From NCBI GenBank assembly GCA_963805065.1, contig CAWDSS010000010.1:792359-856358 (forward strand): a stretch of 64,000 bases of DNA, given 5' to 3'. This document shows positions 1-64,000 of the stretch, piece after piece. How positions within the stretch are numbered: position 1 is the first letter of the stretch; each line of letters begins with the position of its first letter. The notes beneath the pieces were generated by a model. That model saw only the letters and a program-made list of their open reading frames with translations, made no database searches and was not told the origin of the DNA. Both the position numbers and the translations under genes were made by a program. This DNA is from Candidatus Omnitrophota bacterium. Its GTDB lineage: Bacteria > Omnitrophota > Gorgyraeia > Gygaellales > Profunditerraquicolaceae.

Positions 1-32
1 GCTCTCGTGAGAACTTTAGCATACTATCCAAA

Positions 33-473
33 ATGATTATGGGTAGTATTAAAAAGCAGGCGGGAGATAAAGGACAAGACGTACTATCTTTTCTTAAAGA
101 TATAAATCCTAAAGGGGTTTTTTGGAATGATTTTGTTTTGCAGACAGCGAACTTCAATCAATTAAATGACCTAATAACTTCAGAGGAATCTTTGCCAATT
201 GTTTTAAATACCGTTTTCAGAGATATTTCTTCAAAAGATATCTCCAGCTATGGTATACGTATTGCCTTATTCACAGATGTAGTACTCCAAGACAAAGATT
301 TTCCTTATCAGAATGACTTTCAATCGTATCTCTATGCTCGTTACATCCAGGCTCCTTCTGAGCAGCATCGTCGCCTTGCAGCTGCATTACTTTCCGTATA
401 TAAAGATAAATTAAATAGTATCCCTGCAGAGAAAATAAAGGAAATAGAGCAAAAGGAAAATATACAAGAGTAG
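33..473 (+). CDS. hypothetical protein, possibly 5'-truncated by the window edge
   Basis: ORF track. The same frame has no stop back to base 3, so the true start may lie upstream of the window. No recognisable motif. Confidence 0.4.
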   Translation: MIMGSIKKQAGDKGQDVLSFLKDINPKGVFWNDFVLQTANFNQLNDLITSEESLPIVLNTVFRDISSKDISSYGIRIALFTDVVLQDKDFPYQNDFQSYLYARYIQAPSEQHRRLAAALLSVYKDKLNSIPAEKIKEIEQKENIQE

Positions 474-500
474 CCTCCCACTCCGGTTCCCTATGACAGT

Positions 501-3500
501 ATGTTTAAAGATGGTAAATTAGTTATACATATTGTTTTCGCAGATAAAGATGCAGTACGAGACCATATGGCAAAGACCTATGAGTTCTTCAGGCAAGAAG
601 GGTTTAATAAAATAGCATCATCTTCTGACCAAAACCATATCACTCTTGAAAAAGGCATTACACGCTTAGTTCTTTTTAATGGTGATAAGCAAAAATATGA
701 TATCAGGCAGCATCTGAAGGAAGGCGTATTCGGCTATTTCGGCCGGATGCACGCTAATAATGAAGACCTATTTTTGCAAACTGAGGAAGTTATACCTGCG
801 AAAGACAAGTTGTTTTTCCTTTCATCTTGCCGCAGTGTTAATGTTATGGAAAAATTTGCTGAATATTATCCTGGTGCAGAGTTTATAGGCGCTAACGAAA
901 CAGCCTATGGTGACGAGGCCAATAAATTAACAAAGGCCTATATAGATTCTTTCTTAAAACGAATCCCTACTTATGAAGACATCAGAGAAAATATCCGAGC
1001 AAATGGCGACTTTAGAAACTATGTGTTGCCGGGAGGCCCGGAAGACAAGGTGCGGAATATTATGCTGAATTCTAAGGAACAATCCGCCGGCTCGCCTGTT
1101 GGAATTGGCTCTAGCCCGCTACAAATGACACAAGAAAACATAGATAATATCAAGGGATGGAGCGTAAGGGTAGTAGAGCCTAAGTGGGTAAATATGGAAA
1201 AAGGAGAAGTTGACATAGCCATTGATGCTGCGCCGGATGATATGTCTAGTGACGTAAAAAAAGGGAAAATGGTTTTAAAGATAAGGCCTAACGATGTAAA
1301 GAATAATGTAGAATTGGTTATTCATCCTAAGCAGGGAGGAGAAGTCATCCTTCAACCAGAAAACCCATATTTTAAAGGCGTTTTTGAGGCTGTGTCTAGC
1401 CACCTTCCTGTTAGGTTATTAATGGCAGATCTTTCGAAAGAGCATCTTTCTATTGAGAAAGCTCTAAGCGACTATAAATTCGCAGGTACTCTGAATGCGA
1501 TATTACAAAAAAATAAGGATCAGGTTACCGAGTTATTGAATGTTTCGATAAAACAACTGGAGTACGTAGAGCATCGATTTCCTGAAGCAGTGCCTATGTA
1601 TAAGGATATTTTTAGGTTACTGCTTAAAGAAGTTAATGAATCTGGTTTGCCTACAATGAAAACTAACAAAGATTTCTATACGTGGCTGTATGGGATTAAA
1701 AGCATTAACGATTATCTCGGCAGATATACTTTTGAAGATAAACAGCAGATACTTCGTCAAACCGTTAGTCATATAATGCAGGCTGATTATGCAATGGCAA
1801 TGAAGTCCGCCGGCTCGCCGATGGACGTAAATACCGCATCTTCGGCAATAGGCAGCGTTATAGGAAAACTAACGAATTTATTTGCCAGAAAAAACACTAT
1901 ACCCGATTCGCAAGTTGATTGGATCAAAGATTTAAAAAGGCTTAAGCAAATTCCAGAGATCAACACGTCGGAAGAAATGTCTATGGGGCTTGATTTGACA
2001 GAGACATTGTTGAAAAATTCATCAATTTCAGATTTGGTAGAGCAGTTTGGTGTGAAGCCGTTTATAGATATACTTATAAGTAGTGCGGGTAATGTGTCCG
2101 GTGTACGCTTTATAATGCCCAAATTCCGTTTAAATATGCTAACCGACAAAATACCGGGGTTCATTGGATGGGGCACAGAAAATACTAATTTGGATGAAGG
2201 ATTCAAGGAGTATCAGCGGCTTAGAGACGCGGAATTACTAATGCAGAAAACCCGACAACAGATAGAACCATTGGTTAGCGCTTTGGAACCCATAAAAGAT
2301 TTAATAAAAGATGGCGTTATTGATATGCGGCAAATTCAGCAGGTAATGGATTTATCGGGTGGAAGTATTAGCGCGGCCTCTAGGTCTCTATCCGATTTGT
2401 CTGAAGTTATAAAAACCAACGGTCTAGAGGATCTCATAGAATTGGTTAATATAAATCAGAACCCCAATATGTTAAGAATTAAATGGGGGCTTGGGCCTGA
2501 TGAGTTTGGCTGGTTATCAGAATACAGAGATTTACTTTTAAAATACGGGACAAAACCATTTATTTTCATGGCCGGTATTTTAAAGAAAGACCATGTGTTT
2601 AGTAGTAAAGATAAATCTTCGGAAAATATTCTCGAATTTGCAAAAGAGCTGGAAGAGGACAATATTATTGATACCTATGGAATAGAGGTAGCATGCGCTG
2701 TTTTGTTAAAAGAAAAAGAAATCTATATAAAAGGACTATATCCTAATAATCCAATTATTGAAAAAAAAGATTGGGAATTTTTAAACTCCGCTGCTCATTA
2801 TTTAAGGCTATTAAAAGAAAAGAATGCCCGGTCATTAGAAGATTGGTCAAGGATGTCGGAAGGCTTGATTATCAAGGAAGACATAGATGCATTTATAACC
2901 TACTATCAATTATTTAGCGAATATGGCCTGGAAAATGTGGCTATTCTCTCTAAGTCGGTACGAGCAGGCTATATAGAGGGGCTTTTTAAACGCAATCGTC
3001 CTATAATTCAAAAGGTTGGTATTGAATCTCTTGTAGAGTTAAGCAAGAAAGATAGTAATGTTTTAACCCGCCTGGCAGACGCTGATATGGAAACCTGGGC
3101 ATTATTGTTTCTCCAGCAAGGAAAAATTGGGTCAGGAGAAAAGGATTTAAGGCAAACAGTTTTACATCTTAATAACCTATCGGTTTTCTACGATATGGAT
3201 CAATTTGGCTATAAAGATAAGATTATGTCGGCATTGTTACAAGTATTACAACATAATAAACGATATGAAAAACTAAATTTAGTAGAAGACTTTCTGGTGA
3301 CAAATTTGTTCCGTAGCCGAGAAGTGCAAGATAAAATAAGCGATTATCTGGTGAAGGAAAAAACAGATGTTAAAAGGGCGCTAATTACAAGAGCGCTTTT
3401 TTGGAAATACGCCAAATTAAGTGATGAGAAAATTCACCCGTTCGACTCGCTGCACATAAATGATATGTACGACCAGGTAATATTAAATACAGAATCAAAG

Positions 3501-5348
3501 AACTTACCTCAGGCATTGAACTTTATTCCCACCTGCTCTGTTCTTACGGATAAAGGTATTATTACTACAACGCAGTTTCAATTCGCAGCGCAATCGGGAG
3601 ATTTGATAAATGCAATACCAAAACTGCTTTCCACTAAAATTGAAGAAGTTTTTAATCTAAAACTTCAAAAAAAGCATGAACTGGCGCAAAACGCGCTTAC
3701 CGATACAGATTTTCTAGTCGATCTATTTAATTTTCATAGAGCATATATTTCAAATAGCAATGCCTCTGAAGTGCTAAAAAGACTGGTAAAGGTGTATTTT
3801 GAAGAGGGGCCGGAAGGCGTTATGCGTTATAAAGCATCGCAGGAGCTCTCTAATCAACAAGCACCAGAACAGATAATATCCAAGTTTATGGAACTATCGC
3901 AGTTAGCAGCTACGGTACGCGAAGGAGAAGAATCAGAGCTTAATATATTTGAGCAATTATTTAAAACTACCCTAGATAGTTACGAAAGGCATATGCAAGA
4001 AAACAAGTTTGATATTAAAGGACTCGCCATAGATAATCAAGAGGATATTCATAGGCTGGAAGCAAGTATAAAGGGGTTTCTATCTCAAGCCAAGGATGTT
4101 GCTTTGCGAGATGCCTTAAGCTCAAATGAACCGGATAAACTATTAACCCTTAAGCTTTTCGGTAAAGATGAAAAAATACGTAATCAAGCCATAGGAATAT
4201 TTAAAAGAATTAACCTGATGCGACAAGAGGCAGATTTGGGCCAGGCGATAAAAATTGCTGAACAAATACGCGGTACTGAGAAGCTGCCTAATGAAGAGCA
4301 AAAAGATATGATTGGAAAACTAGCCGAATCAAATCAGGAAAGAATTCCTAAATTAATGCCGGTTATGAGAATGATTCATCAGCAGTTAATAGAAAAGGAT
4401 AAACCGGAGGCTCAAATAATAGCCGAACTGATAGGAACGCTTCAGGCGTTAAACGACTTTCCGAATTATCTTAACTCATTATCAGCTAATATGATTACTG
4501 CGGAAGTAAGTTTTGATCTTAAGGATACATTAAAGATCGGTCGCTTTGGCGCAAGCGGACAGGGCAATTGTCAAAGTAGCACTAATACTGGTAATTATAA
4601 CAAGAGCCTAATGAGTTTTATTGGAGATTCCCATGAGTTAATCATTATTTTGCGTGATAGCTCTAAGGATGTTATTGGATTTGCGCTCTTGCATGGAGTT
4701 TATCTTGATGATATGGAGTTTGCTTATGTAAAAGAAAGTGTATACACAAATGATAATACTCAAACTGCTCTGCAGGAAGAAGCTTCGAAAAAGATTGCCC
4801 GACAGATAGCAAACCTTTTACAAGTTAAAATATTAGAGGCTAACCCTCAGGAAGGAAAAGATTTTACAGTAACCATCCCTGAAAGCTACGTTCCAAGGTA
4901 TTTAGATTCTTTGGGCGGAGCAGTGCAGCCTTTGAAAATACAGAGAGATATAAAGGCAACAATTATTGAGCCAGCATCATCTAATCTTATAAAACAATCC
5001 TCCGGCTCGCCGATGGATTTAAAGGGTGGTATTGACCTTTCTAAAATTGAACTTACGCTGAAAGACGAAAAGTATATGTCTAGCCTTAGTCCTGCGGATG
5101 TAAAAGTATTGCGGGCGGCAAAGGCATTAAAAGATCAGTGGGACAGTCTGTCGCTATTGTATGTTCATGAGATAATGCTGATGATGAAGGACGGGCTGGT
5201 CAAAGACCTGCAAAATAAAAATGTGCTGCTAAATGTAATGGATCAGTTAAAATCAAGGTCATTCTTAGACCCGCAGGCAATGCAATTCTTCAATCTAATT
5301 CTATTAGAAAAATCGCCTTCCGAAATCAAACTCGCCCTATCGAATTAA
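501..5348 (+). CDS. giant hypothetical protein (1615 aa) with a thrice-repeated S-[AS]-G-S-P-[VM] motif
   Basis: Uninterrupted 4.8-kb ORF in an AT-rich background. No catalytic motif recognised. The motif occurs at about aa 195, 436 and 1500. Confidence 0.7.
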   Translation: MFKDGKLVIHIVFADKDAVRDHMAKTYEFFRQEGFNKIASSSDQNHITLEKGITRLVLFNGDKQKYDIRQHLKEGVFGYFGRMHANNEDLFLQTEEVIPAKDKLFFLSSCRSVNVMEKFAEYYPGAEFIGANETAYGDEANKLTKAYIDSFLKRIPTYEDIRENIRANGDFRNYVLPGGPEDKVRNIMLNSKEQSAGSPVGIGSSPLQMTQENIDNIKGWSVRVVEPKWVNMEKGEVDIAIDAAPDDMSSDVKKGKMVLKIRPNDVKNNVELVIHPKQGGEVILQPENPYFKGVFEAVSSHLPVRLLMADLSKEHLSIEKALSDYKFAGTLNAILQKNKDQVTELLNVSIKQLEYVEHRFPEAVPMYKDIFRLLLKEVNESGLPTMKTNKDFYTWLYGIKSINDYLGRYTFEDKQQILRQTVSHIMQADYAMAMKSAGSPMDVNTASSAIGSVIGKLTNLFARKNTIPDSQVDWIKDLKRLKQIPEINTSEEMSMGLDLTETLLKNSSISDLVEQFGVKPFIDILISSAGNVSGVRFIMPKFRLNMLTDKIPGFIGWGTENTNLDEGFKEYQRLRDAELLMQKTRQQIEPLVSALEPIKDLIKDGVIDMRQIQQVMDLSGGSISAASRSLSDLSEVIKTNGLEDLIELVNINQNPNMLRIKWGLGPDEFGWLSEYRDLLLKYGTKPFIFMAGILKKDHVFSSKDKSSENILEFAKELEEDNIIDTYGIEVACAVLLKEKEIYIKGLYPNNPIIEKKDWEFLNSAAHYLRLLKEKNARSLEDWSRMSEGLIIKEDIDAFITYYQLFSEYGLENVAILSKSVRAGYIEGLFKRNRPIIQKVGIESLVELSKKDSNVLTRLADADMETWALLFLQQGKIGSGEKDLRQTVLHLNNLSVFYDMDQFGYKDKIMSALLQVLQHNKRYEKLNLVEDFLVTNLFRSREVQDKISDYLVKEKTDVKRALITRALFWKYAKLSDEKIHPFDSLHINDMYDQVILNTESKNLPQALNFIPTCSVLTDKGIITTTQFQFAAQSGDLINAIPKLLSTKIEEVFNLKLQKKHELAQNALTDTDFLVDLFNFHRAYISNSNASEVLKRLVKVYFEEGPEGVMRYKASQELSNQQAPEQIISKFMELSQLAATVREGEESELNIFEQLFKTTLDSYERHMQENKFDIKGLAIDNQEDIHRLEASIKGFLSQAKDVALRDALSSNEPDKLLTLKLFGKDEKIRNQAIGIFKRINLMRQEADLGQAIKIAEQIRGTEKLPNEEQKDMIGKLAESNQERIPKLMPVMRMIHQQLIEKDKPEAQIIAELIGTLQALNDFPNYLNSLSANMITAEVSFDLKDTLKIGRFGASGQGNCQSSTNTGNYNKSLMSFIGDSHELIIILRDSSKDVIGFALLHGVYLDDMEFAYVKESVYTNDNTQTALQEEASKKIARQIANLLQVKILEANPQEGKDFTVTIPESYVPRYLDSLGGAVQPLKIQRDIKATIIEPASSNLIKQSSGSPMDLKGGIDLSKIELTLKDEKYMSSLSPADVKVLRAAKALKDQWDSLSLLYVHEIMLMMKDGLVKDLQNKNVLLNVMDQLKSRSFLDPQAMQFFNLILLEKSPSEIKLALSN

Positions 5349-5418
5349 TACTATTATTTTGCTTCAGTGTTTGTTCGCGTGCTGAAATCTGTCTTATTCT
5401 CCTCACGCTCTACATTAC

Positions 5419-5748
5419 GCGGGTCCTGCCTGCCGAGCCACCCTTTTCGTGCTCATTCACCTCGTCCCGCCATTGGCGGGCCTCGGCTGATTCTGCGCGA
5501 AAAGGGGACTCGGCTCGGCAGTCACCCGCTAATATACAAGGCGCTCGGAGATTGAATCTGACTATTTGTCGAAGAATTTTATGCGTTTCGCTGAAGGCAC
5601 ATTAGAAAATTTTCGGCACAGCTATTAAATAGTAGTGCGCAAGGAATTACGCTGAACGAAAGGCAGCGCTTAAGCGTAAGTCACCATGACCGAAAGTGAG
5701 GCGTAAGCCGAAGCGCACGGCGAAAATTTTCAGTGCCGGAAGCGAAAC
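5419..5748 (+). ncRNA. candidate structured non-coding RNA, family not recognised
   Basis: Two long imperfect helices. Helix 1: 5419-5449 pairs with 5498-5529, with an inner GC hairpin at 5466-5480. Helix 2: 5585-5620 pairs with 5719-5748 and encloses small hairpins, including GGC-GTAA-GCC at 5700-5709. The region is GC-rich compared with its flanks. Confidence 0.4.
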
Positions 5749-5787
5749 CATAAAATAAATAAGTCGAAGTGAGAATAGCATTTGAAC

Positions 5788-5816
5788 TTGTATTTTGCGA
5801 CTTGGCGTGGTATGAT
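5788..5816 (+). promoter_or_regulatory. putative sigma70-type promoter (TTGTAT, 17-nt spacer, extended -10 TGGTATGAT)
   Basis: Hexamers read directly. The SD GGAGGAGG at 5828-5835 precedes the ATG at 5846. Confidence 0.4.
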
Positions 5817-5845
5817 AGCAAGCTATGGAGGAGGCAAAAACAAAC

Positions 5846-6166
5846 ATGATTACTTACGAGGATTTCAAGAAATTAGAGTTGAAAGTGGCTGAAATTAAAG
5901 AAGTTATTGAACATCCTAACGCAGACAGGCTGTATGTTATAACCATTGACTTGGGAGACAAAACTAAGCAGATTGTTGCCGGGATAAGAGCAAATTACCA
6001 GAAAGAAGATTTAATAGGCAAGCAAGTGGTAGTAGCGGATAATTTAGAGCCGGCAATTTTACGCGGCATAGAAAGCCAAGGCATGCTTTTAGCAGCTTCA
6101 GATGAAACTGGCATAGTTATTATCAGTCCGGAACGCAAAATGAAATTAGGAAGCATAGTCAAATGA
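5846..6166 (+). CDS. stand-alone tRNA-binding (OB-fold, CsaA/Trbp111-like) domain protein
   Basis: The sequence ITYEDFKKLELKVAEI..HPNADRLYV..DLG...QIVAGI resembles the C-terminal tRNA-binding domain of MetRS/CsaA. I prefer the internal ATG at 5846 (strong SD) over the ORF-track start at 5825. Confidence 0.75.
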   Translation: MITYEDFKKLELKVAEIKEVIEHPNADRLYVITIDLGDKTKQIVAGIRANYQKEDLIGKQVVVADNLEPAILRGIESQGMLLAASDETGIVIISPERKMKLGSIVK

Positions 6167-6654
6167 TCAAACAATTCATTCCGCAAGAATATTGCTTAAA
6201 ATGTCAGGGCTGCTGCAGATTTAGGGAGGCAAATTCTGTCTGGTCTCCCTGTTTATTGGAGGAAGAAGTCCAGGATCTGCTAGATAGGAAAATACCCCCT
6301 GCAAACATAGACTCTAAGAGAAGAATACAGCCAGTGCCTGATGCAAAACAAGAAGGATTTATTTGTCCGCTTCTAAATTGCCAGGATAATAAGTGCAAGA
6401 TTTATACATTCCGTCCGTTTGAATGTCAGCTATACCCGTTTCTCATTAGCGTGCGAGACAAGAAAGTGCTTTTGACCGTAGATTTAAATTGCCCTTACGT
6501 AGAGGAAAATTTACAAGCCCAAGAATTTAAAGATTATGCTAAAGAGCTGACTGCAATCTTGAATTCCGCGCCACAAAAAAGGATCCTAAAAGATAACCCC
6601 CAGATTATCCAGGCATACCAGGAAGTCCTGGATGTGATTGAGTTACAAATCTAA
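6163..6654 (+). CDS. YkgJ-family cysteine-cluster (CxxCxxCC) protein
   Basis: N-terminal CLKCQGCC motif plus additional Cys pairs. Its start overlaps the upstream stop. Confidence 0.65.
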   Translation: MIKQFIPQEYCLKCQGCCRFREANSVWSPCLLEEEVQDLLDRKIPPANIDSKRRIQPVPDAKQEGFICPLLNCQDNKCKIYTFRPFECQLYPFLISVRDKKVLLTVDLNCPYVEENLQAQEFKDYAKELTAILNSAPQKRILKDNPQIIQAYQEVLDVIELQI

Positions 6655-7550
6655 TGAAATTAAAACAAATATCGCTTAAGGATAAAGCGGTATTCGATAA
6701 ATATTTAAACTTAAGACGGCATGAATTATCGGTTTATGCCTTCGAAAACATTTATATCTGGAAGGCGCTTTGTGATGTTGAATGGTGCTTGATAAGGAAG
6801 AGCCTCTGTATATTCCTGCGAGATGGATTAGGCTCATTTTTATATCTTCCTCCTTTGTCGCCTGAAAAGGACCCCGAAGTTATCGAAGAAGTTTTTAAAA
6901 TCCTGAACAAGCTTAACAAAAATAAGAATGCCTCACGCATAGAGAACATCGAAGAAAAAGACATTTCTTTTTATGAAAAGTCAGGTTATAGCTGTAATCA
7001 AAAATCATCTGATTACCTTTGCTTAAGAGCTGACCTGGCTAACCTCAGGGGGAATAAATTCAAGTCCAAGCGCGCAAGTTTTAATTATTTTGTAAAAAAT
7101 CAAAGCTTTGAATACCTGCCATTTGCTTTGCAAGACAAGCGCGGCTGCTTAGAATTATATGATGGCTGGATGATGCAGCGTAGTTCGTTAACAAAAGATC
7201 GCGTGTATCTGGGGATGCTGGAAGACAGTAAGCACTGTTTTAAGTTGATGCTGGATGCCTATCGCAATTTAAACCTTGCGGGAAGGGTGGTAAAAATAAA
7301 CAATGAGATAAGGGCATTTACCTTCGGTTTTCCGCTAAACAATAACACATTTTGCATATTATACGAGATAACCGATTTATCTGTTAAGGGCCTGGCACAA
7401 TTTATCTTTGCCAAATTTAGTAGCGAATTAAAAGAATACAAATACATCAACATTATGGATGATTCAGGCCTGGAAAACTTAAAAAAAGTAAAGCTTTCCT
7501 ATCATCCCGTAAGATTAGTCCCTGGTTATATTGCTACACAAAAGCATTAA
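6654..7550 (+). CDS. DUF2156 / LPG-synthase-C-like (aminoacyl-tRNA-dependent transferase fold) protein
   Basis: N-terminal ..VYAFENIYIWK.. and C-terminal INIMDDSGLENLKKVKLSYHP resemble the MprF C-terminal domain family. Confidence 0.65.
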   Translation: MKLKQISLKDKAVFDKYLNLRRHELSVYAFENIYIWKALCDVEWCLIRKSLCIFLRDGLGSFLYLPPLSPEKDPEVIEEVFKILNKLNKNKNASRIENIEEKDISFYEKSGYSCNQKSSDYLCLRADLANLRGNKFKSKRASFNYFVKNQSFEYLPFALQDKRGCLELYDGWMMQRSSLTKDRVYLGMLEDSKHCFKLMLDAYRNLNLAGRVVKINNEIRAFTFGFPLNNNTFCILYEITDLSVKGLAQFIFAKFSSELKEYKYINIMDDSGLENLKKVKLSYHPVRLVPGYIATQKH

Positions 7551-7553
7551 CCC

Positions 7554-8375
7554 ATGAATAAAGATTTAGATGAGATAGAATTTACAATTTTCGATACTGA
7601 AACTACCGGCCTTGAGCCGAGCTCAGGAGACAGGGTAGTAGAAATTGCAGCCATCAGGCTAAAAGGCAAACAAAAAATAGCTACTTTCAATAGCTTGGTT
7701 AATCCCCAAAGGCAAATTTCAGAAGCTGCATTTGCCGTGAATAAAATTACTCCTGAGATGCTAAAGGACGCACCTGCAATAGGCACTGTGATGCCCAAAT
7801 TCTTAAAGTTTATCGAAGGAAGTTGTCCTTGTTCTTATAATGCTAATTTTGACGTAGAGTTTTTAAATAATGAATTAAAGCTTATTGGCCAGGATGTCCT
7901 AAAAGGCATTGCATTTGTAGATATTTTAAAAATGGCTAAAAGGCTAATGCCGGGTTTAGAGCGTTACCCGCTCTGGTTTGTAGCTGATAAACTGGGGATA
8001 AAAACTCCCCAACAGCATAGAGCGCTTTCGGATGTTGAATTGACCTTGGGCGTATTCGATAAATTAAGAGAAATGCTCAAAGCAAAAGGCGTGTATGATT
8101 TCGATAAATTCCTGGCACTGTTTAACATCGATCCGCTGTTGTCCCATAATTTACTCAACCAGAGAATTGCCGAGATCCAGGAGGCAATTGACCTGGGGGT
8201 AAAACTGAATATGCAATACCTTTCCCGGTCAAATGCGGAAGTTTCCGAGCGGGAAGTCATTCCCAAGGAGATAAAGAAGGATAGAGACATCAGTTATTTG
8301 GTGGCTTTCTGTTGCATGCGTAACGAAGAGCGCACTTTTAGAATCGATGGCATATTACACCTGGAAATCGTATAA
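7554..8375 (+). CDS. DnaQ/epsilon-like 3'-5' exonuclease with a WYL-like C-terminal domain
   Basis: ExoI motif FDTETTGL and ExoIII motif HRALSDV. The C-terminal sequence RTFRIDGI is WYL-like. Confidence 0.7.
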   Translation: MNKDLDEIEFTIFDTETTGLEPSSGDRVVEIAAIRLKGKQKIATFNSLVNPQRQISEAAFAVNKITPEMLKDAPAIGTVMPKFLKFIEGSCPCSYNANFDVEFLNNELKLIGQDVLKGIAFVDILKMAKRLMPGLERYPLWFVADKLGIKTPQQHRALSDVELTLGVFDKLREMLKAKGVYDFDKFLALFNIDPLLSHNLLNQRIAEIQEAIDLGVKLNMQYLSRSNAEVSEREVIPKEIKKDRDISYLVAFCCMRNEERTFRIDGILHLEIV

Positions 8376-9702
8376 ACTAAACATAGACCCGATTAGAATA
8401 TTCGAAATCTTAAGCCGGAAAAACCACTGCTTTTTTCTGGACAGTAGCCTCCACGGCAGGTATTCATTTTTAGGGATAGAGCCGTTCCATACGTTACAAA
8501 CCAAAAATGCAGAGCCTTTTAATAATCTAAGACAGTTGTTATCCCAATACAAGATTTCAGTTAAAAAAAATAGTATTCCGTTTCTGGGGGGCGCAGTAGG
8601 TTTCTTAAGTTATGATTTAGGCTTTCTTCTGGAAAAAAAGCTTATTCGTAAAACCAGGGATGATTTGGCCATCCCGCATTGTTTTTTCGCATTCTATAAC
8701 ACGGCAATCATCATCGATAATCTCAAAAAATTACTTTATGTATTTGCCGTAGGCTTTCCGGAGAAAAGATACGGCCCCGGGAAAAGCCTTTGCCAAGCAA
8801 ACATTAAAAAAATACAAAACCTGCTTTTGCGCTGTGAGACGCATAAGGCTTATAGCAGTAAAAATAAAGCAGAAACCAATCATTCTAGCCTTGAGTCTAA
8901 CTTTAGTCGAAAAGATTATCTCTTGGCAGTAAAGAAAGCAAAACAATACATAAAAGCAGGGGATATTTATCAGGTTAACCTTGCGCAAAGATTTAGCGCC
9001 AGGACTAAAGTTTGCGCTGACAAAATTTATCAGAGGTTGCGCAGATTAAGCCCCTCTGATTTTAGCGCTTATTTTGATGCCCAGGATTTTCAGATTATCA
9101 GTTCTTCACCGGAAAGATTCTTAAAATTGGAAAATAATACAGTGATTACCACTCCCATGAAAGGCACCCGCTCGCGCGGGGAAACCTCAGCACAAGACGC
9201 ACTGCTTAAGAATGAATTGTTAAACAGCAAAAAAGACAAAGCAGAATTAACCATGATTGTGGATTTGGAGCGCAATGACTTGGGAAGAGTTTGTAAATAC
9301 GGCTCTGTAAAAGTTAATGCATTAAGAAAATTAGAAAAATACAATACGGTGTTTCAGACCACTGCCACGGTTAGCGGGCAACTGCACAAAGACAAAGACA
9401 GGCTGGATTTACTGCGTGCCTGTTTTCCCGGCGGCTCCATAACGGGATGCCCCAAAATCAGGGCTATGGAGATTATCGAGGAGCTTGAGCCAAACAGCCG
9501 CTCAATTTATACCGGCTCTCTTGGTTATTTAAGTTTTTCCGGCGGCATGGATTTTAACATTCTCATCCGCAGCATATTAAAAAAGAAAGATAAGCTTTAT
9601 TTTGGCGTGGGAGGCGGGATTGTGGCTGATTCAGACCCGCAATCCGAATACGAGGAAACGCTTGTGAAGGCAAAGGCAATGATTGAGGCAATAGAAAACT
9701 AA
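8347..9702 (+). CDS. pabB: aminodeoxychorismate/anthranilate synthase component I
   Basis: Chorismate-binding motifs: GDIYQVNLAQRF, PMKGT, FPGGSITGCPK, YTGSLGY. Confidence 0.8.
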   Translation: MAYYTWKSYKLNIDPIRIFEILSRKNHCFFLDSSLHGRYSFLGIEPFHTLQTKNAEPFNNLRQLLSQYKISVKKNSIPFLGGAVGFLSYDLGFLLEKKLIRKTRDDLAIPHCFFAFYNTAIIIDNLKKLLYVFAVGFPEKRYGPGKSLCQANIKKIQNLLLRCETHKAYSSKNKAETNHSSLESNFSRKDYLLAVKKAKQYIKAGDIYQVNLAQRFSARTKVCADKIYQRLRRLSPSDFSAYFDAQDFQIISSSPERFLKLENNTVITTPMKGTRSRGETSAQDALLKNELLNSKKDKAELTMIVDLERNDLGRVCKYGSVKVNALRKLEKYNTVFQTTATVSGQLHKDKDRLDLLRACFPGGSITGCPKIRAMEIIEELEPNSRSIYTGSLGYLSFSGGMDFNILIRSILKKKDKLYFGVGGGIVADSDPQSEYEETLVKAKAMIEAIEN

Positions 9703-10520
9703 TGAAGGAAATAGTATTTTCAAACGGAAAATTCCTGGCTGCAGAGGATGCGAAAATTCCCGTGAGTAGCCTGGGTTTATTAATGGGCTTAGGATTGTTT
9801 GAAACCATGCGCTCATACAATAAAAAAATAGTTTATTTGGATAAGCATTTAACTAGGATTAAGAATTCCTGCAAACTGATTAATTTGAAATTTCCTTACT
9901 CTATAAGCAAGTTAAAGAATAGCATTAAAAAGACAGTAGAACTTAATGCTATTCAAGATGCCTATGTAAGATTAACATTATGCAAATCCGTATCCGGGAC
10001 AGATTGTATAATTTTGTTAAAAAAATACACCCCCTTTCAGTTGGCAAAATATAAAAAAGGCTTTTCAGCAATAGTTTCACGATTTCTACAGGATGAAAAC
10101 TCTTTGCTTTCGCAAATCAAAACCACAAACCGTATGATTTACGAAATTGCGCTGCAGGAAGCAAAACTCGCAGGATGTGACGAGGCACTATTCCTTAATA
10201 ACAAAGGCTTTATCGCAGAGGCCTCGCGAAGCAATGTTTTCCTGGTAAAGAACCAGGAAATTTTTACGCCTTCTCTACAATGCGGTTGTCTTGATGGCAT
10301 CACCAGAAGAGTTATCCTTGATTTGGCAAAAAAACACCATTTGAAGGCCAGTGAAGGAAATTTTACCTTGCAGGAATTATATTATGCTGACGAGGCGTTT
10401 TTAACCAATTCTTTAATCGGGATTATGCCTTTGACTTGCATAGAAAAACATGCTATTGGCAAGGCCGGAAGAGGCGAAACAACAGAGTTTTTGATAAAAA
10501 AATACGATTCCTTACTTTAA
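9702..10520 (+). CDS. pabC: aminodeoxychorismate lyase / class IV aminotransferase
   Basis: Fold-type IV PLP enzyme pattern (..RSNVF.., GITR, ..FLTNS..), immediately downstream of pabB. Confidence 0.7.
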   Translation: MKEIVFSNGKFLAAEDAKIPVSSLGLLMGLGLFETMRSYNKKIVYLDKHLTRIKNSCKLINLKFPYSISKLKNSIKKTVELNAIQDAYVRLTLCKSVSGTDCIILLKKYTPFQLAKYKKGFSAIVSRFLQDENSLLSQIKTTNRMIYEIALQEAKLAGCDEALFLNNKGFIAEASRSNVFLVKNQEIFTPSLQCGCLDGITRRVILDLAKKHHLKASEGNFTLQELYYADEAFLTNSLIGIMPLTCIEKHAIGKAGRGETTEFLIKKYDSLL

Positions 10521-10522
10521 AA

Positions 10523-11668
10523 ATGCATCTAGAAACCATAACAATACCTTTTAAACTAAAAAAGCCTATTCTTGCATTGGGCAGCCAAACCAAAAATACA
10601 ATTTGTTTTGTAAAAGGTGATACTGCTTATATTAGCCCGGTGCACGCTGATTTAAGCAATCCACAAGACTTTTTACAATTCGAGAAAGACGTAAAATATT
10701 TTCTTAAACAAAGGCCAAAAATCATTGCTTATGATTTACACCCGGAATATCAATCCACAAAATATGGTCTTGAGCTTTCAGCTTTCAGCTTTCAGCTTTC
10801 AGCTGTGCAGCATCATCATGCGCATATAGCTGCCTGTATGGCAGAGAATGGCTTGAGTAACCAGAAAGTCATTGGCGTAGCTTTTGACGGCACTGGTTTA
10901 GGCGCGGATGGCTCGCTTTGGGGAGCAGAGTTTCTGATTTGCGACTATAAAAATTTTGTGCGTAAAGCCCATGTTCAAGAAATAGTTCTTCTGGGAGGAG
11001 AAAAAGCAATATTAGAACCCTTTAGGCTCACAGCAGCCTGGCTTTTCCTGGCCTATGAAGGCAGGTTTTTAAACCTGGATATTGATTTCGTGAAGAAACT
11101 GGATAAAAAGAAATGGCTGGTTTTAAAGCAAATGCTTGTATCGGGATTTAACTCTCCGTTGGCAAGCAGCATGGGCAGGCTTTTTGATGCAGCTGCTAGC
11201 CTTGTGTTAAGCAAGTATAAAGCTAGCTTTGAAGCAGAGCTGGCGATTGAATTAGAAAAATTAGCTGTTAGTTTTCAGTCGTCAGTTTTCAGTCGTCAAC
11301 TTTCAGCTATCAGCTATCAGTTTAAAATCATTAAAAGCAAAAATGATTATATCTTAGATCCTGCTTTAATTTTTAAAGGAATAATTCAAGATTTAAAAGC
11401 TGGCACGCCAAAAGAGAAAATTGCTTACAAGTTTCACAAAACTATTGCTGAAATGATAAATAAAACCTGTAGAATTTTAAGAAAGGGTAGCGGCATAAAC
11501 AACGTGGTTTTATCAGGCGGGGTTTTTCAAAATAAGCTTTTACTTAAGTTAAGTTCGGATTTATTATATAAACATAAGTTTAGATTATATATGCACAAAA
11601 ATTTATCCTGCAATGACTCAGGAGTTTCTCTCGGTCAAGCTTTAATCGCAAATTTTTCAAAGGGTTAA
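10523..11668 (+). CDS. hypF: HypF-like protein consisting only of the C-terminal Kae1-like domain
   Basis: LGSQTKNT, DLHPEY, QHHHAHIAA and AFDGTGLG..LWGAEFL match the HypF C-terminal half. The acylphosphatase, Zn-finger and YrdC parts are absent. I use the ATG at 10523, just after the pabC stop. Confidence 0.7.
   Translation: MHLETITIPFKLKKPILALGSQTKNTICFVKGDTAYISPVHADLSNPQDFLQFEKDVKYFLKQRPKIIAYDLHPEYQSTKYGLELSAFSFQLSAVQHHHAHIAACMAENGLSNQKVIGVAFDGTGLGADGSLWGAEFLICDYKNFVRKAHVQEIVLLGGEKAILEPFRLTAAWLFLAYEGRFLNLDIDFVKKLDKKKWLVLKQMLVSGFNSPLASSMGRLFDAAASLVLSKYKASFEAELAIELEKLAVSFQSSVFSRQLSAISYQFKIIKSKNDYILDPALIFKGIIQDLKAGTPKEKIAYKFHKTIAEMINKTCRILRKGSGINNVVLSGGVFQNKLLLKLSSDLLYKHKFRLYMHKNLSCNDSGVSLGQALIANFSKG
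10773..10807. repeat. heptanucleotide tandem repeat (AGCTTTC)x4 plus a degenerate unit, inside hypF
   Basis: Read directly: agctttc agctttc agctttc agctttc agctgtg. Confidence 0.9.
11263..11325. repeat. degenerate heptanucleotide array (AGNNNTC)x9 inside hypF
   Basis: Read directly: agctgtt agttttc agtcgtc agttttc agtcgtc aactttc agctatc agctatc agtttaa. Confidence 0.85.
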
Positions 11669-11672
11669 ATAT

Positions 11673-11882
11673 ATGTGTTTGGCTATCCCCATGAGAATTA
11701 AGCAAATCGAAGGACAGTTTGCCCAGGTTGAATCAGGCAGGCTCGTAAGGACAATTAATATCCAAATGCTGCCTCAGGCAAAAAAAGGAGACTATGTGCT
11801 TGTGCATGCGGGGTTTGCCCTGGAGAAAATTGACCCTAAAAGAGCAAAAGAAACCTTAAGGATGATAAATGAAATACGTTGA
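11673..11882 (+). CDS. hypC: hydrogenase maturation chaperone HypC
   Basis: N-terminal MCLAIP motif, about 70 aa, located between hypF and hypD. Confidence 0.85.
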   Translation: MCLAIPMRIKQIEGQFAQVESGRLVRTINIQMLPQAKKGDYVLVHAGFALEKIDPKRAKETLRMINEIR

Positions 11883-12957
11883 TGAATTCAGGAATATAGC
11901 CCTGGTTAACAAGCTAAAGGAGAAAATAAAAAATATCGCTCCTTTAGGAGCAATAAATTTTATGGAAGTGTGCGGCACGCATACTCAAAGTTTTCGCAGG
12001 TTCGGTTTGAATAATATGCTCCCCAACAATATCAGGCTGATTGCCGGCCCGGGCTGCCCTGTGTGCGTTAGCTCGCAAGGATACATTGATAATGCGATTA
12101 CCCTGGCACACCGTAAAGAGGTAATTTTGGTTACATTCGGAGATATGCTGCGTATTCCCGGCACTAGCTCCACGCTGGAAAAAGAAAAGTCTCTCTACTC
12201 TAACGTGCGCGTAGTTTATAGCGCCTGGGAAAGCCTGAACATTGCCAAACAAAATCCCGATAAGCAAGTAGTGTTTTTAGCAGTGGGTTTTGAAACCACG
12301 GCTCCCACAATTGCCTTAAGCATAATCGCCGCTAAACAGGAGAAATTAAATAATCTATCTTTCTATTCTTCTCTGAAGTTGATTCCTCCTGCCATGGATT
12401 ATCTGGCAAGGGACAAAAGGTTAAGGCTGGACGGGTTTTTGTGTCCCGGACACGTTTCCTCCATAATCGGAACCAGGCCTTACCGATTCCTGCCTCAAAA
12501 ATACGGCGTGGGTTGCTGCATAACCGGATTTGAGCCGCTGGATATTTTAGAAGGCATATACATATTATTACGCCAAATTAAGGAATGTAAGCCAAGAGTG
12601 GAAAACCAGTACAGCCGCGCAGTGGCAAGAGAAGGAAATTTAAAAGCGCAAAAGACAATCTGGCAAGTTTTTCACACCTCTGATGCTTATTGGCGGGGCT
12701 TGGGAAAAATCCCCCAAAGCGGGCTTAAAATAAGAGAAAAATTCGCAAAACTCGATGTAGAAAAAATATTCCCCATAGCAAAAAATGAATTTGTTAAGTT
12801 TCAACAAAAGAAATGCCGCTGTGCCGATATTTTAAAAGGGCTTATCTCTCCTTTGGATTGTCCTTTATTCTTAAAGGTGTGTTCTCCGGAAAATCCCATC
12901 GGTCCGTGCATGGTTTCCCTGGAAGGAGCGTGTAATGCGTATTATAAATACCGGTGA
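11869..12957 (+). CDS. hypD: hydrogenase maturation protein HypD
   Basis: Motifs EVCGTHT, GPGCPVCV and FETTAP, plus the C-terminal Cys cluster. Confidence 0.9.
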   Translation: MKYVDEFRNIALVNKLKEKIKNIAPLGAINFMEVCGTHTQSFRRFGLNNMLPNNIRLIAGPGCPVCVSSQGYIDNAITLAHRKEVILVTFGDMLRIPGTSSTLEKEKSLYSNVRVVYSAWESLNIAKQNPDKQVVFLAVGFETTAPTIALSIIAAKQEKLNNLSFYSSLKLIPPAMDYLARDKRLRLDGFLCPGHVSSIIGTRPYRFLPQKYGVGCCITGFEPLDILEGIYILLRQIKECKPRVENQYSRAVAREGNLKAQKTIWQVFHTSDAYWRGLGKIPQSGLKIREKFAKLDVEKIFPIAKNEFVKFQQKKCRCADILKGLISPLDCPLFLKVCSPENPIGPCMVSLEGACNAYYKYR

Positions 12958-15361
12958 AAAGTTAAAAGTAAAAAGCAAAAAGGTAAAAGTGAAAAGCCAA
13001 AAGTTAAAAGTGTTGATTTTTGCGTTTTGCATTTTGGGTTTAACTGCCGGTTGTATTCAGAAAGACGAACTAGAGCTGGCGCAGGAATGTGTAGGCAAGT
13101 CCGATGTCTACTACCAGCATGCCATTGAAAGGTACAAGAAATTAATTAATAAAGGCAAGGACTTAGACAGGCTGTATTTTGAACTGGGCAGGTTGTATTA
13201 CTCGCACGGTGAATTTGACAAGTCTAAACATGCCTTGGAAAAAAGCGCGGCTTTACAGGGACATAAGCTTCTGGCTATATCTGATTATAAACTGGGTAAT
13301 TTTACCGATGCCCTGGAAATTTTTGGCAAGGATAATATTTCCGATGATGAATACCTGTATTATTACGGTTTAACCTGCGAAAAATTGAACCTGTTTGATA
13401 AAGCCCTGGATATTTATAAAAAGATAAAAGGCAATAAATTTATTCCGCTCGCACAGGCACGCATAAATATCATCCGCAATGATGGAGCGTTGCAAACAAT
13501 AGAACAAAAAGACCCCAACATTTATAAAATTATTCAATCCGCGCCATCCCCAGAAGCCTATCCTCAGGCAGGGGCGCTTATTCTGTCCTGCGATGAAAGA
13601 ATCGAAGTCACTGACAAAAATAGCGAAGTTTCAGACATGCACTACGTGATTAAGATTTTAAATGAACGGGGAAAGGAAGATTTTTCAGAAAGCCACATTG
13701 AATACGATTCTACCTATGAAAAGGTAGAATTGGAGTATGCGCGCACCATAAAACCGGACGGCACGATTACAGATGTGGGCAGCCGCCATATCCGCGATGT
13801 CTCCAAATATTTAAATTTTCCCCTCTACAGCAATGTGCGGGTTTACATAATTTCCTTCCCGGAAATTACTGAAGGTGCAGTCATAGAATATAAGGTAAAG
13901 ATTTACAGGAACGAGCTTATCAACAAAAAGGATTTCGTGATAAATTATCCTGTACAATCAAGCGAGCCGGTAATCTTCGCGGATTTTACGGTTACATTGC
14001 CCAAAGGCAGAACTCTGAACCTAAGGACATTAAATGAAAAATACAACAATTTCAACGCCAATCTTAAGCCAGCAATAAACGAACAAGGCACGCGCTTAGT
14101 TTACAGTTGGCACTTTAATAATATCCCTCAGATAATCCCTGAATCCAACATGCCTCCTAACGTAGAGATAAACCCCGCGATACTTATGTCCACTTTTAAT
14201 TCATGGCAAGATATTTATAATTGGTGGTGGGCATTAGCAAAAGATAAAATAAAAGCAGATAAGACTATAGGAAACAAAGTCGCTACCTTAACGGGGAAAT
14301 TAAGTTCTGATGAGGCCAAAATCAGGGCGATATATAATTTCTGCGCAAAAGAAATCCGCTATGTAGCGGTTGAATACGGGCAGGCAGGCTATGAGCCGCA
14401 TAAAGCAGAAGATATATTCCAGAATAAATACGGAGACTGTAAAGACCAGGCAATTCTTTTAGTTACGATGCTTAAAAATTGCGGGTTTACTGCCTGGCCG
14501 GTGTTGATTTCTACAAACGATTATTATAATATGAACCCGGATTTTCCGGCAGTGCTGTTTGACCACTGTATTGCTGCCGTGCAGTTAAAAGACAAAATAA
14601 TATTCCTTGATCCTACGGCGCAAACCTGCTCTTTTGACGACCTGCCAGGAGGGGATCAGGACAGGCAGGTATTGGTATTTAAAGAGAATACCTTTGCGAT
14701 ACAGTTAACACCCCTGTATCCTGCAGGGCATAACCTGGTAAAACAGGCGGCAAGCATCAAAATTAACAATGATGAAACTATAACCGCTAAAAAAGACATC
14801 TTTACCTATGGAATGTATGATCAGGCACAGAGGTATTGGCTCCTGTTTACTCCTCCTCAGCTAATCGAAGAAAAATTGAAAGAGAGAATCCAGGAAGTCT
14901 CTATCGGAGCCAAACTTAGTAAATATGAAATAAAAAACTTAGATAACCTTAATGAGCCCGTAGTATTAAGTTATACATTTAGCGGGCCGGAGTATCTTAC
15001 TATTGCAGGGCCGTTAAGGATTATGCCGCAGCTAGCAAGCCTGGATTCGACAATGGTAGCCAGAGACAAGCGTAAATACCCCATTGATCTCACTATCTTA
15101 GACAAGAAAGAATCGGTGTTGGAGATTGAATTCCCCAAGAATTTCACAATTAAATATATGCCCCAGAGCGTTTCCGAGGACAGCCCCTGGATGTCATTTA
15201 AAGTTGAGTATACCCCTAAAGGCGATAAGCTGGTATTCAGGCAGGTAGCCGAATTAAAAAAGAAAGTCATAGAGGAGCAGGATTACCCTGCTTTTAAAGC
15301 GTTTTTTGATAAATTAGCCAGGCAGATAAAGCAAAGAGTTGTCTTAGAAAAGATAAAGTAA
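12935..15361 (+). CDS. lipoprotein with TPR repeats, a DUF3857-like region and a transglutaminase-like cysteine protease core
   Basis: Lipobox LTAGC. TPR-like helices follow. YGDCKDQAILLVTMLK resembles the transglutaminase-like core Cys. Confidence 0.65.
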   Translation: MRIINTGEKLKVKSKKVKVKSQKLKVLIFAFCILGLTAGCIQKDELELAQECVGKSDVYYQHAIERYKKLINKGKDLDRLYFELGRLYYSHGEFDKSKHALEKSAALQGHKLLAISDYKLGNFTDALEIFGKDNISDDEYLYYYGLTCEKLNLFDKALDIYKKIKGNKFIPLAQARINIIRNDGALQTIEQKDPNIYKIIQSAPSPEAYPQAGALILSCDERIEVTDKNSEVSDMHYVIKILNERGKEDFSESHIEYDSTYEKVELEYARTIKPDGTITDVGSRHIRDVSKYLNFPLYSNVRVYIISFPEITEGAVIEYKVKIYRNELINKKDFVINYPVQSSEPVIFADFTVTLPKGRTLNLRTLNEKYNNFNANLKPAINEQGTRLVYSWHFNNIPQIIPESNMPPNVEINPAILMSTFNSWQDIYNWWWALAKDKIKADKTIGNKVATLTGKLSSDEAKIRAIYNFCAKEIRYVAVEYGQAGYEPHKAEDIFQNKYGDCKDQAILLVTMLKNCGFTAWPVLISTNDYYNMNPDFPAVLFDHCIAAVQLKDKIIFLDPTAQTCSFDDLPGGDQDRQVLVFKENTFAIQLTPLYPAGHNLVKQAASIKINNDETITAKKDIFTYGMYDQAQRYWLLFTPPQLIEEKLKERIQEVSIGAKLSKYEIKNLDNLNEPVVLSYTFSGPEYLTIAGPLRIMPQLASLDSTMVARDKRKYPIDLTILDKKESVLEIEFPKNFTIKYMPQSVSEDSPWMSFKVEYTPKGDKLVFRQVAELKKKVIEEQDYPAFKAFFDKLARQIKQRVVLEKIK
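12954..13042. repeat. inverted pair of heptamer arrays: (GNNAAAA)x8 followed by (GNNTTTT)x4
   Basis: Read directly. It spans the hypD stop and the first ~35 codons of the next ORF. Confidence 0.85.
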
Positions 15362-15364
15362 AGA

Positions 15365-17308
15365 GTGAACAGAAAAAATTATCATATTCCCGAAAGAAGA
15401 AAATACATAAGGCTTGATACGGTATTGCCGGTGCAGTTTTGCCTGTTGAGCCTCGATGATAAACAATGCCTGTCAGAAGAATTACAGGGGTTCACAAGTA
15501 ATGTAGGTAAAGAGGGCATTTGCCTAACCGTAAATAATCTTGAGGCAAAACTCGCCGAGATTATAAAGGAAAAGAAAGCAAAGTTTTCTTTAGGTATAGA
15601 CCTGCCTCTTACTGTAGGCACTGTCGGCGCATCGGCAACAATAGTCTGGATGCAAAAATTAAGTGCGGGTTCGGATAAATATTTAATCGGTTTAAAATAT
15701 GAACATATTGACCGCGGGCAAAATAATAAAATCATGCTTTATGCCAGAGGCAAAAAATTATTCATTCCCACAGTCTTAATCGTTATTATTTTATTGAGTT
15801 TAAGTTTTGCGCTAGCCAGTTTCGTAAACATTAAATTAATCGAAAGGAACAAAGCACTGGTTAAGCAATTGGTAAATACTATCCAGGAATTAAATATTAC
15901 GAACCAGAAGGCCAAGGGAATAAGTAAGCAGAGCGAAGCACTACAACTGGAAATTAAAGAGCTCCAGTTACGCATCCAATCAGCCCAAAATGAAGCAGAA
16001 AATTTGGCTAAGAATGAATCAAAATCCCTAGAGAAAATCAAGGGATTAAACAGCTTGATTGCCAGGTTGATGAATGACAAGGCTTCCTTGCAGCAAAAGT
16101 TGGCGGGCCTGCAAAAACAGGAGGATGTTGTTACGCAAGAGTTGCTTCGCCTGGACAAAAAGAAGACGGGCCTGGAAAAAGCCAATATTGATAAGATGTA
16201 TGATTGGTTAAAAATACACCAGAATCCCAGAACCGGCTTGGTAATGAGTTTCGAGGGGGATAATGATATCGCAAACTGCGGATTTACTTATGACCAGGCA
16301 CTGGTTATACAGGCCTACACATATTTCGGAGATTTTGAACGGGCGAAAAAAATATTGGATTTCTTTGATAAAAAAGCAAAGTACTCCAAAGAAGGATTAT
16401 TCTACAATGCCTATTATACCAGCGACACAGAGCCTACTGAATACATCGTGCATAGCGGCCCGAATATTTGGCTGGGGATAGCGGTTCTGCAATACACCAA
16501 GAAGACCGGCGATACCCAATATTTAAGATTGGCACAGGGCATTGCCGACAGTTTGATAGTTTTACAAGATCAGGATAAGGAGGGCTATATCAGGGGCGGC
16601 CCTAATGTAGAATGGGTTGCAACAGAGCACAATCTTGATGCATATGCTTTCTTTAATATGCTCTATAAAATTACGAGAGATTTCGTGTATCTGGAAAAAG
16701 CAAATAAGGTATTAAATTGGTTAGTGAAACATACATATGATAATAAAGATATTCCGGTTAAACGCGGTAAGGGTGATTCTACTATTGCCACAGATACTTA
16801 TGCCTGGTCATTGGCAGCCATAGGCCCTAAGAAGCTTGAAGGATTGGGCCTTAATCCAGAGAGAATTCTAGAATTCGCAGAAAATAATTGCGCGGTAGAA
16901 GTAAATTATACCAGGCCGGAAGGCAGGACTACGAGAATAAAAGGGTTTGATTTCACCGCACAGAGAAATTTAGCAAGAGGAGGCGTTGTTTCTGCTGAGT
17001 GGACGGCGCAGATGATTGAGGCATTTAAAATAATGGCGGATTTTTATGCCAGGAAAGGGATTAAACCCAAGGCGCATATTTACGAGATGAAGGCAGAAGA
17101 ATACATGACGCAGCTGGGTAACATGATTATATCAAGCCCCTCTCCTTCCGGGCAGGGTGAGAGTTGCCTGCCTTACGCAACGCAGGATTTTGTAGATACC
17201 GGCCATGGCTGGATGACACCGAAAGGTAAATCTACGGGGTCTTTATCCGCCACTACTTACGGGATATTCGCTTACTATAATTATAATCCCCTGGAACTCA
17301 AGGAATGA
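15365..17308 (+). CDS. PilZ-domain / TM / coiled-coil protein with a large uncharacterised C-terminal domain
   Basis: N-terminal RRKYIR plus ..SNVGKEG.. resemble the PilZ RxxxR and DxSxxG motifs. A hydrophobic segment lies at about aa 135-155, followed by a heptad-rich stretch. Confidence 0.55.
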   Translation: MNRKNYHIPERRKYIRLDTVLPVQFCLLSLDDKQCLSEELQGFTSNVGKEGICLTVNNLEAKLAEIIKEKKAKFSLGIDLPLTVGTVGASATIVWMQKLSAGSDKYLIGLKYEHIDRGQNNKIMLYARGKKLFIPTVLIVIILLSLSFALASFVNIKLIERNKALVKQLVNTIQELNITNQKAKGISKQSEALQLEIKELQLRIQSAQNEAENLAKNESKSLEKIKGLNSLIARLMNDKASLQQKLAGLQKQEDVVTQELLRLDKKKTGLEKANIDKMYDWLKIHQNPRTGLVMSFEGDNDIANCGFTYDQALVIQAYTYFGDFERAKKILDFFDKKAKYSKEGLFYNAYYTSDTEPTEYIVHSGPNIWLGIAVLQYTKKTGDTQYLRLAQGIADSLIVLQDQDKEGYIRGGPNVEWVATEHNLDAYAFFNMLYKITRDFVYLEKANKVLNWLVKHTYDNKDIPVKRGKGDSTIATDTYAWSLAAIGPKKLEGLGLNPERILEFAENNCAVEVNYTRPEGRTTRIKGFDFTAQRNLARGGVVSAEWTAQMIEAFKIMADFYARKGIKPKAHIYEMKAEEYMTQLGNMIISSPSPSGQGESCLPYATQDFVDTGHGWMTPKGKSTGSLSATTYGIFAYYNYNPLELKE

Positions 17309-17973
17309 AGCCAGTTTTGAATTCTGTTTATAAAAAACTCTACGCATATTTTGGGCCTCAGCACTGGTGGCCAGGCGAAAGCCGCTTTGAGGTTATGGTA
17401 GGAGCAATACTTACGCAAAACACTAACTGGTCTAATGTAGAAAAAGCAATTGCCAATATCAAAAAACAAAACTTATTGCAATTCCAAAGGCTTCAAAGGC
17501 TGTCGCACAAAAGATTAGCCAGCTTAATCAGGCCTGCCGGTTATTATAATCTCAAGGCAAGGCGTTTAAAGGAATTCTTAAAATTCCTGCACAATCATTG
17601 CCGGGGTAATCTTCGTAAAATGTCCTGCGGGCCCATGGATGAACTGCGAGAGAAATTACTCTCTGTGAAAGGCATTGGCCCTGAGACAGCAGATTCTATC
17701 TTACTTTATGCTTTGAACAAGCCTGTGTTTGTGGTAGACGCATACACAAAAAGAATACTCTTGCGGCACAACATAATCAGAGAAGACTCCGATTATGCCG
17801 CAGTGCAAAATTTGTTTATGGAAAATCTAAAAAATGAGGTAAAATTATTCAACGAATACCATGCGTTATTAGTCAGGTTGGGTAAAGAATTCTGCCTCAA
17901 AAATAAGCCTAAATGTAAAGGATGCCCGATAAACTCAAAACGCAAAAGTCAAAATGCAAAACTTACAACGTAA
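17305..17973 (+). CDS. endonuclease III-like HhH-GPD DNA glycosylase family protein
   Basis: HhH motif LLSVKGIGPETADSILLY. Catalytic D in the VVDAYT context. C-terminal Cys residues. Confidence 0.7.
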   Translation: MKPVLNSVYKKLYAYFGPQHWWPGESRFEVMVGAILTQNTNWSNVEKAIANIKKQNLLQFQRLQRLSHKRLASLIRPAGYYNLKARRLKEFLKFLHNHCRGNLRKMSCGPMDELREKLLSVKGIGPETADSILLYALNKPVFVVDAYTKRILLRHNIIREDSDYAAVQNLFMENLKNEVKLFNEYHALLVRLGKEFCLKNKPKCKGCPINSKRKSQNAKLTT

Positions 17974-18683
17974 AACGCAAAACAAAAGTTTTGTCATTTG
18001 GTATTTGTGCTTTGAGCTTATTTTGGATTTTGTGCTTTGATATTTGTCATTTCGCTTATGCTGCGCCCTGTTACGGAACTAAGCTGCCTGAAAAAAACCA
18101 AATTTTTACGGGATTGCAAAGTTATTCTGTTTTTAACCGGTATCTGGAGGATGATGATGGAAAATTAAGGAGCCAGCAGGAATTTTTGCTTCTCTCCTAC
18201 GGGTTCCTAGATTGGTTATCTGTTGATTTAAAAGGAGGGGCAGGCTACATAAAACAGCATCCCTTCGGAAGCGATGAGCTTGATTATCCGACGTATCTAG
18301 GAGGTGGATACGGATTCAGAATTAAATTTTTTGATAAACAAAACACCAAGATGGTTTTTGGTTTTCAGCACATAAGCGTGCATCCCTATACTATTAGCGT
18401 AGAAGGCGTAAAGAACAAGGCAGTTTTAGATGATTGGCAGTTTTCCTTACTGGCATCGTATGATTTCAAGAAAATTACACCTTATCTGGGAACCAGGTGG
18501 TCCTGGCTGGATTATATCCACTGGACAAATGGTAATAGTAAATTAGAAAAGTCGGATTTAGGTAAGAGTGTCGGCCTGGTAGTAGGTTGCGACCTTCCCG
18601 TGAACGAGAGGTTCTGGTTTAATTTAGAAGGACAATTCTTTGATAGCGAAGCCCTCGCCTTCAGCGCGAATTATAGTTTTTAA
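17922..18683 (+). CDS. putative outer-membrane beta-barrel protein
   Basis: K-rich N-region, hydrophobic core and AYA cleavage-like site. Alternating aromatic/Gly strands and a terminal aromatic residue (..NYSF). Confidence 0.45.
   Translation: MPDKLKTQKSKCKTYNVKRKTKVLSFGICALSLFWILCFDICHFAYAAPCYGTKLPEKNQIFTGLQSYSVFNRYLEDDDGKLRSQQEFLLLSYGFLDWLSVDLKGGAGYIKQHPFGSDELDYPTYLGGGYGFRIKFFDKQNTKMVFGFQHISVHPYTISVEGVKNKAVLDDWQFSLLASYDFKKITPYLGTRWSWLDYIHWTNGNSKLEKSDLGKSVGLVVGCDLPVNERFWFNLEGQFFDSEALAFSANYSF
17934..18060. repeat. inverted pair of heptamer arrays: (NNCAAAA)x7 followed by (NTTTGNN)x~9
   Basis: Read directly. It spans the 3' end of the endoIII-like gene and the N-terminus of the next ORF. 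Confidence 0.85.
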
Positions 18684-18714
18684 TCTTACCCCTAATTAAA
18701 AGAATCAGATAACT

Positions 18715-19842
18715 ATGGTAAATCCAAAAAGACTTATTCGCCTTACCCAAAAATTAATTAGCATAAATTCCCAGAATCCTCCGGGAGACGAATTAAACAT
18801 TGCGCGCTTCGTGCAGAATTATCTTAAAAGTTTTGGCATCCAGTCAAAAATTTGTCAGTTTAAAAAAAGGCGCGCCAACGTAGTAGCTGTTATCAAGGGC
18901 AGGAATAAAAAACCTTCTTTGCTCATCACCCCGCATCTGGATACGGTACCTGCGGGACGAAGCTGGAAACACGATCCTCTGGCCGGTAAAATTTCCCAAA
19001 ATAAAATTTACGGCCTGGGGGCAACTGATTGTAAAGGAAACCTTGCCTGTGCCTTAGAGGCGTTAAATTGCATTGCCGAAGACAAAACAAAATTAAATTA
19101 TAATTTGATTTTTGCAGCTACGGCAGATGAGGAAAGCGGCTCGAGCCTGGGTTTGATACCGTTACTGAATAAGGGAATATTAAGGCCGGATGCGGCAGTA
19201 GTACTGGATGCCGACGATTTTGAAATTATTGTAACCCAGAAAGGCCTGATGCACCTGAAGGTAAAGATACAAGGCAGGAGAGCGCACGGCGCATATCCCT
19301 GGATGGGCATTAACGCAATAGACGCCGCCATAAACATATTAAAAGAAGTAAAAACGCTTAAATTTTTCTATAAAAAGAATAAATATCTTAGGCCTCCGAC
19401 AGTAAATATAGGAACCATAGTAGGAGGGGATAAGGTAAATGTTGTGGCTGATTACTGCGAATTTGAGCTGGATTTCAGGTTTTTGCCCGGGATGAGCGCA
19501 AAAGAATTACTGAGTAGTTTAAAAAACATAATCAGGAAACATGCTAAAAAATTCGGAGTAGAAATAGAAGGGATCCAGGAGCCTTATTACATAGAGGAAA
19601 CACATTCTTTGGTAGCCTCTATTAAAAAAGCCATGCAGAAGTCCAAAATCAAGCCGCTTATTAAGGGATCTGAGGGCGCTACTGTAATCACATTTTTTCA
19701 GGATAAAAATATCCCGGCGGTTGCAACAGGTTTTGGCTGCGGAGGCTGCGCCCACGCGGCGGATGAATTCGTCAAAATTAGCAACTTAGTCAGAGGAGCA
19801 GTTGTGTTAGAAGAGTTTTTAAAGGATTATAAATTCAACTAA
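18715..19842 (+). CDS. M20-family metallopeptidase (ArgE/DapE-like deacylase)
   Basis: Motifs HLDTVP, GATDCKG and ADEESG, plus the dimerisation-domain pattern. Confidence 0.8.
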   Translation: MVNPKRLIRLTQKLISINSQNPPGDELNIARFVQNYLKSFGIQSKICQFKKRRANVVAVIKGRNKKPSLLITPHLDTVPAGRSWKHDPLAGKISQNKIYGLGATDCKGNLACALEALNCIAEDKTKLNYNLIFAATADEESGSSLGLIPLLNKGILRPDAAVVLDADDFEIIVTQKGLMHLKVKIQGRRAHGAYPWMGINAIDAAINILKEVKTLKFFYKKNKYLRPPTVNIGTIVGGDKVNVVADYCEFELDFRFLPGMSAKELLSSLKNIIRKHAKKFGVEIEGIQEPYYIEETHSLVASIKKAMQKSKIKPLIKGSEGATVITFFQDKNIPAVATGFGCGGCAHAADEFVKISNLVRGAVVLEEFLKDYKFN

Positions 19843-19858
19843 ACCAGAAGGAGTAAAA

Positions 19859-20830
19859 ATGGAAGGAATTAAGATTACCAAGAGGCCAAGGCTAAAAAGC
19901 CCTTATTTAATCGTTGCCTGGCCGGGGATGGGTGAGGTAGCTTTTAAGGCAGCGACGTATCTGGTAGAAAAACTAAAAGCAGAAGAATTCGCATCGCTTG
20001 TTCCCGAAGAATTCTTTTACCTGACCGGAAGCGTTATCCAGGAAGGAATATTGAATGTGCCGGAATTGCCGCAGAGCAAATTTTATTATTGGAAGAATAA
20101 ATCCGGAAAAAATGATTTAATAATATTCCTCAGCAATGCCCAGCCTGACTTGGCAAAAGCAGAAAGCTATTCCAAAAGAATTATCCATATAGCCAAATTG
20201 TTTAATACCGAGATGATAATTAGTTTTGCTTCTATGCCGCTGGCGATAGAACATACGCAAGAGGCGCGCGTATGGTTTGCAAGTACTTCTGCAGAACTAA
20301 ACAGCAACTTAAAAAAACTCAACTTTAGCCTCTTGCCTGAAGGGCAAATCAGCGGAATGAACGGATTATTCTTAGGGATTGCTAAACGCGAAGGCTTTAA
20401 AGGCGTATGCCTGTTGGGAGAGATCCCCCTCTATACCATACAGATAGAAAATCCCAAGGCTTCTTTGGCAGTGCTTGGCGCATTGGCTAAGATTTTAAAT
20501 GTCAAGTTAGATACAGACGGCCTGGCAGAGCAGGCAAACTCTATGGAAGGAGAAATCAACAGGTTGCTGGATTATCTTAAGCTGGGCTCTCAAGGCCAAT
20601 CCGGGCCGATAGGAGAAGACGAGATAGAAAAGATTAAGAAAACTCTTAGCCAGCTTACCAAACTGCCTGTTTCGGTGAAAGAAAGAATAGAAAAACTTTT
20701 TTCAGAAGCTGAAAAAAACATCTCCAAGGCTAATGAATTGAAGTCCCAGCTGGATCAATGGAACGTATACAAGGAATATGAAGATAGGTTCCTGGATTTA
20801 TTTAGAAAGAATAAAGACAAAGGTAACTAG
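19859..20830 (+). CDS. PAC2-family (proteasome assembly chaperone-like) protein
   Basis: N-terminal LIVAWPGMGEVA pattern typical of PAC2-family proteins. Coiled-coil tail. Confidence 0.5.
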   Translation: MEGIKITKRPRLKSPYLIVAWPGMGEVAFKAATYLVEKLKAEEFASLVPEEFFYLTGSVIQEGILNVPELPQSKFYYWKNKSGKNDLIIFLSNAQPDLAKAESYSKRIIHIAKLFNTEMIISFASMPLAIEHTQEARVWFASTSAELNSNLKKLNFSLLPEGQISGMNGLFLGIAKREGFKGVCLLGEIPLYTIQIENPKASLAVLGALAKILNVKLDTDGLAEQANSMEGEINRLLDYLKLGSQGQSGPIGEDEIEKIKKTLSQLTKLPVSVKERIEKLFSEAEKNISKANELKSQLDQWNVYKEYEDRFLDLFRKNKDKGN

Positions 20831-20835
20831 TTAAC

Positions 20836-21843
20836 ATGCCGGACAAAAAAATACTCATGGGCCATGGAAGCGGCGGGAAATTAATGCATAACCTGATTAA
20901 GGATCTCCTGGTCCCCAGGCTTAATAATCCCATACTAAGTGAGCTTTCCGACGCAGCTTTCTTGAATTATCATGACAGGATAGCTTTCTCTACCGATAGC
21001 TTTGTAGTAAGCCCCTTGTGGTTTAAGGGTGGAGATATCGGGAAATTGGCTATTTGCGGCACAGTGAATGACCTGGTTATGCTGGGAGCTGTTCCTGAAT
21101 ATTTGTCCCTGGCCTTTATCATAGAAGAAGGCCTGGATTTTGCTATTTTAGAAAAAATAGTTGATTCTATCGCACTTAATGCTAAAAGAGCGCACGTCTC
21201 GGTTGTTACCGGAGACCTGAAGGTCGTGGAAAAGGGTTCCTGCGATAAGATTTTTGTCAATAGCTCAGGCGTAGGGAGGATCGTGACACAAAAGAAATTA
21301 TCAGTGCAAAACATAAGACAGGGCGATAAAATTATCATTACAGGAGACATTGGAAATCACGGCCTGGCAGTCCTTGCCAAAAGAAAAGAACTGGATTTAA
21401 ACTTTAATATTAAGAGTGATTGCGCCAGCCTGAATGATTTAATTATCCCTGTACTTAAAAGAATTGATTCCATAAAATTTATGCGTGACCCTACAAGAGG
21501 TGGCTTGGCTACAACTTTAAACGAAGTCGCGCAAAGCTCGGGGTTAGGTATTGTTATCGAGGAGAAAAATATTCCCATATCGCAAAAGGTCAGGGCTGCC
21601 AGTGAATTGTTGGGCATAGACCCCTTATATATTGCCAATGAAGGAAGGGCTGTATTAGTGGTAAGGCAGGATAAAGCGCAAAGCATCTTAAATTTATTAA
21701 AAAAACATCCTTTAGGCAGGAATGCCGCAGTCATAGGGACTGTAGTAAAACAGCCAAAGGCAATAGTTTTGCTAAATACAATTTTGGGTACACAGCGTAT
21801 AATAGATATGTTAACCAGTGAGCCATTGCCAAGAATTTGCTAG
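20836..21843 (+). CDS. hypE: hydrogenase maturation protein HypE
   Basis: AIR-synthase-like fold motifs (GHGSGG, DPTRGG) and the diagnostic C-terminal PRIC. Confidence 0.9.
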   Translation: MPDKKILMGHGSGGKLMHNLIKDLLVPRLNNPILSELSDAAFLNYHDRIAFSTDSFVVSPLWFKGGDIGKLAICGTVNDLVMLGAVPEYLSLAFIIEEGLDFAILEKIVDSIALNAKRAHVSVVTGDLKVVEKGSCDKIFVNSSGVGRIVTQKKLSVQNIRQGDKIIITGDIGNHGLAVLAKRKELDLNFNIKSDCASLNDLIIPVLKRIDSIKFMRDPTRGGLATTLNEVAQSSGLGIVIEEKNIPISQKVRAASELLGIDPLYIANEGRAVLVVRQDKAQSILNLLKKHPLGRNAAVIGTVVKQPKAIVLLNTILGTQRIIDMLTSEPLPRIC

Positions 21844-22583
21844 TTATGAAAACCGCTAGTTACCAAAAGAGATTTTACCGGGACTGGGTTAAGGCAAAAG
21901 GATTATGCCTTACGCGCATCCTGGAAAAAGAAACGGACCTGCAGATCTTAACAAATAAACCTTTAGACCGGGATTTTATTAAAGAAAGAATACATTTGTA
22001 CCGCTGGAATATTGAAAACTACATAGATAGAGATAGAAGGTTTTTAGCTGCGCTTAAACCAATACCAGTAGAATTGAATGCTCCCTTAATCGTAAAGGAA
22101 ATGGCTGAACAATCCAGGAAGGCAAACGTGGGGCCTATGGCTACCGTTGCAGGGGCAGTTGCAGAGTTTCTGGGCAGGGACCTGTTAAAAAAAGGCTATA
22201 AAGAAGTAATAATTGAGAATGGGGGAGACATATTCCTAAAGATAAGAAAGATTCGTTCGGTTGGAATTTACGTCGGAAAATCCAAATTATGGAACAAGCT
22301 GAGTTTGAAAATAAAACCCAAAGATACGCCCATGGGTATTTGTACCTCATCCGGCACCATAGGCCATTCATTGAGTTTTGGCTGTGCTGACGGGGTAATA
22401 ATTTTATCCAAGAATACTGCTTTGGCTGATGCTGTGGCCACGGCCACAGGTAACCTCGTAAAATCCAAGGAAGATTTGCAAAAGGCGCTGGATTTTGCCA
22501 GATCCATAAAAGGGGTTCTGGGGGTAGCAGTTATCCTCAAGAACACTCTTATCAGCTGGGGTAAAATAGAATTCGTTAAATAA
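21837..22583 (+). CDS. UPF0280 (ApbE-like) family protein
   Basis: ETDLQI, GPMATVAGAVAE and IENGGDIF match the UPF0280 pattern. Confidence 0.6.
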   Translation: MLVMKTASYQKRFYRDWVKAKGLCLTRILEKETDLQILTNKPLDRDFIKERIHLYRWNIENYIDRDRRFLAALKPIPVELNAPLIVKEMAEQSRKANVGPMATVAGAVAEFLGRDLLKKGYKEVIIENGGDIFLKIRKIRSVGIYVGKSKLWNKLSLKIKPKDTPMGICTSSGTIGHSLSFGCADGVIILSKNTALADAVATATGNLVKSKEDLQKALDFARSIKGVLGVAVILKNTLISWGKIEFVK

Positions 22584-22604
22584 AGCAAAATACCGCGCTA
22601 AGTT

Positions 22605-22796
22605 ATGTTGAAACCTAAAGATGTATTGAGAAGGATCGTTTCAAGAGCTTGTGTGCTCAGGGAATTATTAAGTTTCTTGTGGGAAAATAAATTATGGTGG
22701 ATGATTCCTATACTTGTCGTATTTGTTCTATTGGGTGCATTGATATTCTTTACACAGAGCTCTGCGGTTGCTCCGTTTATCTATACCCTATTTTAA
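22605..22796 (+). CDS. small membrane protein (DUF5989-like)
   Basis: 63 aa with one TM segment. It is in the typical position upstream of the SxtJ-like/carbamoyltransferase pair. Confidence 0.45.
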   Translation: MLKPKDVLRRIVSRACVLRELLSFLWENKLWWMIPILVVFVLLGALIFFTQSSAVAPFIYTLF

Positions 22797-22797
22797 G

Positions 22798-23013
22798 ATG
22801 ATTGAAATATTTAAATTGCTGAATAAATGCGCAAAAAAGGTGTTGAGCATATTAGTAAGACTGGCGTTAATTATCGTCTATTCGATAATCCTCTTGCCAT
22901 TTGGCATCCTGGGCCGCTTTTGTGCTGATTTCCTAGACACAAAGAAAAACAAGCCCCGCTGGATACCCTCCCCTAAAATTAAAGACATAAATAATTTCTT
23001 AAGGCGGCAATAA
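22798..23013 (+). CDS. SxtJ-like small membrane protein
   Basis: Start taken at the internal ATG right after the previous stop. One hydrophobic hairpin. Adjacent to the carbamoyltransferase. Confidence 0.4.
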   Translation: MIEIFKLLNKCAKKVLSILVRLALIIVYSIILLPFGILGRFCADFLDTKKNKPRWIPSPKIKDINNFLRRQ

Positions 23014-23014
23014 A

Positions 23015-24706
23015 ATGTATATACTGGGAATCAGCTGTTATTACCATGATGCTGCAGCCTGCTTGCTAGAAAACGGTAGAGTTGTTGCTGCAGCAGAAGA
23101 AGAGAGGTTTACGCGCATTAAGCATGATTCCTCTTTTCCCCGAAACGCCATAAATTTTTGCCTGGAATACGCAAATATCCAAACCAGGGATATTGATTAC
23201 GTAGTATTCAACGAAAAACCATTTTTGAAATTCGAACGTATCACTAAAACTATTTTAGCTACTTATCCTTTATCGGGAGGGCTCTTTCAGGAAGCAGCGA
23301 TAAACTGGATGGGCGATAAGTTATGGATTAAGAGTTTAATAGAAGAAGAAATCGGCATAGATAGAGAGAAAATACTTTTCTCTCAACACCATCTTTCCCA
23401 TGCTGCGGGAAGTCTTTTTTGTTCGAATTTCCGGGAAGCTGCGGTCGTTACCTGCGATGGGGTGGGCGAATGGGAAACAACTGCGGTTGGCTTTGGAAAA
23501 GCCGGCTGGCAGGCCGGCGAAAAAAACGAAATACAATTGTTAGAAGAAATAAGATTTCCGCACTCGCTGGGCCTTTTATATTCTGCCTTTACTTCATTTT
23601 TAGGTTTTAAAGTGAACGATGGCGAGTATAAAGTAATGGGTATGGCTGCATTCGGTAAGCCGCGATATACCGATAAGGTTTATCAATTGATAAATGTAGC
23701 AGAAGATGGAAGTTTCAGGCTGAATATGCAATATTTCAGCTTCCATTATCATACCAAAAAAAGTATTAACAGGCGTTTTGAAAAACTGTTCGGCAGGTCC
23801 CGTAATGCAGACATAGCCGCCAGTATTCAAAAAGTCACCGAAGATGTGTTAATAAAAATCTGTAACCACGCGTATTTAAAAACGGGATTTAAGAAATTAT
23901 GTTTTTCCGGAGGAGTGGCGTTAAATTGCGTTGCTAATTCCAGGATCCTGCGAGAAACTCCTTTTGAAGAAATGTTTATCCAGCCTGCTGCCGGAGATTC
24001 CGGTGCTGCGATGGGAGCGGCACTGTTTGTCTGGCATTGTCTATTAGGTGAGCCCAGGAGTTTTGTGCTTAATCATGCATTTTGGGGTAAGGAATATTCT
24101 GACGCAGAAGTAGAATCTTTTCTTAAAAGTAAGCGCACAGGCTACGAACATATAAAAGACAGGGATAAACTTTTAGATTTAGTTGCCCAAGCTATTGCTG
24201 ACGGAAAAGTAATTGGCTGGCTGCAGGGAAGATTTGAATGGGGCCCCCGAGCCCTGGGAAACCGCTCTATTTTGGCTGACCCGCGGGATAATTTAATGAA
24301 AGATATCATAAATATTAAAATTAAATTCCGGGAGCCCTTTCGCCCGTTTGCGCCTGCGGTGCTATCAGAAAAGGCAGAAGATTTTTTTGAGTTTGATAAA
24401 ACCAGGAATCAATCACCTTTAAGGTTTATGCTTTATACGCTGCCCGTAAAGAAAAAAGAATTGATTCCCGCTGTTACTCACGTTGACGGATCAAGCCGGC
24501 CGCAGGTGGTAGATAAAGAAACAAGCCCGCTTTTTTACAGTCTGATTGAAAAATTTTATCACTTAACAGGGATGCCGGTGTTGTTAAATACCTCCTTTAA
24601 CTTAAAAGATGAGCCTATTGTCAATAGCCCCCAGGATGCCTTTAATACGTTTACAAAAAGCGGCATTGATATGCTGGTATTAAATAACTTTATCATTAAA
24701 AAATGA
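23015..24706 (+). CDS. NodU/CmcH/TobZ-type carbamoyltransferase (Kae1-like plus YrdC-like domains)
   Basis: N-terminal ILGISCYYHDAAA..AAEEERFTR. C-terminal HVDGSSRPQ and LNTSFN. Confidence 0.85.
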   Translation: MYILGISCYYHDAAACLLENGRVVAAAEEERFTRIKHDSSFPRNAINFCLEYANIQTRDIDYVVFNEKPFLKFERITKTILATYPLSGGLFQEAAINWMGDKLWIKSLIEEEIGIDREKILFSQHHLSHAAGSLFCSNFREAAVVTCDGVGEWETTAVGFGKAGWQAGEKNEIQLLEEIRFPHSLGLLYSAFTSFLGFKVNDGEYKVMGMAAFGKPRYTDKVYQLINVAEDGSFRLNMQYFSFHYHTKKSINRRFEKLFGRSRNADIAASIQKVTEDVLIKICNHAYLKTGFKKLCFSGGVALNCVANSRILRETPFEEMFIQPAAGDSGAAMGAALFVWHCLLGEPRSFVLNHAFWGKEYSDAEVESFLKSKRTGYEHIKDRDKLLDLVAQAIADGKVIGWLQGRFEWGPRALGNRSILADPRDNLMKDIINIKIKFREPFRPFAPAVLSEKAEDFFEFDKTRNQSPLRFMLYTLPVKKKELIPAVTHVDGSSRPQVVDKETSPLFYSLIEKFYHLTGMPVLLNTSFNLKDEPIVNSPQDAFNTFTKSGIDMLVLNNFIIKK

Positions 24707-24828
24707 TAAAGTTTAATTTTTTATTAGAGAATTTATGGCGCGAGGGACAAAAAAAGGAAAATTTTTTTGAAATCTAGATTTCCCGACGGGGAAAATATTT
24801 TTTAAATCAGGAAAAATCGAAAAATCTC

Positions 24829-24857
24829 TTGACAATGGCGTCATATTGTGATAAAAA
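24829..24857 (+). promoter_or_regulatory. putative promoter (TTGACA, 17-nt spacer, TAAAAA) sharing a 15-nt block with 56275-56289
   Basis: Read directly. It lies 120 nt upstream of the ATP-grasp gene. Confidence 0.4.
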
Positions 24858-24977
24858 AATAGTATAAATTGGATATTTTAAGTTTAATTTTTACTTTTTT
24901 CGGAGGCTAAACAGTTAAGTTGGAAAAATAGGAAAGCAAATCGAGGGCTCAAGAACACAAGAGCTCTTATTTTTTAT

Positions 24978-25973
24978 ATGACAACAAAAACTGTAGGGCT
25001 TACCTACGATTTAAAGACAGATTACGAATTTAAAGACGGCGACCCCCCGGATGCTAACGCAGAATTCGACGCCCCCTCGACCATTGCCGTAATCACAAAG
25101 GCCATTGAAAAATGCGGCTTTAAAGTCAAGAAAATCGGCAATGCAGTCAATTTAATGGAAAAAATAGATAATCTGGAAGTGGATATTGTTTTTAATATTT
25201 CCGAAGGCATTTCCGGAAGGAACAGGGAATCCCAGGTGCCGATATTACTGGAAATGGCAGGCATTCCTTTTGTCGGGGCAGATGCCTTGACCTTGGGGTT
25301 AACCCTGGATAAAGTTATGGCAAAGAAGATTTTTATTGCGGAAAAAATTCCTACGCCTAAGTTTTTTGAAATAAAGAATGCCGAAGAATTATTAAACACC
25401 GACCATTGTAAATTTCCTTTGATTGTCAAACCCAGGTTTGAGGGGTCATCAAAGGGGTTAAGTGAGAGCTCCCGCGTGGCAAATAAGGAAGAGCTAAAAA
25501 AACAAGTAGAATATATTGTGGATACATATAAGCAGCCAGCATTGATAGAAGAGTTTATCTCCGGGCAGGAATTCACCGTCGCGATTGTCGGCAATGACCA
25601 GCCGGAAGCAATGCCCGTGGTTCAAATAAAAATAGACGGCCGGCTGAAGCTTAACGATAAGTTTTATACTTTTGCCCGCATAACCTCTAACCGCCTGGAG
25701 TATATATGCCCTGCGCGCATAACCCAGGAATTAAAAAAGAAAATCATCGATCTTGCTTTAAGGACATACAAGGCAGTTGAGTGCAGGGATTTTGGGCGGG
25801 TTGATTTCAGGGTGGATAGCGAAGGTAACCCTTACGTGCTGGAGATTAATCCGCTGCCTTCTTTGTCTACGGAAGACGTGTTCAAGCTGGTAGCAAACAA
25901 TATCGGGATCTCTTATGAAGAAATGATTGGAAAGATTTTAAACAGCGCAATCAAAAGGTACAATTTAAATTAG
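24978..25973 (+). CDS. ATP-grasp ligase of the D-Ala-D-Ala ligase family
   Basis: PLIVKPRFEGSSKG, EEFISGQEFTV and RVDFR...PYVLEINPLP. Confidence 0.8.
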   Translation: MTTKTVGLTYDLKTDYEFKDGDPPDANAEFDAPSTIAVITKAIEKCGFKVKKIGNAVNLMEKIDNLEVDIVFNISEGISGRNRESQVPILLEMAGIPFVGADALTLGLTLDKVMAKKIFIAEKIPTPKFFEIKNAEELLNTDHCKFPLIVKPRFEGSSKGLSESSRVANKEELKKQVEYIVDTYKQPALIEEFISGQEFTVAIVGNDQPEAMPVVQIKIDGRLKLNDKFYTFARITSNRLEYICPARITQELKKKIIDLALRTYKAVECRDFGRVDFRVDSEGNPYVLEINPLPSLSTEDVFKLVANNIGISYEEMIGKILNSAIKRYNLN

Positions 25974-25975
25974 AT

Positions 25976-26976
25976 ATGAAAATCGCCTTAACCTATAATT
26001 TGAAAAAGAAAGACAACACCAAGCCTGAGGATTATTTTTCAGAGTATGATTCACAGGAAACAGTCAATGCGATTGTTTCGGCCCTTAAGGTAAAAGGCCA
26101 CAGCGTAGAGGCTATAGATGTAGAATACCCCAACCTTATTTCCTACTTTAAGAAAAATAAGGTAGACATGGTTTTTAATATCGCCGAGGGCAAAGCTAGC
26201 AAATTCCGCGAATCAGAAGTGCCGGCAGTGCTGGATTATCTCAATATTCCCTATACCGGTTCAGACACCTTTTCTTTGGCCCTGGCCTTGAATAAAGCAC
26301 TTACCAAGAAAATACTAAAGGCAGAAAATATACCTACCCCGAGTTTTCAGACTTTTAGCAAGGGTAGCGAAGAACTGGATCCTGCTTTACAATTCCCTCT
26401 GATAGTAAAACCAAACTGCGAAGGTTCGGCAAAAGGCATTAATAAATCCAATGTAGTCAACACGCCCGAGGAGCTGTTTAGTAAAGTTTACGAAACAATC
26501 AAGTTATATAAACAGGAAGCCCTGGTTGAAGAATTTATAGACGGAAAAGAATTGACTGTCGGTATCTTAGAAAATGGCAAGACTACGGTTTTGCCGATTT
26601 TGGAAATAGATTTTTCTGGCTGTCAAACTTCAGGAGAATATTTTTATTCCTGGCGAATGAAGGAATTTCAGGGCAATAAAGAATTGGGCCTTGTGCCGAC
26701 ATTTCATTGCCCTGCGCGTTTAGGTAGAGAGGTCGAAGAGCGCGTAAAAGAAGTAGCTTTAAGGACGCACCGCGCAGTCGGCTGCCTGGATATTTCACGC
26801 ACGGATATCCGCTTAAACAGAATAATATTCCCTATGTATTGGAGATCAACCCATTACCCGGCCTTGATCCCAGTGAATCAAATTTTCCCATAATGGCTTA
26901 TGCTGCCGGGATGAAATACGAGGATCTTATTGAGGCAATATTAATCAGCGCCTCAGAAAGGAAAAGGCTAAATTGA
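25976..26976 (+). pseudogene. second Ddl-family ATP-grasp ligase, reading frame broken once near 26820
   Basis: The ORF-track protein loses homology after ..RTDIRLN. The next frame reads NNIPYVLEINPLPGLDP...ERKRLN*, matching the C-terminus of the paralog. Confidence 0.75.
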
Positions 26977-28159
26977 ATAATCCCTTGACAGTTGAACATC
27001 AGAGCCCGCAGCAGGAAACAATACAAGTAGCCCGTCCTACAAGAAGGCCTCAGGATTATCAGCAGATAAGCCTTTATAAAGATGTTAATCCCTTGGATTG
27101 GGAGGATTGGCATTGGCAGCTCAAACACAGAATCTGTTCCAAAGAGGAGCTTACCCAGGTAATTAAATTAACCCCGGAAGAAGAAGAAGGGCTTAAAAAA
27201 GCAGCAGGCAGATTGTCTTTGGCAATTACTCCTTATTGGGCGACTTTGATTGATCCAGAAGACCCTAATTGTCCCCTGAGGCGCCAGGCAGTGCCGGTTA
27301 TTCAGGAATCACTAATTTCTCCCCATGAAATGGCTGACCCTTGCGCTGAAGACAGGGATTCTCCCGCGCCGCATTTAGTCCACCGTTACCCGGACAGGGT
27401 TTTACTGCTGGCTACGGAGCATTGCGCTATGTATTGCCGTCATTGCACCCGGAGAAGATTAGTAGGAGACCATGAAGAGAATCTAATTCTCCACTCAAGA
27501 TTTGATGCGGCAATAGAATATATTAAATCAAACCGCAAAATAAGAGACGTGCTTATTTCCGGAGGCGATCCTTTTACTCTGGAAGACGAAGAAATTGAAA
27601 ACTTAATCCAAAAGATTCGCTCCATTTCGCATGTGGAATTTTTAAGAATAGGCACGCGCGTTCCGGTGACCTTACCGCAGCGTATCACCGAAAACCTAGT
27701 TAATATGCTCAAGAAATATTCCCCCATCTGGATGAGCATACATTTTAACCATCCCAAGGAAATAACCAAGCGTTGTAAGATTGCCTGCGATATGCTTGCT
27801 GATGCCGGTATTCCTTTGGGCAGCCAGACAGTTCTTTTAAAAGGCATAAATGACCGGCCTTATATCATGAAACGCCTGGTGCATGAACTTTTGCAGATCA
27901 GGGTAAGGCCGTATTATATTTATCAGTGTGATCCGGTCAAGAGGCACGCAGCATTTCCGGACTCCGGTAGCCGCCGGCATAAATATAATTGAGAAACTAA
28001 GCGGCCATACTTCAGGTTATGCAGTGCCGACCTATGTTATTGACGGCCCGGGAGGCGGAGGAAAAATTCCCGTAGGGCCTAATTATATCCTTTCCCAGGC
28101 AAAAGGTAAATACGTGCTTGCGTAATTACAAAGGCAAGATCTATACCTATCTAGAATAA
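26973..28159 (+). pseudogene. kamA: lysine 2,3-aminomutase (KamA) family radical SAM enzyme, frame broken near 27942 and 28118
   Basis: CAMYCRHCTRR (CxxxCxxC) and QTVLLKGIND. After YQCDPVK the sequence continues in the +1 frame as [21 protein letters not shown]. The tail [12 protein letters not shown] is in a third frame. Confidence 0.8.
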
Positions 28160-29143
28160 ATGCCAAATTTAAGGTTTGGGTCTTTGATTCTAATTTGTAG
28201 TTGTGTGTGTTTCCTTTCCCCATCCAAAAGTTATTGCACTCCCGCTCCTGATAACCGGGAATTAATTATTGCCCAGAGCCTAAACAACATGGAAGCTAAA
28301 ATGAACCCTGCTTCCAGCAGCCAAAATATTTCTTCGCAAGGCAATAAACAGAAAGATTCAGAAAATAGCGTAATATCAAAACGCGATAGTGTCATCGAAA
28401 AGGATATGCTTAAAGCAGGGTTATACATTTCTGCTGGTTTTGATATGAACCTTATCCATTATTCAGAATGGTCCGGGGGAGTTAAACTGGATGAAGATTA
28501 CGGCAGCCACACCGGCTCTTATTGGGTTGTCGGCTACAGAAGCCCTAACTATTATAATTGTGATGATTGGATTTTGGGTAAACCTTATATCGAAGGTTAT
28601 TATACGCAATACGCTAATTTCATACATTATAAAGGGGCATTGATTGGGGGTGGGCCTTATAATGCTAATCAAAGGTCTGAAGTTAAAGAATTTGGCGTGA
28701 AATTGGGTGGCTATGGTGATTTTTCAACCAAAGGAGAAATATACAGTTATATTGACATAGGCAAGAGAGTTTGGAATAGAGGCGAAGACGATGCGCCGGA
28801 TTATCATGAAAAATATTACTGGGTCTATACCGGATTGGGGATAGGCATTAATTATAACTTTTTTCCCAGGTTAACTGCCGGCTTCGAAGCAGAATATTTG
28901 TTCACTTATAGGCCTAAAATGCATGCAGATAATATAGATACCACTTTTACATTAGGACACGTCTGGGGCACTAACTTAAGAATGCCGATAAAATATTACG
29001 TTTTAAAAAATCTTTCTTTAGACCTGACTCCTTATTTTACATATTGGCAGATTCATGCTTCTAATGTTTTGGATGGATGGTATGAGCCGCAGAGCAAAAC
29101 CCATTTGGAAGGTTTACTCCTAGGGCTTACCTATTCATTTTAA
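28160..29143 (+). CDS. putative outer-membrane beta-barrel protein
   Basis: Signal-like N-terminus. Tyr/Gly-rich alternating strands. C-terminal ..LTYSF. Confidence 0.4.
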   Translation: MPNLRFGSLILICSCVCFLSPSKSYCTPAPDNRELIIAQSLNNMEAKMNPASSSQNISSQGNKQKDSENSVISKRDSVIEKDMLKAGLYISAGFDMNLIHYSEWSGGVKLDEDYGSHTGSYWVVGYRSPNYYNCDDWILGKPYIEGYYTQYANFIHYKGALIGGGPYNANQRSEVKEFGVKLGGYGDFSTKGEIYSYIDIGKRVWNRGEDDAPDYHEKYYWVYTGLGIGINYNFFPRLTAGFEAEYLFTYRPKMHADNIDTTFTLGHVWGTNLRMPIKYYVLKNLSLDLTPYFTYWQIHASNVLDGWYEPQSKTHLEGLLLGLTYSF

Positions 29144-29177
29144 TAGAGGCTGGCCAATAACTCCCTTCTTTTTATCC

Positions 29178-29206
29178 TTGACCCCCCAAATTTAGTGTTA
29201 TATAAT
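29178..29206 (+). promoter_or_regulatory. putative sigma70 promoter (TTGACC, 17-nt spacer, TATAAT)
   Basis: Read directly, about 40 nt upstream of the EF-G paralog. Confidence 0.5.
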
Positions 29207-29243
29207 AAAAATCCTTTCGTAATTAATAACGATAAAGGAGCGC

Positions 29244-31208
29244 TTGAATATGGATGCCAAAAACAAAAGAAATTTTATCCTTTTAGGGCATGCGCAGTGT
29301 GGTAAGACCTCCCTTACCGAGAGTATTTTGTACTTTTGCAAGGCAACCAACCGTAAAGGCACGGTTGCTGACGGCACGACTGTCAGCGATTACAGCCACG
29401 ATGAAATAGAGAGAAAAAGCTCCATAAACTCAGGTTTTGCTTTTTGCGATTATAAAGGCACGAGATTGCAGATTATTGATGCCCCGGGTTATGCGGATTT
29501 CTTCGGAGAGGTGCTTTCCGGCATCCGCGCAGTAGACGGCGCCATTGTTGTAGTGGACGTTACATCCGGGGTAGAAGTAGGCACGGAAAACGTATGGCAG
29601 ATATTGGAAGAGTTCAATTTGCCTTGTTTGATATTCATTAACAAAATAGATAAGGAAGGCGTTGATGTAAATAAGGCGTTACAGGATATAAAAAATGCGC
29701 TTTCTAAAAAAGCAGTTATCATAGATTCTCGGGATGACCCTGACTTAATTGAAGCAATTGCCGAAAGCGACGATAAGTTGTTGGAAAAATACCTGGAAGG
29801 GACCAAATTAACGCCTGATGAAATAAAGGCAGGGTTAACCCAGGCTGTAATAAAACGAAAAATTTTCCCGGTATTTGCAGGCTCTGCTTCTACTGATAAA
29901 GGCATAGCTGAATTATTAGACGCCGTACAACAATATTTGCCCTCTCCTTTAGAGCGGGAAAAAATAATTGCCAGCAACCCTTTAAAGCCGGAAGAGAAGA
30001 AAGAAATCCTGCCTAGTCAAGAGGGCGGTTTTGTCGCCTTTGTGTTTAAAAGCATATCCGATCCTTACGTAGGCCAACTTTCTTTGTTAAGGGTGTTTGC
30101 GGGTAAACTTTTGTCAAATACCTCATTTTATAATGTAAACAAGCAGGTCAAAGAAAGAATCGGCCAGATTTACATATTACAGGGAAAGGAACAAAGGGCT
30201 ATTGAGGAAGCTGTTTGTGGAGATATAGTAGCTATAGCCAAATTAAAAGAAACACTGACCTCTGATACGCTTACCGATGGCAAAGAACAAGTGATATTTG
30301 ATCCCATAATTTTCCCAGAACCGGCGATTTCCGCTTCGGTAAAACCTAAATCCCGGCAGGATGAGGATAAAATATCAGGGGCGCTGCAGAAACTCGCTGC
30401 AGAAGACCCCACTTTTAAGGTTAGCCACGATCCACAGACCAAAGAATTAATTATTTCCGGGTTAGGAGATTTGCATTTGTCTGTAATGGTAGAGAGAATG
30501 AAAAAAAGATTCAATGTGGAAGTTGAATTAGGCACCCCCAAGGTTTCTTATAAAGAAACAATTACTAAAAGCGTTAAAGTGCAGGGAAAATTCAAACGCC
30601 AGTCAGGAGGCCGCGGCCAGTATGGAGATGTCTGGATTGAAGTGCAGCCTTTGGAAAGAGGCGGGGGATTTGAATTTGTGGATAAAATCTTTGGCGGAGC
30701 TATACCAAGGAATTTCATACCTTCAGCGGAAAAAGGAGTAAGGCAGGCATGTTTAGAAGGTGCAGTGGCAGGCTATCCCATACAGGATATCAGGGTAATT
30801 TTATATGACGGCTCTTATCATGAAGTCGATTCTTCTGATATGGCCTTTCAGATTGCAGGAGGCATGGCATTGAGAAAAGCCGTGCTTGAGGCAGGGCCGG
30901 CATTATTAGAGCCGATAATGGATGTGGAAATTGTAATTCCCGAAGAATGTCTGGGTGCTATATCCGGGGATGTCAATTCCCGTCGCGGCCGCATTATGGG
31001 TATGGATGTTAAGGGCAGATTGCAGATTATGAAAGCCCAGGTTCCTCTCGCAGAGATGTTTACCTATGCAAATGACCTGCGTTCTCTTACCGGAGGCAGG
31101 GGCTCTTATACAATGCGTTTTTCTCATTACGAAGAGGTTCCCCATAAAGTTGCCACCGGCATAATAAGCAAATACCAGGCCTCCAAGAAACAGGAAGAAG
31201 AACAATAA
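29244..31208 (+). CDS. elongation factor G paralog (654 aa, stand-alone)
   Basis: G1 GHAQCGKT, G3 DAPGYADF, G4 NKID. Domain IV/V motifs (GGRGQYG, ...EPIM). It is not in an rpsL-rpsG-fusA context. Confidence 0.8.
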   Translation: MNMDAKNKRNFILLGHAQCGKTSLTESILYFCKATNRKGTVADGTTVSDYSHDEIERKSSINSGFAFCDYKGTRLQIIDAPGYADFFGEVLSGIRAVDGAIVVVDVTSGVEVGTENVWQILEEFNLPCLIFINKIDKEGVDVNKALQDIKNALSKKAVIIDSRDDPDLIEAIAESDDKLLEKYLEGTKLTPDEIKAGLTQAVIKRKIFPVFAGSASTDKGIAELLDAVQQYLPSPLEREKIIASNPLKPEEKKEILPSQEGGFVAFVFKSISDPYVGQLSLLRVFAGKLLSNTSFYNVNKQVKERIGQIYILQGKEQRAIEEAVCGDIVAIAKLKETLTSDTLTDGKEQVIFDPIIFPEPAISASVKPKSRQDEDKISGALQKLAAEDPTFKVSHDPQTKELIISGLGDLHLSVMVERMKKRFNVEVELGTPKVSYKETITKSVKVQGKFKRQSGGRGQYGDVWIEVQPLERGGGFEFVDKIFGGAIPRNFIPSAEKGVRQACLEGAVAGYPIQDIRVILYDGSYHEVDSSDMAFQIAGGMALRKAVLEAGPALLEPIMDVEIVIPEECLGAISGDVNSRRGRIMGMDVKGRLQIMKAQVPLAEMFTYANDLRSLTGGRGSYTMRFSHYEEVPHKVATGIISKYQASKKQEEEQ

Positions 31209-31214
31209 ATAAGC

Positions 31215-31916
31215 GTGAAAATATCCCTATTCTCTATCCCGGAAATAAATTTAGGCAAGCATAACGTTAAGGATTCCCGCCTCGACCAGGTCGACAGCAT
31301 AACCAAATCCAAGAAAAAGACCTATATACAGGTTGAATTAGTAGGAGAGGATGCTTTGTTGGATGCAGACGCTGTCCTTGTGCTAAAAGATTCACGCACG
31401 GATTTAATTTTAAAAGATTTGGAATTTGTGGAAACCCGCCTTAGCCGTAGCGAAGAGGAGCAGGAAAAAGCACTGCTGAATAAACTAAAGGCAACGTTAG
31501 AAAAAGAAGAATTTATTTTTAACACAGGTCTGACAGAAGAAGAGAGAAAATTGATGTCCAGTTACGGGCTATGCACAAATAAACCTATAAGCTTAGCGCA
31601 AAATAGCGATTTGGAAAATAAGGATGAATTATTGGCAAGGTGCGTTCGAGAAAGCGGCTTTATCAGTTTTTTTACTACCGGCGAGAAAGAAACACGCGCC
31701 TGGTTGATTAAAAAAGGCATTACTGCCTGGGAGGCTGCAGGAGAAATACATTCCGACATACAGAGAGGATTTATCCGCGCTGAGATTATTAGCTTCAATG
31801 ATTTTATGCAGGCAGGAGGTGAAACGCAGGCAAAACAAGCAGGTAAGCTGAGGTTGGAACAGAAAGATTATGTTATGCAAGACGCTGATCTTGCGAATTT
31901 TCGTTTTAATAAATAA
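31215..31916 (+). CDS. YchF/OLA1-like protein with a degenerate G domain (DUF933 C-terminus retained)
   Basis: The C-terminus TRAWLIKKGITAWEAAGEIHSDIQRGFIRAEII...DADLANFRFN matches YchF. The N-terminus lacks GxxxxGKS and DxxG. Confidence 0.65.
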   Translation: MKISLFSIPEINLGKHNVKDSRLDQVDSITKSKKKTYIQVELVGEDALLDADAVLVLKDSRTDLILKDLEFVETRLSRSEEEQEKALLNKLKATLEKEEFIFNTGLTEEERKLMSSYGLCTNKPISLAQNSDLENKDELLARCVRESGFISFFTTGEKETRAWLIKKGITAWEAAGEIHSDIQRGFIRAEIISFNDFMQAGGETQAKQAGKLRLEQKDYVMQDADLANFRFNK

Positions 31917-31936
31917 TTAAGGGAGGATTGGGGAAA

Positions 31937-33493
31937 ATGGTGAAGATTAAGCGGGCTTTGATTAGCGTGTCGGATAAAACAGGGATTTTGGAGCTTGCCA
32001 AAGAATTGGATAAATTCGGCGTAGAAATTCTTTCTACGGGAGGCACGGCAAAGTTGCTGCGCGATAACAATATCCCAGTAAAAGAAGTTTCTGAATATAC
32101 GGGTTTTCCGGAAATGCTGGATGGAAGAGTCAAGACCCTGCACCCTAAGATTCACGGAGGACTTTTGGCTTTAAGAAAAAACAGCGAGCATATGAAGACG
32201 CTTGAAGAACATAACATCGGCCTTATAGATATGGTAGTGGTTAATCTTTATCCTTTTAGTGAAACAACCCAAAAGCCAGGCGTAACCATCGAAGAAGTTA
32301 TAGAAAACATAGATATCGGAGGCCCATCAATGCTACGCTCCGCGGCTAAAAATCATCAGTCAGTAGCTGTTATCTGTAATCCTGGCCGTTACAGCCAGGT
32401 AGCAGAAGAGTTAAGAAAAAATAAAGGGTCATTGCCTGAGGATTTAATGCGCGGTTTAGCCATAGAGGTATTTAACCAGACTAGCCACTATGACGGATTA
32501 ATCTATAATTATTTAAATAATTATTTTAAAGCAAAGGCACAGTCGAGCGCGTTTACGGATAACCTGGTTTTAAGTTTTGAAAAGATACAGGATTTACGTT
32601 ACGGAGAAAACCCGCATCAGAAAGCAGCCTTTTACAAAGAAAAGGGAAGGCTCAAAGGTTTAATAAATTTGAAACAATTGCAGGGTAAAGAACTCTCCTT
32701 TAATAATATATTGGACTTGAATGCCGCATTTGAATTGGTGAAAGAATTTAGTAATCCTGCAGTAGTAATTGTGAAACATAACAATCCTTGCGGCGTAGCT
32801 GAAGATAAGGCACTGGATAAGGCTTTTTATTCGGCTTGGAAATGTGACCCGCTTTCTGCATTCGGCGGCATCGTGGCTTTGAACAGAAAACTTGACGCAA
32901 AGACTGCAAAAATCATTGCTAAAAGCGGATTTCTAGAGTGTATAATTGCCCCGGCTTTTGAAAAAGAAGCGGTAGGGTTATTTAAAGATAAAAAGAACCT
33001 GCGATTATTAGAATTAGCGGATATCGAACCTGTAGTTGAAACTGAATTCAAGCATGTCAGTGGCGGGCTGTTACTGCAAGACAAGGACCTGGAAACCTTG
33101 AATATGAACAACTTGAAAGTTGTCACTAAAAAGAAGCCCACAAAAAAAGAATTGGAAAGCTTAATTTTCGGATGGAAGGTAGCAAAGCACGTAAAATCAA
33201 ATGCAATTGTCCTCACCAAAGATACCAAGACCGTAGGCATTGGAGCGGGTCAAATGTCCAGGGTTGATTCCGTAATGATTGCCAGGAAAAAAGCAGGAAC
33301 ATTAAGCAAGAATTCCTGTCTTGCTTCAGATGCATTTTTCCCGAAGGCAGATGCGATTATAGAGGCTGCCAAGGCCGGTGTTAAAGCTATTATCCAGCCC
33401 GGAGGCTCAATCTCCGATGAGGAAATAATCAAGACCTGTGACAAATATAAGCTATCCATGGTTACCACAGCTATAAGGCATTTCAGGCATTAA
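31937..33493 (+). CDS. purH: bifunctional AICAR transformylase / IMP cyclohydrolase
   Basis: ALISVSDKTG, GRVKTLHP and IIQPGGS motifs. The ATG at 31937 is preceded by a GGGAGGA SD. Confidence 0.92.
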   Translation: MVKIKRALISVSDKTGILELAKELDKFGVEILSTGGTAKLLRDNNIPVKEVSEYTGFPEMLDGRVKTLHPKIHGGLLALRKNSEHMKTLEEHNIGLIDMVVVNLYPFSETTQKPGVTIEEVIENIDIGGPSMLRSAAKNHQSVAVICNPGRYSQVAEELRKNKGSLPEDLMRGLAIEVFNQTSHYDGLIYNYLNNYFKAKAQSSAFTDNLVLSFEKIQDLRYGENPHQKAAFYKEKGRLKGLINLKQLQGKELSFNNILDLNAAFELVKEFSNPAVVIVKHNNPCGVAEDKALDKAFYSAWKCDPLSAFGGIVALNRKLDAKTAKIIAKSGFLECIIAPAFEKEAVGLFKDKKNLRLLELADIEPVVETEFKHVSGGLLLQDKDLETLNMNNLKVVTKKKPTKKELESLIFGWKVAKHVKSNAIVLTKDTKTVGIGAGQMSRVDSVMIARKKAGTLSKNSCLASDAFFPKADAIIEAAKAGVKAIIQPGGSISDEEIIKTCDKYKLSMVTTAIRHFRH

Positions 33494-33496
33494 TGC

Positions 33497-34852
33497 ATGA
33501 CTTATCCAGAAGCAGTCAAGTATCTGGAATCTTTTATTAACTACGAAAAAATCCCCGCCTATCCTTACAAGGAGTCTTGTAAGCTGGAACGCATTAAAGA
33601 CTTTTTAGGCTTAATCGGTAACCCGCAAAACTCTCTTAAGACGATTCATATTGCCGGGACAAAAGGAAAGGGCTCAACCTGCGTTTTTATAGCCCATATA
33701 TTACGGCAGGCAGGTTACGCTACAGGCCTTTATACATCTCCGCATTTATCTGACTTCAGGGAGCGGATACGAATATTGATTCCCAGAACCCAGAACCCAG
33801 AACCCAGAACCGATTTCGAGGGTATGATCTCTAAGGATGAATTAACCTTGTTGGTAAAAAAGCTTAAACCCTCAGTAGAAACATTCAATAAAAATTCAGA
33901 ATACGGTCCCCTTTCTTTTTTTGAAGTATATACTGCATTAGCTTTCCTGTATTTTAAGAACAAAAATGTCGATTTTGCGGTATTGGAAACGGGTTTAGGA
34001 GGCAGGCTCGATGCCACTAATGCCTCTGATTCTTTTGTCTGTGCTTTAACTTCTCTAAGTTATGAACATACACAGAAATTGGGTAACGCCCTAAGAGAAA
34101 TAGCTGCTGAGAAAGCAGGAATCATAAAAAGGCAAAAGGCAAAAGGCAAAAGGCAAAACTCAATTGTGATAAGCGCGCCGCAGGAAAAAGAGGCGATGGA
34201 TGTAATCAGAAAGCGGTGCAAAGAGACAAATGCCAAATTATACGAAGTCAATAAGGATATATTTTATGAGAAAACAATAAAAGGATTTAATCTGCTGGGT
34301 ATATATGGGGAATACCCGAATTTAGAAATCAGGCTTTTAGGCGATCATCAGTTGATAAACGCAAGCGTAGCAGTCGCTGCAATAGAGGCATTGCGCGATT
34401 TTGGTGTTATCATAGGCATTGATTCTATAAGAAGCGGCCTTTATAATACTGTCTGGCCTGGACGCTTGGAAGTCGTGGGCAGAAGTCCTTTAATAATATT
34501 AGACGGAGCGCAAAATATTGCTTCTGCTAAGGCAATAAAACAGGCAATTAAGGGAAATTTCAAATATAAAAGGCTGATACTGGTTTTAGGAATTTCCCAA
34601 GACAAGGATTTATCAGGCGTGTGTGGCGAGTTAAAGGATATAGCAGATGCGGTAATTTTGACTAAGGCCAACAACCCCAGGGCAACTGGCCCGCAAATGT
34701 TACGCAGCTATTTTAATGAAGAATGCGTCTTTATAACTAATAATGTTAAACAGGCAAAGCAAAAGGCACTGTCAATGGCTAACAAGGACGATTTAATTTT
34801 AGTTACAGGTTCTTTATTCGTTGTCGGAGAATTCAGGGATGTTAAAATTTAA
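33497..34852 (+). CDS. folC: folylpolyglutamate synthase / dihydrofolate synthase
   Basis: HIAGTKGKGST, YTSPHL, ETGLGGRLDATN and DGAQN. Confidence 0.88.
   Translation: MTYPEAVKYLESFINYEKIPAYPYKESCKLERIKDFLGLIGNPQNSLKTIHIAGTKGKGSTCVFIAHILRQAGYATGLYTSPHLSDFRERIRILIPRTQNPEPRTDFEGMISKDELTLLVKKLKPSVETFNKNSEYGPLSFFEVYTALAFLYFKNKNVDFAVLETGLGGRLDATNASDSFVCALTSLSYEHTQKLGNALREIAAEKAGIIKRQKAKGKRQNSIVISAPQEKEAMDVIRKRCKETNAKLYEVNKDIFYEKTIKGFNLLGIYGEYPNLEIRLLGDHQLINASVAVAAIEALRDFGVIIGIDSIRSGLYNTVWPGRLEVVGRSPLIILDGAQNIASAKAIKQAIKGNFKYKRLILVLGISQDKDLSGVCGELKDIADAVILTKANNPRATGPQMLRSYFNEECVFITNNVKQAKQKALSMANKDDLILVTGSLFVVGEFRDVKI
33782..33811. repeat. heptanucleotide tandem repeat (CCCAGAA)x4.3 inside folC
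   Basis: Read directly. It encodes ..PRTQNPEPRT.., inserted after the conserved FRERI motif. Confidence 0.9.
34131..34158. repeat. heptanucleotide tandem repeat (GGCAAAA)x4 inside folC
   Basis: Read directly. It encodes ..KAKGKRQN.., inserted after the conserved EKAGIIK motif. Confidence 0.9.
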
Positions 34853-36221
34853 TACAAACGATACAATTGTCGCTATTGCCACTTCCATGGGGGAATCTGG
34901 AATAGGAATTGTACGTATCAGCGGCAAATGCGCTTTAAAAATCGCCGACAGAATATTTGTTTCCAAGAATAACCAAAAGGCCTCGACTTTTAAGACCTAC
35001 ACCACCCATTATGGATGGATAATGGATAAAGGAGAAATTATCGACGAGGTAATATTAACAATAATGCGTAAGCCGCGCTCTTTTACCAGGGAAGATGTTG
35101 TGGAAATCAATTGCCACGGGGGGCTAGTGGCTTTACGCAGGGTCCTTGAGCTGGTTTTGGAAAATAACTGCCGGTTGGCAGAGCCTGGAGAATTTACAAA
35201 AAGGGCTTTTTTAAACGGCAGAATTGACCTTACGCAGGCAGAGGCAGTCTTAGATATTATCCGCGCCAAAACGGATTGCGCATTAAACATAGGGTTAGAG
35301 CAATTAAGGGGAGGCTTATCCGGCAAGATAAATAAAATCAGAAAAAGACTTTTGGATATTGTTTCCCAGATGGAAGCAAACATTGATTTTCCGGAGGAAG
35401 AAATAGGCTCCGCTAATTTAAAACAAATGCGAGAGAATTTGCTTGATATAAATAATGAGCTGCTAAATATACTAGCGACTTCTAAGCGTGGAAGGATAAT
35501 GCGAGAAGGAATACACGTGGTTATATGCGGAAAACCTAACGTGGGCAAGTCTTCGCTTTTAAATGCGTTATTGAAACAGGAGCGCTCCATTGTCACTCCC
35601 GTAGCCGGCACAACCCGTGACACCATAGAGGAGATAATCGACATAAAAGGCATACCCGTGAGGATCGTCGATACAGCCGGAATCCTGGAACCAAAGGATT
35701 TAATAGAGAAAAAAGCAGTCCAGCGTTCAAAAAGGCATATTGGCTTGGCTGATCTTGTAATTCTTGTGTTTGACGGCAGCAGGCCATTGACCGATAATGA
35801 TGAGTTGCTTATGCGCAAATTAAATAAAGGCAACGTGATTGCTGCGATAAATAAATCAGACCTAAGACAACTCATCAAGCGCGAAAAGATTTTGAAAAAA
35901 TTTAAATACGTGGTGGATATTTCGGCAAAAAAACTTAAAAACATAAATCTCCTGGAAGACAAAATTGTTAACCTGGTTTATGGCGGGAAAGTAGCAATTA
36001 ATGAGCCGGTAACCCTGAATAATTTAAGGCACATATCCTCCATGCAGGAAGCACAAATTCTTATTGCGCAAGCAGTTAATTCATCGGATAATAATTTGTC
36101 CCTTGAATTCGTTTCCCAAAGCCTCAAGGATGCGCTTTTGTATTTGGATGACATATTGGGTTTAAGGTTCAGTGAAGACTTGCTGGATAAGATATTCAGC
36201 GATTTTTGTATCGGCAAATAA
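34839..36221 (+). CDS. mnmE: tRNA uridine-5-carboxymethylaminomethyl modification GTPase MnmE
   Basis: N-terminal DTIVAIAT, GKPNVGKSSLLN, DTAG, C-terminal CIGK. Start taken at the internal ATG 34839. Confidence 0.9.
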   Translation: MLKFNTNDTIVAIATSMGESGIGIVRISGKCALKIADRIFVSKNNQKASTFKTYTTHYGWIMDKGEIIDEVILTIMRKPRSFTREDVVEINCHGGLVALRRVLELVLENNCRLAEPGEFTKRAFLNGRIDLTQAEAVLDIIRAKTDCALNIGLEQLRGGLSGKINKIRKRLLDIVSQMEANIDFPEEEIGSANLKQMRENLLDINNELLNILATSKRGRIMREGIHVVICGKPNVGKSSLLNALLKQERSIVTPVAGTTRDTIEEIIDIKGIPVRIVDTAGILEPKDLIEKKAVQRSKRHIGLADLVILVFDGSRPLTDNDELLMRKLNKGNVIAAINKSDLRQLIKREKILKKFKYVVDISAKKLKNINLLEDKIVNLVYGGKVAINEPVTLNNLRHISSMQEAQILIAQAVNSSDNNLSLEFVSQSLKDALLYLDDILGLRFSEDLLDKIFSDFCIGK

Positions 36222-36225
36222 GTGA

Positions 36226-36386
36226 GGCCATAAGTTATGGAGAATAGTGCTAAACATGTATTCGACATAACTTATATGGCCGAACTTACCCAGCACTGAT
36301 TTTAGTTTATTATTACCAAAATTAGTGCTGGGTTAAATTCACACAATAACTTACTCACACTTAAGAGTGTTCGTAAGTTATGTGCT
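36226..36386 (+). promoter_or_regulatory. three consecutive hairpins between mnmE and folE, function unknown
   Basis: Hairpin 1: 36226-36239 pairs with 36266-36281. Hairpin 2: 36289-36304 pairs with 36318-36333. Hairpin 3: 36342-36386 is a near-perfect palindrome. ATAACTTA/TAAGTTAT occurs four times. Confidence 0.4.
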
Positions 36387-36403
36387 CATTTAAGGAGTAA
36401 ACT

Positions 36404-36961
36404 ATGGACAAGAAAAAAATAGAAAATGCAGTTAAGGATATTTTAGAGGCAATCGGAGAAAATCCCAAAAGAAAGGATCTCCTGGATACCCCTAAGCGCG
36501 TTGCCCAGATGTATGAAGAGATATTCTGCGGTATCCGTCAGAGCCCGAAAGAAGAGTTAGAGGTAGTCTTAGAGCAGAAACATAATGAAATCGTTCTCCT
36601 GAAAGGTATTCCCTTGTATAGCGTATGCGAACACCATCTATTACCATTCATAGGCAGAGCCCACGTGGCCTATATCCCCAAGAACGGCAGGGTGACGGGG
36701 TTGAGTAAAATCGCCAGGGTCGTAGATATTTTGTCCCGCCGGCCCCAGGTCCAGGAAAGGTTGACCACGCAGGTTGCGGATATAATTATGTCAAAGTTAA
36801 AACCGCTTGGCGTAATGGTGGTTGTTGAGGCAGAGCATCTTTGTATGTCTATGCGGGGAGTAAGAAAACCCGGGACCATGACCGTAACCTCTGCAGTAAG
36901 AGGCATTTTTAAGGAAAATCAGAAAACCCGTTCAGAAGCCCTGGCTTTAATGAAATCATGA
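36404..36961 (+). CDS. folE: GTP cyclohydrolase I
   Basis: [20 protein letters not shown] and [10 protein letters not shown]. Confidence 0.92.
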
Positions 36962-37824
36962 AAAGGCTGTTCTTAAGTTTAGCCATACTGGTTTCTATCA
37001 ATTTGTTTATCGCCCGCCCCAATATCGAAGCGCAAACTATCAAGCGAGATAAAGAGTTTTTTTTCAAATCAGACACGCTGATTAAAATCTGCCTGTATTA
37101 TTCCTCTTTAAAAGATCATAAGACTGCCGCAAGGGCCTTAGATACAGCTTACAGGATTGCAAAACATATCAAAGAGCCAAATTCCCGGGCAATAATTTTA
37201 AATGAAATAGTGGATAAATATATGCTTATGGGTGAAAATGAATTAGCATATAGAGTGGTTGGGTATATCGCATTGTCAGACGTCCAATCCGAAGCATTCT
37301 TTAGGATTGCCTATAAAGCCACTGAGCTTAGGGACTTTGGTTTTGCCACCAAAGTAACAAAACAGATAAAGGACCCGTTTTCTAAGGCCAAGGCGTTTTA
37401 CAGGATAGTTTATAAACTGGATGATTTAGGATTGTATGAACAGGCGATTAAATATGCAAACGAATTTGAACAGTCGCAGATTCTTATTGATGAATTTTTG
37501 TCTGCAGAATATCTGGCAAGAGAGCTGCTTAAGGAAAAACCTGAGTTTAGTCCCAAAAATCTTATTATAGGCGGGCATTCTCTAGATTCGGTTAGCCAAG
37601 ATGAGTTATATAATGAGTCAAATAAACTTACCCAAGTAGCTGACCAGTATTTAGATTTATTTTTATTTGGGCTTTGCAAAAAAACCCTAATCAAAGCTAG
37701 TCTGATAGCCGGAAAATTGGATTCGCAATTATTAAAGCAAGACGTTTCCCAAAAAATTGCGCTAGCCGACAAACGCAGGATTAAACTGGAAAAATATTAC
37801 AAAATCCCCGAGGATAAACAATAA
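36958..37824 (+). CDS. hypothetical secreted helical-repeat protein
   Basis: Signal-like N-terminus. Repeated helical ~35-aa units. No catalytic motif. Confidence 0.4.
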
Positions 37825-39375
37825 ATGATTGATTTTAAAGCTAATGAAAAAAAATATGCCTTGGTTTTGATTTTAATATTGGTGTTTACCGGTGTATTGT
37901 ATTTTCACCGCCTTGGCCAGGAAAGCCTGTCTACAGATGAATACTTCAGTTTGTATGTGGCTAGACAGTCTCTAGCTAATATTATTTGTAATTATAGAAC
38001 GGTTTCCAATCCCAACACTATCCCGCCGTTATACGCGATTATTCTCCATTATTGGTTGAATTTGTTTGGCCAAAGCGAATTTGCCCAGCGTTCTTTATCT
38101 GCGTCGTTGGGAGTATTAAGCGTTTATTTTTTATTCCGCCTAAGCTGTTTATTGTTTGACATCCGTACGGGTATGTTTTCAGCTCTACTGGGATGCCTTT
38201 CATATAGCTGGTTTTCGCTTTTTCGTCAGAATAGATGCTACGGCTTATTTATATTGCTTGTCCTGTTTTCGTTTTATTTTTTCTTTAAACTTGTTAAAAG
38301 AAAGGATGCAGGGGGATCGTTCGTTCCCCTGGCAATTACCAACACGTTGCTAGTATATACACATTACTTTTCTTTCCTGGTGATATTGCTCGAGGTGATA
38401 TTTGGAATATATGAATGGAGAAAAAATAAAAACTATCTAAAGAATATTGTATTAATGTGCATATTTGTAGGTTTGGCATATTTGCCGTGGTATTCAAATC
38501 TATTCTATGATTTAAGCAGGGAGCCCACCATTATAGATAAGGCCCCTCTGGTAAGTACCCCGAGGCTGATTTTTGATGTTTTGAGGCTAATGTTTTCCGA
38601 TTTCCATTTTATCTGGAGCCCACTTCTAGCCATCCTGTACCTTCCTTTTATAATACGAGGCATAGTTAGGGCAAAAAGGGATAATGCGGCAGGATCCAAC
38701 CATATTTTCTTATACATGGTTTTAATCTTCGCCATACCGTTTGTATTTCTGTATGGCTTTATTTATACGGACAGGATGCGTTATTATGCGCCGTTTATGT
38801 TCCCCATATTGATTTTCCTGGCTTACGGGTTTCTGGATTTGAATACTAGAGGCATAGCAAGAAAAACTTTTTTGTTTGCCGTATGCTTTTTTATTGTAAT
38901 CAATAATTTTATGGATTTCGGCGATTTTTATAATATACCTGCTGATGAAGAATGGAAACAGGCAGCCGCCCTGATAAAAAAAATACCGGATTACCGCAAC
39001 AAAAGCAATGTTTTTATATTCCAGACTACATACAATCCCCCGGTATTTTCTTATTATTACTGGAATCCGAATGTAGCCTCGTCGTTTATAAAGGATGTAG
39101 GGCAAAAAAACAATTACGCAAAGAACCTTTCTAAGATAGGCGCAAAAGAGCAGGTATTCGTGATTACGGACATGAAAGGCAAAATTTTCTTTGATCAACT
39201 GGCAGAATTACCCGAAGATGCCTGGATTTGGATCTTTAGATACCATGATTTATTCTTCCATAAGGATTTTAAGACAGAAAACCAAGGCAGGTATTTTTTC
39301 CACCAAATCAAGCTTAATAGAGAACTAACCCCAATAGATTTATTTTTATTAAAGAAGGTCCACAGTAATTCCTGA
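37825..39375 (+). CDS. ArnT/PMT-like (GT39/GT83-type) integral membrane glycosyltransferase
   Basis: More than 10 hydrophobic segments. Early-loop DEY motif (..STDEYFS..). Soluble C-terminal domain. Confidence 0.6.
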   Translation: MIDFKANEKKYALVLILILVFTGVLYFHRLGQESLSTDEYFSLYVARQSLANIICNYRTVSNPNTIPPLYAIILHYWLNLFGQSEFAQRSLSASLGVLSVYFLFRLSCLLFDIRTGMFSALLGCLSYSWFSLFRQNRCYGLFILLVLFSFYFFFKLVKRKDAGGSFVPLAITNTLLVYTHYFSFLVILLEVIFGIYEWRKNKNYLKNIVLMCIFVGLAYLPWYSNLFYDLSREPTIIDKAPLVSTPRLIFDVLRLMFSDFHFIWSPLLAILYLPFIIRGIVRAKRDNAAGSNHIFLYMVLIFAIPFVFLYGFIYTDRMRYYAPFMFPILIFLAYGFLDLNTRGIARKTFLFAVCFFIVINNFMDFGDFYNIPADEEWKQAAALIKKIPDYRNKSNVFIFQTTYNPPVFSYYYWNPNVASSFIKDVGQKNNYAKNLSKIGAKEQVFVITDMKGKIFFDQLAELPEDAWIWIFRYHDLFFHKDFKTENQGRYFFHQIKLNRELTPIDLFLLKKVHSNS

Positions 39376-39393
39376 CCGGCATAAAAAATTTTT

Positions 39394-40290
39394 CTAGACA
39401 AAGAAATCCCTGTCTAAACACCGATATTGTATCGCCTCTGAAAGGTGCTCTACCAAAATATCTTGGCTTCCTGCTAAATCCGCGATACTCCTTGAAACCT
39501 TCAATATCTTATCATAAGCCCGGGCGCTGAAATTTAATTCAGTCATCGCCAGCTTAAGTAACTCGCCTTCCTGTTTACCCAGGCAGCAGAACTTACGCAC
39601 CTGTTTATGGCTCATTTGCGCATTATAAAAAATACCCTCATTCTGTTCGCCGCCGGAGGAAAATCTTTCTCTCTGTATAGCACGGGCTTTATTTATCCGT
39701 ATCTTTATTTGCGCGGAGCTTTCCGCGGGTTGCGTGTTGGCCAGCTCCTGATAACGGGCAGCAGGGACTTCTATATGGATATCTATTCTATCCAAAAGTG
39801 GGCCGGATATCTTCGAGCGGTATTTATATACCTGTGTGGTACTGCACCTGCACGCAGATTTGAGTTGCCCCAGCGCGCCGCAGGGGCAGGGGTTCATGGC
39901 AGCAACCAGCATAAAAGAAGCAGGAAAGGAGATTGATTTTCTTATGCGGCAGACGCGTATAATGCCTTCTTCCAGGGGTTGCCTTAAGGACTCAAGGCAA
40001 CTGCGGTTAAATTCCGGGAGTTCATCCAGGAATAATACGCCATTGTGACTGAGGCTTATCTCTCCTGGTTGCGGTATGGAGCCGCCTCCCACTAAAGCAA
40101 CACTTGATAAACTGTGATGCGGGTTTCTAAAGGGGCGGGTCCCAATTATACCATCCTTAATAGGTGAGGTTACGCTGACAGAATGTATCTTGGTTATCTC
40201 AAGCGCTTCCTCAAGGCTTAAGTCAGGCATAATTGTAGGAATTCTTTTGGCGAGCATGGATTTGCCGCTTCCCGGAGGCCCAATCATCAG
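39394..40290 (-). pseudogene. comM: C-terminal fragment of comM/yifB (Mg-chelatase-like AAA+ protein)
   Basis: It reads ..HNVLMIGPPGSGKSMLAKR.. through to the C-terminus. The residues upstream of HNVLMIG derive from island DNA. Confidence 0.85.
40279..40290. repeat. left att core (CCCAATCATCAG)
   Basis: Identical to 52037-52048. It lies within the comM codons for LMIG. Confidence 0.8.
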
Positions 40291-40424
40291 GACATTGTGA
40301 ACGCAATGCAACATTTGAATTTGAATTAGTAGCAAGCCTACCTTAAAGCCTCAACACACACCCGCTATTGCTATAGTCAATATATAGAATTTAGGAGATT
40401 TATATAGTTTTCTATTAAAATATA

Positions 40425-40453
40425 TTGACAATATATATAATTTGTGCTATTTT
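40425..40453 (+). promoter_or_regulatory. putative promoter (TTGACA, 17-nt spacer, TGcTATTTT) for the island ATPase operon
   Basis: Read directly. The SD AGGAGG at 40465 precedes the ATG at 40475. Confidence 0.4.
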
Positions 40454-40474
40454 TATAGAAAATAGGAGGTTCTT

Positions 40475-41764
40475 ATGAAAGAATATAACCCCTTTAACCC
40501 TAATTCGATTGTTACGCCAACCTTGTTTGCTGGTAGAACAGAATACACATTAAGAATTATTAAAAAATTAGTCCAAGTAAAAAAGGGTATGCCCTCAAGT
40601 TTCTTCTTATACGGGGAAAGAGGAATAGGTAAGACTGCTTTAGCAAAATTAATTAAGTCTGTTGCAGAAATAAAAGACCCTATCTTGGGGAATCTTAATT
40701 TTTTAACTGCCTACTATTCGGTTGAGAAGAATCAATTCATATCAAGTGTAATGCAAGCTTCATTAAATGAACTAACGGATATGATGCCTAAAAATATAAT
40801 TGAACAATTGGGAACAAGGCTCGGGAACATATTTAAAAATGGAAAATTTTCAATTGGAGCGTTCTCCGTAGGAGTTGAGCTTGGTGGAGGAGAGCAAGAA
40901 AGAGAAACCACAGTACTTAAAGACCTCATAGTTTCTATTTTGTCCAATGTTGTACAAGAGATGAAAAAGGCAGAAACGGATGTAAAAGACGGTATTTTGA
41001 TTATAATCGATGAGATGGATAATATTGCCGATATAGGAATGTGTGCTCAACTTTTAAGGGGTGCCATTACTACTCTTGATGTTAAAGGCTTAGGAAACGT
41101 TTCTTTCTTACTAATTGGTTATGACGTAACGGTTGAAAATTTTTGTAGTGGCGACCAATCGGTAAGAAGGCAATTTGATTTTATTCCTTTAGGAGTAATG
41201 CCTTGGGATGAAGCCAGAGAGGTTCTTACAAAGGGTTTTACAGAAGCAAAGGTTACTTGGGACGAGGGAGCTTTATTAGAAAATATATTGGTCACAGGTG
41301 GTTATCCTCATTCTATCCAGATGATAGGTCACCATCTAATTGAAGTGGATACCGATATGTTTATAGATGATAAAGATTGGGATGAAGCCATAAACAAAAC
41401 TGCTTATGATTTACAAGCCAAGGATTTCGCAACCTTATATGACTTTAAGGGGAAGCCAAGCATCAATGAATTAATTTTAGATATTTTAGCCGTCAGAGGT
41501 AAACCCTTAACAAAAAATGAGATTTACAAATTGAGCGAAGGGAAAAACATTTATCAGTATATTCCAGCACTTATAAAACGAGGTAGCATTAAAGAGATAC
41601 AAACAAAAGGGCAAATTATATTACATTCCTCTCTATTTCGAACCTCAATTTTGTTTCATATTCTACCCAAAATCAAACATTCAGGTTATCTTAGTCACTT
41701 GGTCAAAGAGACGCAACAGGCAGATGAATCTTCTTCATCCTCTTCATCAGCATCTTCCAGATAA
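40475..41764 (+). CDS. ORC/Cdc6-Arch_ATPase-like P-loop ATPase with a C-terminal winged-helix-like domain
   Basis: N-terminal FAGRTEY...LYGERGIGKTALAK (Walker A), LIIIDEMD (Walker B), C-terminal ..LTKNEIYKLS...LIKRGSI.., and a poly-Ser tail. Confidence 0.65.
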   Translation: MKEYNPFNPNSIVTPTLFAGRTEYTLRIIKKLVQVKKGMPSSFFLYGERGIGKTALAKLIKSVAEIKDPILGNLNFLTAYYSVEKNQFISSVMQASLNELTDMMPKNIIEQLGTRLGNIFKNGKFSIGAFSVGVELGGGEQERETTVLKDLIVSILSNVVQEMKKAETDVKDGILIIIDEMDNIADIGMCAQLLRGAITTLDVKGLGNVSFLLIGYDVTVENFCSGDQSVRRQFDFIPLGVMPWDEAREVLTKGFTEAKVTWDEGALLENILVTGGYPHSIQMIGHHLIEVDTDMFIDDKDWDEAINKTAYDLQAKDFATLYDFKGKPSINELILDILAVRGKPLTKNEIYKLSEGKNIYQYIPALIKRGSIKEIQTKGQIILHSSLFRTSILFHILPKIKHSGYLSHLVKETQQADESSSSSSSASSR

Positions 41765-41840
41765 ATTTCGTTGTCTTATTCCCAAAATTCCCTGTTAGAT
41801 TTTCCCATTTCTTACGTCTATTAGAGTAGGAGGTGGGAAT

Positions 41841-41963
41841 ATGCGTATATCCAAAGACCAATACTATAAAACTATGGCTAGGGCATTGCTTAAAGGCTAT
41901 TTTTTGGGCTTAAAGAAAAGCAGGAAGCAAAAGAAAAAGATTAAAGTTTGTTGTTATCAGTAG
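41841..41963 (+). CDS. possible 40-aa basic peptide (not in the ORF track)
   Basis: AGGAGGTG lies 5 nt upstream of the ATG. Translation: MRISKDQYYKTMARALLKGYFLGLKKSRKQKKKIKVCCYQ. Confidence 0.3.
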   Translation: MRISKDQYYKTMARALLKGYFLGLKKSRKQKKKIKVCCYQ

Positions 41964-42004
41964 TATAATAAATATAAGTCATAATCAGTTATAAGATAAA
42001 ACTC

Positions 42005-44458
42005 ATGAAAGATATAAATCACGCCTTAGTTCCAAAAACTCATCCCTCAATGTATCTTATGCACAAATATTGGGCAAGGAAACCTCATAATGTGGTTTCA
42101 GAATATATTAAAGCATACTCCCAAGAAGGCGAAATTATCTTAGACCCATTTTTAGGTTCTGGAGTTACAGTTATAGAAGCTTTGAGATTGGGTCGTAAAG
42201 CCGTAGGAGTTGATTTAGACCCAATATCTGCTTTTATTACAAGAAATACAATTGCACCAGTTGACTTAAATAAATTTAGAGAAGCGTTTGATAAAATTGA
42301 AAATAATATGAAACAATCTATAAATAATTTGTATAAGACGAAATGTGGCAATAAGAAATGCAGTAAAGAAGTTATAGCAGAGGCGGTTATCTGGAATGAT
42401 GGCACGCCAAAAGAAATTAGATATAGTTGTTCGTGTAAGACTGGAAGTCTTTGGAAGCAAGTTGATGATGAAGACCTTAAAAACTTAAAAGATATAGATT
42501 CTAGAAAAATTAATTATTGGTATCCAGATACCGAATTGATTTGGAATACACGTATTAATGTCCATAAAGGAACAAAGGTTTCTGATTTATTTACTAAAAG
42601 AAACTTATTAGCTCTTTCAATGATATTAGAAGAGATAGGCAAAATAAAAGATAGGACAATTGAAAATTTGCTTAAATTTACTTTTTCATCAGCTCTGCCT
42701 CAATCAAGTAAATTAGTCTTTGTGATACGGCAAAGGGGTAGGTCTGGAGGAGCAGTCAAGGAAGAGACAAAAGAGGTTGGAAGTTGGGCTACAAGAGGAT
42801 ATTGGATACCAAAAGAATATTTTGAAATAAATGCTTGGAATTGCTTAGAAGAACGCTTTGATAAAATATTTAGAGGGAAAAAGCAATCCAATATAGAGAT
42901 TAACAAGGTTAACGAGGTTAGCAATTTTTCTGAATTAAAAAAGAAAGAGAATAATGTATTATTAATTACTAAATCATGTTTGAATTTAAGTGAAATTACT
43001 AAGAATAGCATAGATTATATTTTTACAGACCCCCCTTATGGAGATAGTGTGCCTTATCTTGAATTAGATTTAATGTGGAATGCTTGGCAAAAATTTAAAG
43101 TTAACTTTGATGATGAGATAATTATAAGTAACAGTCCATTAAGAAATAAAACTTTTGATATATATGAGAAAATGTTAAGTACGGCTTTTGTAGAGATGTT
43201 TAGAGTCTTAAAGGCAGATAGATATATGACCGTAACTTTTCACAATACTGATATAAAAATCTGGAATTCTATAATTAGAGCTGTTGCTTATGCTGGATTT
43301 GATTTAGAGAAAATTATATATCAACCTCCTGCAAGACAATCTGCGAAAGGTTTGCTAGCTCTTTATGCAAGTGCAGTAGGCGATTATTATATCAGATTTA
43401 AAAAACCAAAAGGTAATAAACCTGTATCAGCAGCTGATATTGACCAAGCAAGATATGAAAGAATTGTTGTCGAATCTACTAAGAAAATATTAGCAGAAAG
43501 AGGAGAACCCACCCCTTATACTCACATTCTAAATGGGGTTATCGTTGCCTTAAGAAAAGAGGGCGCATTACTTACTGGCGATAAAAATCCTGATAATGTT
43601 TTGAAAGAACACAAGGATAAAGAATTCAAAAGTATAGATGTAGAAGATAAGAAAGGTAAAGTGTTAGGACAGAAATGGTGGTTTTCTGATGCTTCTACAG
43701 TTCCTTTCTTAGAAATTGTTCCTTTAAGCGATAGATTAGAAACTGCTATTATTGAAGTATTGAATCGCAAGACAAAGATATCCTTTGATGATGTATTACA
43801 AGAGATATTTATTAAATTTCCTAATGCCCTGACTCCTGATTCACAAGATGTAAAAGACCTTTTGGAAGAATATGCTGCGCAAACTGAAGATGGGAATTGG
43901 ATGCTTAAGCCGATGCTAAAAATAAGAGAATCAGAACATAGCGAGATGATTTATTATATATCACAGATAGGGAAAAGAATGGGTTATAAAATATGGATTG
44001 GTAAAAAAGAACAAGGGGCTACTTACCAAAAGAAGAAACTATTCAATTTTTGTGATTATAATATTCAGAAATTAAAGAATATTAATGAAGATATTCTAGA
44101 TAAAATTCAAAATATTGATATATTGTGGATAAATGAAGATAGAATAGATTCTGAATTCGAAGTTGAGAATACTACAGCAATAACCGAATCAATTATAAGA
44201 GGAGGAAATATTCCTTATAGAGTCAAGAGGTTCATAATTTTACCAGAAGAAAGAGCAGAATTTTATCATAGAAAAATTAAAGAACCTTTACTCGTTGATA
44301 GAATAAAAGATGATTGTTGGCAGAATATATTCTATACTAAATTAAAGGAATTTTTTATAGAAAGTAAAAGACACAAGATTAAATTTTCTGATTTTGAAGA
44401 AATAATATCGCAGAAAGCTGCAATTGAAGAAACAGGACAAAAGAGATTCGAATTTTAA
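42005..44458 (+). CDS. COG1743/DUF1156-type Zn-ribbon adenine DNA methyltransferase fused to a C-terminal PD-(D/E)xK-like domain
   Basis: HKYWARKPHN..DPFLGSGVT (SAM motif I) at the N-terminus. CGNKKC...CSC Zn-ribbon. FTDPPYGD (motif IV) at about aa 340. C-terminal ..IDILWI...EFEVENTT.. is nuclease-like. Confidence 0.7.
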   Translation: MKDINHALVPKTHPSMYLMHKYWARKPHNVVSEYIKAYSQEGEIILDPFLGSGVTVIEALRLGRKAVGVDLDPISAFITRNTIAPVDLNKFREAFDKIENNMKQSINNLYKTKCGNKKCSKEVIAEAVIWNDGTPKEIRYSCSCKTGSLWKQVDDEDLKNLKDIDSRKINYWYPDTELIWNTRINVHKGTKVSDLFTKRNLLALSMILEEIGKIKDRTIENLLKFTFSSALPQSSKLVFVIRQRGRSGGAVKEETKEVGSWATRGYWIPKEYFEINAWNCLEERFDKIFRGKKQSNIEINKVNEVSNFSELKKKENNVLLITKSCLNLSEITKNSIDYIFTDPPYGDSVPYLELDLMWNAWQKFKVNFDDEIIISNSPLRNKTFDIYEKMLSTAFVEMFRVLKADRYMTVTFHNTDIKIWNSIIRAVAYAGFDLEKIIYQPPARQSAKGLLALYASAVGDYYIRFKKPKGNKPVSAADIDQARYERIVVESTKKILAERGEPTPYTHILNGVIVALRKEGALLTGDKNPDNVLKEHKDKEFKSIDVEDKKGKVLGQKWWFSDASTVPFLEIVPLSDRLETAIIEVLNRKTKISFDDVLQEIFIKFPNALTPDSQDVKDLLEEYAAQTEDGNWMLKPMLKIRESEHSEMIYYISQIGKRMGYKIWIGKKEQGATYQKKKLFNFCDYNIQKLKNINEDILDKIQNIDILWINEDRIDSEFEVENTTAITESIIRGGNIPYRVKRFIILPEERAEFYHRKIKEPLLVDRIKDDCWQNIFYTKLKEFFIESKRHKIKFSDFEEIISQKAAIEETGQKRFEF

Positions 44459-44504
44459 TAGTATCTTGACAGAGAAAAACCTTAAGGAGTTGAATAGTTT
44501 AAGA

Positions 44505-45302
44505 ATGAACAAACAAAAACAATCAATAGTTGCTTGGGTGAGGAATTGTTTAAAAATACCTTGGCGAGGTGCTTTAGTCTTAACACTAACGTTATTTATA
44601 TTGTTATATATTATAATTTCAGATTGTTTTAAGGGAATTGATTGGTTTGATTTTAAATTTTTACCGAGTTGGATAAACGGGCTTGGCAGTTTCATAACGG
44701 GAAGGGTGATTATATGCGTTTCTATTTATTTACTTTTTTTGGCACTTTTAAAGACACATGTAGATAATAAAATTAATCAAATCGCAATCTCACTTTTGGC
44801 TGCATTTATTGGTGTTTTCATAGCTCTGAATATAAATGGCTACTATAGTTCCAAAAAAGATTCAGAAATTTATAAGTTCATTTTAATAAATACTCAATTA
44901 GAAATTGATTCTAATTTGCTTTCGATAAAAGAAATTGAAAAAAACATATATGAGCTTAATAAAAAACCAATAAACTTACTCACCAATTCACTAATAAACA
45001 GTTCGCTTCAAAATCCCGTTTTCTTGAAATATGCAGACTCAGTAAACTTGATATTATTAAGCCAAATTAACAATCGTATTATAATTTGTACCAACGAATT
45101 AGAATCTATGCTTACGGATAAAATAATCTATGATGAAAATGTAGATAGATATCGTGTTGATATTAGTCTACTTAAAATTATGATGGCAAAATTTAAGCAA
45201 TTTAATGCTAAAGTTACTAATAAGGTTTTTGAGTTACCAAAAGATGAGTTAAATAAATTAGAAGAAGCAGGAATAAACATTGATTTTAACTATAAATACT
45301 AA
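44505..45302 (+). CDS. multi-pass membrane protein with a cytoplasmic helical tail
   Basis: 3-4 hydrophobic segments in the first ~130 aa. No known motif. The ORF track starts at 44424, but the internal ATG at 44505 avoids overlap with the methyltransferase. Confidence 0.5.
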   Translation: MNKQKQSIVAWVRNCLKIPWRGALVLTLTLFILLYIIISDCFKGIDWFDFKFLPSWINGLGSFITGRVIICVSIYLLFLALLKTHVDNKINQIAISLLAAFIGVFIALNINGYYSSKKDSEIYKFILINTQLEIDSNLLSIKEIEKNIYELNKKPINLLTNSLINSSLQNPVFLKYADSVNLILLSQINNRIIICTNELESMLTDKIIYDENVDRYRVDISLLKIMMAKFKQFNAKVTNKVFELPKDELNKLEEAGINIDFNYKY

Positions 45303-45801
45303 ATGTGTCTTATTAAACACCTACAGTCAGATACATGAATAAAAAACAATTAATTGTTATTTTAGTACTTTAGCATATCCCCACAGCATATTTTAAATAG
45401 CATAGTCAATTTAGCATTGTAGATACAGCATTAAGGTAAAAAAATAAAACAGCTTAAATTAAAAAATTTTGTCATTTTTGCTTTAACTATATGAAAGTAA
45501 ATGGGTTATTTTTTTTGAAAATTGCCTTGAAAACCGACGAGGAATGTGTTAAGCTTATAATGTAAATTTTGTGGCGTTGCGTTAATTAGGGCGCAGATAA
45601 GTCCAATAGGGCGAAAGCCAAGAAGTATAAGAAGCGAACTATACTTTTGGTTGTTCGCCTATTTTGTTTTATAGGGACTTATGAAAGACAAACGCCCCAA
45701 GATAATCTTAGAATACGAACCCTCAGAAGACTCACAGAGGCGACTTGAGCAGGTTTTTGAGATACTTTTTAAGGAAGATGTGGAAAGGAAGTCAGCCGAA
45801 A

Positions 45802-46125
45802 ATGAACGAAATAGTGATAACAGAAGTAAGCATATATCCGGTCAGGCCTAAAGACGGACTCGTTGCTTTTGCTTCCTGCCTTTTTGATAACAAACTCTCT
45901 TTAAATTCCATAGCCATATACACTAAGCCCGATGGTAGTGGTTACCGCCTAGTGTATCCTGCTAAAACACTTCCCAACTGCAAAGAAATAAATTTGTTCT
46001 ACCCTATTAACAAAGAAACAGCGGATATAATTCACAAGGCAATTATAAGCGAATATGAAAAATTGGCTGAAAAGGTAATGAAAGGAGTAAACGATGAACA
46101 TCGAAGAATTGGAAGACATTTTTAA
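45802..46125 (+). CDS. SpoVG-like nucleic-acid-binding protein
   Basis: IVITEVSIYPVRPKDGLVAFASCLFDNKLSLNSIAIY..DGSGYRLVYP matches the SpoVG N-terminal fold pattern. Start taken at the internal ATG. Confidence 0.6.
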   Translation: MNEIVITEVSIYPVRPKDGLVAFASCLFDNKLSLNSIAIYTKPDGSGYRLVYPAKTLPNCKEINLFYPINKETADIIHKAIISEYEKLAEKVMKGVNDEHRRIGRHF

Positions 46126-47221
46126 AAATCACTTACTTTTACCCGATACTATGGTTATAAGAGTCGTATTAGCTACTATAGTTGCGAACAAAATTAAAGG
46201 TGACCCCCTTTGGTTGTTCGTAATAGCACCGCCCTCGTCAGCTAAAACAGAAATTATATCATCGCTTAACGGCTTACCTGATATTTTTCCCTTATCGAGC
46301 CTAACATCACATACACTCGCTAGTGGAATGGTAAGCGTAGATGATAAAGAAAGAAGTCTAATTTACAAGCTAACCAATAAAATTGTTACTCTAAAAGATT
46401 TCACGTCTATTCTTACAATGCACCGTGAGTCAAGAGCGGAAATCCTTTCTCAGCTAAGAGAAATATATGACGGTAGTTATAAAAAGCATTTTGGGACTGG
46501 AGAAAAAACTGATTGGACAGGTAAAATCGGCATTATCGCAGGAGTAACCCCCATAATTGACACCTATTACTCCATATTTCAACTACTCGGTGAAAGATTT
46601 ATACAGTTCAGAATGGAACTTCCAGAGCCCGTTGAAGTAGCCCTCAAAGCAATAGCGAATAGTGGTAAGGAAAAAAAGATAAGATATGAGCTCAAGGGCG
46701 CTATAGCAAAATTCATAAATGAAATAACAATGCCACACAGGGTAATAACTGTTCCTTTGCAGATAGAGAGGCGTATCGCTTATCTTTCAGCTTTTTGTGT
46801 CAAGGCAAGAAGCGGGTCTGTTAGGGAAGGACGAAGCAGGGAGTTAATATATACTCCACCGCCAGAAGCTCCACCCCGTTTAGCAAAACAGTTTATTATG
46901 TTAGCAAGAGGTCTGGCTATAGTTAATGGGAAGAAAATTATTCAAGAAAAAGATTACAATGTTGTTTACAAGGTAGGTCTTGATACTGTGCCCAAACTGC
47001 GCCGAGACATTCTCTCTATTTTAAATGATGAAGGCACTCTCTCCACTAACGACCTAACGAGCAAATTACGTTATCCCTATTCAACAGTAGATAGAGCACT
47101 TGAAGAGCTAAGGAGCCTTGATTTAGTTGATTGTAACGAAACAAAACAATGGAATATAAGTAGTGCGACAAAAAATTATCTGGCTGAAATTAAACCTGTT
47201 TCCGAAACGTCGATAGGATAA
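46094..47221 (+). CDS. P-loop protein (DUF3987/replicative-helicase-like) with a C-terminal wHTH
   Basis: Walker-A-like APPSSAKTE. Walker-B-like IVTLKDFTS. C-terminal ..STVDRALEELRSLDLV... Its start overlaps the SpoVG-like gene. Confidence 0.45.
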   Translation: MNIEELEDIFKNHLLLPDTMVIRVVLATIVANKIKGDPLWLFVIAPPSSAKTEIISSLNGLPDIFPLSSLTSHTLASGMVSVDDKERSLIYKLTNKIVTLKDFTSILTMHRESRAEILSQLREIYDGSYKKHFGTGEKTDWTGKIGIIAGVTPIIDTYYSIFQLLGERFIQFRMELPEPVEVALKAIANSGKEKKIRYELKGAIAKFINEITMPHRVITVPLQIERRIAYLSAFCVKARSGSVREGRSRELIYTPPPEAPPRLAKQFIMLARGLAIVNGKKIIQEKDYNVVYKVGLDTVPKLRRDILSILNDEGTLSTNDLTSKLRYPYSTVDRALEELRSLDLVDCNETKQWNISSATKNYLAEIKPVSETSIG

Positions 47222-47278
47222 ATGTAATAATAAATCAATCTATCCGACTTTTCGGAAAACAACAGAAAGGAGATAGGA

Positions 47279-47470
47279 ATGAATAAGTTAAGAGAAATAA
47301 GGAAACTAAAAGGCCTTACCCAGTACGAACTCGGCAAGGCAATCCGTAAGTATGTCTCATTCATAAGCAACGTTGAAACAGGGAAGTATGACCCGTGGCC
47401 AAATGAAAAAGAAGCTTTAGCTAAGGCTCTGGGCGTTCAGGTAAGCGACATTTTCCCCAAAACGTCCTAA
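47279..47470 (+). CDS. XRE-family HTH regulator
   Basis: LREIRKLKGLTQYELGKAI is a classic HTH_3 pattern. Confidence 0.75.
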   Translation: MNKLREIRKLKGLTQYELGKAIRKYVSFISNVETGKYDPWPNEKEALAKALGVQVSDIFPKTS

Positions 47471-47655
47471 ATCATTTGTGTTTTTTATCATTTTTAATAG
47501 CGAGAGCCAAACCCACACTGGAGACCAAAGGCAGGCCTCCAGCCCCTTCAAGGCGTGTTTGGTTTCTAAGGAGGGAGCACAACGCAGGCGTGCAGACCAC
47601 AGCATAGGCTTGAGTCACTGCTTGGCGCATCTAGCCTGCAAAGACATTATAAACT

Positions 47656-48213
47656 ATGAAAAAACTAACTACCGAGGAGTGCGAGCAGATTGGAATACTT
47701 ACCATTGTGCGGGCGCAGAAATATCATATGTTTAAGATTAGAGAAACGTGGCTTAGACTTGAATTCAACAATGTTTTAGCGCAGAGGCTTGAGGCTATCG
47801 GCCTATACAGCCTAATGCCTAACAGTCCTCTTAGCCTAAGTTTTACCACTTCTAGACTGCATTTTGGTGGTGTGAGATACTGGTTTATCTGTCCTAATTG
47901 CGATAAAAGAGTTGGTAAGTTATTCAAGCCAAAATCCGAACGTGCGTTTTGGTGTCGGCATTGTTATAACCTGACCTATAAATCAACACAGACGCATAAT
48001 CACAGGGTAAACTTGCTCGTAAAGAGGCTAAAGGCTATGGAGGATGAAGCATTTACGCAGGTTAAAAGATTGCTGAGAACACGTAGAGGGTTTGGGGTTT
48101 ATATGAAGGTAGAGGAGAAATTGAACAGGCCTTTTCCCCCACCTCATTGGGTTCGTGGAGACCGCGAGAAGGAAGCATACAATAAATATATTAAGCCGTT
48201 ATTAGAAGGTTAG
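47656..48213 (+). CDS. zinc-ribbon protein of unknown function
   Basis: GGVRYWFICPNCDKRVGKL...FWCRHCYNLTYKS gives two CxxC pairs. Confidence 0.5.
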   Translation: MKKLTTEECEQIGILTIVRAQKYHMFKIRETWLRLEFNNVLAQRLEAIGLYSLMPNSPLSLSFTTSRLHFGGVRYWFICPNCDKRVGKLFKPKSERAFWCRHCYNLTYKSTQTHNHRVNLLVKRLKAMEDEAFTQVKRLLRTRRGFGVYMKVEEKLNRPFPPPHWVRGDREKEAYNKYIKPLLEG

Positions 48214-48425
48214 AAGTTGAGGAATTTAGAAATGGATAACTTAAAGGCTCTGGCAAGTTTCTCTAACGTAGCGAGTTTGACATCACAAGGATGTTTACTC
48301 TCAAGCCTCTGGATATGCTTATAATCAATCTCTGCAAGTCCAGAAAGCTCTTCTTGAGTCAAGTTGTGTTTTAACCTTAATTGGCGAATCCTATGGGAAA
48401 GTTTTACCTTAATGTCCTCGCTCAT
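48210..48425 (-). CDS. XRE-family HTH regulator
   Basis: IRQLRLKHNLTQEELSGLAEI is an HTH_3 pattern. It is the only minus-strand gene inside the island. Confidence 0.75.
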   Translation of the reverse strand: MSEDIKVKLSHRIRQLRLKHNLTQEELSGLAEIDYKHIQRLESKHPCDVKLATLEKLARAFKLSISKFLNF

Positions 48426-48588
48426 AGCGTGAATTTAGCATAAAATAGAAGACATTGACACCTTACCAGTAAGGTGATATATTGTTGTATATATTAAGAT
48501 ATAGAAAAATATGCCTATAGAGTCAAAGTGATTTAAATTTAAGGCAACTCTCAAAGAGGTTGCCTTTTCTGTTGAGAGGAGGCAATGA

Positions 48589-49029
48589 ATGAAGAAGTTA
48601 TTATGTTTGATTACAGTTGTTTCTTTTTTATTTTTAGCGATTGGCTGTTGCACAATAGTTAGCGGTAGGAATCAAAATCTTCCTGTGATATCTACTCCGA
48701 GTGGCGCAAGAGTTATAGTTAATGGTGTTCAGCAACAGTCTCCTTGCACATTAGTATTGGATAGGCAACAACTTTTATATCAAGTTAGGATAGAAAAGGA
48801 TGGTTATGAACCTGTAGAAATAACTTTACGCAGAGGAGTAAATGGTTGGGTATGGGGCAATATTCTGTTTGGTGGTATTATTGGTTTAATAGTCGACATT
48901 TGCACAGGCTCTGTTCATAAATTTACGCCTACAGAAGTGGAAGTAAATTTAGTTCAGAAAAAATTAGGTCTAAATGATTTAAAGAGCAAAGATATACTAT
49001 TTGTTAAATTAGAAGAAGTAAAACATTAG
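48589..49029 (+). CDS. PEGA-domain lipoprotein
   Basis: Lipobox LAIGC. PEGA-like ..GARVIVNGV...PCTLVL......VRIEKDGYEP. C-terminal GNILFGGIIGLIVD segment. Confidence 0.6.
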   Translation: MKKLLCLITVVSFLFLAIGCCTIVSGRNQNLPVISTPSGARVIVNGVQQQSPCTLVLDRQQLLYQVRIEKDGYEPVEITLRRGVNGWVWGNILFGGIIGLIVDICTGSVHKFTPTEVEVNLVQKKLGLNDLKSKDILFVKLEEVKH

Positions 49030-49061
49030 CATTATTCCATCCAAGTCTTATTCAAGCTTGG

Positions 49062-49349
49062 ATGGATGTCTTTATTATTAAGTATATTTCTAAAATGACT
49101 AGAAAACAATTAATAGTTGCTTGGCTTATGGGGATAGCAATTTGCGCTACGTTCTTATTTTATCCTAAACGATATTTCATTAGTGAAAAAGGTTATCAAT
49201 GCTTCTTTGATAAATTGGATAAAGATGATATGTATTATCATAGCGCAATGCCAGTTATGCAATGGGGCTATGTTATTCCCATTTCTCTTTCAATTTTAAT
49301 CATAGGTGGTTTATTAAGCTATACTCTTCGGGAAAGACAAAATAAATAG
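49062..49349 (+). CDS. small two-TM membrane protein
   Basis: Two hydrophobic segments. No motif. Confidence 0.35.
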   Translation: MDVFIIKYISKMTRKQLIVAWLMGIAICATFLFYPKRYFISEKGYQCFFDKLDKDDMYYHSAMPVMQWGYVIPISLSILIIGGLLSYTLRERQNK

Positions 49350-49366
49350 TTAGCATAGGAAACGCT

Positions 49367-50176
49367 ATGAAAAAATATTTGATAATAGTAATATGTTTAT
49401 TGTTGTGCGGATGCGCATCGCCTAGTCTCTATATACGTTCTGATATGGATAGCGACTATAAGCTGGCAAAATCAACAGATAAAATATCGGTATTGATTAT
49501 TGACGATACAGATATAAGAACTCGAGAATTTGGTAAACTATTAATATTCGAAATGAAAAATGCAGGTTTTAATATCGTTGATAACGTGCTGGATTCTAAC
49601 ATTACACTATGCTATACGTTAGACCAAGAAACATCACAAATTGATTTAAGTCTACCAATGACCACTCCTTCTTATACAAAAGGTTCTTTTTCTACCTATG
49701 GAGCCTATGGGAGCGGAAGTGGAACATATTCTCAAACGACCACACAAACACAATATATCCCTTATTCTGTGCCTTTTACAGTCAAGTCAGTGTTAATTTC
49801 GCTTTATCCAACATGGAAATTCGATTTCAAGAAATCTATATGGGAAGGCTATTTAGGGGTAGAAGAAGGAACATTCAAAAAATATGCGAAAGACTGTGTT
49901 AGAATGCTCTTGTCTCATTATGGCGAAAATTTTGATGGTTACGTCCCTTTAACAATAAAAAAGATAAATAATAAGGTGAAAGTCGATATAGAATCTTTTA
50001 ACAATCAGCGTCTTGAAGAAAAAGAAAGAATCAGAAAGAAAATAGCTGACTTTGCTCGTCAACATAAAGATTTTGAAGAACTAAGACCTATTATGTATAA
50101 ACTTTCTTTAGACCCGAAGAATGCAAATCTTACTTTACAGGAATTGTATGATATGGCAAAAAACAAGAAACCCTAA
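49367..50176 (+). CDS. lipoprotein of unknown function
   Basis: Signal peptide with lipobox LLCGCA. Confidence 0.5.
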   Translation: MKKYLIIVICLLLCGCASPSLYIRSDMDSDYKLAKSTDKISVLIIDDTDIRTREFGKLLIFEMKNAGFNIVDNVLDSNITLCYTLDQETSQIDLSLPMTTPSYTKGSFSTYGAYGSGSGTYSQTTTQTQYIPYSVPFTVKSVLISLYPTWKFDFKKSIWEGYLGVEEGTFKKYAKDCVRMLLSHYGENFDGYVPLTIKKINNKVKVDIESFNNQRLEEKERIRKKIADFARQHKDFEELRPIMYKLSLDPKNANLTLQELYDMAKNKKP

Positions 50177-50305
50177 AAAATGTGTGGCGTATAATTTAGG
50201 CATTAGATATAAAATTATTCCTTCTTGGGGGGTGTATAGGGGGTAGGTAAGGCCAGATATTTTTTTATTGATATTTGCTATAGTATATGCTATACTTTAT
50301 TATTG

Positions 50306-50470
50306 ATGGACATCCGCAAGATAAGAAAGAAACTTAACCTTACTCAAGAACAGCTAGCACAAAGATTAGGCGTCTCGTTTACTACGGTTAATAGGTGGGA
50401 GAAAGGCAAGAATGAGCCTAGTCCTCTGGCTCTTAGGGCATTAGAAGAATTGGAGAATAAGATAAAATGA
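50306..50470 (+). CDS. 54-aa HTH protein (not in the ORF track), possible directionality or regulatory factor
   Basis: Translation [39 protein letters not shown].. Its stop overlaps the recombinase start (ATGA). Confidence 0.6.
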
Positions 50471-52092
50471 AGGTAGCCATTTACGCAAGAGTGTCAACAG
50501 AGAAACAAGAAAAACAGGAAACAGTCCAGTCTCAGCTAGAGGCCTTAAGGGATTACGCTAAGAAGAGTAACTATACCGTTTGTGGAGAGTATATTGACGA
50601 GGGTTACTCTGGCGAGCTGTTAGACAGGCCAGCATTGGACAGGTTAAGAGACGACGCTAAGAAGAAACTCTTTGATATTGTTTTGGTTCATTCTCCAGAC
50701 AGGTTTTCAAGAAAGTTTATTTATCTAGGGCTAGTTCAGGAAGAGTTAAAGAAAAGCGGGGTTAATATCGTTTTCTTGAACAGGCCAGACAGCAAGGATA
50801 CTCCCGAAGATAATCTCTTAAATGGAGTGCAAGGCCTTATTGCTGAGTATGAGAAGGCAAAGATATTAGAGCGCACCCGCAGGGGCAAGCAACATAAAGC
50901 TAGGGCGGGCGTAATAGTTACTAGCATTGCTCCTTATGGGTATCGATATATCCAGAAAGATAAAAGCCAGAATAAAGACGGCTACTATGAGATTAATCCA
51001 GAGGAAGCAACGGTTGTAAGTATGATATTTGACCTCTTCGTCAATAAGCAGATGAGCATTAGAGCGATAGCCAGAGAATTGACCCGACGAGGTATAGCGA
51101 CCCGCAAGGGCAAGCATTGGCGCACAAGCACTCTACACAGGATAATTCGCAATGAGACTTACGCAGGGGTTACTTACTATAATAAGCATATCGCTATGGA
51201 ATCGCTTAAGCCAAGAAAAGATAACGGATACAGAAGGCGCAAGAATTGCAGCTTGCACCTGCGTCCAAGAGAACAATGGATTCCTATTCAATTGCCAGAG
51301 CAGTTAAGGTTGGTCGATAGAGAGACCTTTGATTCAACGCAGAAGCAACTTAAGCGGAATAGCGAATTATCACCTCGCAACGTTAAATATCAATATTTAT
51401 TGAAAGGCCTTTTGCAGTGTGGGGAGTGCAATTCTCCCTATTTAGGTACGCCTTGCCATAGTAAACTGTATTATAGGTGCGGTAACAGACATCGAACATT
51501 CCCCTTGCCTAAAGAGTGCAAGGCGCCGACGCTTAGCGCTCCTATTCTTGAGAATTTAGTTTGGTCTACACTTAGTCAAGCAATACAGCACCCTCAAATA
51601 ATCATTGAGCAGGCTAAGAGGTTGCACTTTAACGAGGGCAAACGGCGCAGAGATACCGAGAAGGAATTAGAGCGGGTAGAAACTGCCTTAGTCAATACGC
51701 AGAAAGAAGAAGATAGGTTGTTAGACGCCTATCGCAGTGAAATTATAACCCAAGAGCAATTAAGGGCGCAGATGGCCAAGATTCAAGAGAAGAAAGACAC
51801 GCTGAGCAAAGAAAAACAGAGATTAAACGAGGTAGTATCTCAAGTTGTGCCAGTAGACCGAGTAAAAAATAGCATAAAAGAGCACTGTAAACTAGTAAAA
51901 CCCCGCCTGAAAAATCTCACTTTTGAGGAAGAGCAACAAATTTTACGCCTACTAGTTAATAAGGTAGTGCTTGAAAGGGATAAAGTTAGAATAAAAGGCG
52001 TAATTCCTCTCTATGGCGAGAATGGTGATATTGCGTCCCAATCATCAGCGCATTATGCCCGCCGGCAACAGCTACCTCCAAAGCCCTTTTAG
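50467..52092 (+). CDS. large serine recombinase (integrase)
   Basis: N-terminal resolvase domain [12 protein letters not shown] (catalytic Ser) and ..SPDRFSR... Recombinase domain, Cys-rich zinc ribbon (CGECNSPY...CGNRH) and coiled coil. The ORF runs across the right att core. Confidence 0.9.
52037..52048. repeat. right att core (CCCAATCATCAG)
   Basis: Identical to 40279-40290. Confidence 0.8.
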
Positions 52093-52711
52093 CTAAGTAT
52101 TGACCCTTGACCTCTGAAAAATCCAGTTGGTAACAGGCTTTTTGTTGAAATAAAGATCCCAAATCTAGCGTTAGAGGTTCAATCATAGGATTATGTAAAA
52201 ATTCCACAGCTTGCCTGAGTGTTTGCAATGGGAATACCCGGATGTCCGATACTATGGCTGCTTCTCTGGCATTGTTAAACGGCAGAATGAGATTTTTAAT
52301 CTGCCGGTCCCCGCCGCAATCCGAAGACATAGCAATGCTTATGGCAAGCGCGCCTTGTATTGGCCTTAAAGAACCATCCAAAGACAATTCCCCCAGTACG
52401 CAGTATTTTGTCAACAATTCGCTGTTCAATTGCCTTGTTGCCGCAAGTATCCCCAAGGCAATTGCCAGGTCAAAACACGCGCCCTCTTTCTTGATATCCG
52501 AGGGAGCCAGGCTTATAGTAATCCTCTCGGCAGGCCAATCAAACCCGCAGTTTTTTATGGCTGACTTAACCCTTTCCTTGCTTTCTTTAACTGCAGTATC
52601 AGTCAAGCCGACAAGCGTTACCGCAGGTAAACCCCGGGAAACATCTACCTCGACCTCAACAGGATAAGCTTCTATTCCAAATATACCAAAACTGAATACC
52701 TTGGCCAGCAT
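52037..52711 (-). pseudogene. comM: N-terminal fragment of comM/yifB
   Basis: It reads MLAKVFS..(Lon-protease-like N domain)..[19 protein letters not shown] and then continues into island sequence. Joining it to 40290 restores [16 protein letters not shown] in frame. Confidence 0.85.
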
Positions 52712-52847
52712 GTAAAATCGCCTCCTCTGGTATAATAGACGCTAAATACTACAAAATCTTACAAGAAAAAAGCTTGCTGGCTCCTCAATTTTGTGCTAAT
52801 CTAAACCTTAATAATCGTCCTTTTTATAGCGAAAGCGAGCCTGAAAA

Positions 52848-53435
52848 ATGAAGATAGCAATGAATAAAGGACTGCTTAAAAATATCTTGATTGTGCTTTT
52901 ATCTACTATAATTATCTTCAGTATTTTTAGGTACAAGGTCCTGTTGGATGAAAAATATGCATTAATGAATAACTTAGGCGAGGCAAGGACACAGGTATCT
53001 AACCTGGAAAAAGATAAACAAAACCTGTTGCAGGATATAGAGAAAAGGAAAGAAGCAGAAGAGAGGCTTATCAATGAGACATCAGGGCTAAAAAGCAATC
53101 TTAAGGCCAGTAGAACCAGGATGACAAAGTTGTTTACAGCAAATGACCAAACGCACAAGGCCCTTAACGAGCTAAATTGCCGTTTTTCTTTGCTAAAGAC
53201 TGAGAATGCCGCACTAAAGGAACAACAAGAAAACATGGCCAAGGAAAATGAGGCATTCAGGGTAAAGCTTAGCTCCATTGCGGAGCTTAAAAAGGCAATT
53301 AAGGAATTAAAGAAACACAAAACCCCTGGCATTAAAACCGAAGAAGGAAACCAGGGATTCGTCATGAAGGATGGCCAGCCTACGTATCCAGCTAAAGTAA
53401 AAATAGAAGTAGCCCCTGCCTCTCAAAAAGAATAA
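52848..53435 (+). CDS. membrane-anchored coiled-coil protein
   Basis: One N-terminal TM segment followed by heptad-rich sequence. Confidence 0.45.
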   Translation: MKIAMNKGLLKNILIVLLSTIIIFSIFRYKVLLDEKYALMNNLGEARTQVSNLEKDKQNLLQDIEKRKEAEERLINETSGLKSNLKASRTRMTKLFTANDQTHKALNELNCRFSLLKTENAALKEQQENMAKENEAFRVKLSSIAELKKAIKELKKHKTPGIKTEEGNQGFVMKDGQPTYPAKVKIEVAPASQKE

Positions 53436-53881
53436 TGAAAGACATATTTATAGAAATAGTGCATAATAAGATTTTCATGACTACCCTTGCTGCCTGGTTA
53501 ATCGCCCAGACAGTCAAGGTAAGTATCGGGGTTATAAGGCAGAAGAAATTTGATTTCCGTTGGTTTGTGGGTACAGGCGGCATGCCTTCAAGCCATGCTG
53601 CGGGCGCTTCCTGTTTAGCTACGGCTGTAGGGATTGACTACGGTTTTAATTCTGTATATTTTGCTTTGGCGGCTGCGTTTGCATTAGTAGTAATGTTTGA
53701 TGCACAGGGGGTGCGGCGCGCCAGCGGAAGGCAGGCGCGCATATTAAATAAAATTACGGAAGATATCTATTGGCAGGGTAGAATCGACGAAGATAAGCTG
53801 CGCGAACTTATCGGCCATACGCCGGTTGAAGTCATAGTGGGGTTTCTCTTAGGTGTAATAATAGCTGTTGTTGTCATGTAA
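53435..53881 (+). CDS. divergent PAP2-family (DUF212) membrane protein
   Basis: GGMPSSHAA and FDAQGVRR motifs. Confidence 0.7.
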   Translation: MKDIFIEIVHNKIFMTTLAAWLIAQTVKVSIGVIRQKKFDFRWFVGTGGMPSSHAAGASCLATAVGIDYGFNSVYFALAAAFALVVMFDAQGVRRASGRQARILNKITEDIYWQGRIDEDKLRELIGHTPVEVIVGFLLGVIIAVVVM

Positions 53882-53893
53882 AGGAGGCTTCTC

Positions 53894-54709
53894 GTGAACA
53901 AAAAAATTCTTATAATAATTTCTGCAGCTTGTTTATTAATAATATTTTTTATTGTGTTAAACCTAAAAACCAATAGGCCTGTTTTAAATTCAAAATCCTC
54001 AAACCCTGATTCTGCTTCGGGCATCTTGAACCAGGCAAAAGAGCTTGAAAAAAAGAATGACCTGCTTGGTGCAAAGGAAGCGTACGCCAAATTAGTTAAT
54101 GAATTTCCAAGTTCAGGCGAGGTAATGCATTGGCAGAAAAAAATCGAAGACGCCAACATCAAATTATTATTTTCACCCGTCATAACGCCAAAAAGCGCTG
54201 CTTACGAAATTAAGCCTGGCGATACCTTGGCTAAAATTGCCAGGGAATTCAAAACCACGGTGGATTTGGTTAAAAAAAGCAATAATCTAACAGACGACAG
54301 GATTATCCCGGGAAGAAAGATTAAACTATGGACAGAGTCTTTTAGCATATTGGTGGATAAATCCAATAATATCCTATTGCTTAAGAGCGATGAAGAAGTC
54401 ATCAAGACTTATGTTGTTGCTACGGGTAAGAATAATTCCACTCCCGTAGGCACATTTAAAATTACCACTAAACTCACCAACCCCACCTGGTTTAAAGCAG
54501 GAGCTGTGGTGTCTGCCGGCAGCCCCGAGAACGTATTAGGCACGCGCTGGATGGGATTTGATTTAGCTGGTTACGGTATACACGGCACAACCGACCCTCA
54601 AACTCTCGGTAAGCAGGTTACCCAGGGTTGTGTTCGCATGGCTAATCCTGAAGTAGAGGAATTGTATATAATAGTGCCCGTAGGTACAGAAGTGACAATA
54701 GTTGATTAG
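53894..54709 (+). CDS. LysM plus YkuD L,D-transpeptidase
   Basis: LysM: YEIKPGDTLAKIAREF. YkuD active site: IHGT....G..VTQGCVRM. Confidence 0.8.
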   Translation: MNKKILIIISAACLLIIFFIVLNLKTNRPVLNSKSSNPDSASGILNQAKELEKKNDLLGAKEAYAKLVNEFPSSGEVMHWQKKIEDANIKLLFSPVITPKSAAYEIKPGDTLAKIAREFKTTVDLVKKSNNLTDDRIIPGRKIKLWTESFSILVDKSNNILLLKSDEEVIKTYVVATGKNNSTPVGTFKITTKLTNPTWFKAGAVVSAGSPENVLGTRWMGFDLAGYGIHGTTDPQTLGKQVTQGCVRMANPEVEELYIIVPVGTEVTIVD

Positions 54710-54715
54710 GAGCCC

Positions 54716-55663
54716 ATGGCTGGACTAGATTTTGAAAAACCCATTGCAGAGCTGGAAAATAAAATCCAGGAATTAAAAACTTTTGTTTCGGATAAGAAGA
54801 TTGATTTATCCAGCGAAATCAGGCGCCTGGAAGATAAGCTGGAGCACCTGAAAAAAGAAACTTATACCAATTTGACCGCCTGGCAGAGGGTACAGTTAGC
54901 CAGGCACCCGCAAAGGCCATATACACTGGATTATATCGGCTTGCTGATGACGGATTTTATAGAGTTGCATGGTGACAGGGCGTTTGCCGACGATAAAGCA
55001 ATGGTCTGCGGCCTTGCCAAGATTGATAAACAGAAAATCGTGGTTATGGGGCATCAAAAAGGAAGAGACACAAAGGAGAATCTCAGGCGTAATTTCGGCT
55101 GTGCCCATCCTGAAGGCTACCGTAAGGCCTTAAGGATTATGGAATTGGCGCAGGAGTTTTCTCTGCCGATTATTATATTTATAGACACGCCCGGTGCCTA
55201 TCCTGGGGTAGGCGCTGAAGAACGCGGCCAGTCGCAGGCAATAGCAGTAAATTTAAGAGAAATGATACGCGTAGATGTGCCGATTATTGCCACCGTAATA
55301 GGAGAGGGTGGCTCCGGCGGAGCTTTAGGCATAGGCGTGGCAGACAGGGTCTGCGTATTAGAGAATGCCTATTATTCGGTTATATCACCTGAGGGGTGTG
55401 CTGCGATATTATGGAAAGACGGGGCAAAAGCACCCCTGGCAGCAGAGGTATTAAAATTAACCGCACCGGATTTACTGAAGATGGGCCTGATTGAAGAAAT
55501 CATCCCCGAACCATTGGGCGGCGCTCACCGTGACCCGCAAAACATGGCTGCCACACTTAAGGAAGTCATAACAAGGAACCTTAAGGAACTACAAGAACTA
55601 AGTAAGGAAGATTTGTTAAAGTTAAGGTATAAAAAATACAGAAGCATTGGTATGGTAGCATGA
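54716..55663 (+). CDS. accA: acetyl-CoA carboxylase carboxyltransferase alpha subunit
   Basis: [22 protein letters not shown] and [10 protein letters not shown]. Confidence 0.9.
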
Positions 55664-55743
55664 ACCCCCGCACCTTCTATGAATTCAGTAATTTAAGAAC
55701 GAACAGGTGCAGGGTTCATAGAAAGTAAAGAAGGTGCGGGGTG
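55661..55743 (+). repeat. ~80-nt inverted-repeat element, copy 1 (arms CCCCGCACCTTCT / AGAAGGTGCGGGG)
   Basis: Left arm 55666-55678, degenerate middle copy 55705-55718, right arm 55729-55741. The right arm contains the SD-like GAAGGTG and the GTG start of padR. Confidence 0.8.
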
Positions 55744-56250
55744 AATGAGCAAGAATTAATACTATTAGGCCTGCTTAAAGAAAGCCCCAAGCACGGTTAT
55801 GATATAAAGCTTAAAATCAAGGAAATCCTTTCCTTATTTGGCATAGATTTAAAATCAATATATTACCCCTTAAGGCTGCTGGAAAGAAAAGGCCTGGTAA
55901 CTAAACGCGCAGGCAAAGTCGGCAACAGGCCGAAACGTTTTGTATATTCTTTAACCTCTAAGGGGGAAAGCCGGTTTAATGAACTCTTGAACAAAAGTTT
56001 TCTCAATTTCACCCGTCCCCGTTTTACGCTGGACTTAAGCCTGTATTTCCTGCGTTATATAAAATCCTCCATTGCCAAGCGCAGATTGCGCGGCCGCATG
56101 CGTGTATTGAAAAACCTTTCCCGGGGATTAAGACAATTGATACATGCCAAAAAAAATAAGTCCTCTCCTATGGCCCATATCTTGGAACACAACCTGCGGT
56201 TGTTAGAAGCAGAATACAACTTCCTCTGGGAATTAACCAAAACATTATAA
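55741..56250 (+). CDS. PadR-family transcriptional regulator
   Basis: ILLGLLKESPKHGYDIK....IYYPLRLLERKGLV is a typical PadR wHTH. GTG start. Confidence 0.8.
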   Translation: MNEQELILLGLLKESPKHGYDIKLKIKEILSLFGIDLKSIYYPLRLLERKGLVTKRAGKVGNRPKRFVYSLTSKGESRFNELLNKSFLNFTRPRFTLDLSLYFLRYIKSSIAKRRLRGRMRVLKNLSRGLRQLIHAKKNKSSPMAHILEHNLRLLEAEYNFLWELTKTL

Positions 56251-56282
56251 GCCAAGAGGACAAATCAGCCCCCCAAAATCTC

Positions 56283-56312
56283 TTGACAAAACTATTGTGA
56301 TAATGGTAAAAT
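56283..56312 (+). promoter_or_regulatory. putative promoter (TTGACA, 18-nt spacer, TAAAAT) sharing a 15-nt block with 24821-24835
   Basis: Read directly. Confidence 0.4.
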
Positions 56313-56352
56313 CCAAATAGTAAAATTTTACTATATTTTTAAAGGTTTAACC

Positions 56353-56640
56353 ATGGATTGGGAAAGCCAGACGCAGGAAAAATTCAGGTTGTTTATTTCT
56401 AAGATCCCGGTTTTTCACCGCCACATTACAGAAGTGGCGGTAACCAGGAAAGCCCAGGAAAACGCCTTGCAAAGGAAGGCCTTAAAAATAGAAGAAGAGG
56501 ATGTCATCAGTGCATTTTTCTCCGATGTCCCCTCGCCTTTTTATAGCATGATGGTCAGGCTATTGGACCAAACAGGATTTGATTACAAGAAATACGGATT
56601 CCCTAAAAAGACTAAAGAACGAAAGAACGTAGAAACTTAA
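56353..56640 (+). CDS. small protein with a PCP_red-like domain (tentative)
   Basis: W..Q.QEKF...ISKIPVFHRH..E....KAQENA loosely resembles the protochlorophyllide-reductase C-terminal domain. Confidence 0.35.
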   Translation: MDWESQTQEKFRLFISKIPVFHRHITEVAVTRKAQENALQRKALKIEEEDVISAFFSDVPSPFYSMMVRLLDQTGFDYKKYGFPKKTKERKNVET

Positions 56641-56647
56641 GAACTAA

Positions 56648-57660
56648 ATGAAAATAGCAGTTATTGGCGCAGGCGCGATAGGCAGTGTTGTCGCCGGATA
56701 TTTAAAGCTACAAGGCGAAGATGTTTGTTTGATAGGCCATGCCGATTCTATTAAAGCCATTAAACAACAAGGATTGCACATATCCGGGGTGCGCGGAGAT
56801 TTTGATATAAAACTCAACGCCTATGATAAGCTTGAGACTCAGCCTGATTTAGTAGTTTTGGCAGTAAAGACACAAGACCTTGATGCCGCCTGTAATGATA
56901 ATATAAGCTTCATTAAGAACTCAACAAATTTAACTACGCAAAACGGTATTCAGGCTGATAATATAGTCGCTAAATATGTCCCCAAACAGCGTATAATTTC
57001 TAGCATCGTAATGTTTGGCTCTACTTATTTAGAGCCCGGTAAAGTCGTGCATAATTTTGAAGGCAGCTGGATTCTGGGCAAAATGTTTAATGAAAAGCCC
57101 GGCAAAGAACTAATCGAAATTTCCCGGGTTCTCGATAAAGCATTTCCTACGATTATAAGCGAAGATTTAGAAGGCATGAAATACCTTAAGATTTTTGTTA
57201 ATGCCAATAACTGCATCCCGGCGATATTGGGATTAAGTATGCAGGATGCCTTTAAAGACCCCGATATGAGCAAGATAAGCATTGATATCTGGAAAGAAGG
57301 CTGGGATATAGTTTCTCAAAGCAGGGATAAAATTAGTTTCCCTGCCGGGTTTTCCCGTGGAGAATATTACAAAGTTAACCTCTATGCCTTCCATAGAAGC
57401 CGCCAAAATCTTTTCAGGAATTATGTCCGAGCTTAAGCAAAGAGCCTCTCTATGGCTCAATTTTACAAAGTATAAAGAGGAACCGGGTTTCCGAAATTGA
57501 TTATATTAACGGAGAATTCGTAAGGCTGGCAAAAAATTCAGGATTAGCTGCGCTCCTGAATAAGAAATTGGTTGAGATGGTGCATAAAGTTGAAACAGCT
57601 AATAGATTCTTCAGCAAAGAAGAGCTGCTGAACAATACGAAAGGATTAATTAATGAGTGA
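56648..57660 (+). pseudogene. 2-dehydropantoate-2-reductase (PanE/ApbA) family oxidoreductase, frame broken near 57320 and 57437
   Basis: N-terminal MKIAVIGAGAIGS. After ..DIVSQ the +1 frame reads AGIKLVSLPGFPVENITKL..SEL. A further +1 frame then reads SKEPLYGSILQSIKRNRVSEIDYINGEFV...INE*. Confidence 0.7.
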
Positions 57661-58249
57661 AGTTAATACGCCGTTTCCTAAATTAAAACTTACAGTAGTT
57701 GACGTGCAAGGCGAGTGCTATCACGGATATAAGGTCGGCGATGAGCTGATCCTGGAAGATTTTACTCACCCGCCGAAATTTTTTTGTTTGGGCCTCGCCC
57801 ATGCATTATTCCCGGTCATATATGCCTTAAGTTTCGGGGCTAAGTTTCCTTTCCGGGATAATCAGCGTTCTTTATTAGTCACCTGCCCTGACGGAGGGAA
57901 ATTAGAGTTTAAGGCAGAGATTTTAGATAAACAGGGAAAAGTAGAAACCCTCCCTAAGGATCCCAATTTCAAAGGGCCTAATCCTAAGAAAATGGTTATT
58001 GAAGTTGTAAAGGCCAAAGGAAAATGCACATTTGGTTACAAAGTAGGAGATAAATGGGAAACCCAGGGTTTAAAATGTATACCCGGATTTTGCGGAGCGG
58101 CATTTCACTCCGCGTTCCCCGCGCTGTTTGCACTAAATTTCGGCGCAAAATTTTTTTTTATGGATGATCCGGATTCCATTGATACAGTCACCTGCCCTGA
58201 TGGGGGTAATATTATTTTTAAAGTAACCCGCGCAAAGGAGCAAAAATAA
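57653..58249 (+). CDS. tandem-duplicated TIGR04076-family protein
   Basis: Two ~95-aa halves each contain C.(H/F)GYKVGD...FC......FP..(Y/F)AL.FGAKF.F.......VTCPDGG. Confidence 0.65.
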   Translation: MSEVNTPFPKLKLTVVDVQGECYHGYKVGDELILEDFTHPPKFFCLGLAHALFPVIYALSFGAKFPFRDNQRSLLVTCPDGGKLEFKAEILDKQGKVETLPKDPNFKGPNPKKMVIEVVKAKGKCTFGYKVGDKWETQGLKCIPGFCGAAFHSAFPALFALNFGAKFFFMDDPDSIDTVTCPDGGNIIFKVTRAKEQK

Positions 58250-58254
58250 TACAA

Positions 58255-59521
58255 ATGAAAAAAAGAAGAGTAGTGATAACCGGAATTGGCGTAGTTTCTC
58301 CCAATGGCATAGGTAAACATAAGGTTTGGAAGGCCATGTCCGGCGGAAAATCCGGGGTAAAACTTGTGGATGGGTTTGATGTTTCTGTATTCAATACCAA
58401 GATTGCAGCTGAGGTGAGAGATTTTGATCCTTTTAAATTAGGGCTTACTCACGAAGAAGTGATGCGTATGGATAGATACGTGCAGTTTGGGGTGGTCTGC
58501 GGGAGATATGGCGTTAAAAGACAGCGGGTTGGATTTTTCCAAAGAGGACCCCCAGCGCATCGGGGTATGCTTGGCTAATGCAATCTGCGGCACAAAATAT
58601 ATGGAAGAAGAATTTGCCTTGGTTACCGAGGATGGTAAGAATCCCATTGACCCTTCAAAGGTGCGGCCGGATCTGTATGATGCGGCAATGTTTAATACGC
58701 CCTCTATAGAAATCAGCGCAAGATACGGTTTAAAAGGAATCTGCAATACTCTTTCTACGGGTTGCACTGCCGGAACTGATTCCTTGGGATTTGGTTTAGA
58801 GACTATCCAGGATGGAGAACAGGATATCATGATCTGCGGAGCAGCAGAAGCACCGATTACCCCGATTACCTTTGGCGCATTTGACGTGGTAAATGTCTTA
58901 TCCGTGCGTAATGATGAGCCCGGAAGAAGCCAGCCGTCCCTTTGATAATAAGCGCGATGGTTTTGTCTTATCCGAGGGCGCAGGGATCTTGATTTTAGAA
59001 GAATTAAATCATGCATTAAAACGTAATGCCCATATTTATGCGGAGATCTTCGGTTTTGGCACAAGCTGCAATGCCTTTCATATGACAGACCTTCCTTCAG
59101 ACGGACGGGCAATGGCCAGTTGTATTAGCCTGGCTTTAAAAGATGCTGGATATCAAACCGCAGGAAATAGATTATATCAATGCCCATGGTTCATCCACGC
59201 GGATGAACGATATATTTGAAACCAATGCCTATAAGGCGATATTTGGCGATTACGCCTATAAACTGCCGATAAGTTCCCTTAAGTCGATGATCGGCCATCC
59301 TTTGGCAGCGGCAAATGCCATAGAGATGACCGTCTGCTCGATGATTTTTGAGAAGAATATCCTTCCTCCGACGATAAATCAGGAAGAAAAAGATCCTCTT
59401 TGCGATTTGAATTATATTCCCAATACAGGCAATACAAAAAAAAGTCAACACCATATTAAAAACCAGCAGCGGATTTTCCGGGATACATTCATCATTAGTA
59501 TTAAAGAGGTATACAGGATAA
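58255..59521 (+). pseudogene. beta-ketoacyl synthase (KS-alpha type), frame broken about 4 times
   Basis: VVITGIGVVSPNG. Active-site TGCTAG (Cys). EIDYINAHGSST (His). KSMIGHPLAAA (His). Successive +1 shifts near 58495, 58915, 59150 and at the A8 run at 59441-59448. The reconstructed end ..SSLVLKRYTG* overlaps the next ATG. Confidence 0.8.
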
Positions 59522-60750
59522 TGGAAAGAATTGCGGTTACAGGAATAGGTATAGTCAGCCCTTCAGGAATCGGCAAGCGCCAGTTTTGGGCCAATATAAA
59601 ATCGGCCGTTCTTTTGTCAAAGAAATTACCCGTTTTGACGCTTCCCAATACCCCTCGCATATCGCCGGGCAAATCGATGATTTGGAAAAATACAGCCATG
59701 TATCCGAAAGGCTGCTTAAAAAAATTGATGCCTTTTCGCACATGGCACTTGATTGCATCAGAAATGGCCTTGCAGGACGCCGGTATTGATATTAAGAATG
59801 AAGACCCGAATCTTGTAGGGATATTTTTAGGTAATGCCATCGGCGGGTGGCTTTATGCGGAAACAGAACTACGCGATTTATATATCGAAGGCCGCGAAGG
59901 AGTTTCTCCTTATATGGCTTCTGCCTGGTTTCCTGCGGCGCCTCAAGGCCAGGTTTCCATTTATTACGGGATAAAGGGTTTTAGTAAAACCGTAGTGGCT
60001 GACCGGGCCAGTTCTTCCATGGCCATAGGCTATGCGCGCAAGGTATTAAGCAAGGATAAACTGAATATGATTTTAGCAGGCGGCATGGAAGCGCCGGTGA
60101 CGCCTTACGCGCTGTTATGTTGCAATACCTACGGCGCGCTTTCTAAAAATAATTCCCATCCTGATATTGCCTACCGGCCTTTTGACAAAAAGCGCGATGG
60201 CTGCGTAATCGCAGAAGGCGCAGGCATCGTGGTTATGGAGGGTATTGCGCGCGCAAAGGCAAGAAAGGCAAATATTTTCGCTTATATTTCCGGCTACGGC
60301 ACAACCTGTGACGGAGTTGACAGGATAAATCCTGCTTCTGACGGTGTGGAATTGGCCCGCGCAATTAAAATGGCGCTTTCCGAAGCAAAGGTTTCACCCG
60401 ACGAAATAGATTACATTAGCTTCGATGGATTAGCAGTTGATATTTGGGATGATTCAGAAATAAAAGCAATAAAAAGTGTTTTTGGAAACAGGATAAAAGA
60501 TATTCCGGTGAGCTGTCCTAAATCCATGTTTGGGAATTTACTCGGGGCATCGGGTGCGGTAGATTTAATTATTACGATTCTGGCAATGGAGCATAACCTG
60601 GTGCCGCCCACCATAAATTTAGACGAACCTTGCATAAACGGCTTAAATTTCATTAAAAAACAAGCAAAAGAATATAAAATAGACAAGGCATTGATAATTT
60701 CCCGCGGAAGAGGCGGGATAAATTCCGCGCTTGTTATAGAAAAACAGTAA
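59521..60750 (+). pseudogene. KS-beta / chain-length-factor-like ketosynthase lacking the catalytic triad, frame broken twice
   Basis: MERIAVTGIGIVSPSG. The active-site position reads ADRASSS (no Cys). The His positions read SFDGLAV and SMFGNLLGA. A -1 shift near 59600 and a +1 shift near 59750 mean that ORF 59586..59789 carries the true middle segment. Confidence 0.75.
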
Positions 60751-60755
60751 TATTC

Positions 60756-60877
60756 GTGTAATGTGTAAAGTGTAATGTGTAATGCAGGTGTAATGTGTAT
60801 ATGTGTAACGGATAAAGCACTTGCATCACACAATCAAACATTACACAACGTTACACATTACACGTTAAAGTTACACA
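60756..60877. repeat. heptamer arrays (GTGTAAT)x~7 and inverted (ATTACAC)x~4 forming a long imperfect hairpin
   Basis: Read directly. It fills the intergenic gap between KS-beta and the radical SAM gene. Confidence 0.85.
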
Positions 60878-60889
60878 GAAAGGATTATT

Positions 60890-62224
60890 ATGAAAATTCT
60901 ATTTGTCATGCCAAAGGTAGGTGCTTGGGCAACTCACGGCATACATAAATCGCCGAATCAGTTATATGCGCATTGGGCCAGTTACATACGCGAACAAGGA
61001 TACCCTGATGTCGCGGTTATTGACGGCAGGGCTTATGAAATACCCATGGATCAATTAATAGAACAGGTTAAAGCCAAGAATCCCGATATCGTGGTTATGG
61101 GAGAGCAGATACATGGTTACGCCGGTTACGGGGTTTTACGCCACTTTAAAGAAGCAGCACAAAGGATTAAACAGGCGCTTCCCAAAACAAAAATCATTTT
61201 AGGCGGGCTGTGGTATTCAGCTATGCCTGTGCCGACCTTGGAAGAGAATCCCGCCGTAGATTTTGTAGTAATGGGGGAAGAGGAATCTTTTGGCGATTTA
61301 ATCAAAGCCATAGATAAAAAGAAAGACTTAAAAGACGTGGGCGGCGTTACTTCGCGCGTTGACGGTAAAATTGTCATGGGGCCGCATAAGCCCTTGATGA
61401 CTGATTTGGATAAGTTGCCTTTACCGGCCTATGATTTATTCCCTATGGATAAATATGTAGGGCACACCCATTGGAAGCCATTTGTGGACATGGTTACTTC
61501 GCGGGGCTGCCCCTCTGCCTGTACATTCTGTTATGAATGGGATCAGTTTGACCCGCGTTCCCCTTCTGATTTCCTAAAATGGCGCGCAAAATCTCCGGAA
61601 CGGGTTATTGAAGAGCTGGAATTACTGCATAAAAAATATGGAGTAAAAGTAGTGGTTATCCAGGACGACAATTTTAATGTTGACCCGGCCAGAGTCAAAA
61701 GATTTTGCGAATTAAAGAAACAAAAGAATATTCCGATCAAATGGGTTTCCTTAGGCAGGGCTGTTGATTGGGTGAATTGCGAATCAATTTTACCGCTGAT
61801 GAAAGAAACCGGGCTGTTCATGGGGGTATTTGGCATTGAGGTTACAACGCAGGAAGAGTTAAAAAGAATCGCCAAGGGCACTACCATTGATCAGATTAAG
61901 AAAACTATCGAGATTTTACGCAGGAATGATATCGCTATCGTCGCCGATATCATGATGGGTTTTGACTATGACACCGAAGCGATAATTAAACAGAGGTTTG
62001 AATTTGCCGACCAGGTTGATCCGGATGTCTTATGGATTGGCTATGTAACTCCCGCGCCGAATTCTCCGATGTGGAGGATAGCATTAAAGAAAAATTGGAT
62101 TGATCCTAAAAAGGTCGATTTTAGCACCTGGGATTTTCTCCATCCGGTTATTCCTACGGATCACCTCTCTATAGAGGAGCTGGGCCGTTTAGGCGCCTGG
62201 TGTATGCGTGAGTTTTATCTCTAA
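60890..62224 (+). CDS. B12-binding-domain radical SAM protein
   Basis: N-terminal Rossmann-like B12 domain (..VVMGEQ..ILGG..) and SRGCPSACTFC (CxxxCxxC). Confidence 0.8.
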   Translation: MKILFVMPKVGAWATHGIHKSPNQLYAHWASYIREQGYPDVAVIDGRAYEIPMDQLIEQVKAKNPDIVVMGEQIHGYAGYGVLRHFKEAAQRIKQALPKTKIILGGLWYSAMPVPTLEENPAVDFVVMGEEESFGDLIKAIDKKKDLKDVGGVTSRVDGKIVMGPHKPLMTDLDKLPLPAYDLFPMDKYVGHTHWKPFVDMVTSRGCPSACTFCYEWDQFDPRSPSDFLKWRAKSPERVIEELELLHKKYGVKVVVIQDDNFNVDPARVKRFCELKKQKNIPIKWVSLGRAVDWVNCESILPLMKETGLFMGVFGIEVTTQEELKRIAKGTTIDQIKKTIEILRRNDIAIVADIMMGFDYDTEAIIKQRFEFADQVDPDVLWIGYVTPAPNSPMWRIALKKNWIDPKKVDFSTWDFLHPVIPTDHLSIEELGRLGAWCMREFYL

Positions 62225-62362
62225 GCCCGGCAGGATAAACAGGATCATGGAGAGTAATTTTGACATTCTGGCAAAGCTTTGCTTCCAGGATGTTATGGCA
62301 GGCGTGGGAAAGTGGGAAGCAGGAGCAACCAAAGGCGAAGTGCACGTATAGCGGAGGTTGAA

Positions 62363-62599
62363 ATGGACAATAAACAAAAAATCAAAGACATCTTAGTAAA
62401 ATTATTAAAGGTAAAGCCCGAAGAATTAAAAGATGATGTGACATTGCAGGATGGTATTGGGGTTGATTCAACCGAGATGGTTGAAACAGTCATTGCCCTG
62501 GAAAAGGCGTTTGGTATGAAACTTAGCCCCAAAGAGATAACCAAGTTTTCCACCATTAGCGATATTGATAAGGTTATCCAGTCTAAAATAACCTCATGA
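62363..62599 (+). CDS. acyl carrier protein
   Basis: GVDSTEMVE phosphopantetheine-attachment (DS) motif, about 78 aa. The GGAGG SD precedes the internal ATG at 62363. Confidence 0.8.
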   Translation: MDNKQKIKDILVKLLKVKPEELKDDVTLQDGIGVDSTEMVETVIALEKAFGMKLSPKEITKFSTISDIDKVIQSKITS

Positions 62600-62678
62600 G
62601 CCCCGCACCTTCTAAATATTCAAGCGTTTTAAAATTTAGAAGGCAGGGGTATATGAATAGGAAAGAAGGTGCGGGGTG
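62598..62678 (+). repeat. ~80-nt inverted-repeat element, copy 2
   Basis: Left arm 62601-62614, degenerate middle copy 62637-62649, right arm 62664-62676. The right arm carries the SD and the GTG start of the cyclase gene. Confidence 0.8.
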
Positions 62679-63472
62679 AGAATAATTGACCTAAGTTTGC
62701 CTATTGATGAGAAGGCCTTTGAGGTCCACGCGTAGATATAGAGCGGGTTGGCCATAAAGAGGGAGTAGAAAAATTCAATCGGGTGATTATGGGTAAGACC
62801 TTGCTGGGTAAATTAAAATACGCTTTAGGCCAGCGCATAGTTAAAAAGCAAGACTTGCCTGACGAAGAATTCTTATCTCTGGAAGTTGTGCATTCTCCTG
62901 TGCACGTGGGTACTCACCTCGATTATTCATTTCACTATGGCTCTGTTTCCCAAGGGCATCCCTCTAAGACTGCAGAAGAGATCCCTCTGGAATGGTGTTA
63001 TGCTGACGCAGTTAAGCTGGATTTTTCCCAGAAAAAACCCAATGAGACAATTAATGCCAGGGATATAGATACCGCCTTAAAGAAAATAAATTATTCTCTT
63101 AAGCCAAACGATATTGTTTTATTGTATACCGGCGCGGATAAATTATACGGGACGCCGGCATATTTTGCTGATTATCCCGGCATAGATACCTCTTCCATAG
63201 ATTATTTCCTAGATAGGGGAATTAATATTTTTGGCGTGGATACCATGGGCATAGACAGGCCTTACAGATTTATGCTCAAGGAATTCCTGGAGAAAAAAGA
63301 TCCAAAATTATTATACCCCGCGCATTTTTACGGGAGAAAAAGAGAATTTATCCATATAGAAAGATTGGCTAATTTAGATAAGCTGCCTGATTTTGGTTTT
63401 AAGGTAATTTGTTTCCCGGTAAAAATTAAAAACACAGGCGCTGCCTGGTCAAGAGTGGTGGCAATAATATGA
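62676..63472 (+). pseudogene. putative cyclase (kynurenine-formamidase-like, PF04199-type), frame broken near 62733
   Basis: GTG-RIIDLSLPIDEKAFEVHA* is the typical family N-terminus. The sequence continues in another frame as DIERVGHKEG...HSPVHVGTHLD (HxGTHxD metal motif). Confidence 0.7.
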
Positions 63473-63549
63473 ATTTAATCCCTCGCAGGCGATAAGATAA
63501 CAACTTATGCTCGGGATCAATTTCCCGGCAACCAAGAGAGGAGAAATTG

Positions 63550-63996
63550 ATGGGTCATACATGTAACTCTATAATAATCAATGCTCCGTACGAATTAATT
63601 TTTAATATTTCTAACGATATCCCCCGCTGGACGGAATTATTCGGGGATGAATACAAGAAGGCAGAGATAGTAAAAAAAGAAGGGAATAAGATTACTTTTC
63701 GCCTGACGGATGATGAAGGAAAATCCTGGCAGTCCTGGCGCCTTTTGTTTAAAGAAAAATATTTTGCCTACGCTGAAAGAGAAGACCCGAAATTCCCCTT
63801 TAAATTCATGAAGATTATCTGGCTTTACACGCCAAGGCCAGAAGGGACAGAGTTAACCTGGATACAGCATTTTGAAATGGATGAGAAGGCCAAGTTTAAT
63901 GACGAGCAGGTAGAAGGATTTATTAATAGTCATTCTAAAGATAACTTAAAAATATTTAAACAAGTCATAGAAAAGGCAGCAAAGGAGGCAAAATGA
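63550..63996 (+). CDS. SRPBCC-fold polyketide cyclase/aromatase-like protein
   Basis: About 148 aa. ..INAPYELIFNISNDIPRWTELF.. is the START/Polyketide_cyc2 N-terminal pattern. Another ORF starts at 63993 and runs off the window. Confidence 0.6.
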   Translation: MGHTCNSIIINAPYELIFNISNDIPRWTELFGDEYKKAEIVKKEGNKITFRLTDDEGKSWQSWRLLFKEKYFAYAEREDPKFPFKFMKIIWLYTPRPEGTELTWIQHFEMDEKAKFNDEQVEGFINSHSKDNLKIFKQVIEKAAKEAK

Positions 63997-64000
63997 CAGA

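Follow-up and report, generated by a model that had tools for sequence, protein, structure and literature searches.

Listeria phages A118 and phi10403S insert into the competence gene comK by means of a large serine recombinase (LSR), and their precise excision restores comK. Insertion of LSR elements into comM is likewise known already, and represents the most common LSR target class described: in the survey of Durrant et al. 2022 (PMC10083194), 12.4% of predicted site-specific LSRs target Mg-chelatase/comM homologues, and DNA competence genes are enriched among LSR targets. Most sr1WO prophages of phage WO integrate into the Wolbachia magnesium chelatase gene (PMC9203015). In Acinetobacter baumannii, AbaR/AbGRI islands and others interrupt comM in its Mg-chelatase (AAA) domain; they often carry defence systems, and lowered transformation has been proposed as their benefit (PMC11472951). 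The AbaR islands, which account for more than half of the comM interruptions of A. baumannii, are Tn7-like and arrive by transposition, not serine recombination. These reports (PMC10083194, PMC11472951, PMC9203015) bear out an earlier note on the DNA considered here, which called comM a known insertion hot-spot in other phyla.

How does the present locus compare? The window, that is, the whole stretch of 64,000 nucleotides that was analysed, contains an element that shares with those catalogued by Durrant et al. 2022 its recombinase class, its target gene family and its insertion within a conserved competence gene, but differs in its Omnitrophota-like host phylum. Unlike the Listeria comK phages, which are complete prophages with distantly related recombinases and interrupt a regulator, it interrupts a helicase gene. 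comM is here one gene split by an 11,758-bp element, with the breakpoint just before the Walker A motif. The N-terminal part (52049-52711, minus strand) encodes the ChlI domain and the beginning of the AAA domain; the C-terminal part (39394-40290, minus strand) starts at the Walker A motif, ends with the stop codon and joins the former in frame. In-silico removal of 40291-52048 yields a single minus-strand ORF of 519 aa, and the restored ComM/YifB protein matches TIGR00368 (YifB family Mg chelatase-like AAA ATPase) along its whole length (residues 5-511), scoring 613 bits where the curated cut-off is 362. Taken separately, the N-half has ChlI and a weak Mg_chelatase match and the C-half has Mg_chelatase and Mg_chelatase_C, all of which are found together in intact relatives.

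The window has exactly two copies of the 12-mer CCCAATCATCAG, one at 40279-40290 and one at 52037-52048, and none on the other strand; similarity between the two junction copies reaches 26 nt at 81% identity. As the window holds 653 repeated 12-mer pairs, such a repeat is unremarkable on its own. This pair is significant because its copies lie at both breakpoints of one gene and the reading frame is kept when the intervening DNA is removed. The GC content of the element is 35.3%, against 41-42.5% in the flanks, and an Rfam scan of 39000-53000 gave no matches.

The Omnitrophota metagenome-assembled genome L196 (GCA_043797735.1) carries an intact, uninterrupted comM of 510 aa in the same neighbourhood. 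Comparison of the window with this genome by tblastx revealed collinearity on both sides, with the two comM halves meeting at about 8640-8660 of L196, and no match to 40306-52036. The ComM C-half (queried as ORF 40335-39394) is about 80% identical to the C-half of intact ComM P0123, and of the 120 closest relatives of ComM (C-half identity 71-81%), the majority are intact proteins of about 510 aa. Four of the 120 have an element-derived N-terminus (MLHCVH..LMIGPPG), and two more start at MIGPPG, one of which (L197) has a confirmed attL. The earlier note had thus placed the split, the identical 12-mer at both junctions and the in-frame restoration correctly to the base, and its suggested search of related genomes for an intact comM was successful. 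The two ORFs that it named are halves of one ComM, but its limits for them need adjusting: the mechanical ORFs extend slightly into the element (52711-51986 and 40335-39394).

The plus-strand gene at 50467-52092 encodes, in its integrated form, a 541-aa protein with Resolvase (PF00239, 3e-36, residues 3-149), Recombinase (PF07508, 2e-20) and Zn_ribbon_recom (PF13408, 5e-11) domains. All residues invariant in 28 homologues are present, including R8 and S10, and the protein matches the catalytic domain of TP901-1 integrase (1e-16). A homologue, P0038 (59% identity, with 97% of the query aligned), was modelled as a stand-in; the model matches full-length SPbeta, Bxb1 and phiC31 integrases with E-values of 8e-24 to 6e-16 as well as LI integrase, and its zinc ribbon is followed by long helices (379-483). 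By domain content and conserved residues, the predicted product is an intact large serine recombinase (serine integrase). The best-scoring named LSR models in NCBIfam, CcrB and CcrC of SCCmec and XisF of the cyanobacterial fdxN element, have the same three-domain architecture, but the scores of 118, 118 and 102 bits come nowhere near the equivalog cut-offs of 900, 900 and 375, so that the protein belongs to none of these families, and the targets of those elements, orfX and fdxN, differ from comM. Scans of IMG/VR with the recombinase as query and with a 28-sequence profile returned only two close relatives, L115 and the fragment L116; all other matches were at most 42% identical, and at most 35% where most of the protein aligned. 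Recombination directionality factors (RDFs) are small, diverse and seldom recognisable from sequence. None was recognised in the element; candidates include the product of 45681-45851, among other small ORFs, and the HTH proteins.

The reconstructed attP has the form ATTGCGT-10 nt-AG-10 nt-ACGCAAT, a 7-10-2-10-7 layout. On the element side of attR (52030-52048), the P arm ATTGCGT (52030-52036) precedes the 12-bp core, which occupies 52037-52048 and has the crossover AG as its last two bases (52047-52048). The attL core, the 12 bp common to attR, lies at 40279-40290, with the inferred crossover AG (CT on the comM strand) at 40289-40290, and is followed by the P' arm of attP (40291-40346, plus strand), which comprises GACATTGTGA and then ACGCAAT at 40301-40307. 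The P' arm aligns in register with both the P arm and the attP of two metagenomic contigs (L203 and L204), whose uninterrupted sites have the same layout and the same AG centre. The arms share the pattern ATTG(C/T)(G/T)(T/G), 10 nt and the centre, and register is kept in 11 of the 12 arms examined, all but that of L197; within the attP of the window element, in-register identity of the arms is 15/30, with a longest run of 7. On the comM strand, the junctions of two related elements leave room for the exchange only within CTGA (L086) and CTGATGA (L088). In a third, the complete element L200, the core is just 2 bp long (TT); this element lies at the same comM codon in the opposite orientation, as expected if the central dinucleotide alone sets polarity. 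The exchange dinucleotide CT (AG on the plus strand) makes up positions one and two of the Leu codon that just precedes the Walker A motif. These comparisons support a crossover at a 2-bp overlap, with the polarity of insertion probably set by the central dinucleotide. A serine-recombinase element, an imperfectly palindromic attP centred on AG and a crossover at this non-palindromic dinucleotide had all been proposed from the window alone, and all three are upheld by the intact recombinase, the attP sites of L203 and L204 and the narrowed junctions.

What does an attP inside the recombinase gene do to the enzyme? Integration swaps a conserved C-terminal peptide for host-derived sequence: the last 14 codons of the integrated LSR are host DNA, antisense to comM. 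Because attP lies within the recombinase gene, the conserved tail, ..ERNATFEFELVASLP, is encoded only by the circular element, for which the reconstructed enzyme has 546 aa, and the stretch that forms the P' arm (40291-40346) also codes for the conserved C-terminal peptide, ending in ..GHCERNATFEFELVASLP and a stop codon. The tail is acidic, with the pattern ..ERNT-FEFELVA-LP, and is present in L198, L094, L200, L203, L204 and at least 9 of 120 homologues. In the P0038 model a disordered linker leads into the tail, which is folded as a beta-strand (pLDDT about 80). Among annotated phage proteins, the closest relative of the LSR is the sr1WO recombinase of Wolbachia phage WO (31-32% identity over 94-96% of the protein). 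It shows a similar arrangement, in that its CDS crosses attP and its C-terminus differs between the circular and the prophage record. Phage WO is otherwise unlike the window element, being a full tailed phage of 40-66 kb with an alphaproteobacterial host and a different arm motif (AACATTGT..ACAATGTT); its site may lie a few codons upstream of the window site, on a record with only 138 nt of host flank. We tentatively raise the idea, which we consider somewhat improbable, that attP within the recombinase acts as an integration-dependent switch in this LSR clade, from Omnitrophota elements to phage WO. What may speak for it is the layout, together with the conservation of the tail at protein level. 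If it were true, the two states of the element would make two different enzymes, of which one form might suit integration and the other excision, RDF binding or rapid turnover.

comM is the site of six of the eight inspected integrated contexts of the LSR clade (the window, L086, the P0017 contig, L088, L199 and L200). All five comM contexts with DNA available sit at the same codon; the P0017 contig offers gene calls only. Comparison of cargo between sister elements by tblastn detected almost no sharing beyond the recombinase, so that no conserved backbone can be defined except the pair of an HTH_3 gene and the recombinase. In the window, this HTH_3 gene (50303-50470, plus strand; Pfam 2.5e-17) overlaps the start of the recombinase gene by 4 nt. 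The pairing is repeated in L082, L088, L203 and the P0017 contig; the HTH_3 gene before the recombinase is absent in L199 and L204, and L200 has HTH_17 in its place. Among the sister elements, L086 has a terminase small subunit, and L088 has a TrwB-like protein and Replic_Relax.

The left part of the element holds three plus-strand genes of a putative module. A P-loop ATPase of 429 aa (40475-41764) is AAA_16/KAP-like, with Pfam AAA_16 and KAP_NTPase near threshold and phrog_6841 at 3e-18; its defence matches in PADLOC and NCBIfam are weak (PADLOC E-values of 6e-5 or worse), and by sequence it is a possible defence component. It is followed by an N6/N4 DNA methyltransferase (42005-44458) of 817 aa, or 788 aa from a start at 42092, with matches to Pfam N6_N4_Mtase (1e-20) and, in PADLOC, to MTase_II (8e-64) and a PglX-like family (9e-61), as well as a C-terminal NmeDI_C-type domain (PF27126, precomputed on the identical product). 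The third gene encodes an orphan membrane protein of 265 aa (44505-45302) with no family matches; a word-indexed search of 5.8 billion proteins returned only itself, no PDB match was found, and its single-sequence AF2 model was poor (pLDDT 44), with N-terminal helices. The GC content of 42000-45500 is 29.7%. PADLOC recognised no complete known defence system in the cargo as a whole, and no nuclease partner was recognised.

Further genes on the plus strand begin with the 56-aa ORF at 45681-45851, which lacks a Pfam match and resembles small ORFs that L088 and L199 carry immediately ahead of the recombinase (tblastn 2e-5 and 9e-5). A SpoVG-like gene (45745-46125; Pfam SpoVG 3e-9) comes next, and the succession of a SpoVG-like and an HTH gene is also seen in the related element L199. 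The gene at 46094-47221 encodes a replication-type helicase-like protein of 375 aa with a C-terminal winged helix (Pfam HTH_5). It has 6,341 matching representatives, many of which are 600-900 aa long and match in their C-terminal part. Eight homologues were scanned, seven of them 587-924 aa in length, and four have recognisable N-terminal domains: Prim-Pol in two, once with PriCT_1, DUF3854 in another and NrS-1 polymerase HBD in the last. Downstream lie an HTH_3 (Cro/CI-type) regulator (47279-47470; Pfam 4.5e-9, phrog_3), a zinc-ribbon protein of 185 aa (47656-48213) with weak treble-clef/CxxC matches, a PEGA-domain protein of 146 aa (48589-49029; Pfam PEGA, phrog_6823 4e-21) and a 269-aa protein (49367-50176) with no significant match in Pfam, PADLOC, NCBIfam or PHROGs. 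A further HTH_3 regulator (48210-48425, minus strand; Pfam HTH_3 7.7e-9) is divergent from the block running from the PEGA gene to the recombinase, and is a possible repressor of a switch. Searches of Pfam, PHROGs and NCBIfam found no capsid, terminase, tail, relaxase, coupling-protein or type IV secretion genes in the element; lacking all of these hallmarks, it was classed neither as a prophage nor as an integrative conjugative or mobilisable element. The cargo, described in the earlier note as unusual, is typical island cargo: a helicase, HTH regulators and a module of methyltransferase, ATPase and orphan membrane protein.

We consider it highly probable (about 90%) that the element at 40291-52048 entered comM by conservative site-specific recombination through its own LSR. 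The recombinase would exchange attP with the comM site at CT (AG on the plus strand), producing the 11,758-bp insertion. If ComM acts here, as we assume from other phyla, as a helicase aiding the integration of transforming DNA (PMC11472951), the insertion would inactivate it, and the host might then be less able to remove the element by transformation. The element could excise again if a directionality factor were made and, once circular, might use its helicase-like protein to replicate; the module of methyltransferase, ATPase and membrane protein would serve as defence or addiction cargo. An origin by another mechanism, such as a Tn7-like transposon of the kind found as AbaR in Acinetobacter comM or a tyrosine integrase, or by faulty assembly, is very improbable. 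Tn7-like elements do target comM in Acinetobacter, but the present element has no transposase, TnsABC-like or tyrosine integrase gene and no target-site duplication beyond the att core, and its junctions have the attP architecture of an LSR. As for an artefact, an 18.8-kb Logan contig from run ERR10755942 has the same right-hand junction and, by its coordinates alone, should reach about 4.1 kb to the left of attL.

Is this LSR insertion still mobile? A fixed, immobile island that has lost its directionality factor or inducing signal is possible, though we think it the less likely state. JGI metagenomes and IMG/VR were scanned with a degenerate pattern covering the four types of junction, and neither an empty site nor a circular junction of the same species was found. 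The 25 JGI loci comprised 18 intact comM genes of other bacteria, in which the HNVLMIG codons match by chance, one attL of a related element (L094) and six unrelated loci; IMG/VR gave zero loci. Together with the lack of a recognised RDF and of transfer genes, and an integrated recombinase without its conserved tail, this null result favours fixation. Against it, the recombinase ORF is intact with every invariant residue, both att arms match those of relatives, the core is perfect, and the element still has intact genes for three HTH regulators and the replication-type protein; RDFs, moreover, commonly escape recognition. Continued mobility of the element in this genome is plausible. Active lysogeny, known from the Listeria comK phage and the Bacillus skin element, offers another reading, in which the host has adopted the insertion as a regulatory switch and programmed excision restores comM when competence is needed. 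Excision would indeed restore comM perfectly in frame, the element has its own regulators, and LSRs carry out programmed excisions in other bacteria, with XisF among those listed in NCBIfam. We nevertheless regard this as quite unlikely: comM is uninterrupted in most close relatives, unrelated cargo in either orientation at the site fits independent parasitic insertions, and the XisF score is far below its equivalog cut-off. A developmental element of the heterocyst type was rejected given this score and a host that, by its ComM relatives, is not a cyanobacterium.

For annotation, comM at this locus should be treated as one interrupted gene, not two fragments, and the 11.8 kb between the att sites as horizontally acquired. 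The element adds the little-studied Omnitrophota-like phylum to the hosts in which an LSR lands before the comM Walker A motif. Its clade provides a natural case of one target codon that accepts insertions in either orientation, according to the central dinucleotide, and the locus itself provides testable att sites: a naturally verified attP layout, an attB and a crossover dinucleotide backed by several independent junctions. An attP within the recombinase gene, combined with a conserved tail, poses a small, concrete question for LSR biochemistry.

Is comM interrupted in the window? Deletion of 40291-52048 (11,758 bp) in silico fuses the minus-strand pieces on either side into one 519-aa open reading frame (ORF) that aligns along its full length with the YifB/ComM model TIGR00368 (613 bits; cut-off 362), bearing out an earlier note that had read them as comM halves split by an element bounded by identical 12-mers. 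The window contains the 12-mer, CCCAATCATCAG, only twice, at 40279-40290 and 52037-52048, and the repeat continues imperfectly to 26 nt (81% identity). Such a repeat is commonplace in itself (653 12-mer pairs in the window); this pair carries weight because its copies coincide to the base with the two points where a single gene is broken, and the frame is kept. The element has a GC content of 35.3%, dropping to 29.7% over 42000-45500, versus 41-42.5% in the flanks.

The closest relatives of both the restored ComM and the recombinase are from Candidatus Omnitrophota metagenome-assembled genomes (MAGs). The MAG contig L196 (GCA_043797735.1) carries an intact 510-aa comM, ~80% identical to that of the window over the C-terminal half, and is collinear with the window on the C-terminal side (EF-G, YchF, PurH, FolC-like, MnmE and GTP cyclohydrolase I) and the N-terminal side (DUF212, LysM-YkuD, AccA and PadR). 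The window halves meet at ~8640-8660 of L196, and 40306-52036 has no match anywhere in that contig. Relatives devoid of intact comM would have spoken against an insertion, as the earlier note recognized; most of the 120 closest ComM relatives have the intact form of ~510 aa. The element-derived N-terminus MLHCVH(N/I)(V/I)LMIGPPG is present in four of the 120 and a start at MIGPPG in two more, with attL confirmed for one of these (L197); such starts indicate that a minority of the genomes have insertions at this position. A second difference adjoins the comM 3' end, where window 36958-39375 encodes a 288-aa unknown and a 516-aa PMT_2 glycosyltransferase and L196 9781-10251 a single 156-aa gene; it looks like ordinary host variation, since the P0017 contig (gene calls only) also has a PMT_2 gene there. 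L197 (GCA_001805465.1, MHGH01000018.1) holds a second short Mg_chelatase_C fragment (5287-5505, 72 aa) beside HEPN and HTH genes, 2.6 kb downstream of its split comM C-half, which may be left over from an earlier rearrangement there.

Where does the crossover lie? The window confines it to the 12-bp core. On the comM strand, host and element share only CTGA in L086 and only CTGATGA in L088; in L200, with both ends present, the shared core is TT alone, at positions 1 and 2 of the same codon. The position follows from independent junctions, which together agree with the AG (CT on the comM strand) proposed from the window alone. Relative to comM, the L200 element points the other way from that of the window. 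The central dinucleotide sets the polarity of insertion by large serine recombinases (LSRs), a rule with which the junctions agree. The attP reconstructed in the earlier note, ATTGCGT CCCAATCATC AG GACATTGTGA ACGCAAT, finds its ATTGCGT-10-AG-10-ACGCAAT layout repeated in the natural, uninterrupted sites of L203 (ATTGCGT CCACAGTAGC AG GATATTATGA ACGCAAT) and L204 (ATTGCGT CCATGTCAGT AG GATGTTGTGA ACGCAAT). Read towards the crossover, ATTG(C/T)(G/T)(T/G) followed by 10 nt and the central dinucleotide recurs in 11 of 12 arms examined, L197 being the exception. The restored target has a partial dyad about the same dinucleotide, with CCGGnGG at -17..-11 in both arms, and its 10/20 in-register matches are unremarkable, being reached at 1,253 window positions. 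The nine nt of the P' arm beside the centre, GACATTGTG, are the commonest comM codons for H-N-V, which explains why a 21-nt pattern matched the intact comM of many bacteria. Two 36-nt direct repeats (40372-40407 and 40423-40458; 78% identical, 51 nt apart) sit in the AT-rich stretch that separates attL from the ATPase gene and could be an operator, promoter or origin-like element.

The recombinase (50467-52092) has Resolvase, Recombinase and Zn_ribbon_recom domains and keeps every column invariant across 28 aligned homologues, R8 and S10 among them; it scores far under the cut-offs of the CcrB, CcrC and XisF equivalog models. P0038 is a homologue with 59% identity across 97% of the query, and its predicted structure matches those of the full-length integrases of SPbeta, Bxb1, phiC31 and Listeria LI. 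Over 4,000 homologues pass the 1e-20 threshold. Gene neighbourhoods were read for 10 clade members, the window included, and six are integrated in comM: the window, L086/L087 (P0007), the P0017 contig, L088/L089 (P0024), L199 (P0036) and L200 (P0046). L203 (P0023) and L204 (P0038) have the uninterrupted attP. L200 (GCA_030765735.1, JAVCBZ010000031.1; 441-12424) carries a complete ~10.5-kb sister element within comM, in a genome with dprA directly upstream of comM. The closest recombinase relative, P0002 (76%; L082-L085, from JGI 3300013138 and others), adjoins a comM remnant: around 5090-5140 of L082, the recombinase gene, a normal P arm and AG precede ~19 nt of comM-like sequence (..GGHNV) that runs directly into methyltransferase and ResIII helicase genes, with the comM N-half not nearby. 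This junction may be a rearranged attR or the accretion of a second element. A recombinase 57% identical to that of the window, in L115 (IMGVR_UViG_3300049640_001177, ~11480-11560), shares the P-arm motif but is integrated in a radC-like gene, with CT at the centre, which shows target switching inside the clade. Both comM and radC are genes often tied to DNA uptake or repair.

The integrated recombinase gene reaches its stop 14 codons past the crossover, and attP lies within the recombinase ORF; the window stretches concerned are 52047-52092 and 40291-40346. In the circular form the ORF is predicted to run into 40291-40346, ending in SGHCERNATFEFELVASLP and a stop; integration would replace the conserved C-terminal peptide of the excised form, ERNATFEFELVASLP and stop, with host-antisense residues. 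The tail is kept on the P' sides of L198, L094, L200, L203 and L204 and at the C-terminus of at least nine of 120 homologues. Several of its codon changes are synonymous: between the window and L200, the last 12 codons differ at six synonymous and two non-synonymous codons. The tail is conserved at the protein level across the clade. In the P0038 model it forms a beta-strand (pLDDT ~80) after a low-confidence linker. Phage WO (L201/L202) has the same layout: the C-terminus of its recombinase CDS differs between circular and prophage records, and the two versions part at a point enclosed by the inverted repeats AACATTGT/ACAATGTT of its attP. In phiC31 the extreme C-terminus gives an acidic patch to binding of the recombination directionality factor (RDF) (bioRxiv 10.1101/2025.05.02.651858), a possible lead to the role of the tail in this clade. 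No RDF could be named among the element genes.

The earlier note had called the cargo unusual; we judge it ordinary island cargo. Genes for capsid, tail, relaxase or secretion are absent, and the element has neither a complete known defence system nor an Rfam match. From attL to attR, a low-GC block encodes an AAA_16/KAP-like P-loop ATPase, a large N6/N4 DNA methyltransferase with an NmeDI_C-type C-terminal domain, and an orphan membrane protein; then come a small ORF, a SpoVG-like protein, a 375-aa helicase-like protein with a C-terminal winged helix, three HTH_3 regulators (one divergently oriented, one overlapping the recombinase start), a zinc-ribbon protein, a PEGA-domain protein and a 269-aa unknown. 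The module with the methyltransferase may act in defence or in the manner of restriction-modification. Many homologues of the helicase-like protein are longer and match in their C-terminal part; of eight scanned with Pfam (seven long), four have a recognizable domain at the N-terminus, namely Prim-Pol (in one case with PriCT_1), DUF3854 or NrS-1-polymerase, which marks this as a replication-type module. The HTH_3 overlap with the recombinase start recurs in L082, L088, L203 and the P0017 contig. Cargo is otherwise almost wholly different between sister elements: a terminase small subunit in L086, a TrwB-like protein and Replic_Relax in L088, a proteasome-like protein and nuclease in one element, and a tyrosine integrase and SpoVG-like gene in one. 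The membrane-protein gene and an uncalled 95-aa ORF (49062-49349) share a 22-nt repeat close to their 5' ends (44516-44537 and 49103-49124; 95% identical), and the N-terminal residues predicted for the two are alike, KQ(S/L)IVAW.

We propose that the LSR integrated the element, a small island that may replicate itself, into comM and that the gene would thereby be inactivated. Intact recombinase, regulators and att arms argue that the element may still be able to move; searches of JGI metagenomes and IMG/VR turned up neither an empty site nor a circular junction of this species. Durrant et al. 2022 (PMC10083194) report Mg-chelatase/comM homologues as the target of 12.4% of predicted site-specific LSRs and find LSR targets enriched in competence genes. 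The nearest annotated phage recombinase, that of Wolbachia phage WO sr1 (31-32% identity), has the magnesium chelatase gene of Wolbachia as its integration site (PMC9203015). Given these precedents, LSR insertion in comM is already known, and the window provides a well-resolved example from a little-studied phylum. Elsewhere in bacteria, ComM is a helicase promoting recombination of transforming DNA, and mobile elements that interrupt it lower transformation, which is thought to shield them from deletion by incoming DNA (PMC11472951). By extension from those bacteria, the element of the window may gain the same shielding benefit.

Follow-up and report, generated by a model that had tools for sequence, protein, structure and literature searches.

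Two hairpin elements of approx. 80 nt, at 55661-55745 (copy 1) and 62597-62680 (copy 2), lie at gene junctions in the 64-kb stretch of Omnitrophota DNA analysed here (the window). An initial annotation made from the sequence had read them either as a conserved two-state translational switch or as a domesticated MITE (a transposable element with inverted repeats and of miniature size). The evidence presented below points to miniature copies of a mobile cassette that probably inserts exactly at start codons and rebuilds the start codon and ribosome-binding site.

In both copies, the 5' end is the stop codon of the upstream gene and the 3' end is the GTG of the downstream gene. The 13-nt arms, which form a perfect terminal inverted repeat (TIR; CCCCGCACCTTCT and AGAAGGTGCGGGG), are identical in the two copies and equally spaced, with 63 nt from the start of one arm to the start of the other, and the interiors have diverged. 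The matching arms, the SD-like right arm, the start codon in the stem base, the degenerate middle copies of the right arm and the identities of the four flanking genes are all as initially annotated (Table 1). The database PadR, identical over its 169 aa, starts at the regenerated GTG of copy 1, and copy 1 itself was found base for base, 5-C run included, in an independent Logan assembly. The RNA hairpins have predicted energies of -34.1 (copy 1) and -37.6 kcal/mol (copy 2), with z-scores of -5.4 and -4.8, and as single-stranded DNA the predicted values are -16.5 and -18.9 kcal/mol. Exact arm matches occur four times in the window, all of them in these two copies; with up to two mismatches, five matches were found versus 0.85 expected, a number reached in none of 100 shuffles. 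A covariance model of the family scored copy 1 at 63.7 bits and copy 2 at 75.5 bits in the sense direction (34-38 bits antisense), and detected no further copies in the 64 kb. Neither element body has an ORF the size of a transposase. A large serine recombinase is encoded 3.5 kb upstream of copy 1.

Table 1. Features of the two hairpin elements and of the genes that flank them, in window coordinates.
Feature	Position	Strand	Remarks
accA, upstream of copy 1	54716-55663	+	PF03255, E 2.9e-151
Copy 1, left junction	55660-55664	+	former padR start ATG 55660-55662 overlaps accA stop TGA 55661-55663
Copy 1, duplication, left TGAA	55661-55664	+	right TGAA 55742-55745
Copy 1, element body, 77 nt	55665-55741	+	interior 55679-55728
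Copy 1, left arm CCCCGCACCTTCT	55666-55678	+	one extra C ahead, at 55665
Copy 1, degenerate middle copy AGGTGCAGGGTTCA	55705-55718	+	
Copy 1, right arm AGAAGGTGCGGGG	55729-55741	+	SD-like GAAGGTG at 55730-55736
Copy 1, right junction	55741-55745	+	regenerated padR GTG 55741-55743; the right arm ends with its first G
Copy 1, mini-ORF from old ATG	55660-55728	+	spans whole left arm; stop TAA 55726-55728 just 5' of right arm
padR-family gene, host of copy 1	55741-56250	+	identical 169-aa database PadR
Acyl-carrier-protein gene, upstream of copy 2	62279-62599	+	PF00550 (PP-binding)
Copy 2, left junction	62596-62600	+	former cyclase ATG 62596-62598 overlaps ACP stop TGA 62597-62599
Copy 2, duplication, left TGAG	62597-62600	+	right TGAG 62677-62680
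Copy 2, element body, 76 nt	62601-62676	+	left arm 62601-62613, right arm 62664-62676
Copy 2, degenerate middle copy TAGAAGGCAGGGG	62637-62649	+	
Copy 2, right junction	62676-62680	+	regenerated cyclase start GTG 62676-62678
Copy 2, intact mini-ORF (MSPAPSKYSSVLKFRRQGYMNRKEGAG and stop)	62596-62679	+	stop TGA 62677-62679 overlaps GTG start
PF04199 cyclase gene, host of copy 2	62676-63472	+	1-nt deletion near 62729-62733 interrupts gene in window

A search for further copies, as the initial annotation had proposed, revealed a family of at least 117 loci in approx. 40 assemblies, all but five of the loci belonging to metagenome-assembled genomes (MAGs) labelled as Omnitrophota or Planctomycetota; a single MAG holds at least 14 of them. 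The 117 loci contain at least 120 copies with exact arms, which were required for the main sample, and approx. 23 diverged copies; among the unselected secondary copies, most have imperfect arms. The core length varies from 60 to 87 nt, the consensus TIR is extended by an ATTCAA/TTGAAT box, and a TIR subfamily, B, has GTTAGGC/GCCTAAC. Among the matches listed, 107 of 124 copies have a start codon at their flank. When the right flank was used to orient these 107, the GTG or ATG found there opened a long ORF in nearly all, and the sense-strand interior was G-rich in 100; nearly every copy lies directly 5' of a long ORF and in sense orientation. A 4-nt direct repeat borders the elements, TGAA/TGAA occurring 73 times and a matched repeat other than TGAA nine times, i.e., TGAG/TGAG, TGGA/TGGA or TGCG/TGCG (permutation p < 5e-5), and no correlation between the flanks of the oriented copies extends beyond these 4 nt.

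The origin of the arms is suggested by a longer relative. A scan of the loci for solo arms uncovered a long copy with the shared ends (L109:6427-6727), in which a GIY-YIG ORF is frameshifted but still matches PF01541 (E 4.8e-14, residues 11-78 of 101). Intact parents, annotated as 'GIY-YIG nuclease family protein [Candidatus Omnitrophota]', sit at the gcvPA/gcvPB and dCMP deaminase/nrdR junctions with identical arm DNA. Each parent is a single cistron of approx. 300 nt that encodes a single-domain nuclease of 100 aa, shares its ends with the miniatures and overlaps both neighbouring genes by 4 nt. Its left arm consists of the first codons, ATG-AAC-CCC-GCA-CCT-TCT (MNPAPS), and its right arm of the last ones, AAA-GAA-GGT-GCG-GGG-TGA (KEGAG and stop). 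This is the only longer element found with these ends; it encodes the nuclease alone, which fills the space from arm to arm exactly, and in the predicted folds of full-length cassettes the arms pair as they do in the miniatures. The homologs range from 85 to 106 aa, and both the MNPAPS and the EGAG ends are present in 24 of 72. Among solved sequences, UPF0213 BH0048 and EF2693, proteins of unknown function, come closest (E 1e-7), and NCBIfam returned just a sub-threshold match to a group I intron endonuclease. To our knowledge, no GIY-YIG enzyme is known as a transposase. The window copies have lost the nuclease ORF, and the ends of the copy 2 mini-ORF are remnants of the N- and C-terminal codons of the parent; judged by these shared ends, the window copies appear to be MITE-like internal-deletion derivatives of the GIY-YIG cassette.

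Parents and miniatures are located at the same sequence, A/TGAA, in which an AAn codon comes directly after a start codon and which is often an ATGA stop/start overlap. At the right end, the duplicated TG joins the final G (or A) of the arm to restore the host start codon in frame, and the former ATG has become the start of the cassette ORF or of what is left of it. The right arm and the AAGAA that precedes it are purine-rich and SD-like, as judged against the canonical anti-SD sequence, the host 16S rRNA not having been read. Empty orthologous sites carry ATGAA a single time. For copy 1 these were located via PadR homologs: the element is missing in seven contigs, which together encode four distinct PadR orthologs and in which accA shares an ATGA overlap with padR, the junction reading ACAATGAATCAACAG. 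The site of copy 2 is also filled at L052:4855-4942, where the cyclase ortholog starts GTGAAGATAGTAGAT, i.e., MKIVDLSLPIDE. The reverse arrangement was observed at the window ATG at 25976 (ATGAAAATCGCC), which is empty and corresponds to a filled site in L056, formed by ATGAA, the element and TGAAAGTCGCC. Likewise, L007 and L112, with 76-87% nucleotide identity in the aligned blocks, each have the element where the other has none. That empty sites have just one TGAA would be expected after precise excision no less than before insertion.

From these results, it is proposed that each window copy is probably a non-autonomous miniature of a mobile start-codon cassette of approx. 300 bp, present in MAGs of Omnitrophota and in some of Planctomycetota. 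The GIY-YIG nuclease, which we infer to drive mobility and which would act in trans on the miniatures, may recognise the ends or the hairpin together with a TGAA target. On the mRNA, the arms would form a stem of 13-17 bp in which the new SD and start codon are buried; ribosomes that come from the upstream gene via the ATGA overlap, or that load at the original ribosome-binding site, would open the stem as they translate the left arm, and the host gene would then be initiated through RNA unfolding or through termination-reinitiation. Translation of the host gene would in this way remain under its original signals, and the insertion could therefore be tolerated. Consistent with these steps, a start codon is retained at the left junction in 97 of the 107 copies, and in these the ORF that it opens runs through the whole left arm; by prediction the SD and the start codon lie in the stem and the partner strand lies in the upstream ORF, which is the geometry of RNA unfolding. 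Upstream of the old ATG, SD-like motifs show just a two-fold enrichment (32 versus 16 of 97). The fixed orientation is unusual for transposons with TIRs and requires either an asymmetric mechanism or selection.

The elements could alternatively be a host-selected switch, in which the left arm pairs by turns with the middle segment, leaving the SD free, and with the right arm, hiding the SD and the start codon, in response to a signal or to co-transcriptional folding. The middle pairing initially described is indeed available, since in 70 of the 107 copies the middle segment can pair with 8 or more of the 14 bases of the left arm, with a mean energy of -12.7 kcal/mol versus -7.5 for shuffled interiors. 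In subfamily B, the middle segments of L047 and L062:766 resemble their own right arms, and the nearly universal sense orientation would also suit a regulatory device. Nevertheless, the alternative hairpin is missing in one third of the copies, the closed left-right hairpin is 15-18 kcal/mol more stable than the left-middle fold, and relatives do without the element at the same genes. A conserved switch specific to a ligand or a regulon finds no counterpart in Rfam: nothing in the 64 kb attained a gathering score, and a search of 55500-62900 at E <= 10 matched neither copy. The 98 downstream proteins cover 143 Pfam families, among them AlaRS, TsaD and glycosyltransferases, and the commonest family (GT4 glycosyltransferases) accounts for just six of them, which argues against a common signal. 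Paired changes between the arms, which the initial annotation had put forward as a test, do occur; however, they are not counted here as evidence of RNA structure, since TIR subfamilies that evolve together show this pattern too. Finally, the terminal 30 nt or so on each side are accounted for as nuclease codons, and since the interior motifs next to the arms match the terminal codons of the GIY-YIG gene, coding remnants are preferred over a designed switch, which we consider unlikely. A derivation of the middle segment itself from the FGKAY codons of the parent was also considered; it was convincing just for some copies, e.g., L019, and the remaining interior alignment was noise.

It could also be argued that mobility, through homing or ectopic insertion, is confined to full-length GIY-YIG cassettes, and that the short elements arose in place by independent internal deletions and were never mobile. 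The identical ends and junction geometry of short and long forms agree with this, as does the frameshifted, decaying long copy in L109. However, the 117 loci contain more than 120 short copies versus a single long one, and copies at unrelated genes share a length class and a similar interior: in 104 non-orthologous pairs the interiors are at least 75% identical and nearly equal in length, reaching 91% between two loci of one MAG. Independent deletions would not yield such pairs, and decay in place appears quite improbable as an account of the family; as far as can be read from the interiors, the miniatures seem to spread as miniatures.

An ordinary MITE mobilised by an unseen DDE, serine or tyrosine transposase would explain the perfect TIRs and the 4-nt duplication, both classic signatures of cut-and-paste transposition, with the GIY-YIG gene as cargo or as a host of the ends and the bias towards start codons as the product of purifying selection; the serine recombinase upstream of copy 1 could be cited in its favour. 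In contrast with this view, the only longer element with these ends carries the 100-aa nuclease alone, and random insertion at TGAA followed by selection predicts many intergenic copies in both orientations, whereas start-codon flanks (107 of 124 copies) and, among these, sense orientation (100 of 107) dominate the sample. We find this explanation very doubtful. The proposal of a domesticated MITE is retained in part: multiple copies, a 4-nt repeat, empty sites and a longer coding parent agree with a MITE, but domestication is unsupported. The many copies scattered in random contexts and orientations by which a plain MITE was to be recognised were found in part: the copies are many, but they are placed at start codons and in the sense direction.

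A genuine small-protein gene (MNPAPS...KEGAG, approx. 27 aa) or a leader peptide with a functionally relevant sequence would be favoured by the ORF from the old ATG to a TGA overlapping the host start, which is kept in 45 of 107 copies, and by the core length, which is a multiple of three in 67 of 107. However, the interior peptide is unconserved, early stops fall at scattered positions in half of the copies and copy 1 of the window is already in another frame; this reading is considered extremely improbable. Orthologous copies also differ in length without regard to the frame (by a multiple of three in 8 of 29), so that the full mini-ORF is not being preserved, and the surplus of intact ORFs may only reflect a 69-nt founder. 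A conserved small protein was rejected on these scattered stops and ortholog indels. A terminator or REP-like element was also rejected, since a T-tract is absent, the junctions overlap by 4 nt inside operons and the stem contains the start codon, as was an operator for the adjacent PadR, since identical arms precede approx. 100 unrelated genes. The resemblance of the subfamily B arms to an integron attC site has the wrong order of core and inverse core and was judged a coincidence.

Among known kinds of element, the proposed start-codon cassette approaches MITEs and the Ssn/SRM system described in 2025, which is the closest. In the latter, the gene for Ssn, a single-domain GIY-YIG nuclease of approx. 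90-100 aa, is bracketed by a repeat that is scattered genome-wide (Chenal et al. 2025, PMC11893778), and its authors remark on the IS-like layout of NTS-ssnA-NTS and raise mobility as a hypothesis (PMC11893778). The cassette gene studied here is bounded by two arms, each a coding half of one inverted repeat rather than a self-contained flanking hairpin, and, as in the Ssn system, a single-domain nuclease (PF01541) is associated with a repeat that forms a hairpin with an orienting non-palindromic flank (PMC11893778). The stem base, TCCCGC...GCGGGA, bears a resemblance, and only that, to the NTS, ATTCCCGCG...GCGGGAAT (PMC11893778). However, the SRM is a compact and self-contained intergenic hairpin of 20-50 nt, whereas each end of the cassette is half of a long inverted repeat located inside an ORF. 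The SRM motif HGTCWYN(0-2)YYVSBRHN(0-5)WNVSBRGN(0-2)RNCYNB has no matches on either strand of the window or in the 107 elements. In the available portion of the paper there is no report of start-codon insertion, 4-nt duplication, regeneration of the SD and start or miniatures, and a term search of its main text returned no 'start codon', 'MITE' or 'translationally coupled' (PMC11893778).

Bacterial MITEs such as Correia/NEMIS, ERIC, RUP and the Rickettsia palindromic elements have been reviewed (PMC10969869). The elements share with them the small size, the TIRs, the target-site duplication with single-copy empty sites, many polymorphic and dispersed copies with common interiors, and co-transcription with the neighbours (PMC10969869); a longer element with identical ends, the candidate for an autonomous partner as far as its sequence indicates, encodes the GIY-YIG nuclease. 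The Rickettsia palindromic elements likewise survive through in-frame translation with host genes (PMC10969869). The 2024 review contains neither 'start codon' nor 'Shine' (PMC10969869). Unlike MITEs, the elements target a start codon, rebuild the start and supply an SD, have a fixed orientation and descend from a GIY-YIG rather than a DDE parent.

Free-standing homing endonuclease genes of the GIY-YIG family, i.e., the Seg genes of T-even phages and I-TevI-type genes, are also small genes wedged between co-oriented conserved genes, with presence or absence among relatives, and hairpins that limit translation around their start sites are known. However, these endonucleases possess DNA-binding domains and rely on flanking homology to home into a single cognate site, whereas the cassette nuclease is a bare catalytic domain, and it goes together with over 100 unrelated sites, TIRs, a 4-nt duplication and abundant miniatures. 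The mycobacterial interspersed repetitive units (MIRUs), intercistronic repeats of operons, in work attributed to Supply et al. in 1997, reportedly contain small ORFs that overlap the flanking stop and start codons and were read as preserving coupling; unlike the element, they are tandem direct repeats with no inverted repeat, hairpin, SD sequestration or known coding parent. Coupling by RNA unfolding, with the downstream ribosome-binding site in a stem whose other strand lies in the upstream ORF, is established for MS2 coat/lysis, rpmI-rplT and f1 VII/IX (PMC12548453). Those cases are single, gene-specific and vertically inherited, whereas here the module would be portable and delivered by a mobile element. 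In contrast to REP/RAYT and IS200/IS605 elements, there is no palindrome of 20-40 nt with a GTAG/CGTC tag and there are no subterminal hairpins, but one long-range inverted repeat with a loop of approx. 50 nt; no local hairpin was found at the element ends, and the GIY-YIG gene is the only associated ORF, with no Y1 HUH transposase. The literature searched on repeats, palindromes and MITEs of Omnitrophota yielded no description of such an element: the arm sequences retrieved unrelated primer matches only, the words 'repeat' and 'palindrom' are absent from a survey paper on Omnitrophota, and a large MITE survey has no entry for this phylum.

It is tempting to speculate, although we would sooner bet against it than for it, that these elements represent an unrecognised class of prokaryotic transposable element of approx. 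300 bp and one gene, with a bare 100-aa GIY-YIG transposase, TIRs made of terminal codons, start-codon targeting in a fixed orientation, a rebuilt start codon and SD, translation-dependent persistence and hundreds of miniatures throughout Omnitrophota. For GIY-YIG/hairpin units in general, the empty and filled sites, the duplications and the miniatures provide evidence of mobility that is genomic in kind, and the nuclease, together with its defined ends, is a candidate sequence- or structure-specific DNA tool. The many genes that share an SD-masking stem of approx. -30 kcal/mol offer a replicated natural system for the study of coupling by RNA unfolding. For annotation, gene callers will encounter in these genomes GTG starts within strong hairpins, spurious ORFs of 20-30 aa and GIY-YIG nuclease genes with 4-nt overlaps on both sides. 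If such a class does exist, the SD-masking stem would make host-gene translation run through the ORF of the element, silencing the translation of the element would silence the host gene, and the insertion would thus work as an addiction-like persistence device. If the proposed cassette is confirmed, the element would, rather than keep away from genes, spare a compact genome from harm by inserting at start codons and making good what is displaced, i.e., the start codon, the SD and the coupling to the upstream gene.

The two short elements of the window lie between accA and the PadR regulator gene (copy 1) and between the ACP gene and a PF04199 cyclase gene (copy 2); their placement, the neighbouring genes and every base quoted in the initial annotation were correct. 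The 13-nt arms CCCCGCACCTTCT and AGAAGGTGCGGGG have four exact occurrences in the window, forming two inverted pairs with a spacing of 63 nt each; when up to two mismatches were allowed, five matches were found versus 0.85 expected, a number reached in none of 100 shuffles. The arms and a few flanking bases are identical between the copies, and the interiors are about half identical. Copy 2 is flanked by TGAG/TGAG, and the sequence of copy 1 is exactly matched in an independent short-read Logan assembly. The predicted RNA hairpins reach -34.1 and -37.6 kcal/mol (z-scores -5.4 and -4.8), and as single-stranded DNA -16.5 and -18.9 kcal/mol. R1, a covariance model built on the family, recovered only the two known copies from the window, with sense scores twice the antisense ones. 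A hairpin located directly after the gene ending at 36221, ACCCAGCACTGATT...AATTAGTGCTGGGT, matches R1 weakly (17 bits, E 0.1); it is probably a normal terminator, with a stem base that resembles that of the element by chance.

The elements are a large family and not a local device. A search of one genome per species with the pattern CCGCACCTTCT-N35-65-AGAAGGTGCGG, exact arms being required, yielded at least 117 DNA stretches. Among the matches listed, all but five came from about 40 assemblies of Candidatus Omnitrophota or of MAGs labelled Planctomycetota/Phycisphaerae, one MAG alone having at least 14 loci; the other five (Nocardia, Microbacterium, Paucibacter) are high-GC chance palindromes. 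R1 detected about 23 additional copies with imperfect arms in the fetched loci, therefore the exact-arm sample overstates arm conservation. The window is syntenic with several element-bearing Omnitrophota loci (64-79% nucleotide identity), and the homologs of its PadR are annotated as Omnitrophica/Omnitrophota.

When the copies were oriented by their right flank, the consensus in gene orientation was A-TGAA-CC-CCGCACCTTCT-aaATATTCAA...(G-rich middle)...TTGAATAAGAA-AGAAGGTGCGG-G(G/A)-TGAA. The right arm is followed directly by [GA][GA]TG in 107 of the 124 exact-arm copies listed, and this start codon opens a long ORF in nearly all of the 107. Only about half of the copies have a long ORF that ends in the upstream TGA, so ATGAA belongs to the junction and does not stem from the upstream gene. 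In 100 of the 107 copies, the sense strand of the interior is rich in G; therefore, the element has a fixed orientation with respect to the gene. Start codon and stem-base pair vary together (AACC...GGTG versus AATC...GATG). Direct repeats are formed by the four bases outside the arms, TGAA/TGAA in 73 copies and other pairs in nine (TGAG/TGAG, TGGA/TGGA, TGCG/TGCG; permutation p < 5e-5), and no correlation of the flanks past four bases was found in the same set. A second arm subfamily has the same ATGAA/TGAA junctions, with its SD (GGAGG or GAGG) directly 5' of the right arm and not within it; its forms with GC-rich loops lie away from start codons. About eight exact-arm copies have no start codon in their flanks, which read TTAAcc..ggTTAA, TTTATC..GATAAA, GTAAAcc..ggGTAAA or GTCAACcc..ggGTCAAC in copies outside the start-codon context, some again being direct repeats. 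There are also solo right arms preceded by other repeats, e.g., the palindrome GGGGACGGTTCTC...GAGAACCGTCCCC, as well as tandem or nested elements; these cases point to recurrent insertion at start codons that had been regenerated, and to additional repeat families in the genomes concerned.

Coordinates of the features (L-numbers are element-bearing loci of other MAGs)
Feature	Position	Remark
Copy 1	window 55661-55745	
Copy 2	window 62597-62680	
Full-length cassette	L109:6427-6727	
Second subfamily at start-codon junctions	L062:766-814; L026 (minus strand); L047:1641-1712; L060; L062:6787-6837; L089:3041-3097	(T/C)CCCGTTAGAGAC...GTCTCTAACGGG(A/G)
Second subfamily, GC-rich loop	L008:4672; L095:6177; L080:2801	
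Copies outside start-codon context	L010:2333-2398; L043:5744-5803; L045:3566-3633; L070:3055-3123; L086:2221-2300	
Solo right arms	L082:1240-1300; L021:5830-5890; L021:1110-1180	AGAAGGTGCGGGGTG
Tandem or nested elements	L073:4210-4337; L014:7441-7607; L089	
Hairpin, probable terminator	window 36279-36342	
Low-GC stretch and the recombinase gene after it	window 42000-52092	GC of the stretch 0.30-0.35 versus about 0.40
Large serine recombinase	window 50467-52092	541 aa; Resolvase + Recombinase + Zn_ribbon_recom
ORF at window start	window 501-5348	1615 aa

Filled and empty sites were compared by synteny among the element loci and the window. The copy 1 site lacks an element in the contigs of four distinct PadR orthologs (identity 65-74%); these contigs all keep the gene order DUF212-YkuD-accA-padR with accA and padR overlapping by ATGA. 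An empty site reads ...GTTGTACA-ATGAA-TCAACAGGAATTA, versus ...GGTAGC-ATGAA-C[CCCC...GGGG]-TGAA-TGAGCAAGAATTA in the window; from this comparison, a single event added the element and the second TGAA. The most parsimonious reading is an insertion in the lineage of the window, precise excision being indistinguishable from insertion site by site. The site orthologous to copy 2 is filled in L052, from another species. Four start codons of the window (11869, 25976, 53435 and 56648; all ATGAA) are empty, and relatives (L004, L056, L048 and L053) carry the element exactly there; as judged from these alignments, they are unoccupied target sites. Window gene 25976-26893 starts with ...AAATTAGAT-ATGAAA-ATCGCC, and its ortholog in L056 with ...AAATTA-ATGAA[cc..element..gg]TGAAA-GTCGCC. 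The loci L007 and L112 (76-87% nucleotide identity across aligned blocks) differ reciprocally, each having a plain SD...ATGAA start at a place where an element sits in the other.

A scan for unpaired arms in the fetched loci revealed a cassette of approx. 300 nt with the same ends, whose interior encodes a GIY-YIG domain frameshifted once (PF01541, E 4.8e-14). Using this nuclease sequence with the frameshift repaired, 72 homologs were retrieved, many of them intact, 100 aa long and named 'GIY-YIG nuclease family protein [Candidatus Omnitrophota]'. Intact nucleases start with MNPAPS..MYHVYLL and end with ..SLNKKEGAG (both ends in 24 of the 72); their genes sit between gcvPA and gcvPB and between a dCMP deaminase gene and nrdR, overlap each neighbour by 4 nt, and have the junctions ATGAA-ccccgcaccttct...ttgaataagaaagaaggtgcggg-GTGAA. 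Since the protein ends and the cassette DNA coincide with the arms, the nuclease ORF has its first and last codons in these. The alignment of short element and cassette is reliable over the terminal ~30 nt per side only; ATATTCAA and TTGAATAAGAA, the conserved motifs of the short elements closest to the arms, match the cassette codons just inside them (N-terminal ..K/N-Y/N-S.. and C-terminal S-L-N-K-K). Separate decay in place of the short elements is unlikely because 104 pairs at unrelated genes share a length class and have interiors 75-91% identical, which indicates that they spread as miniatures. Relatives of 85-87 aa (P0165, P0169, P0173, P0182) start with MYHVYLL, end with ..SLNI and lack the extensions MNPAPS and KEGAG that the arms encode; one such protein (P0171) is annotated from a Sedimentisphaerales MAG. 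From these sequences, an ordinary small GIY-YIG gene may have been the ancestor of the arm-bearing cassette.

The initial annotation proposed a two-state translational switch, in which the left arm pairs with either the middle segment or the right arm. The first pairing is indeed available in about two thirds of the copies; for the window copies this alternative fold has -16.0 and -19.6 kcal/mol, versus -32.1 and -35.2 kcal/mol for the closed fold, and a kinetic role for it is possible. Nevertheless, a dedicated switch is unlikely, because one third of the copies lack the middle pairing, the ends derive from nuclease codons and the genes are diverse. The 98 downstream proteins span 143 Pfam families, with alanyl-tRNA synthetase and TsaD among them, which excludes a shared ligand or regulon. 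The Rfam scan suggested for a ligand class gave no match at either copy, even at E <= 10.

The cyclase gene after copy 2 (62676-63472) is broken: read from GTG 62676, the frame meets a TAG at 62733, and the remainder lies in another frame (ORF 62783-63472; break around 62729-62733). The L052 ortholog is intact (..FEVHKVAIERVTHK..), which points to a 1-nt deletion in the window. Other apparent frameshifts occur in the same cluster (56648-60750). PanE/ApbA is shorter (262 aa) than in relatives (335-339 aa) and than annotated in a Logan contig with an identical PadR (336 aa). The first ketosynthase is split (58222-58578, 58463-58945, 58893-59219 and 59140 onward), and L053, which is syntenic here, has two KS ORFs that are intact (428 and 416 codons). 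These frameshifts reflect either a PKS/FAS-like cluster undergoing pseudogenisation or indel errors in the source assembly of 1.19 Mb. Elsewhere, the low-GC stretch and the serine recombinase gene that follows could represent an integrated mobile element, and nothing was found that ties this region to the hairpin elements.

The nearest known system in the available part of the literature is Ssn/SRM, in which small GIY-YIG enzymes bind a hairpin repeat in single-stranded DNA and cut beside it; their genes are bracketed by that repeat, a layout that the authors remarked to be IS-like (PMC11893778). The repeat geometry of Ssn/SRM differs from that of the Omnitrophota element, and the published SRM motif has no match in the window or in 107 elements. 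The element qualifies as a MITE, save that its putative partner is no known transposase. In the literature searched, neither an element that targets and regenerates start codons nor this Omnitrophota family was reported.

Sequence comparison places the insertion point at A|TGAA, with TGAA on either side. The cassette ORF, or what is left of it, starts at the old ATG, and the host start codon is remade in frame from the arm-terminal G or A and the duplicated TG. By analogy with the Ssn family, the GIY-YIG nuclease would mobilise both cassettes and miniatures. With the canonical anti-SD as reference, the right arm and the AAGAA in front of it look like an SD, and the left arm resembles the anti-SD. 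In the mRNA the arms, predicted to pair in miniatures and across ~270 nt in full-length cassettes, would hide the new SD and start codon. A start codon is retained at the left junction in 97 of 107 copies, and its ORF spans the entire left arm; ribosomes coming from the gene upstream or from the original RBS would unwind the stem, so that initiation at the host gene could take place, following the RNA-unfolding/reinitiation scheme of translational coupling (PMC12548453). Three observations limit this mechanism: indels between orthologous copies disregard the reading frame, SD-like motifs 5' of the old ATG are enriched only 2-fold, and the paired changes seen in the arms fit hairpin selection and TIR co-variation alike. 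In MIRUs, mini-ORFs overlap with the stop and start codons on either side. RPEs are translated in frame (PMC10969869). Both are functional analogues with regard to the tolerance of insertions; for the Omnitrophota element, the host gene would stay under its original translational signals.
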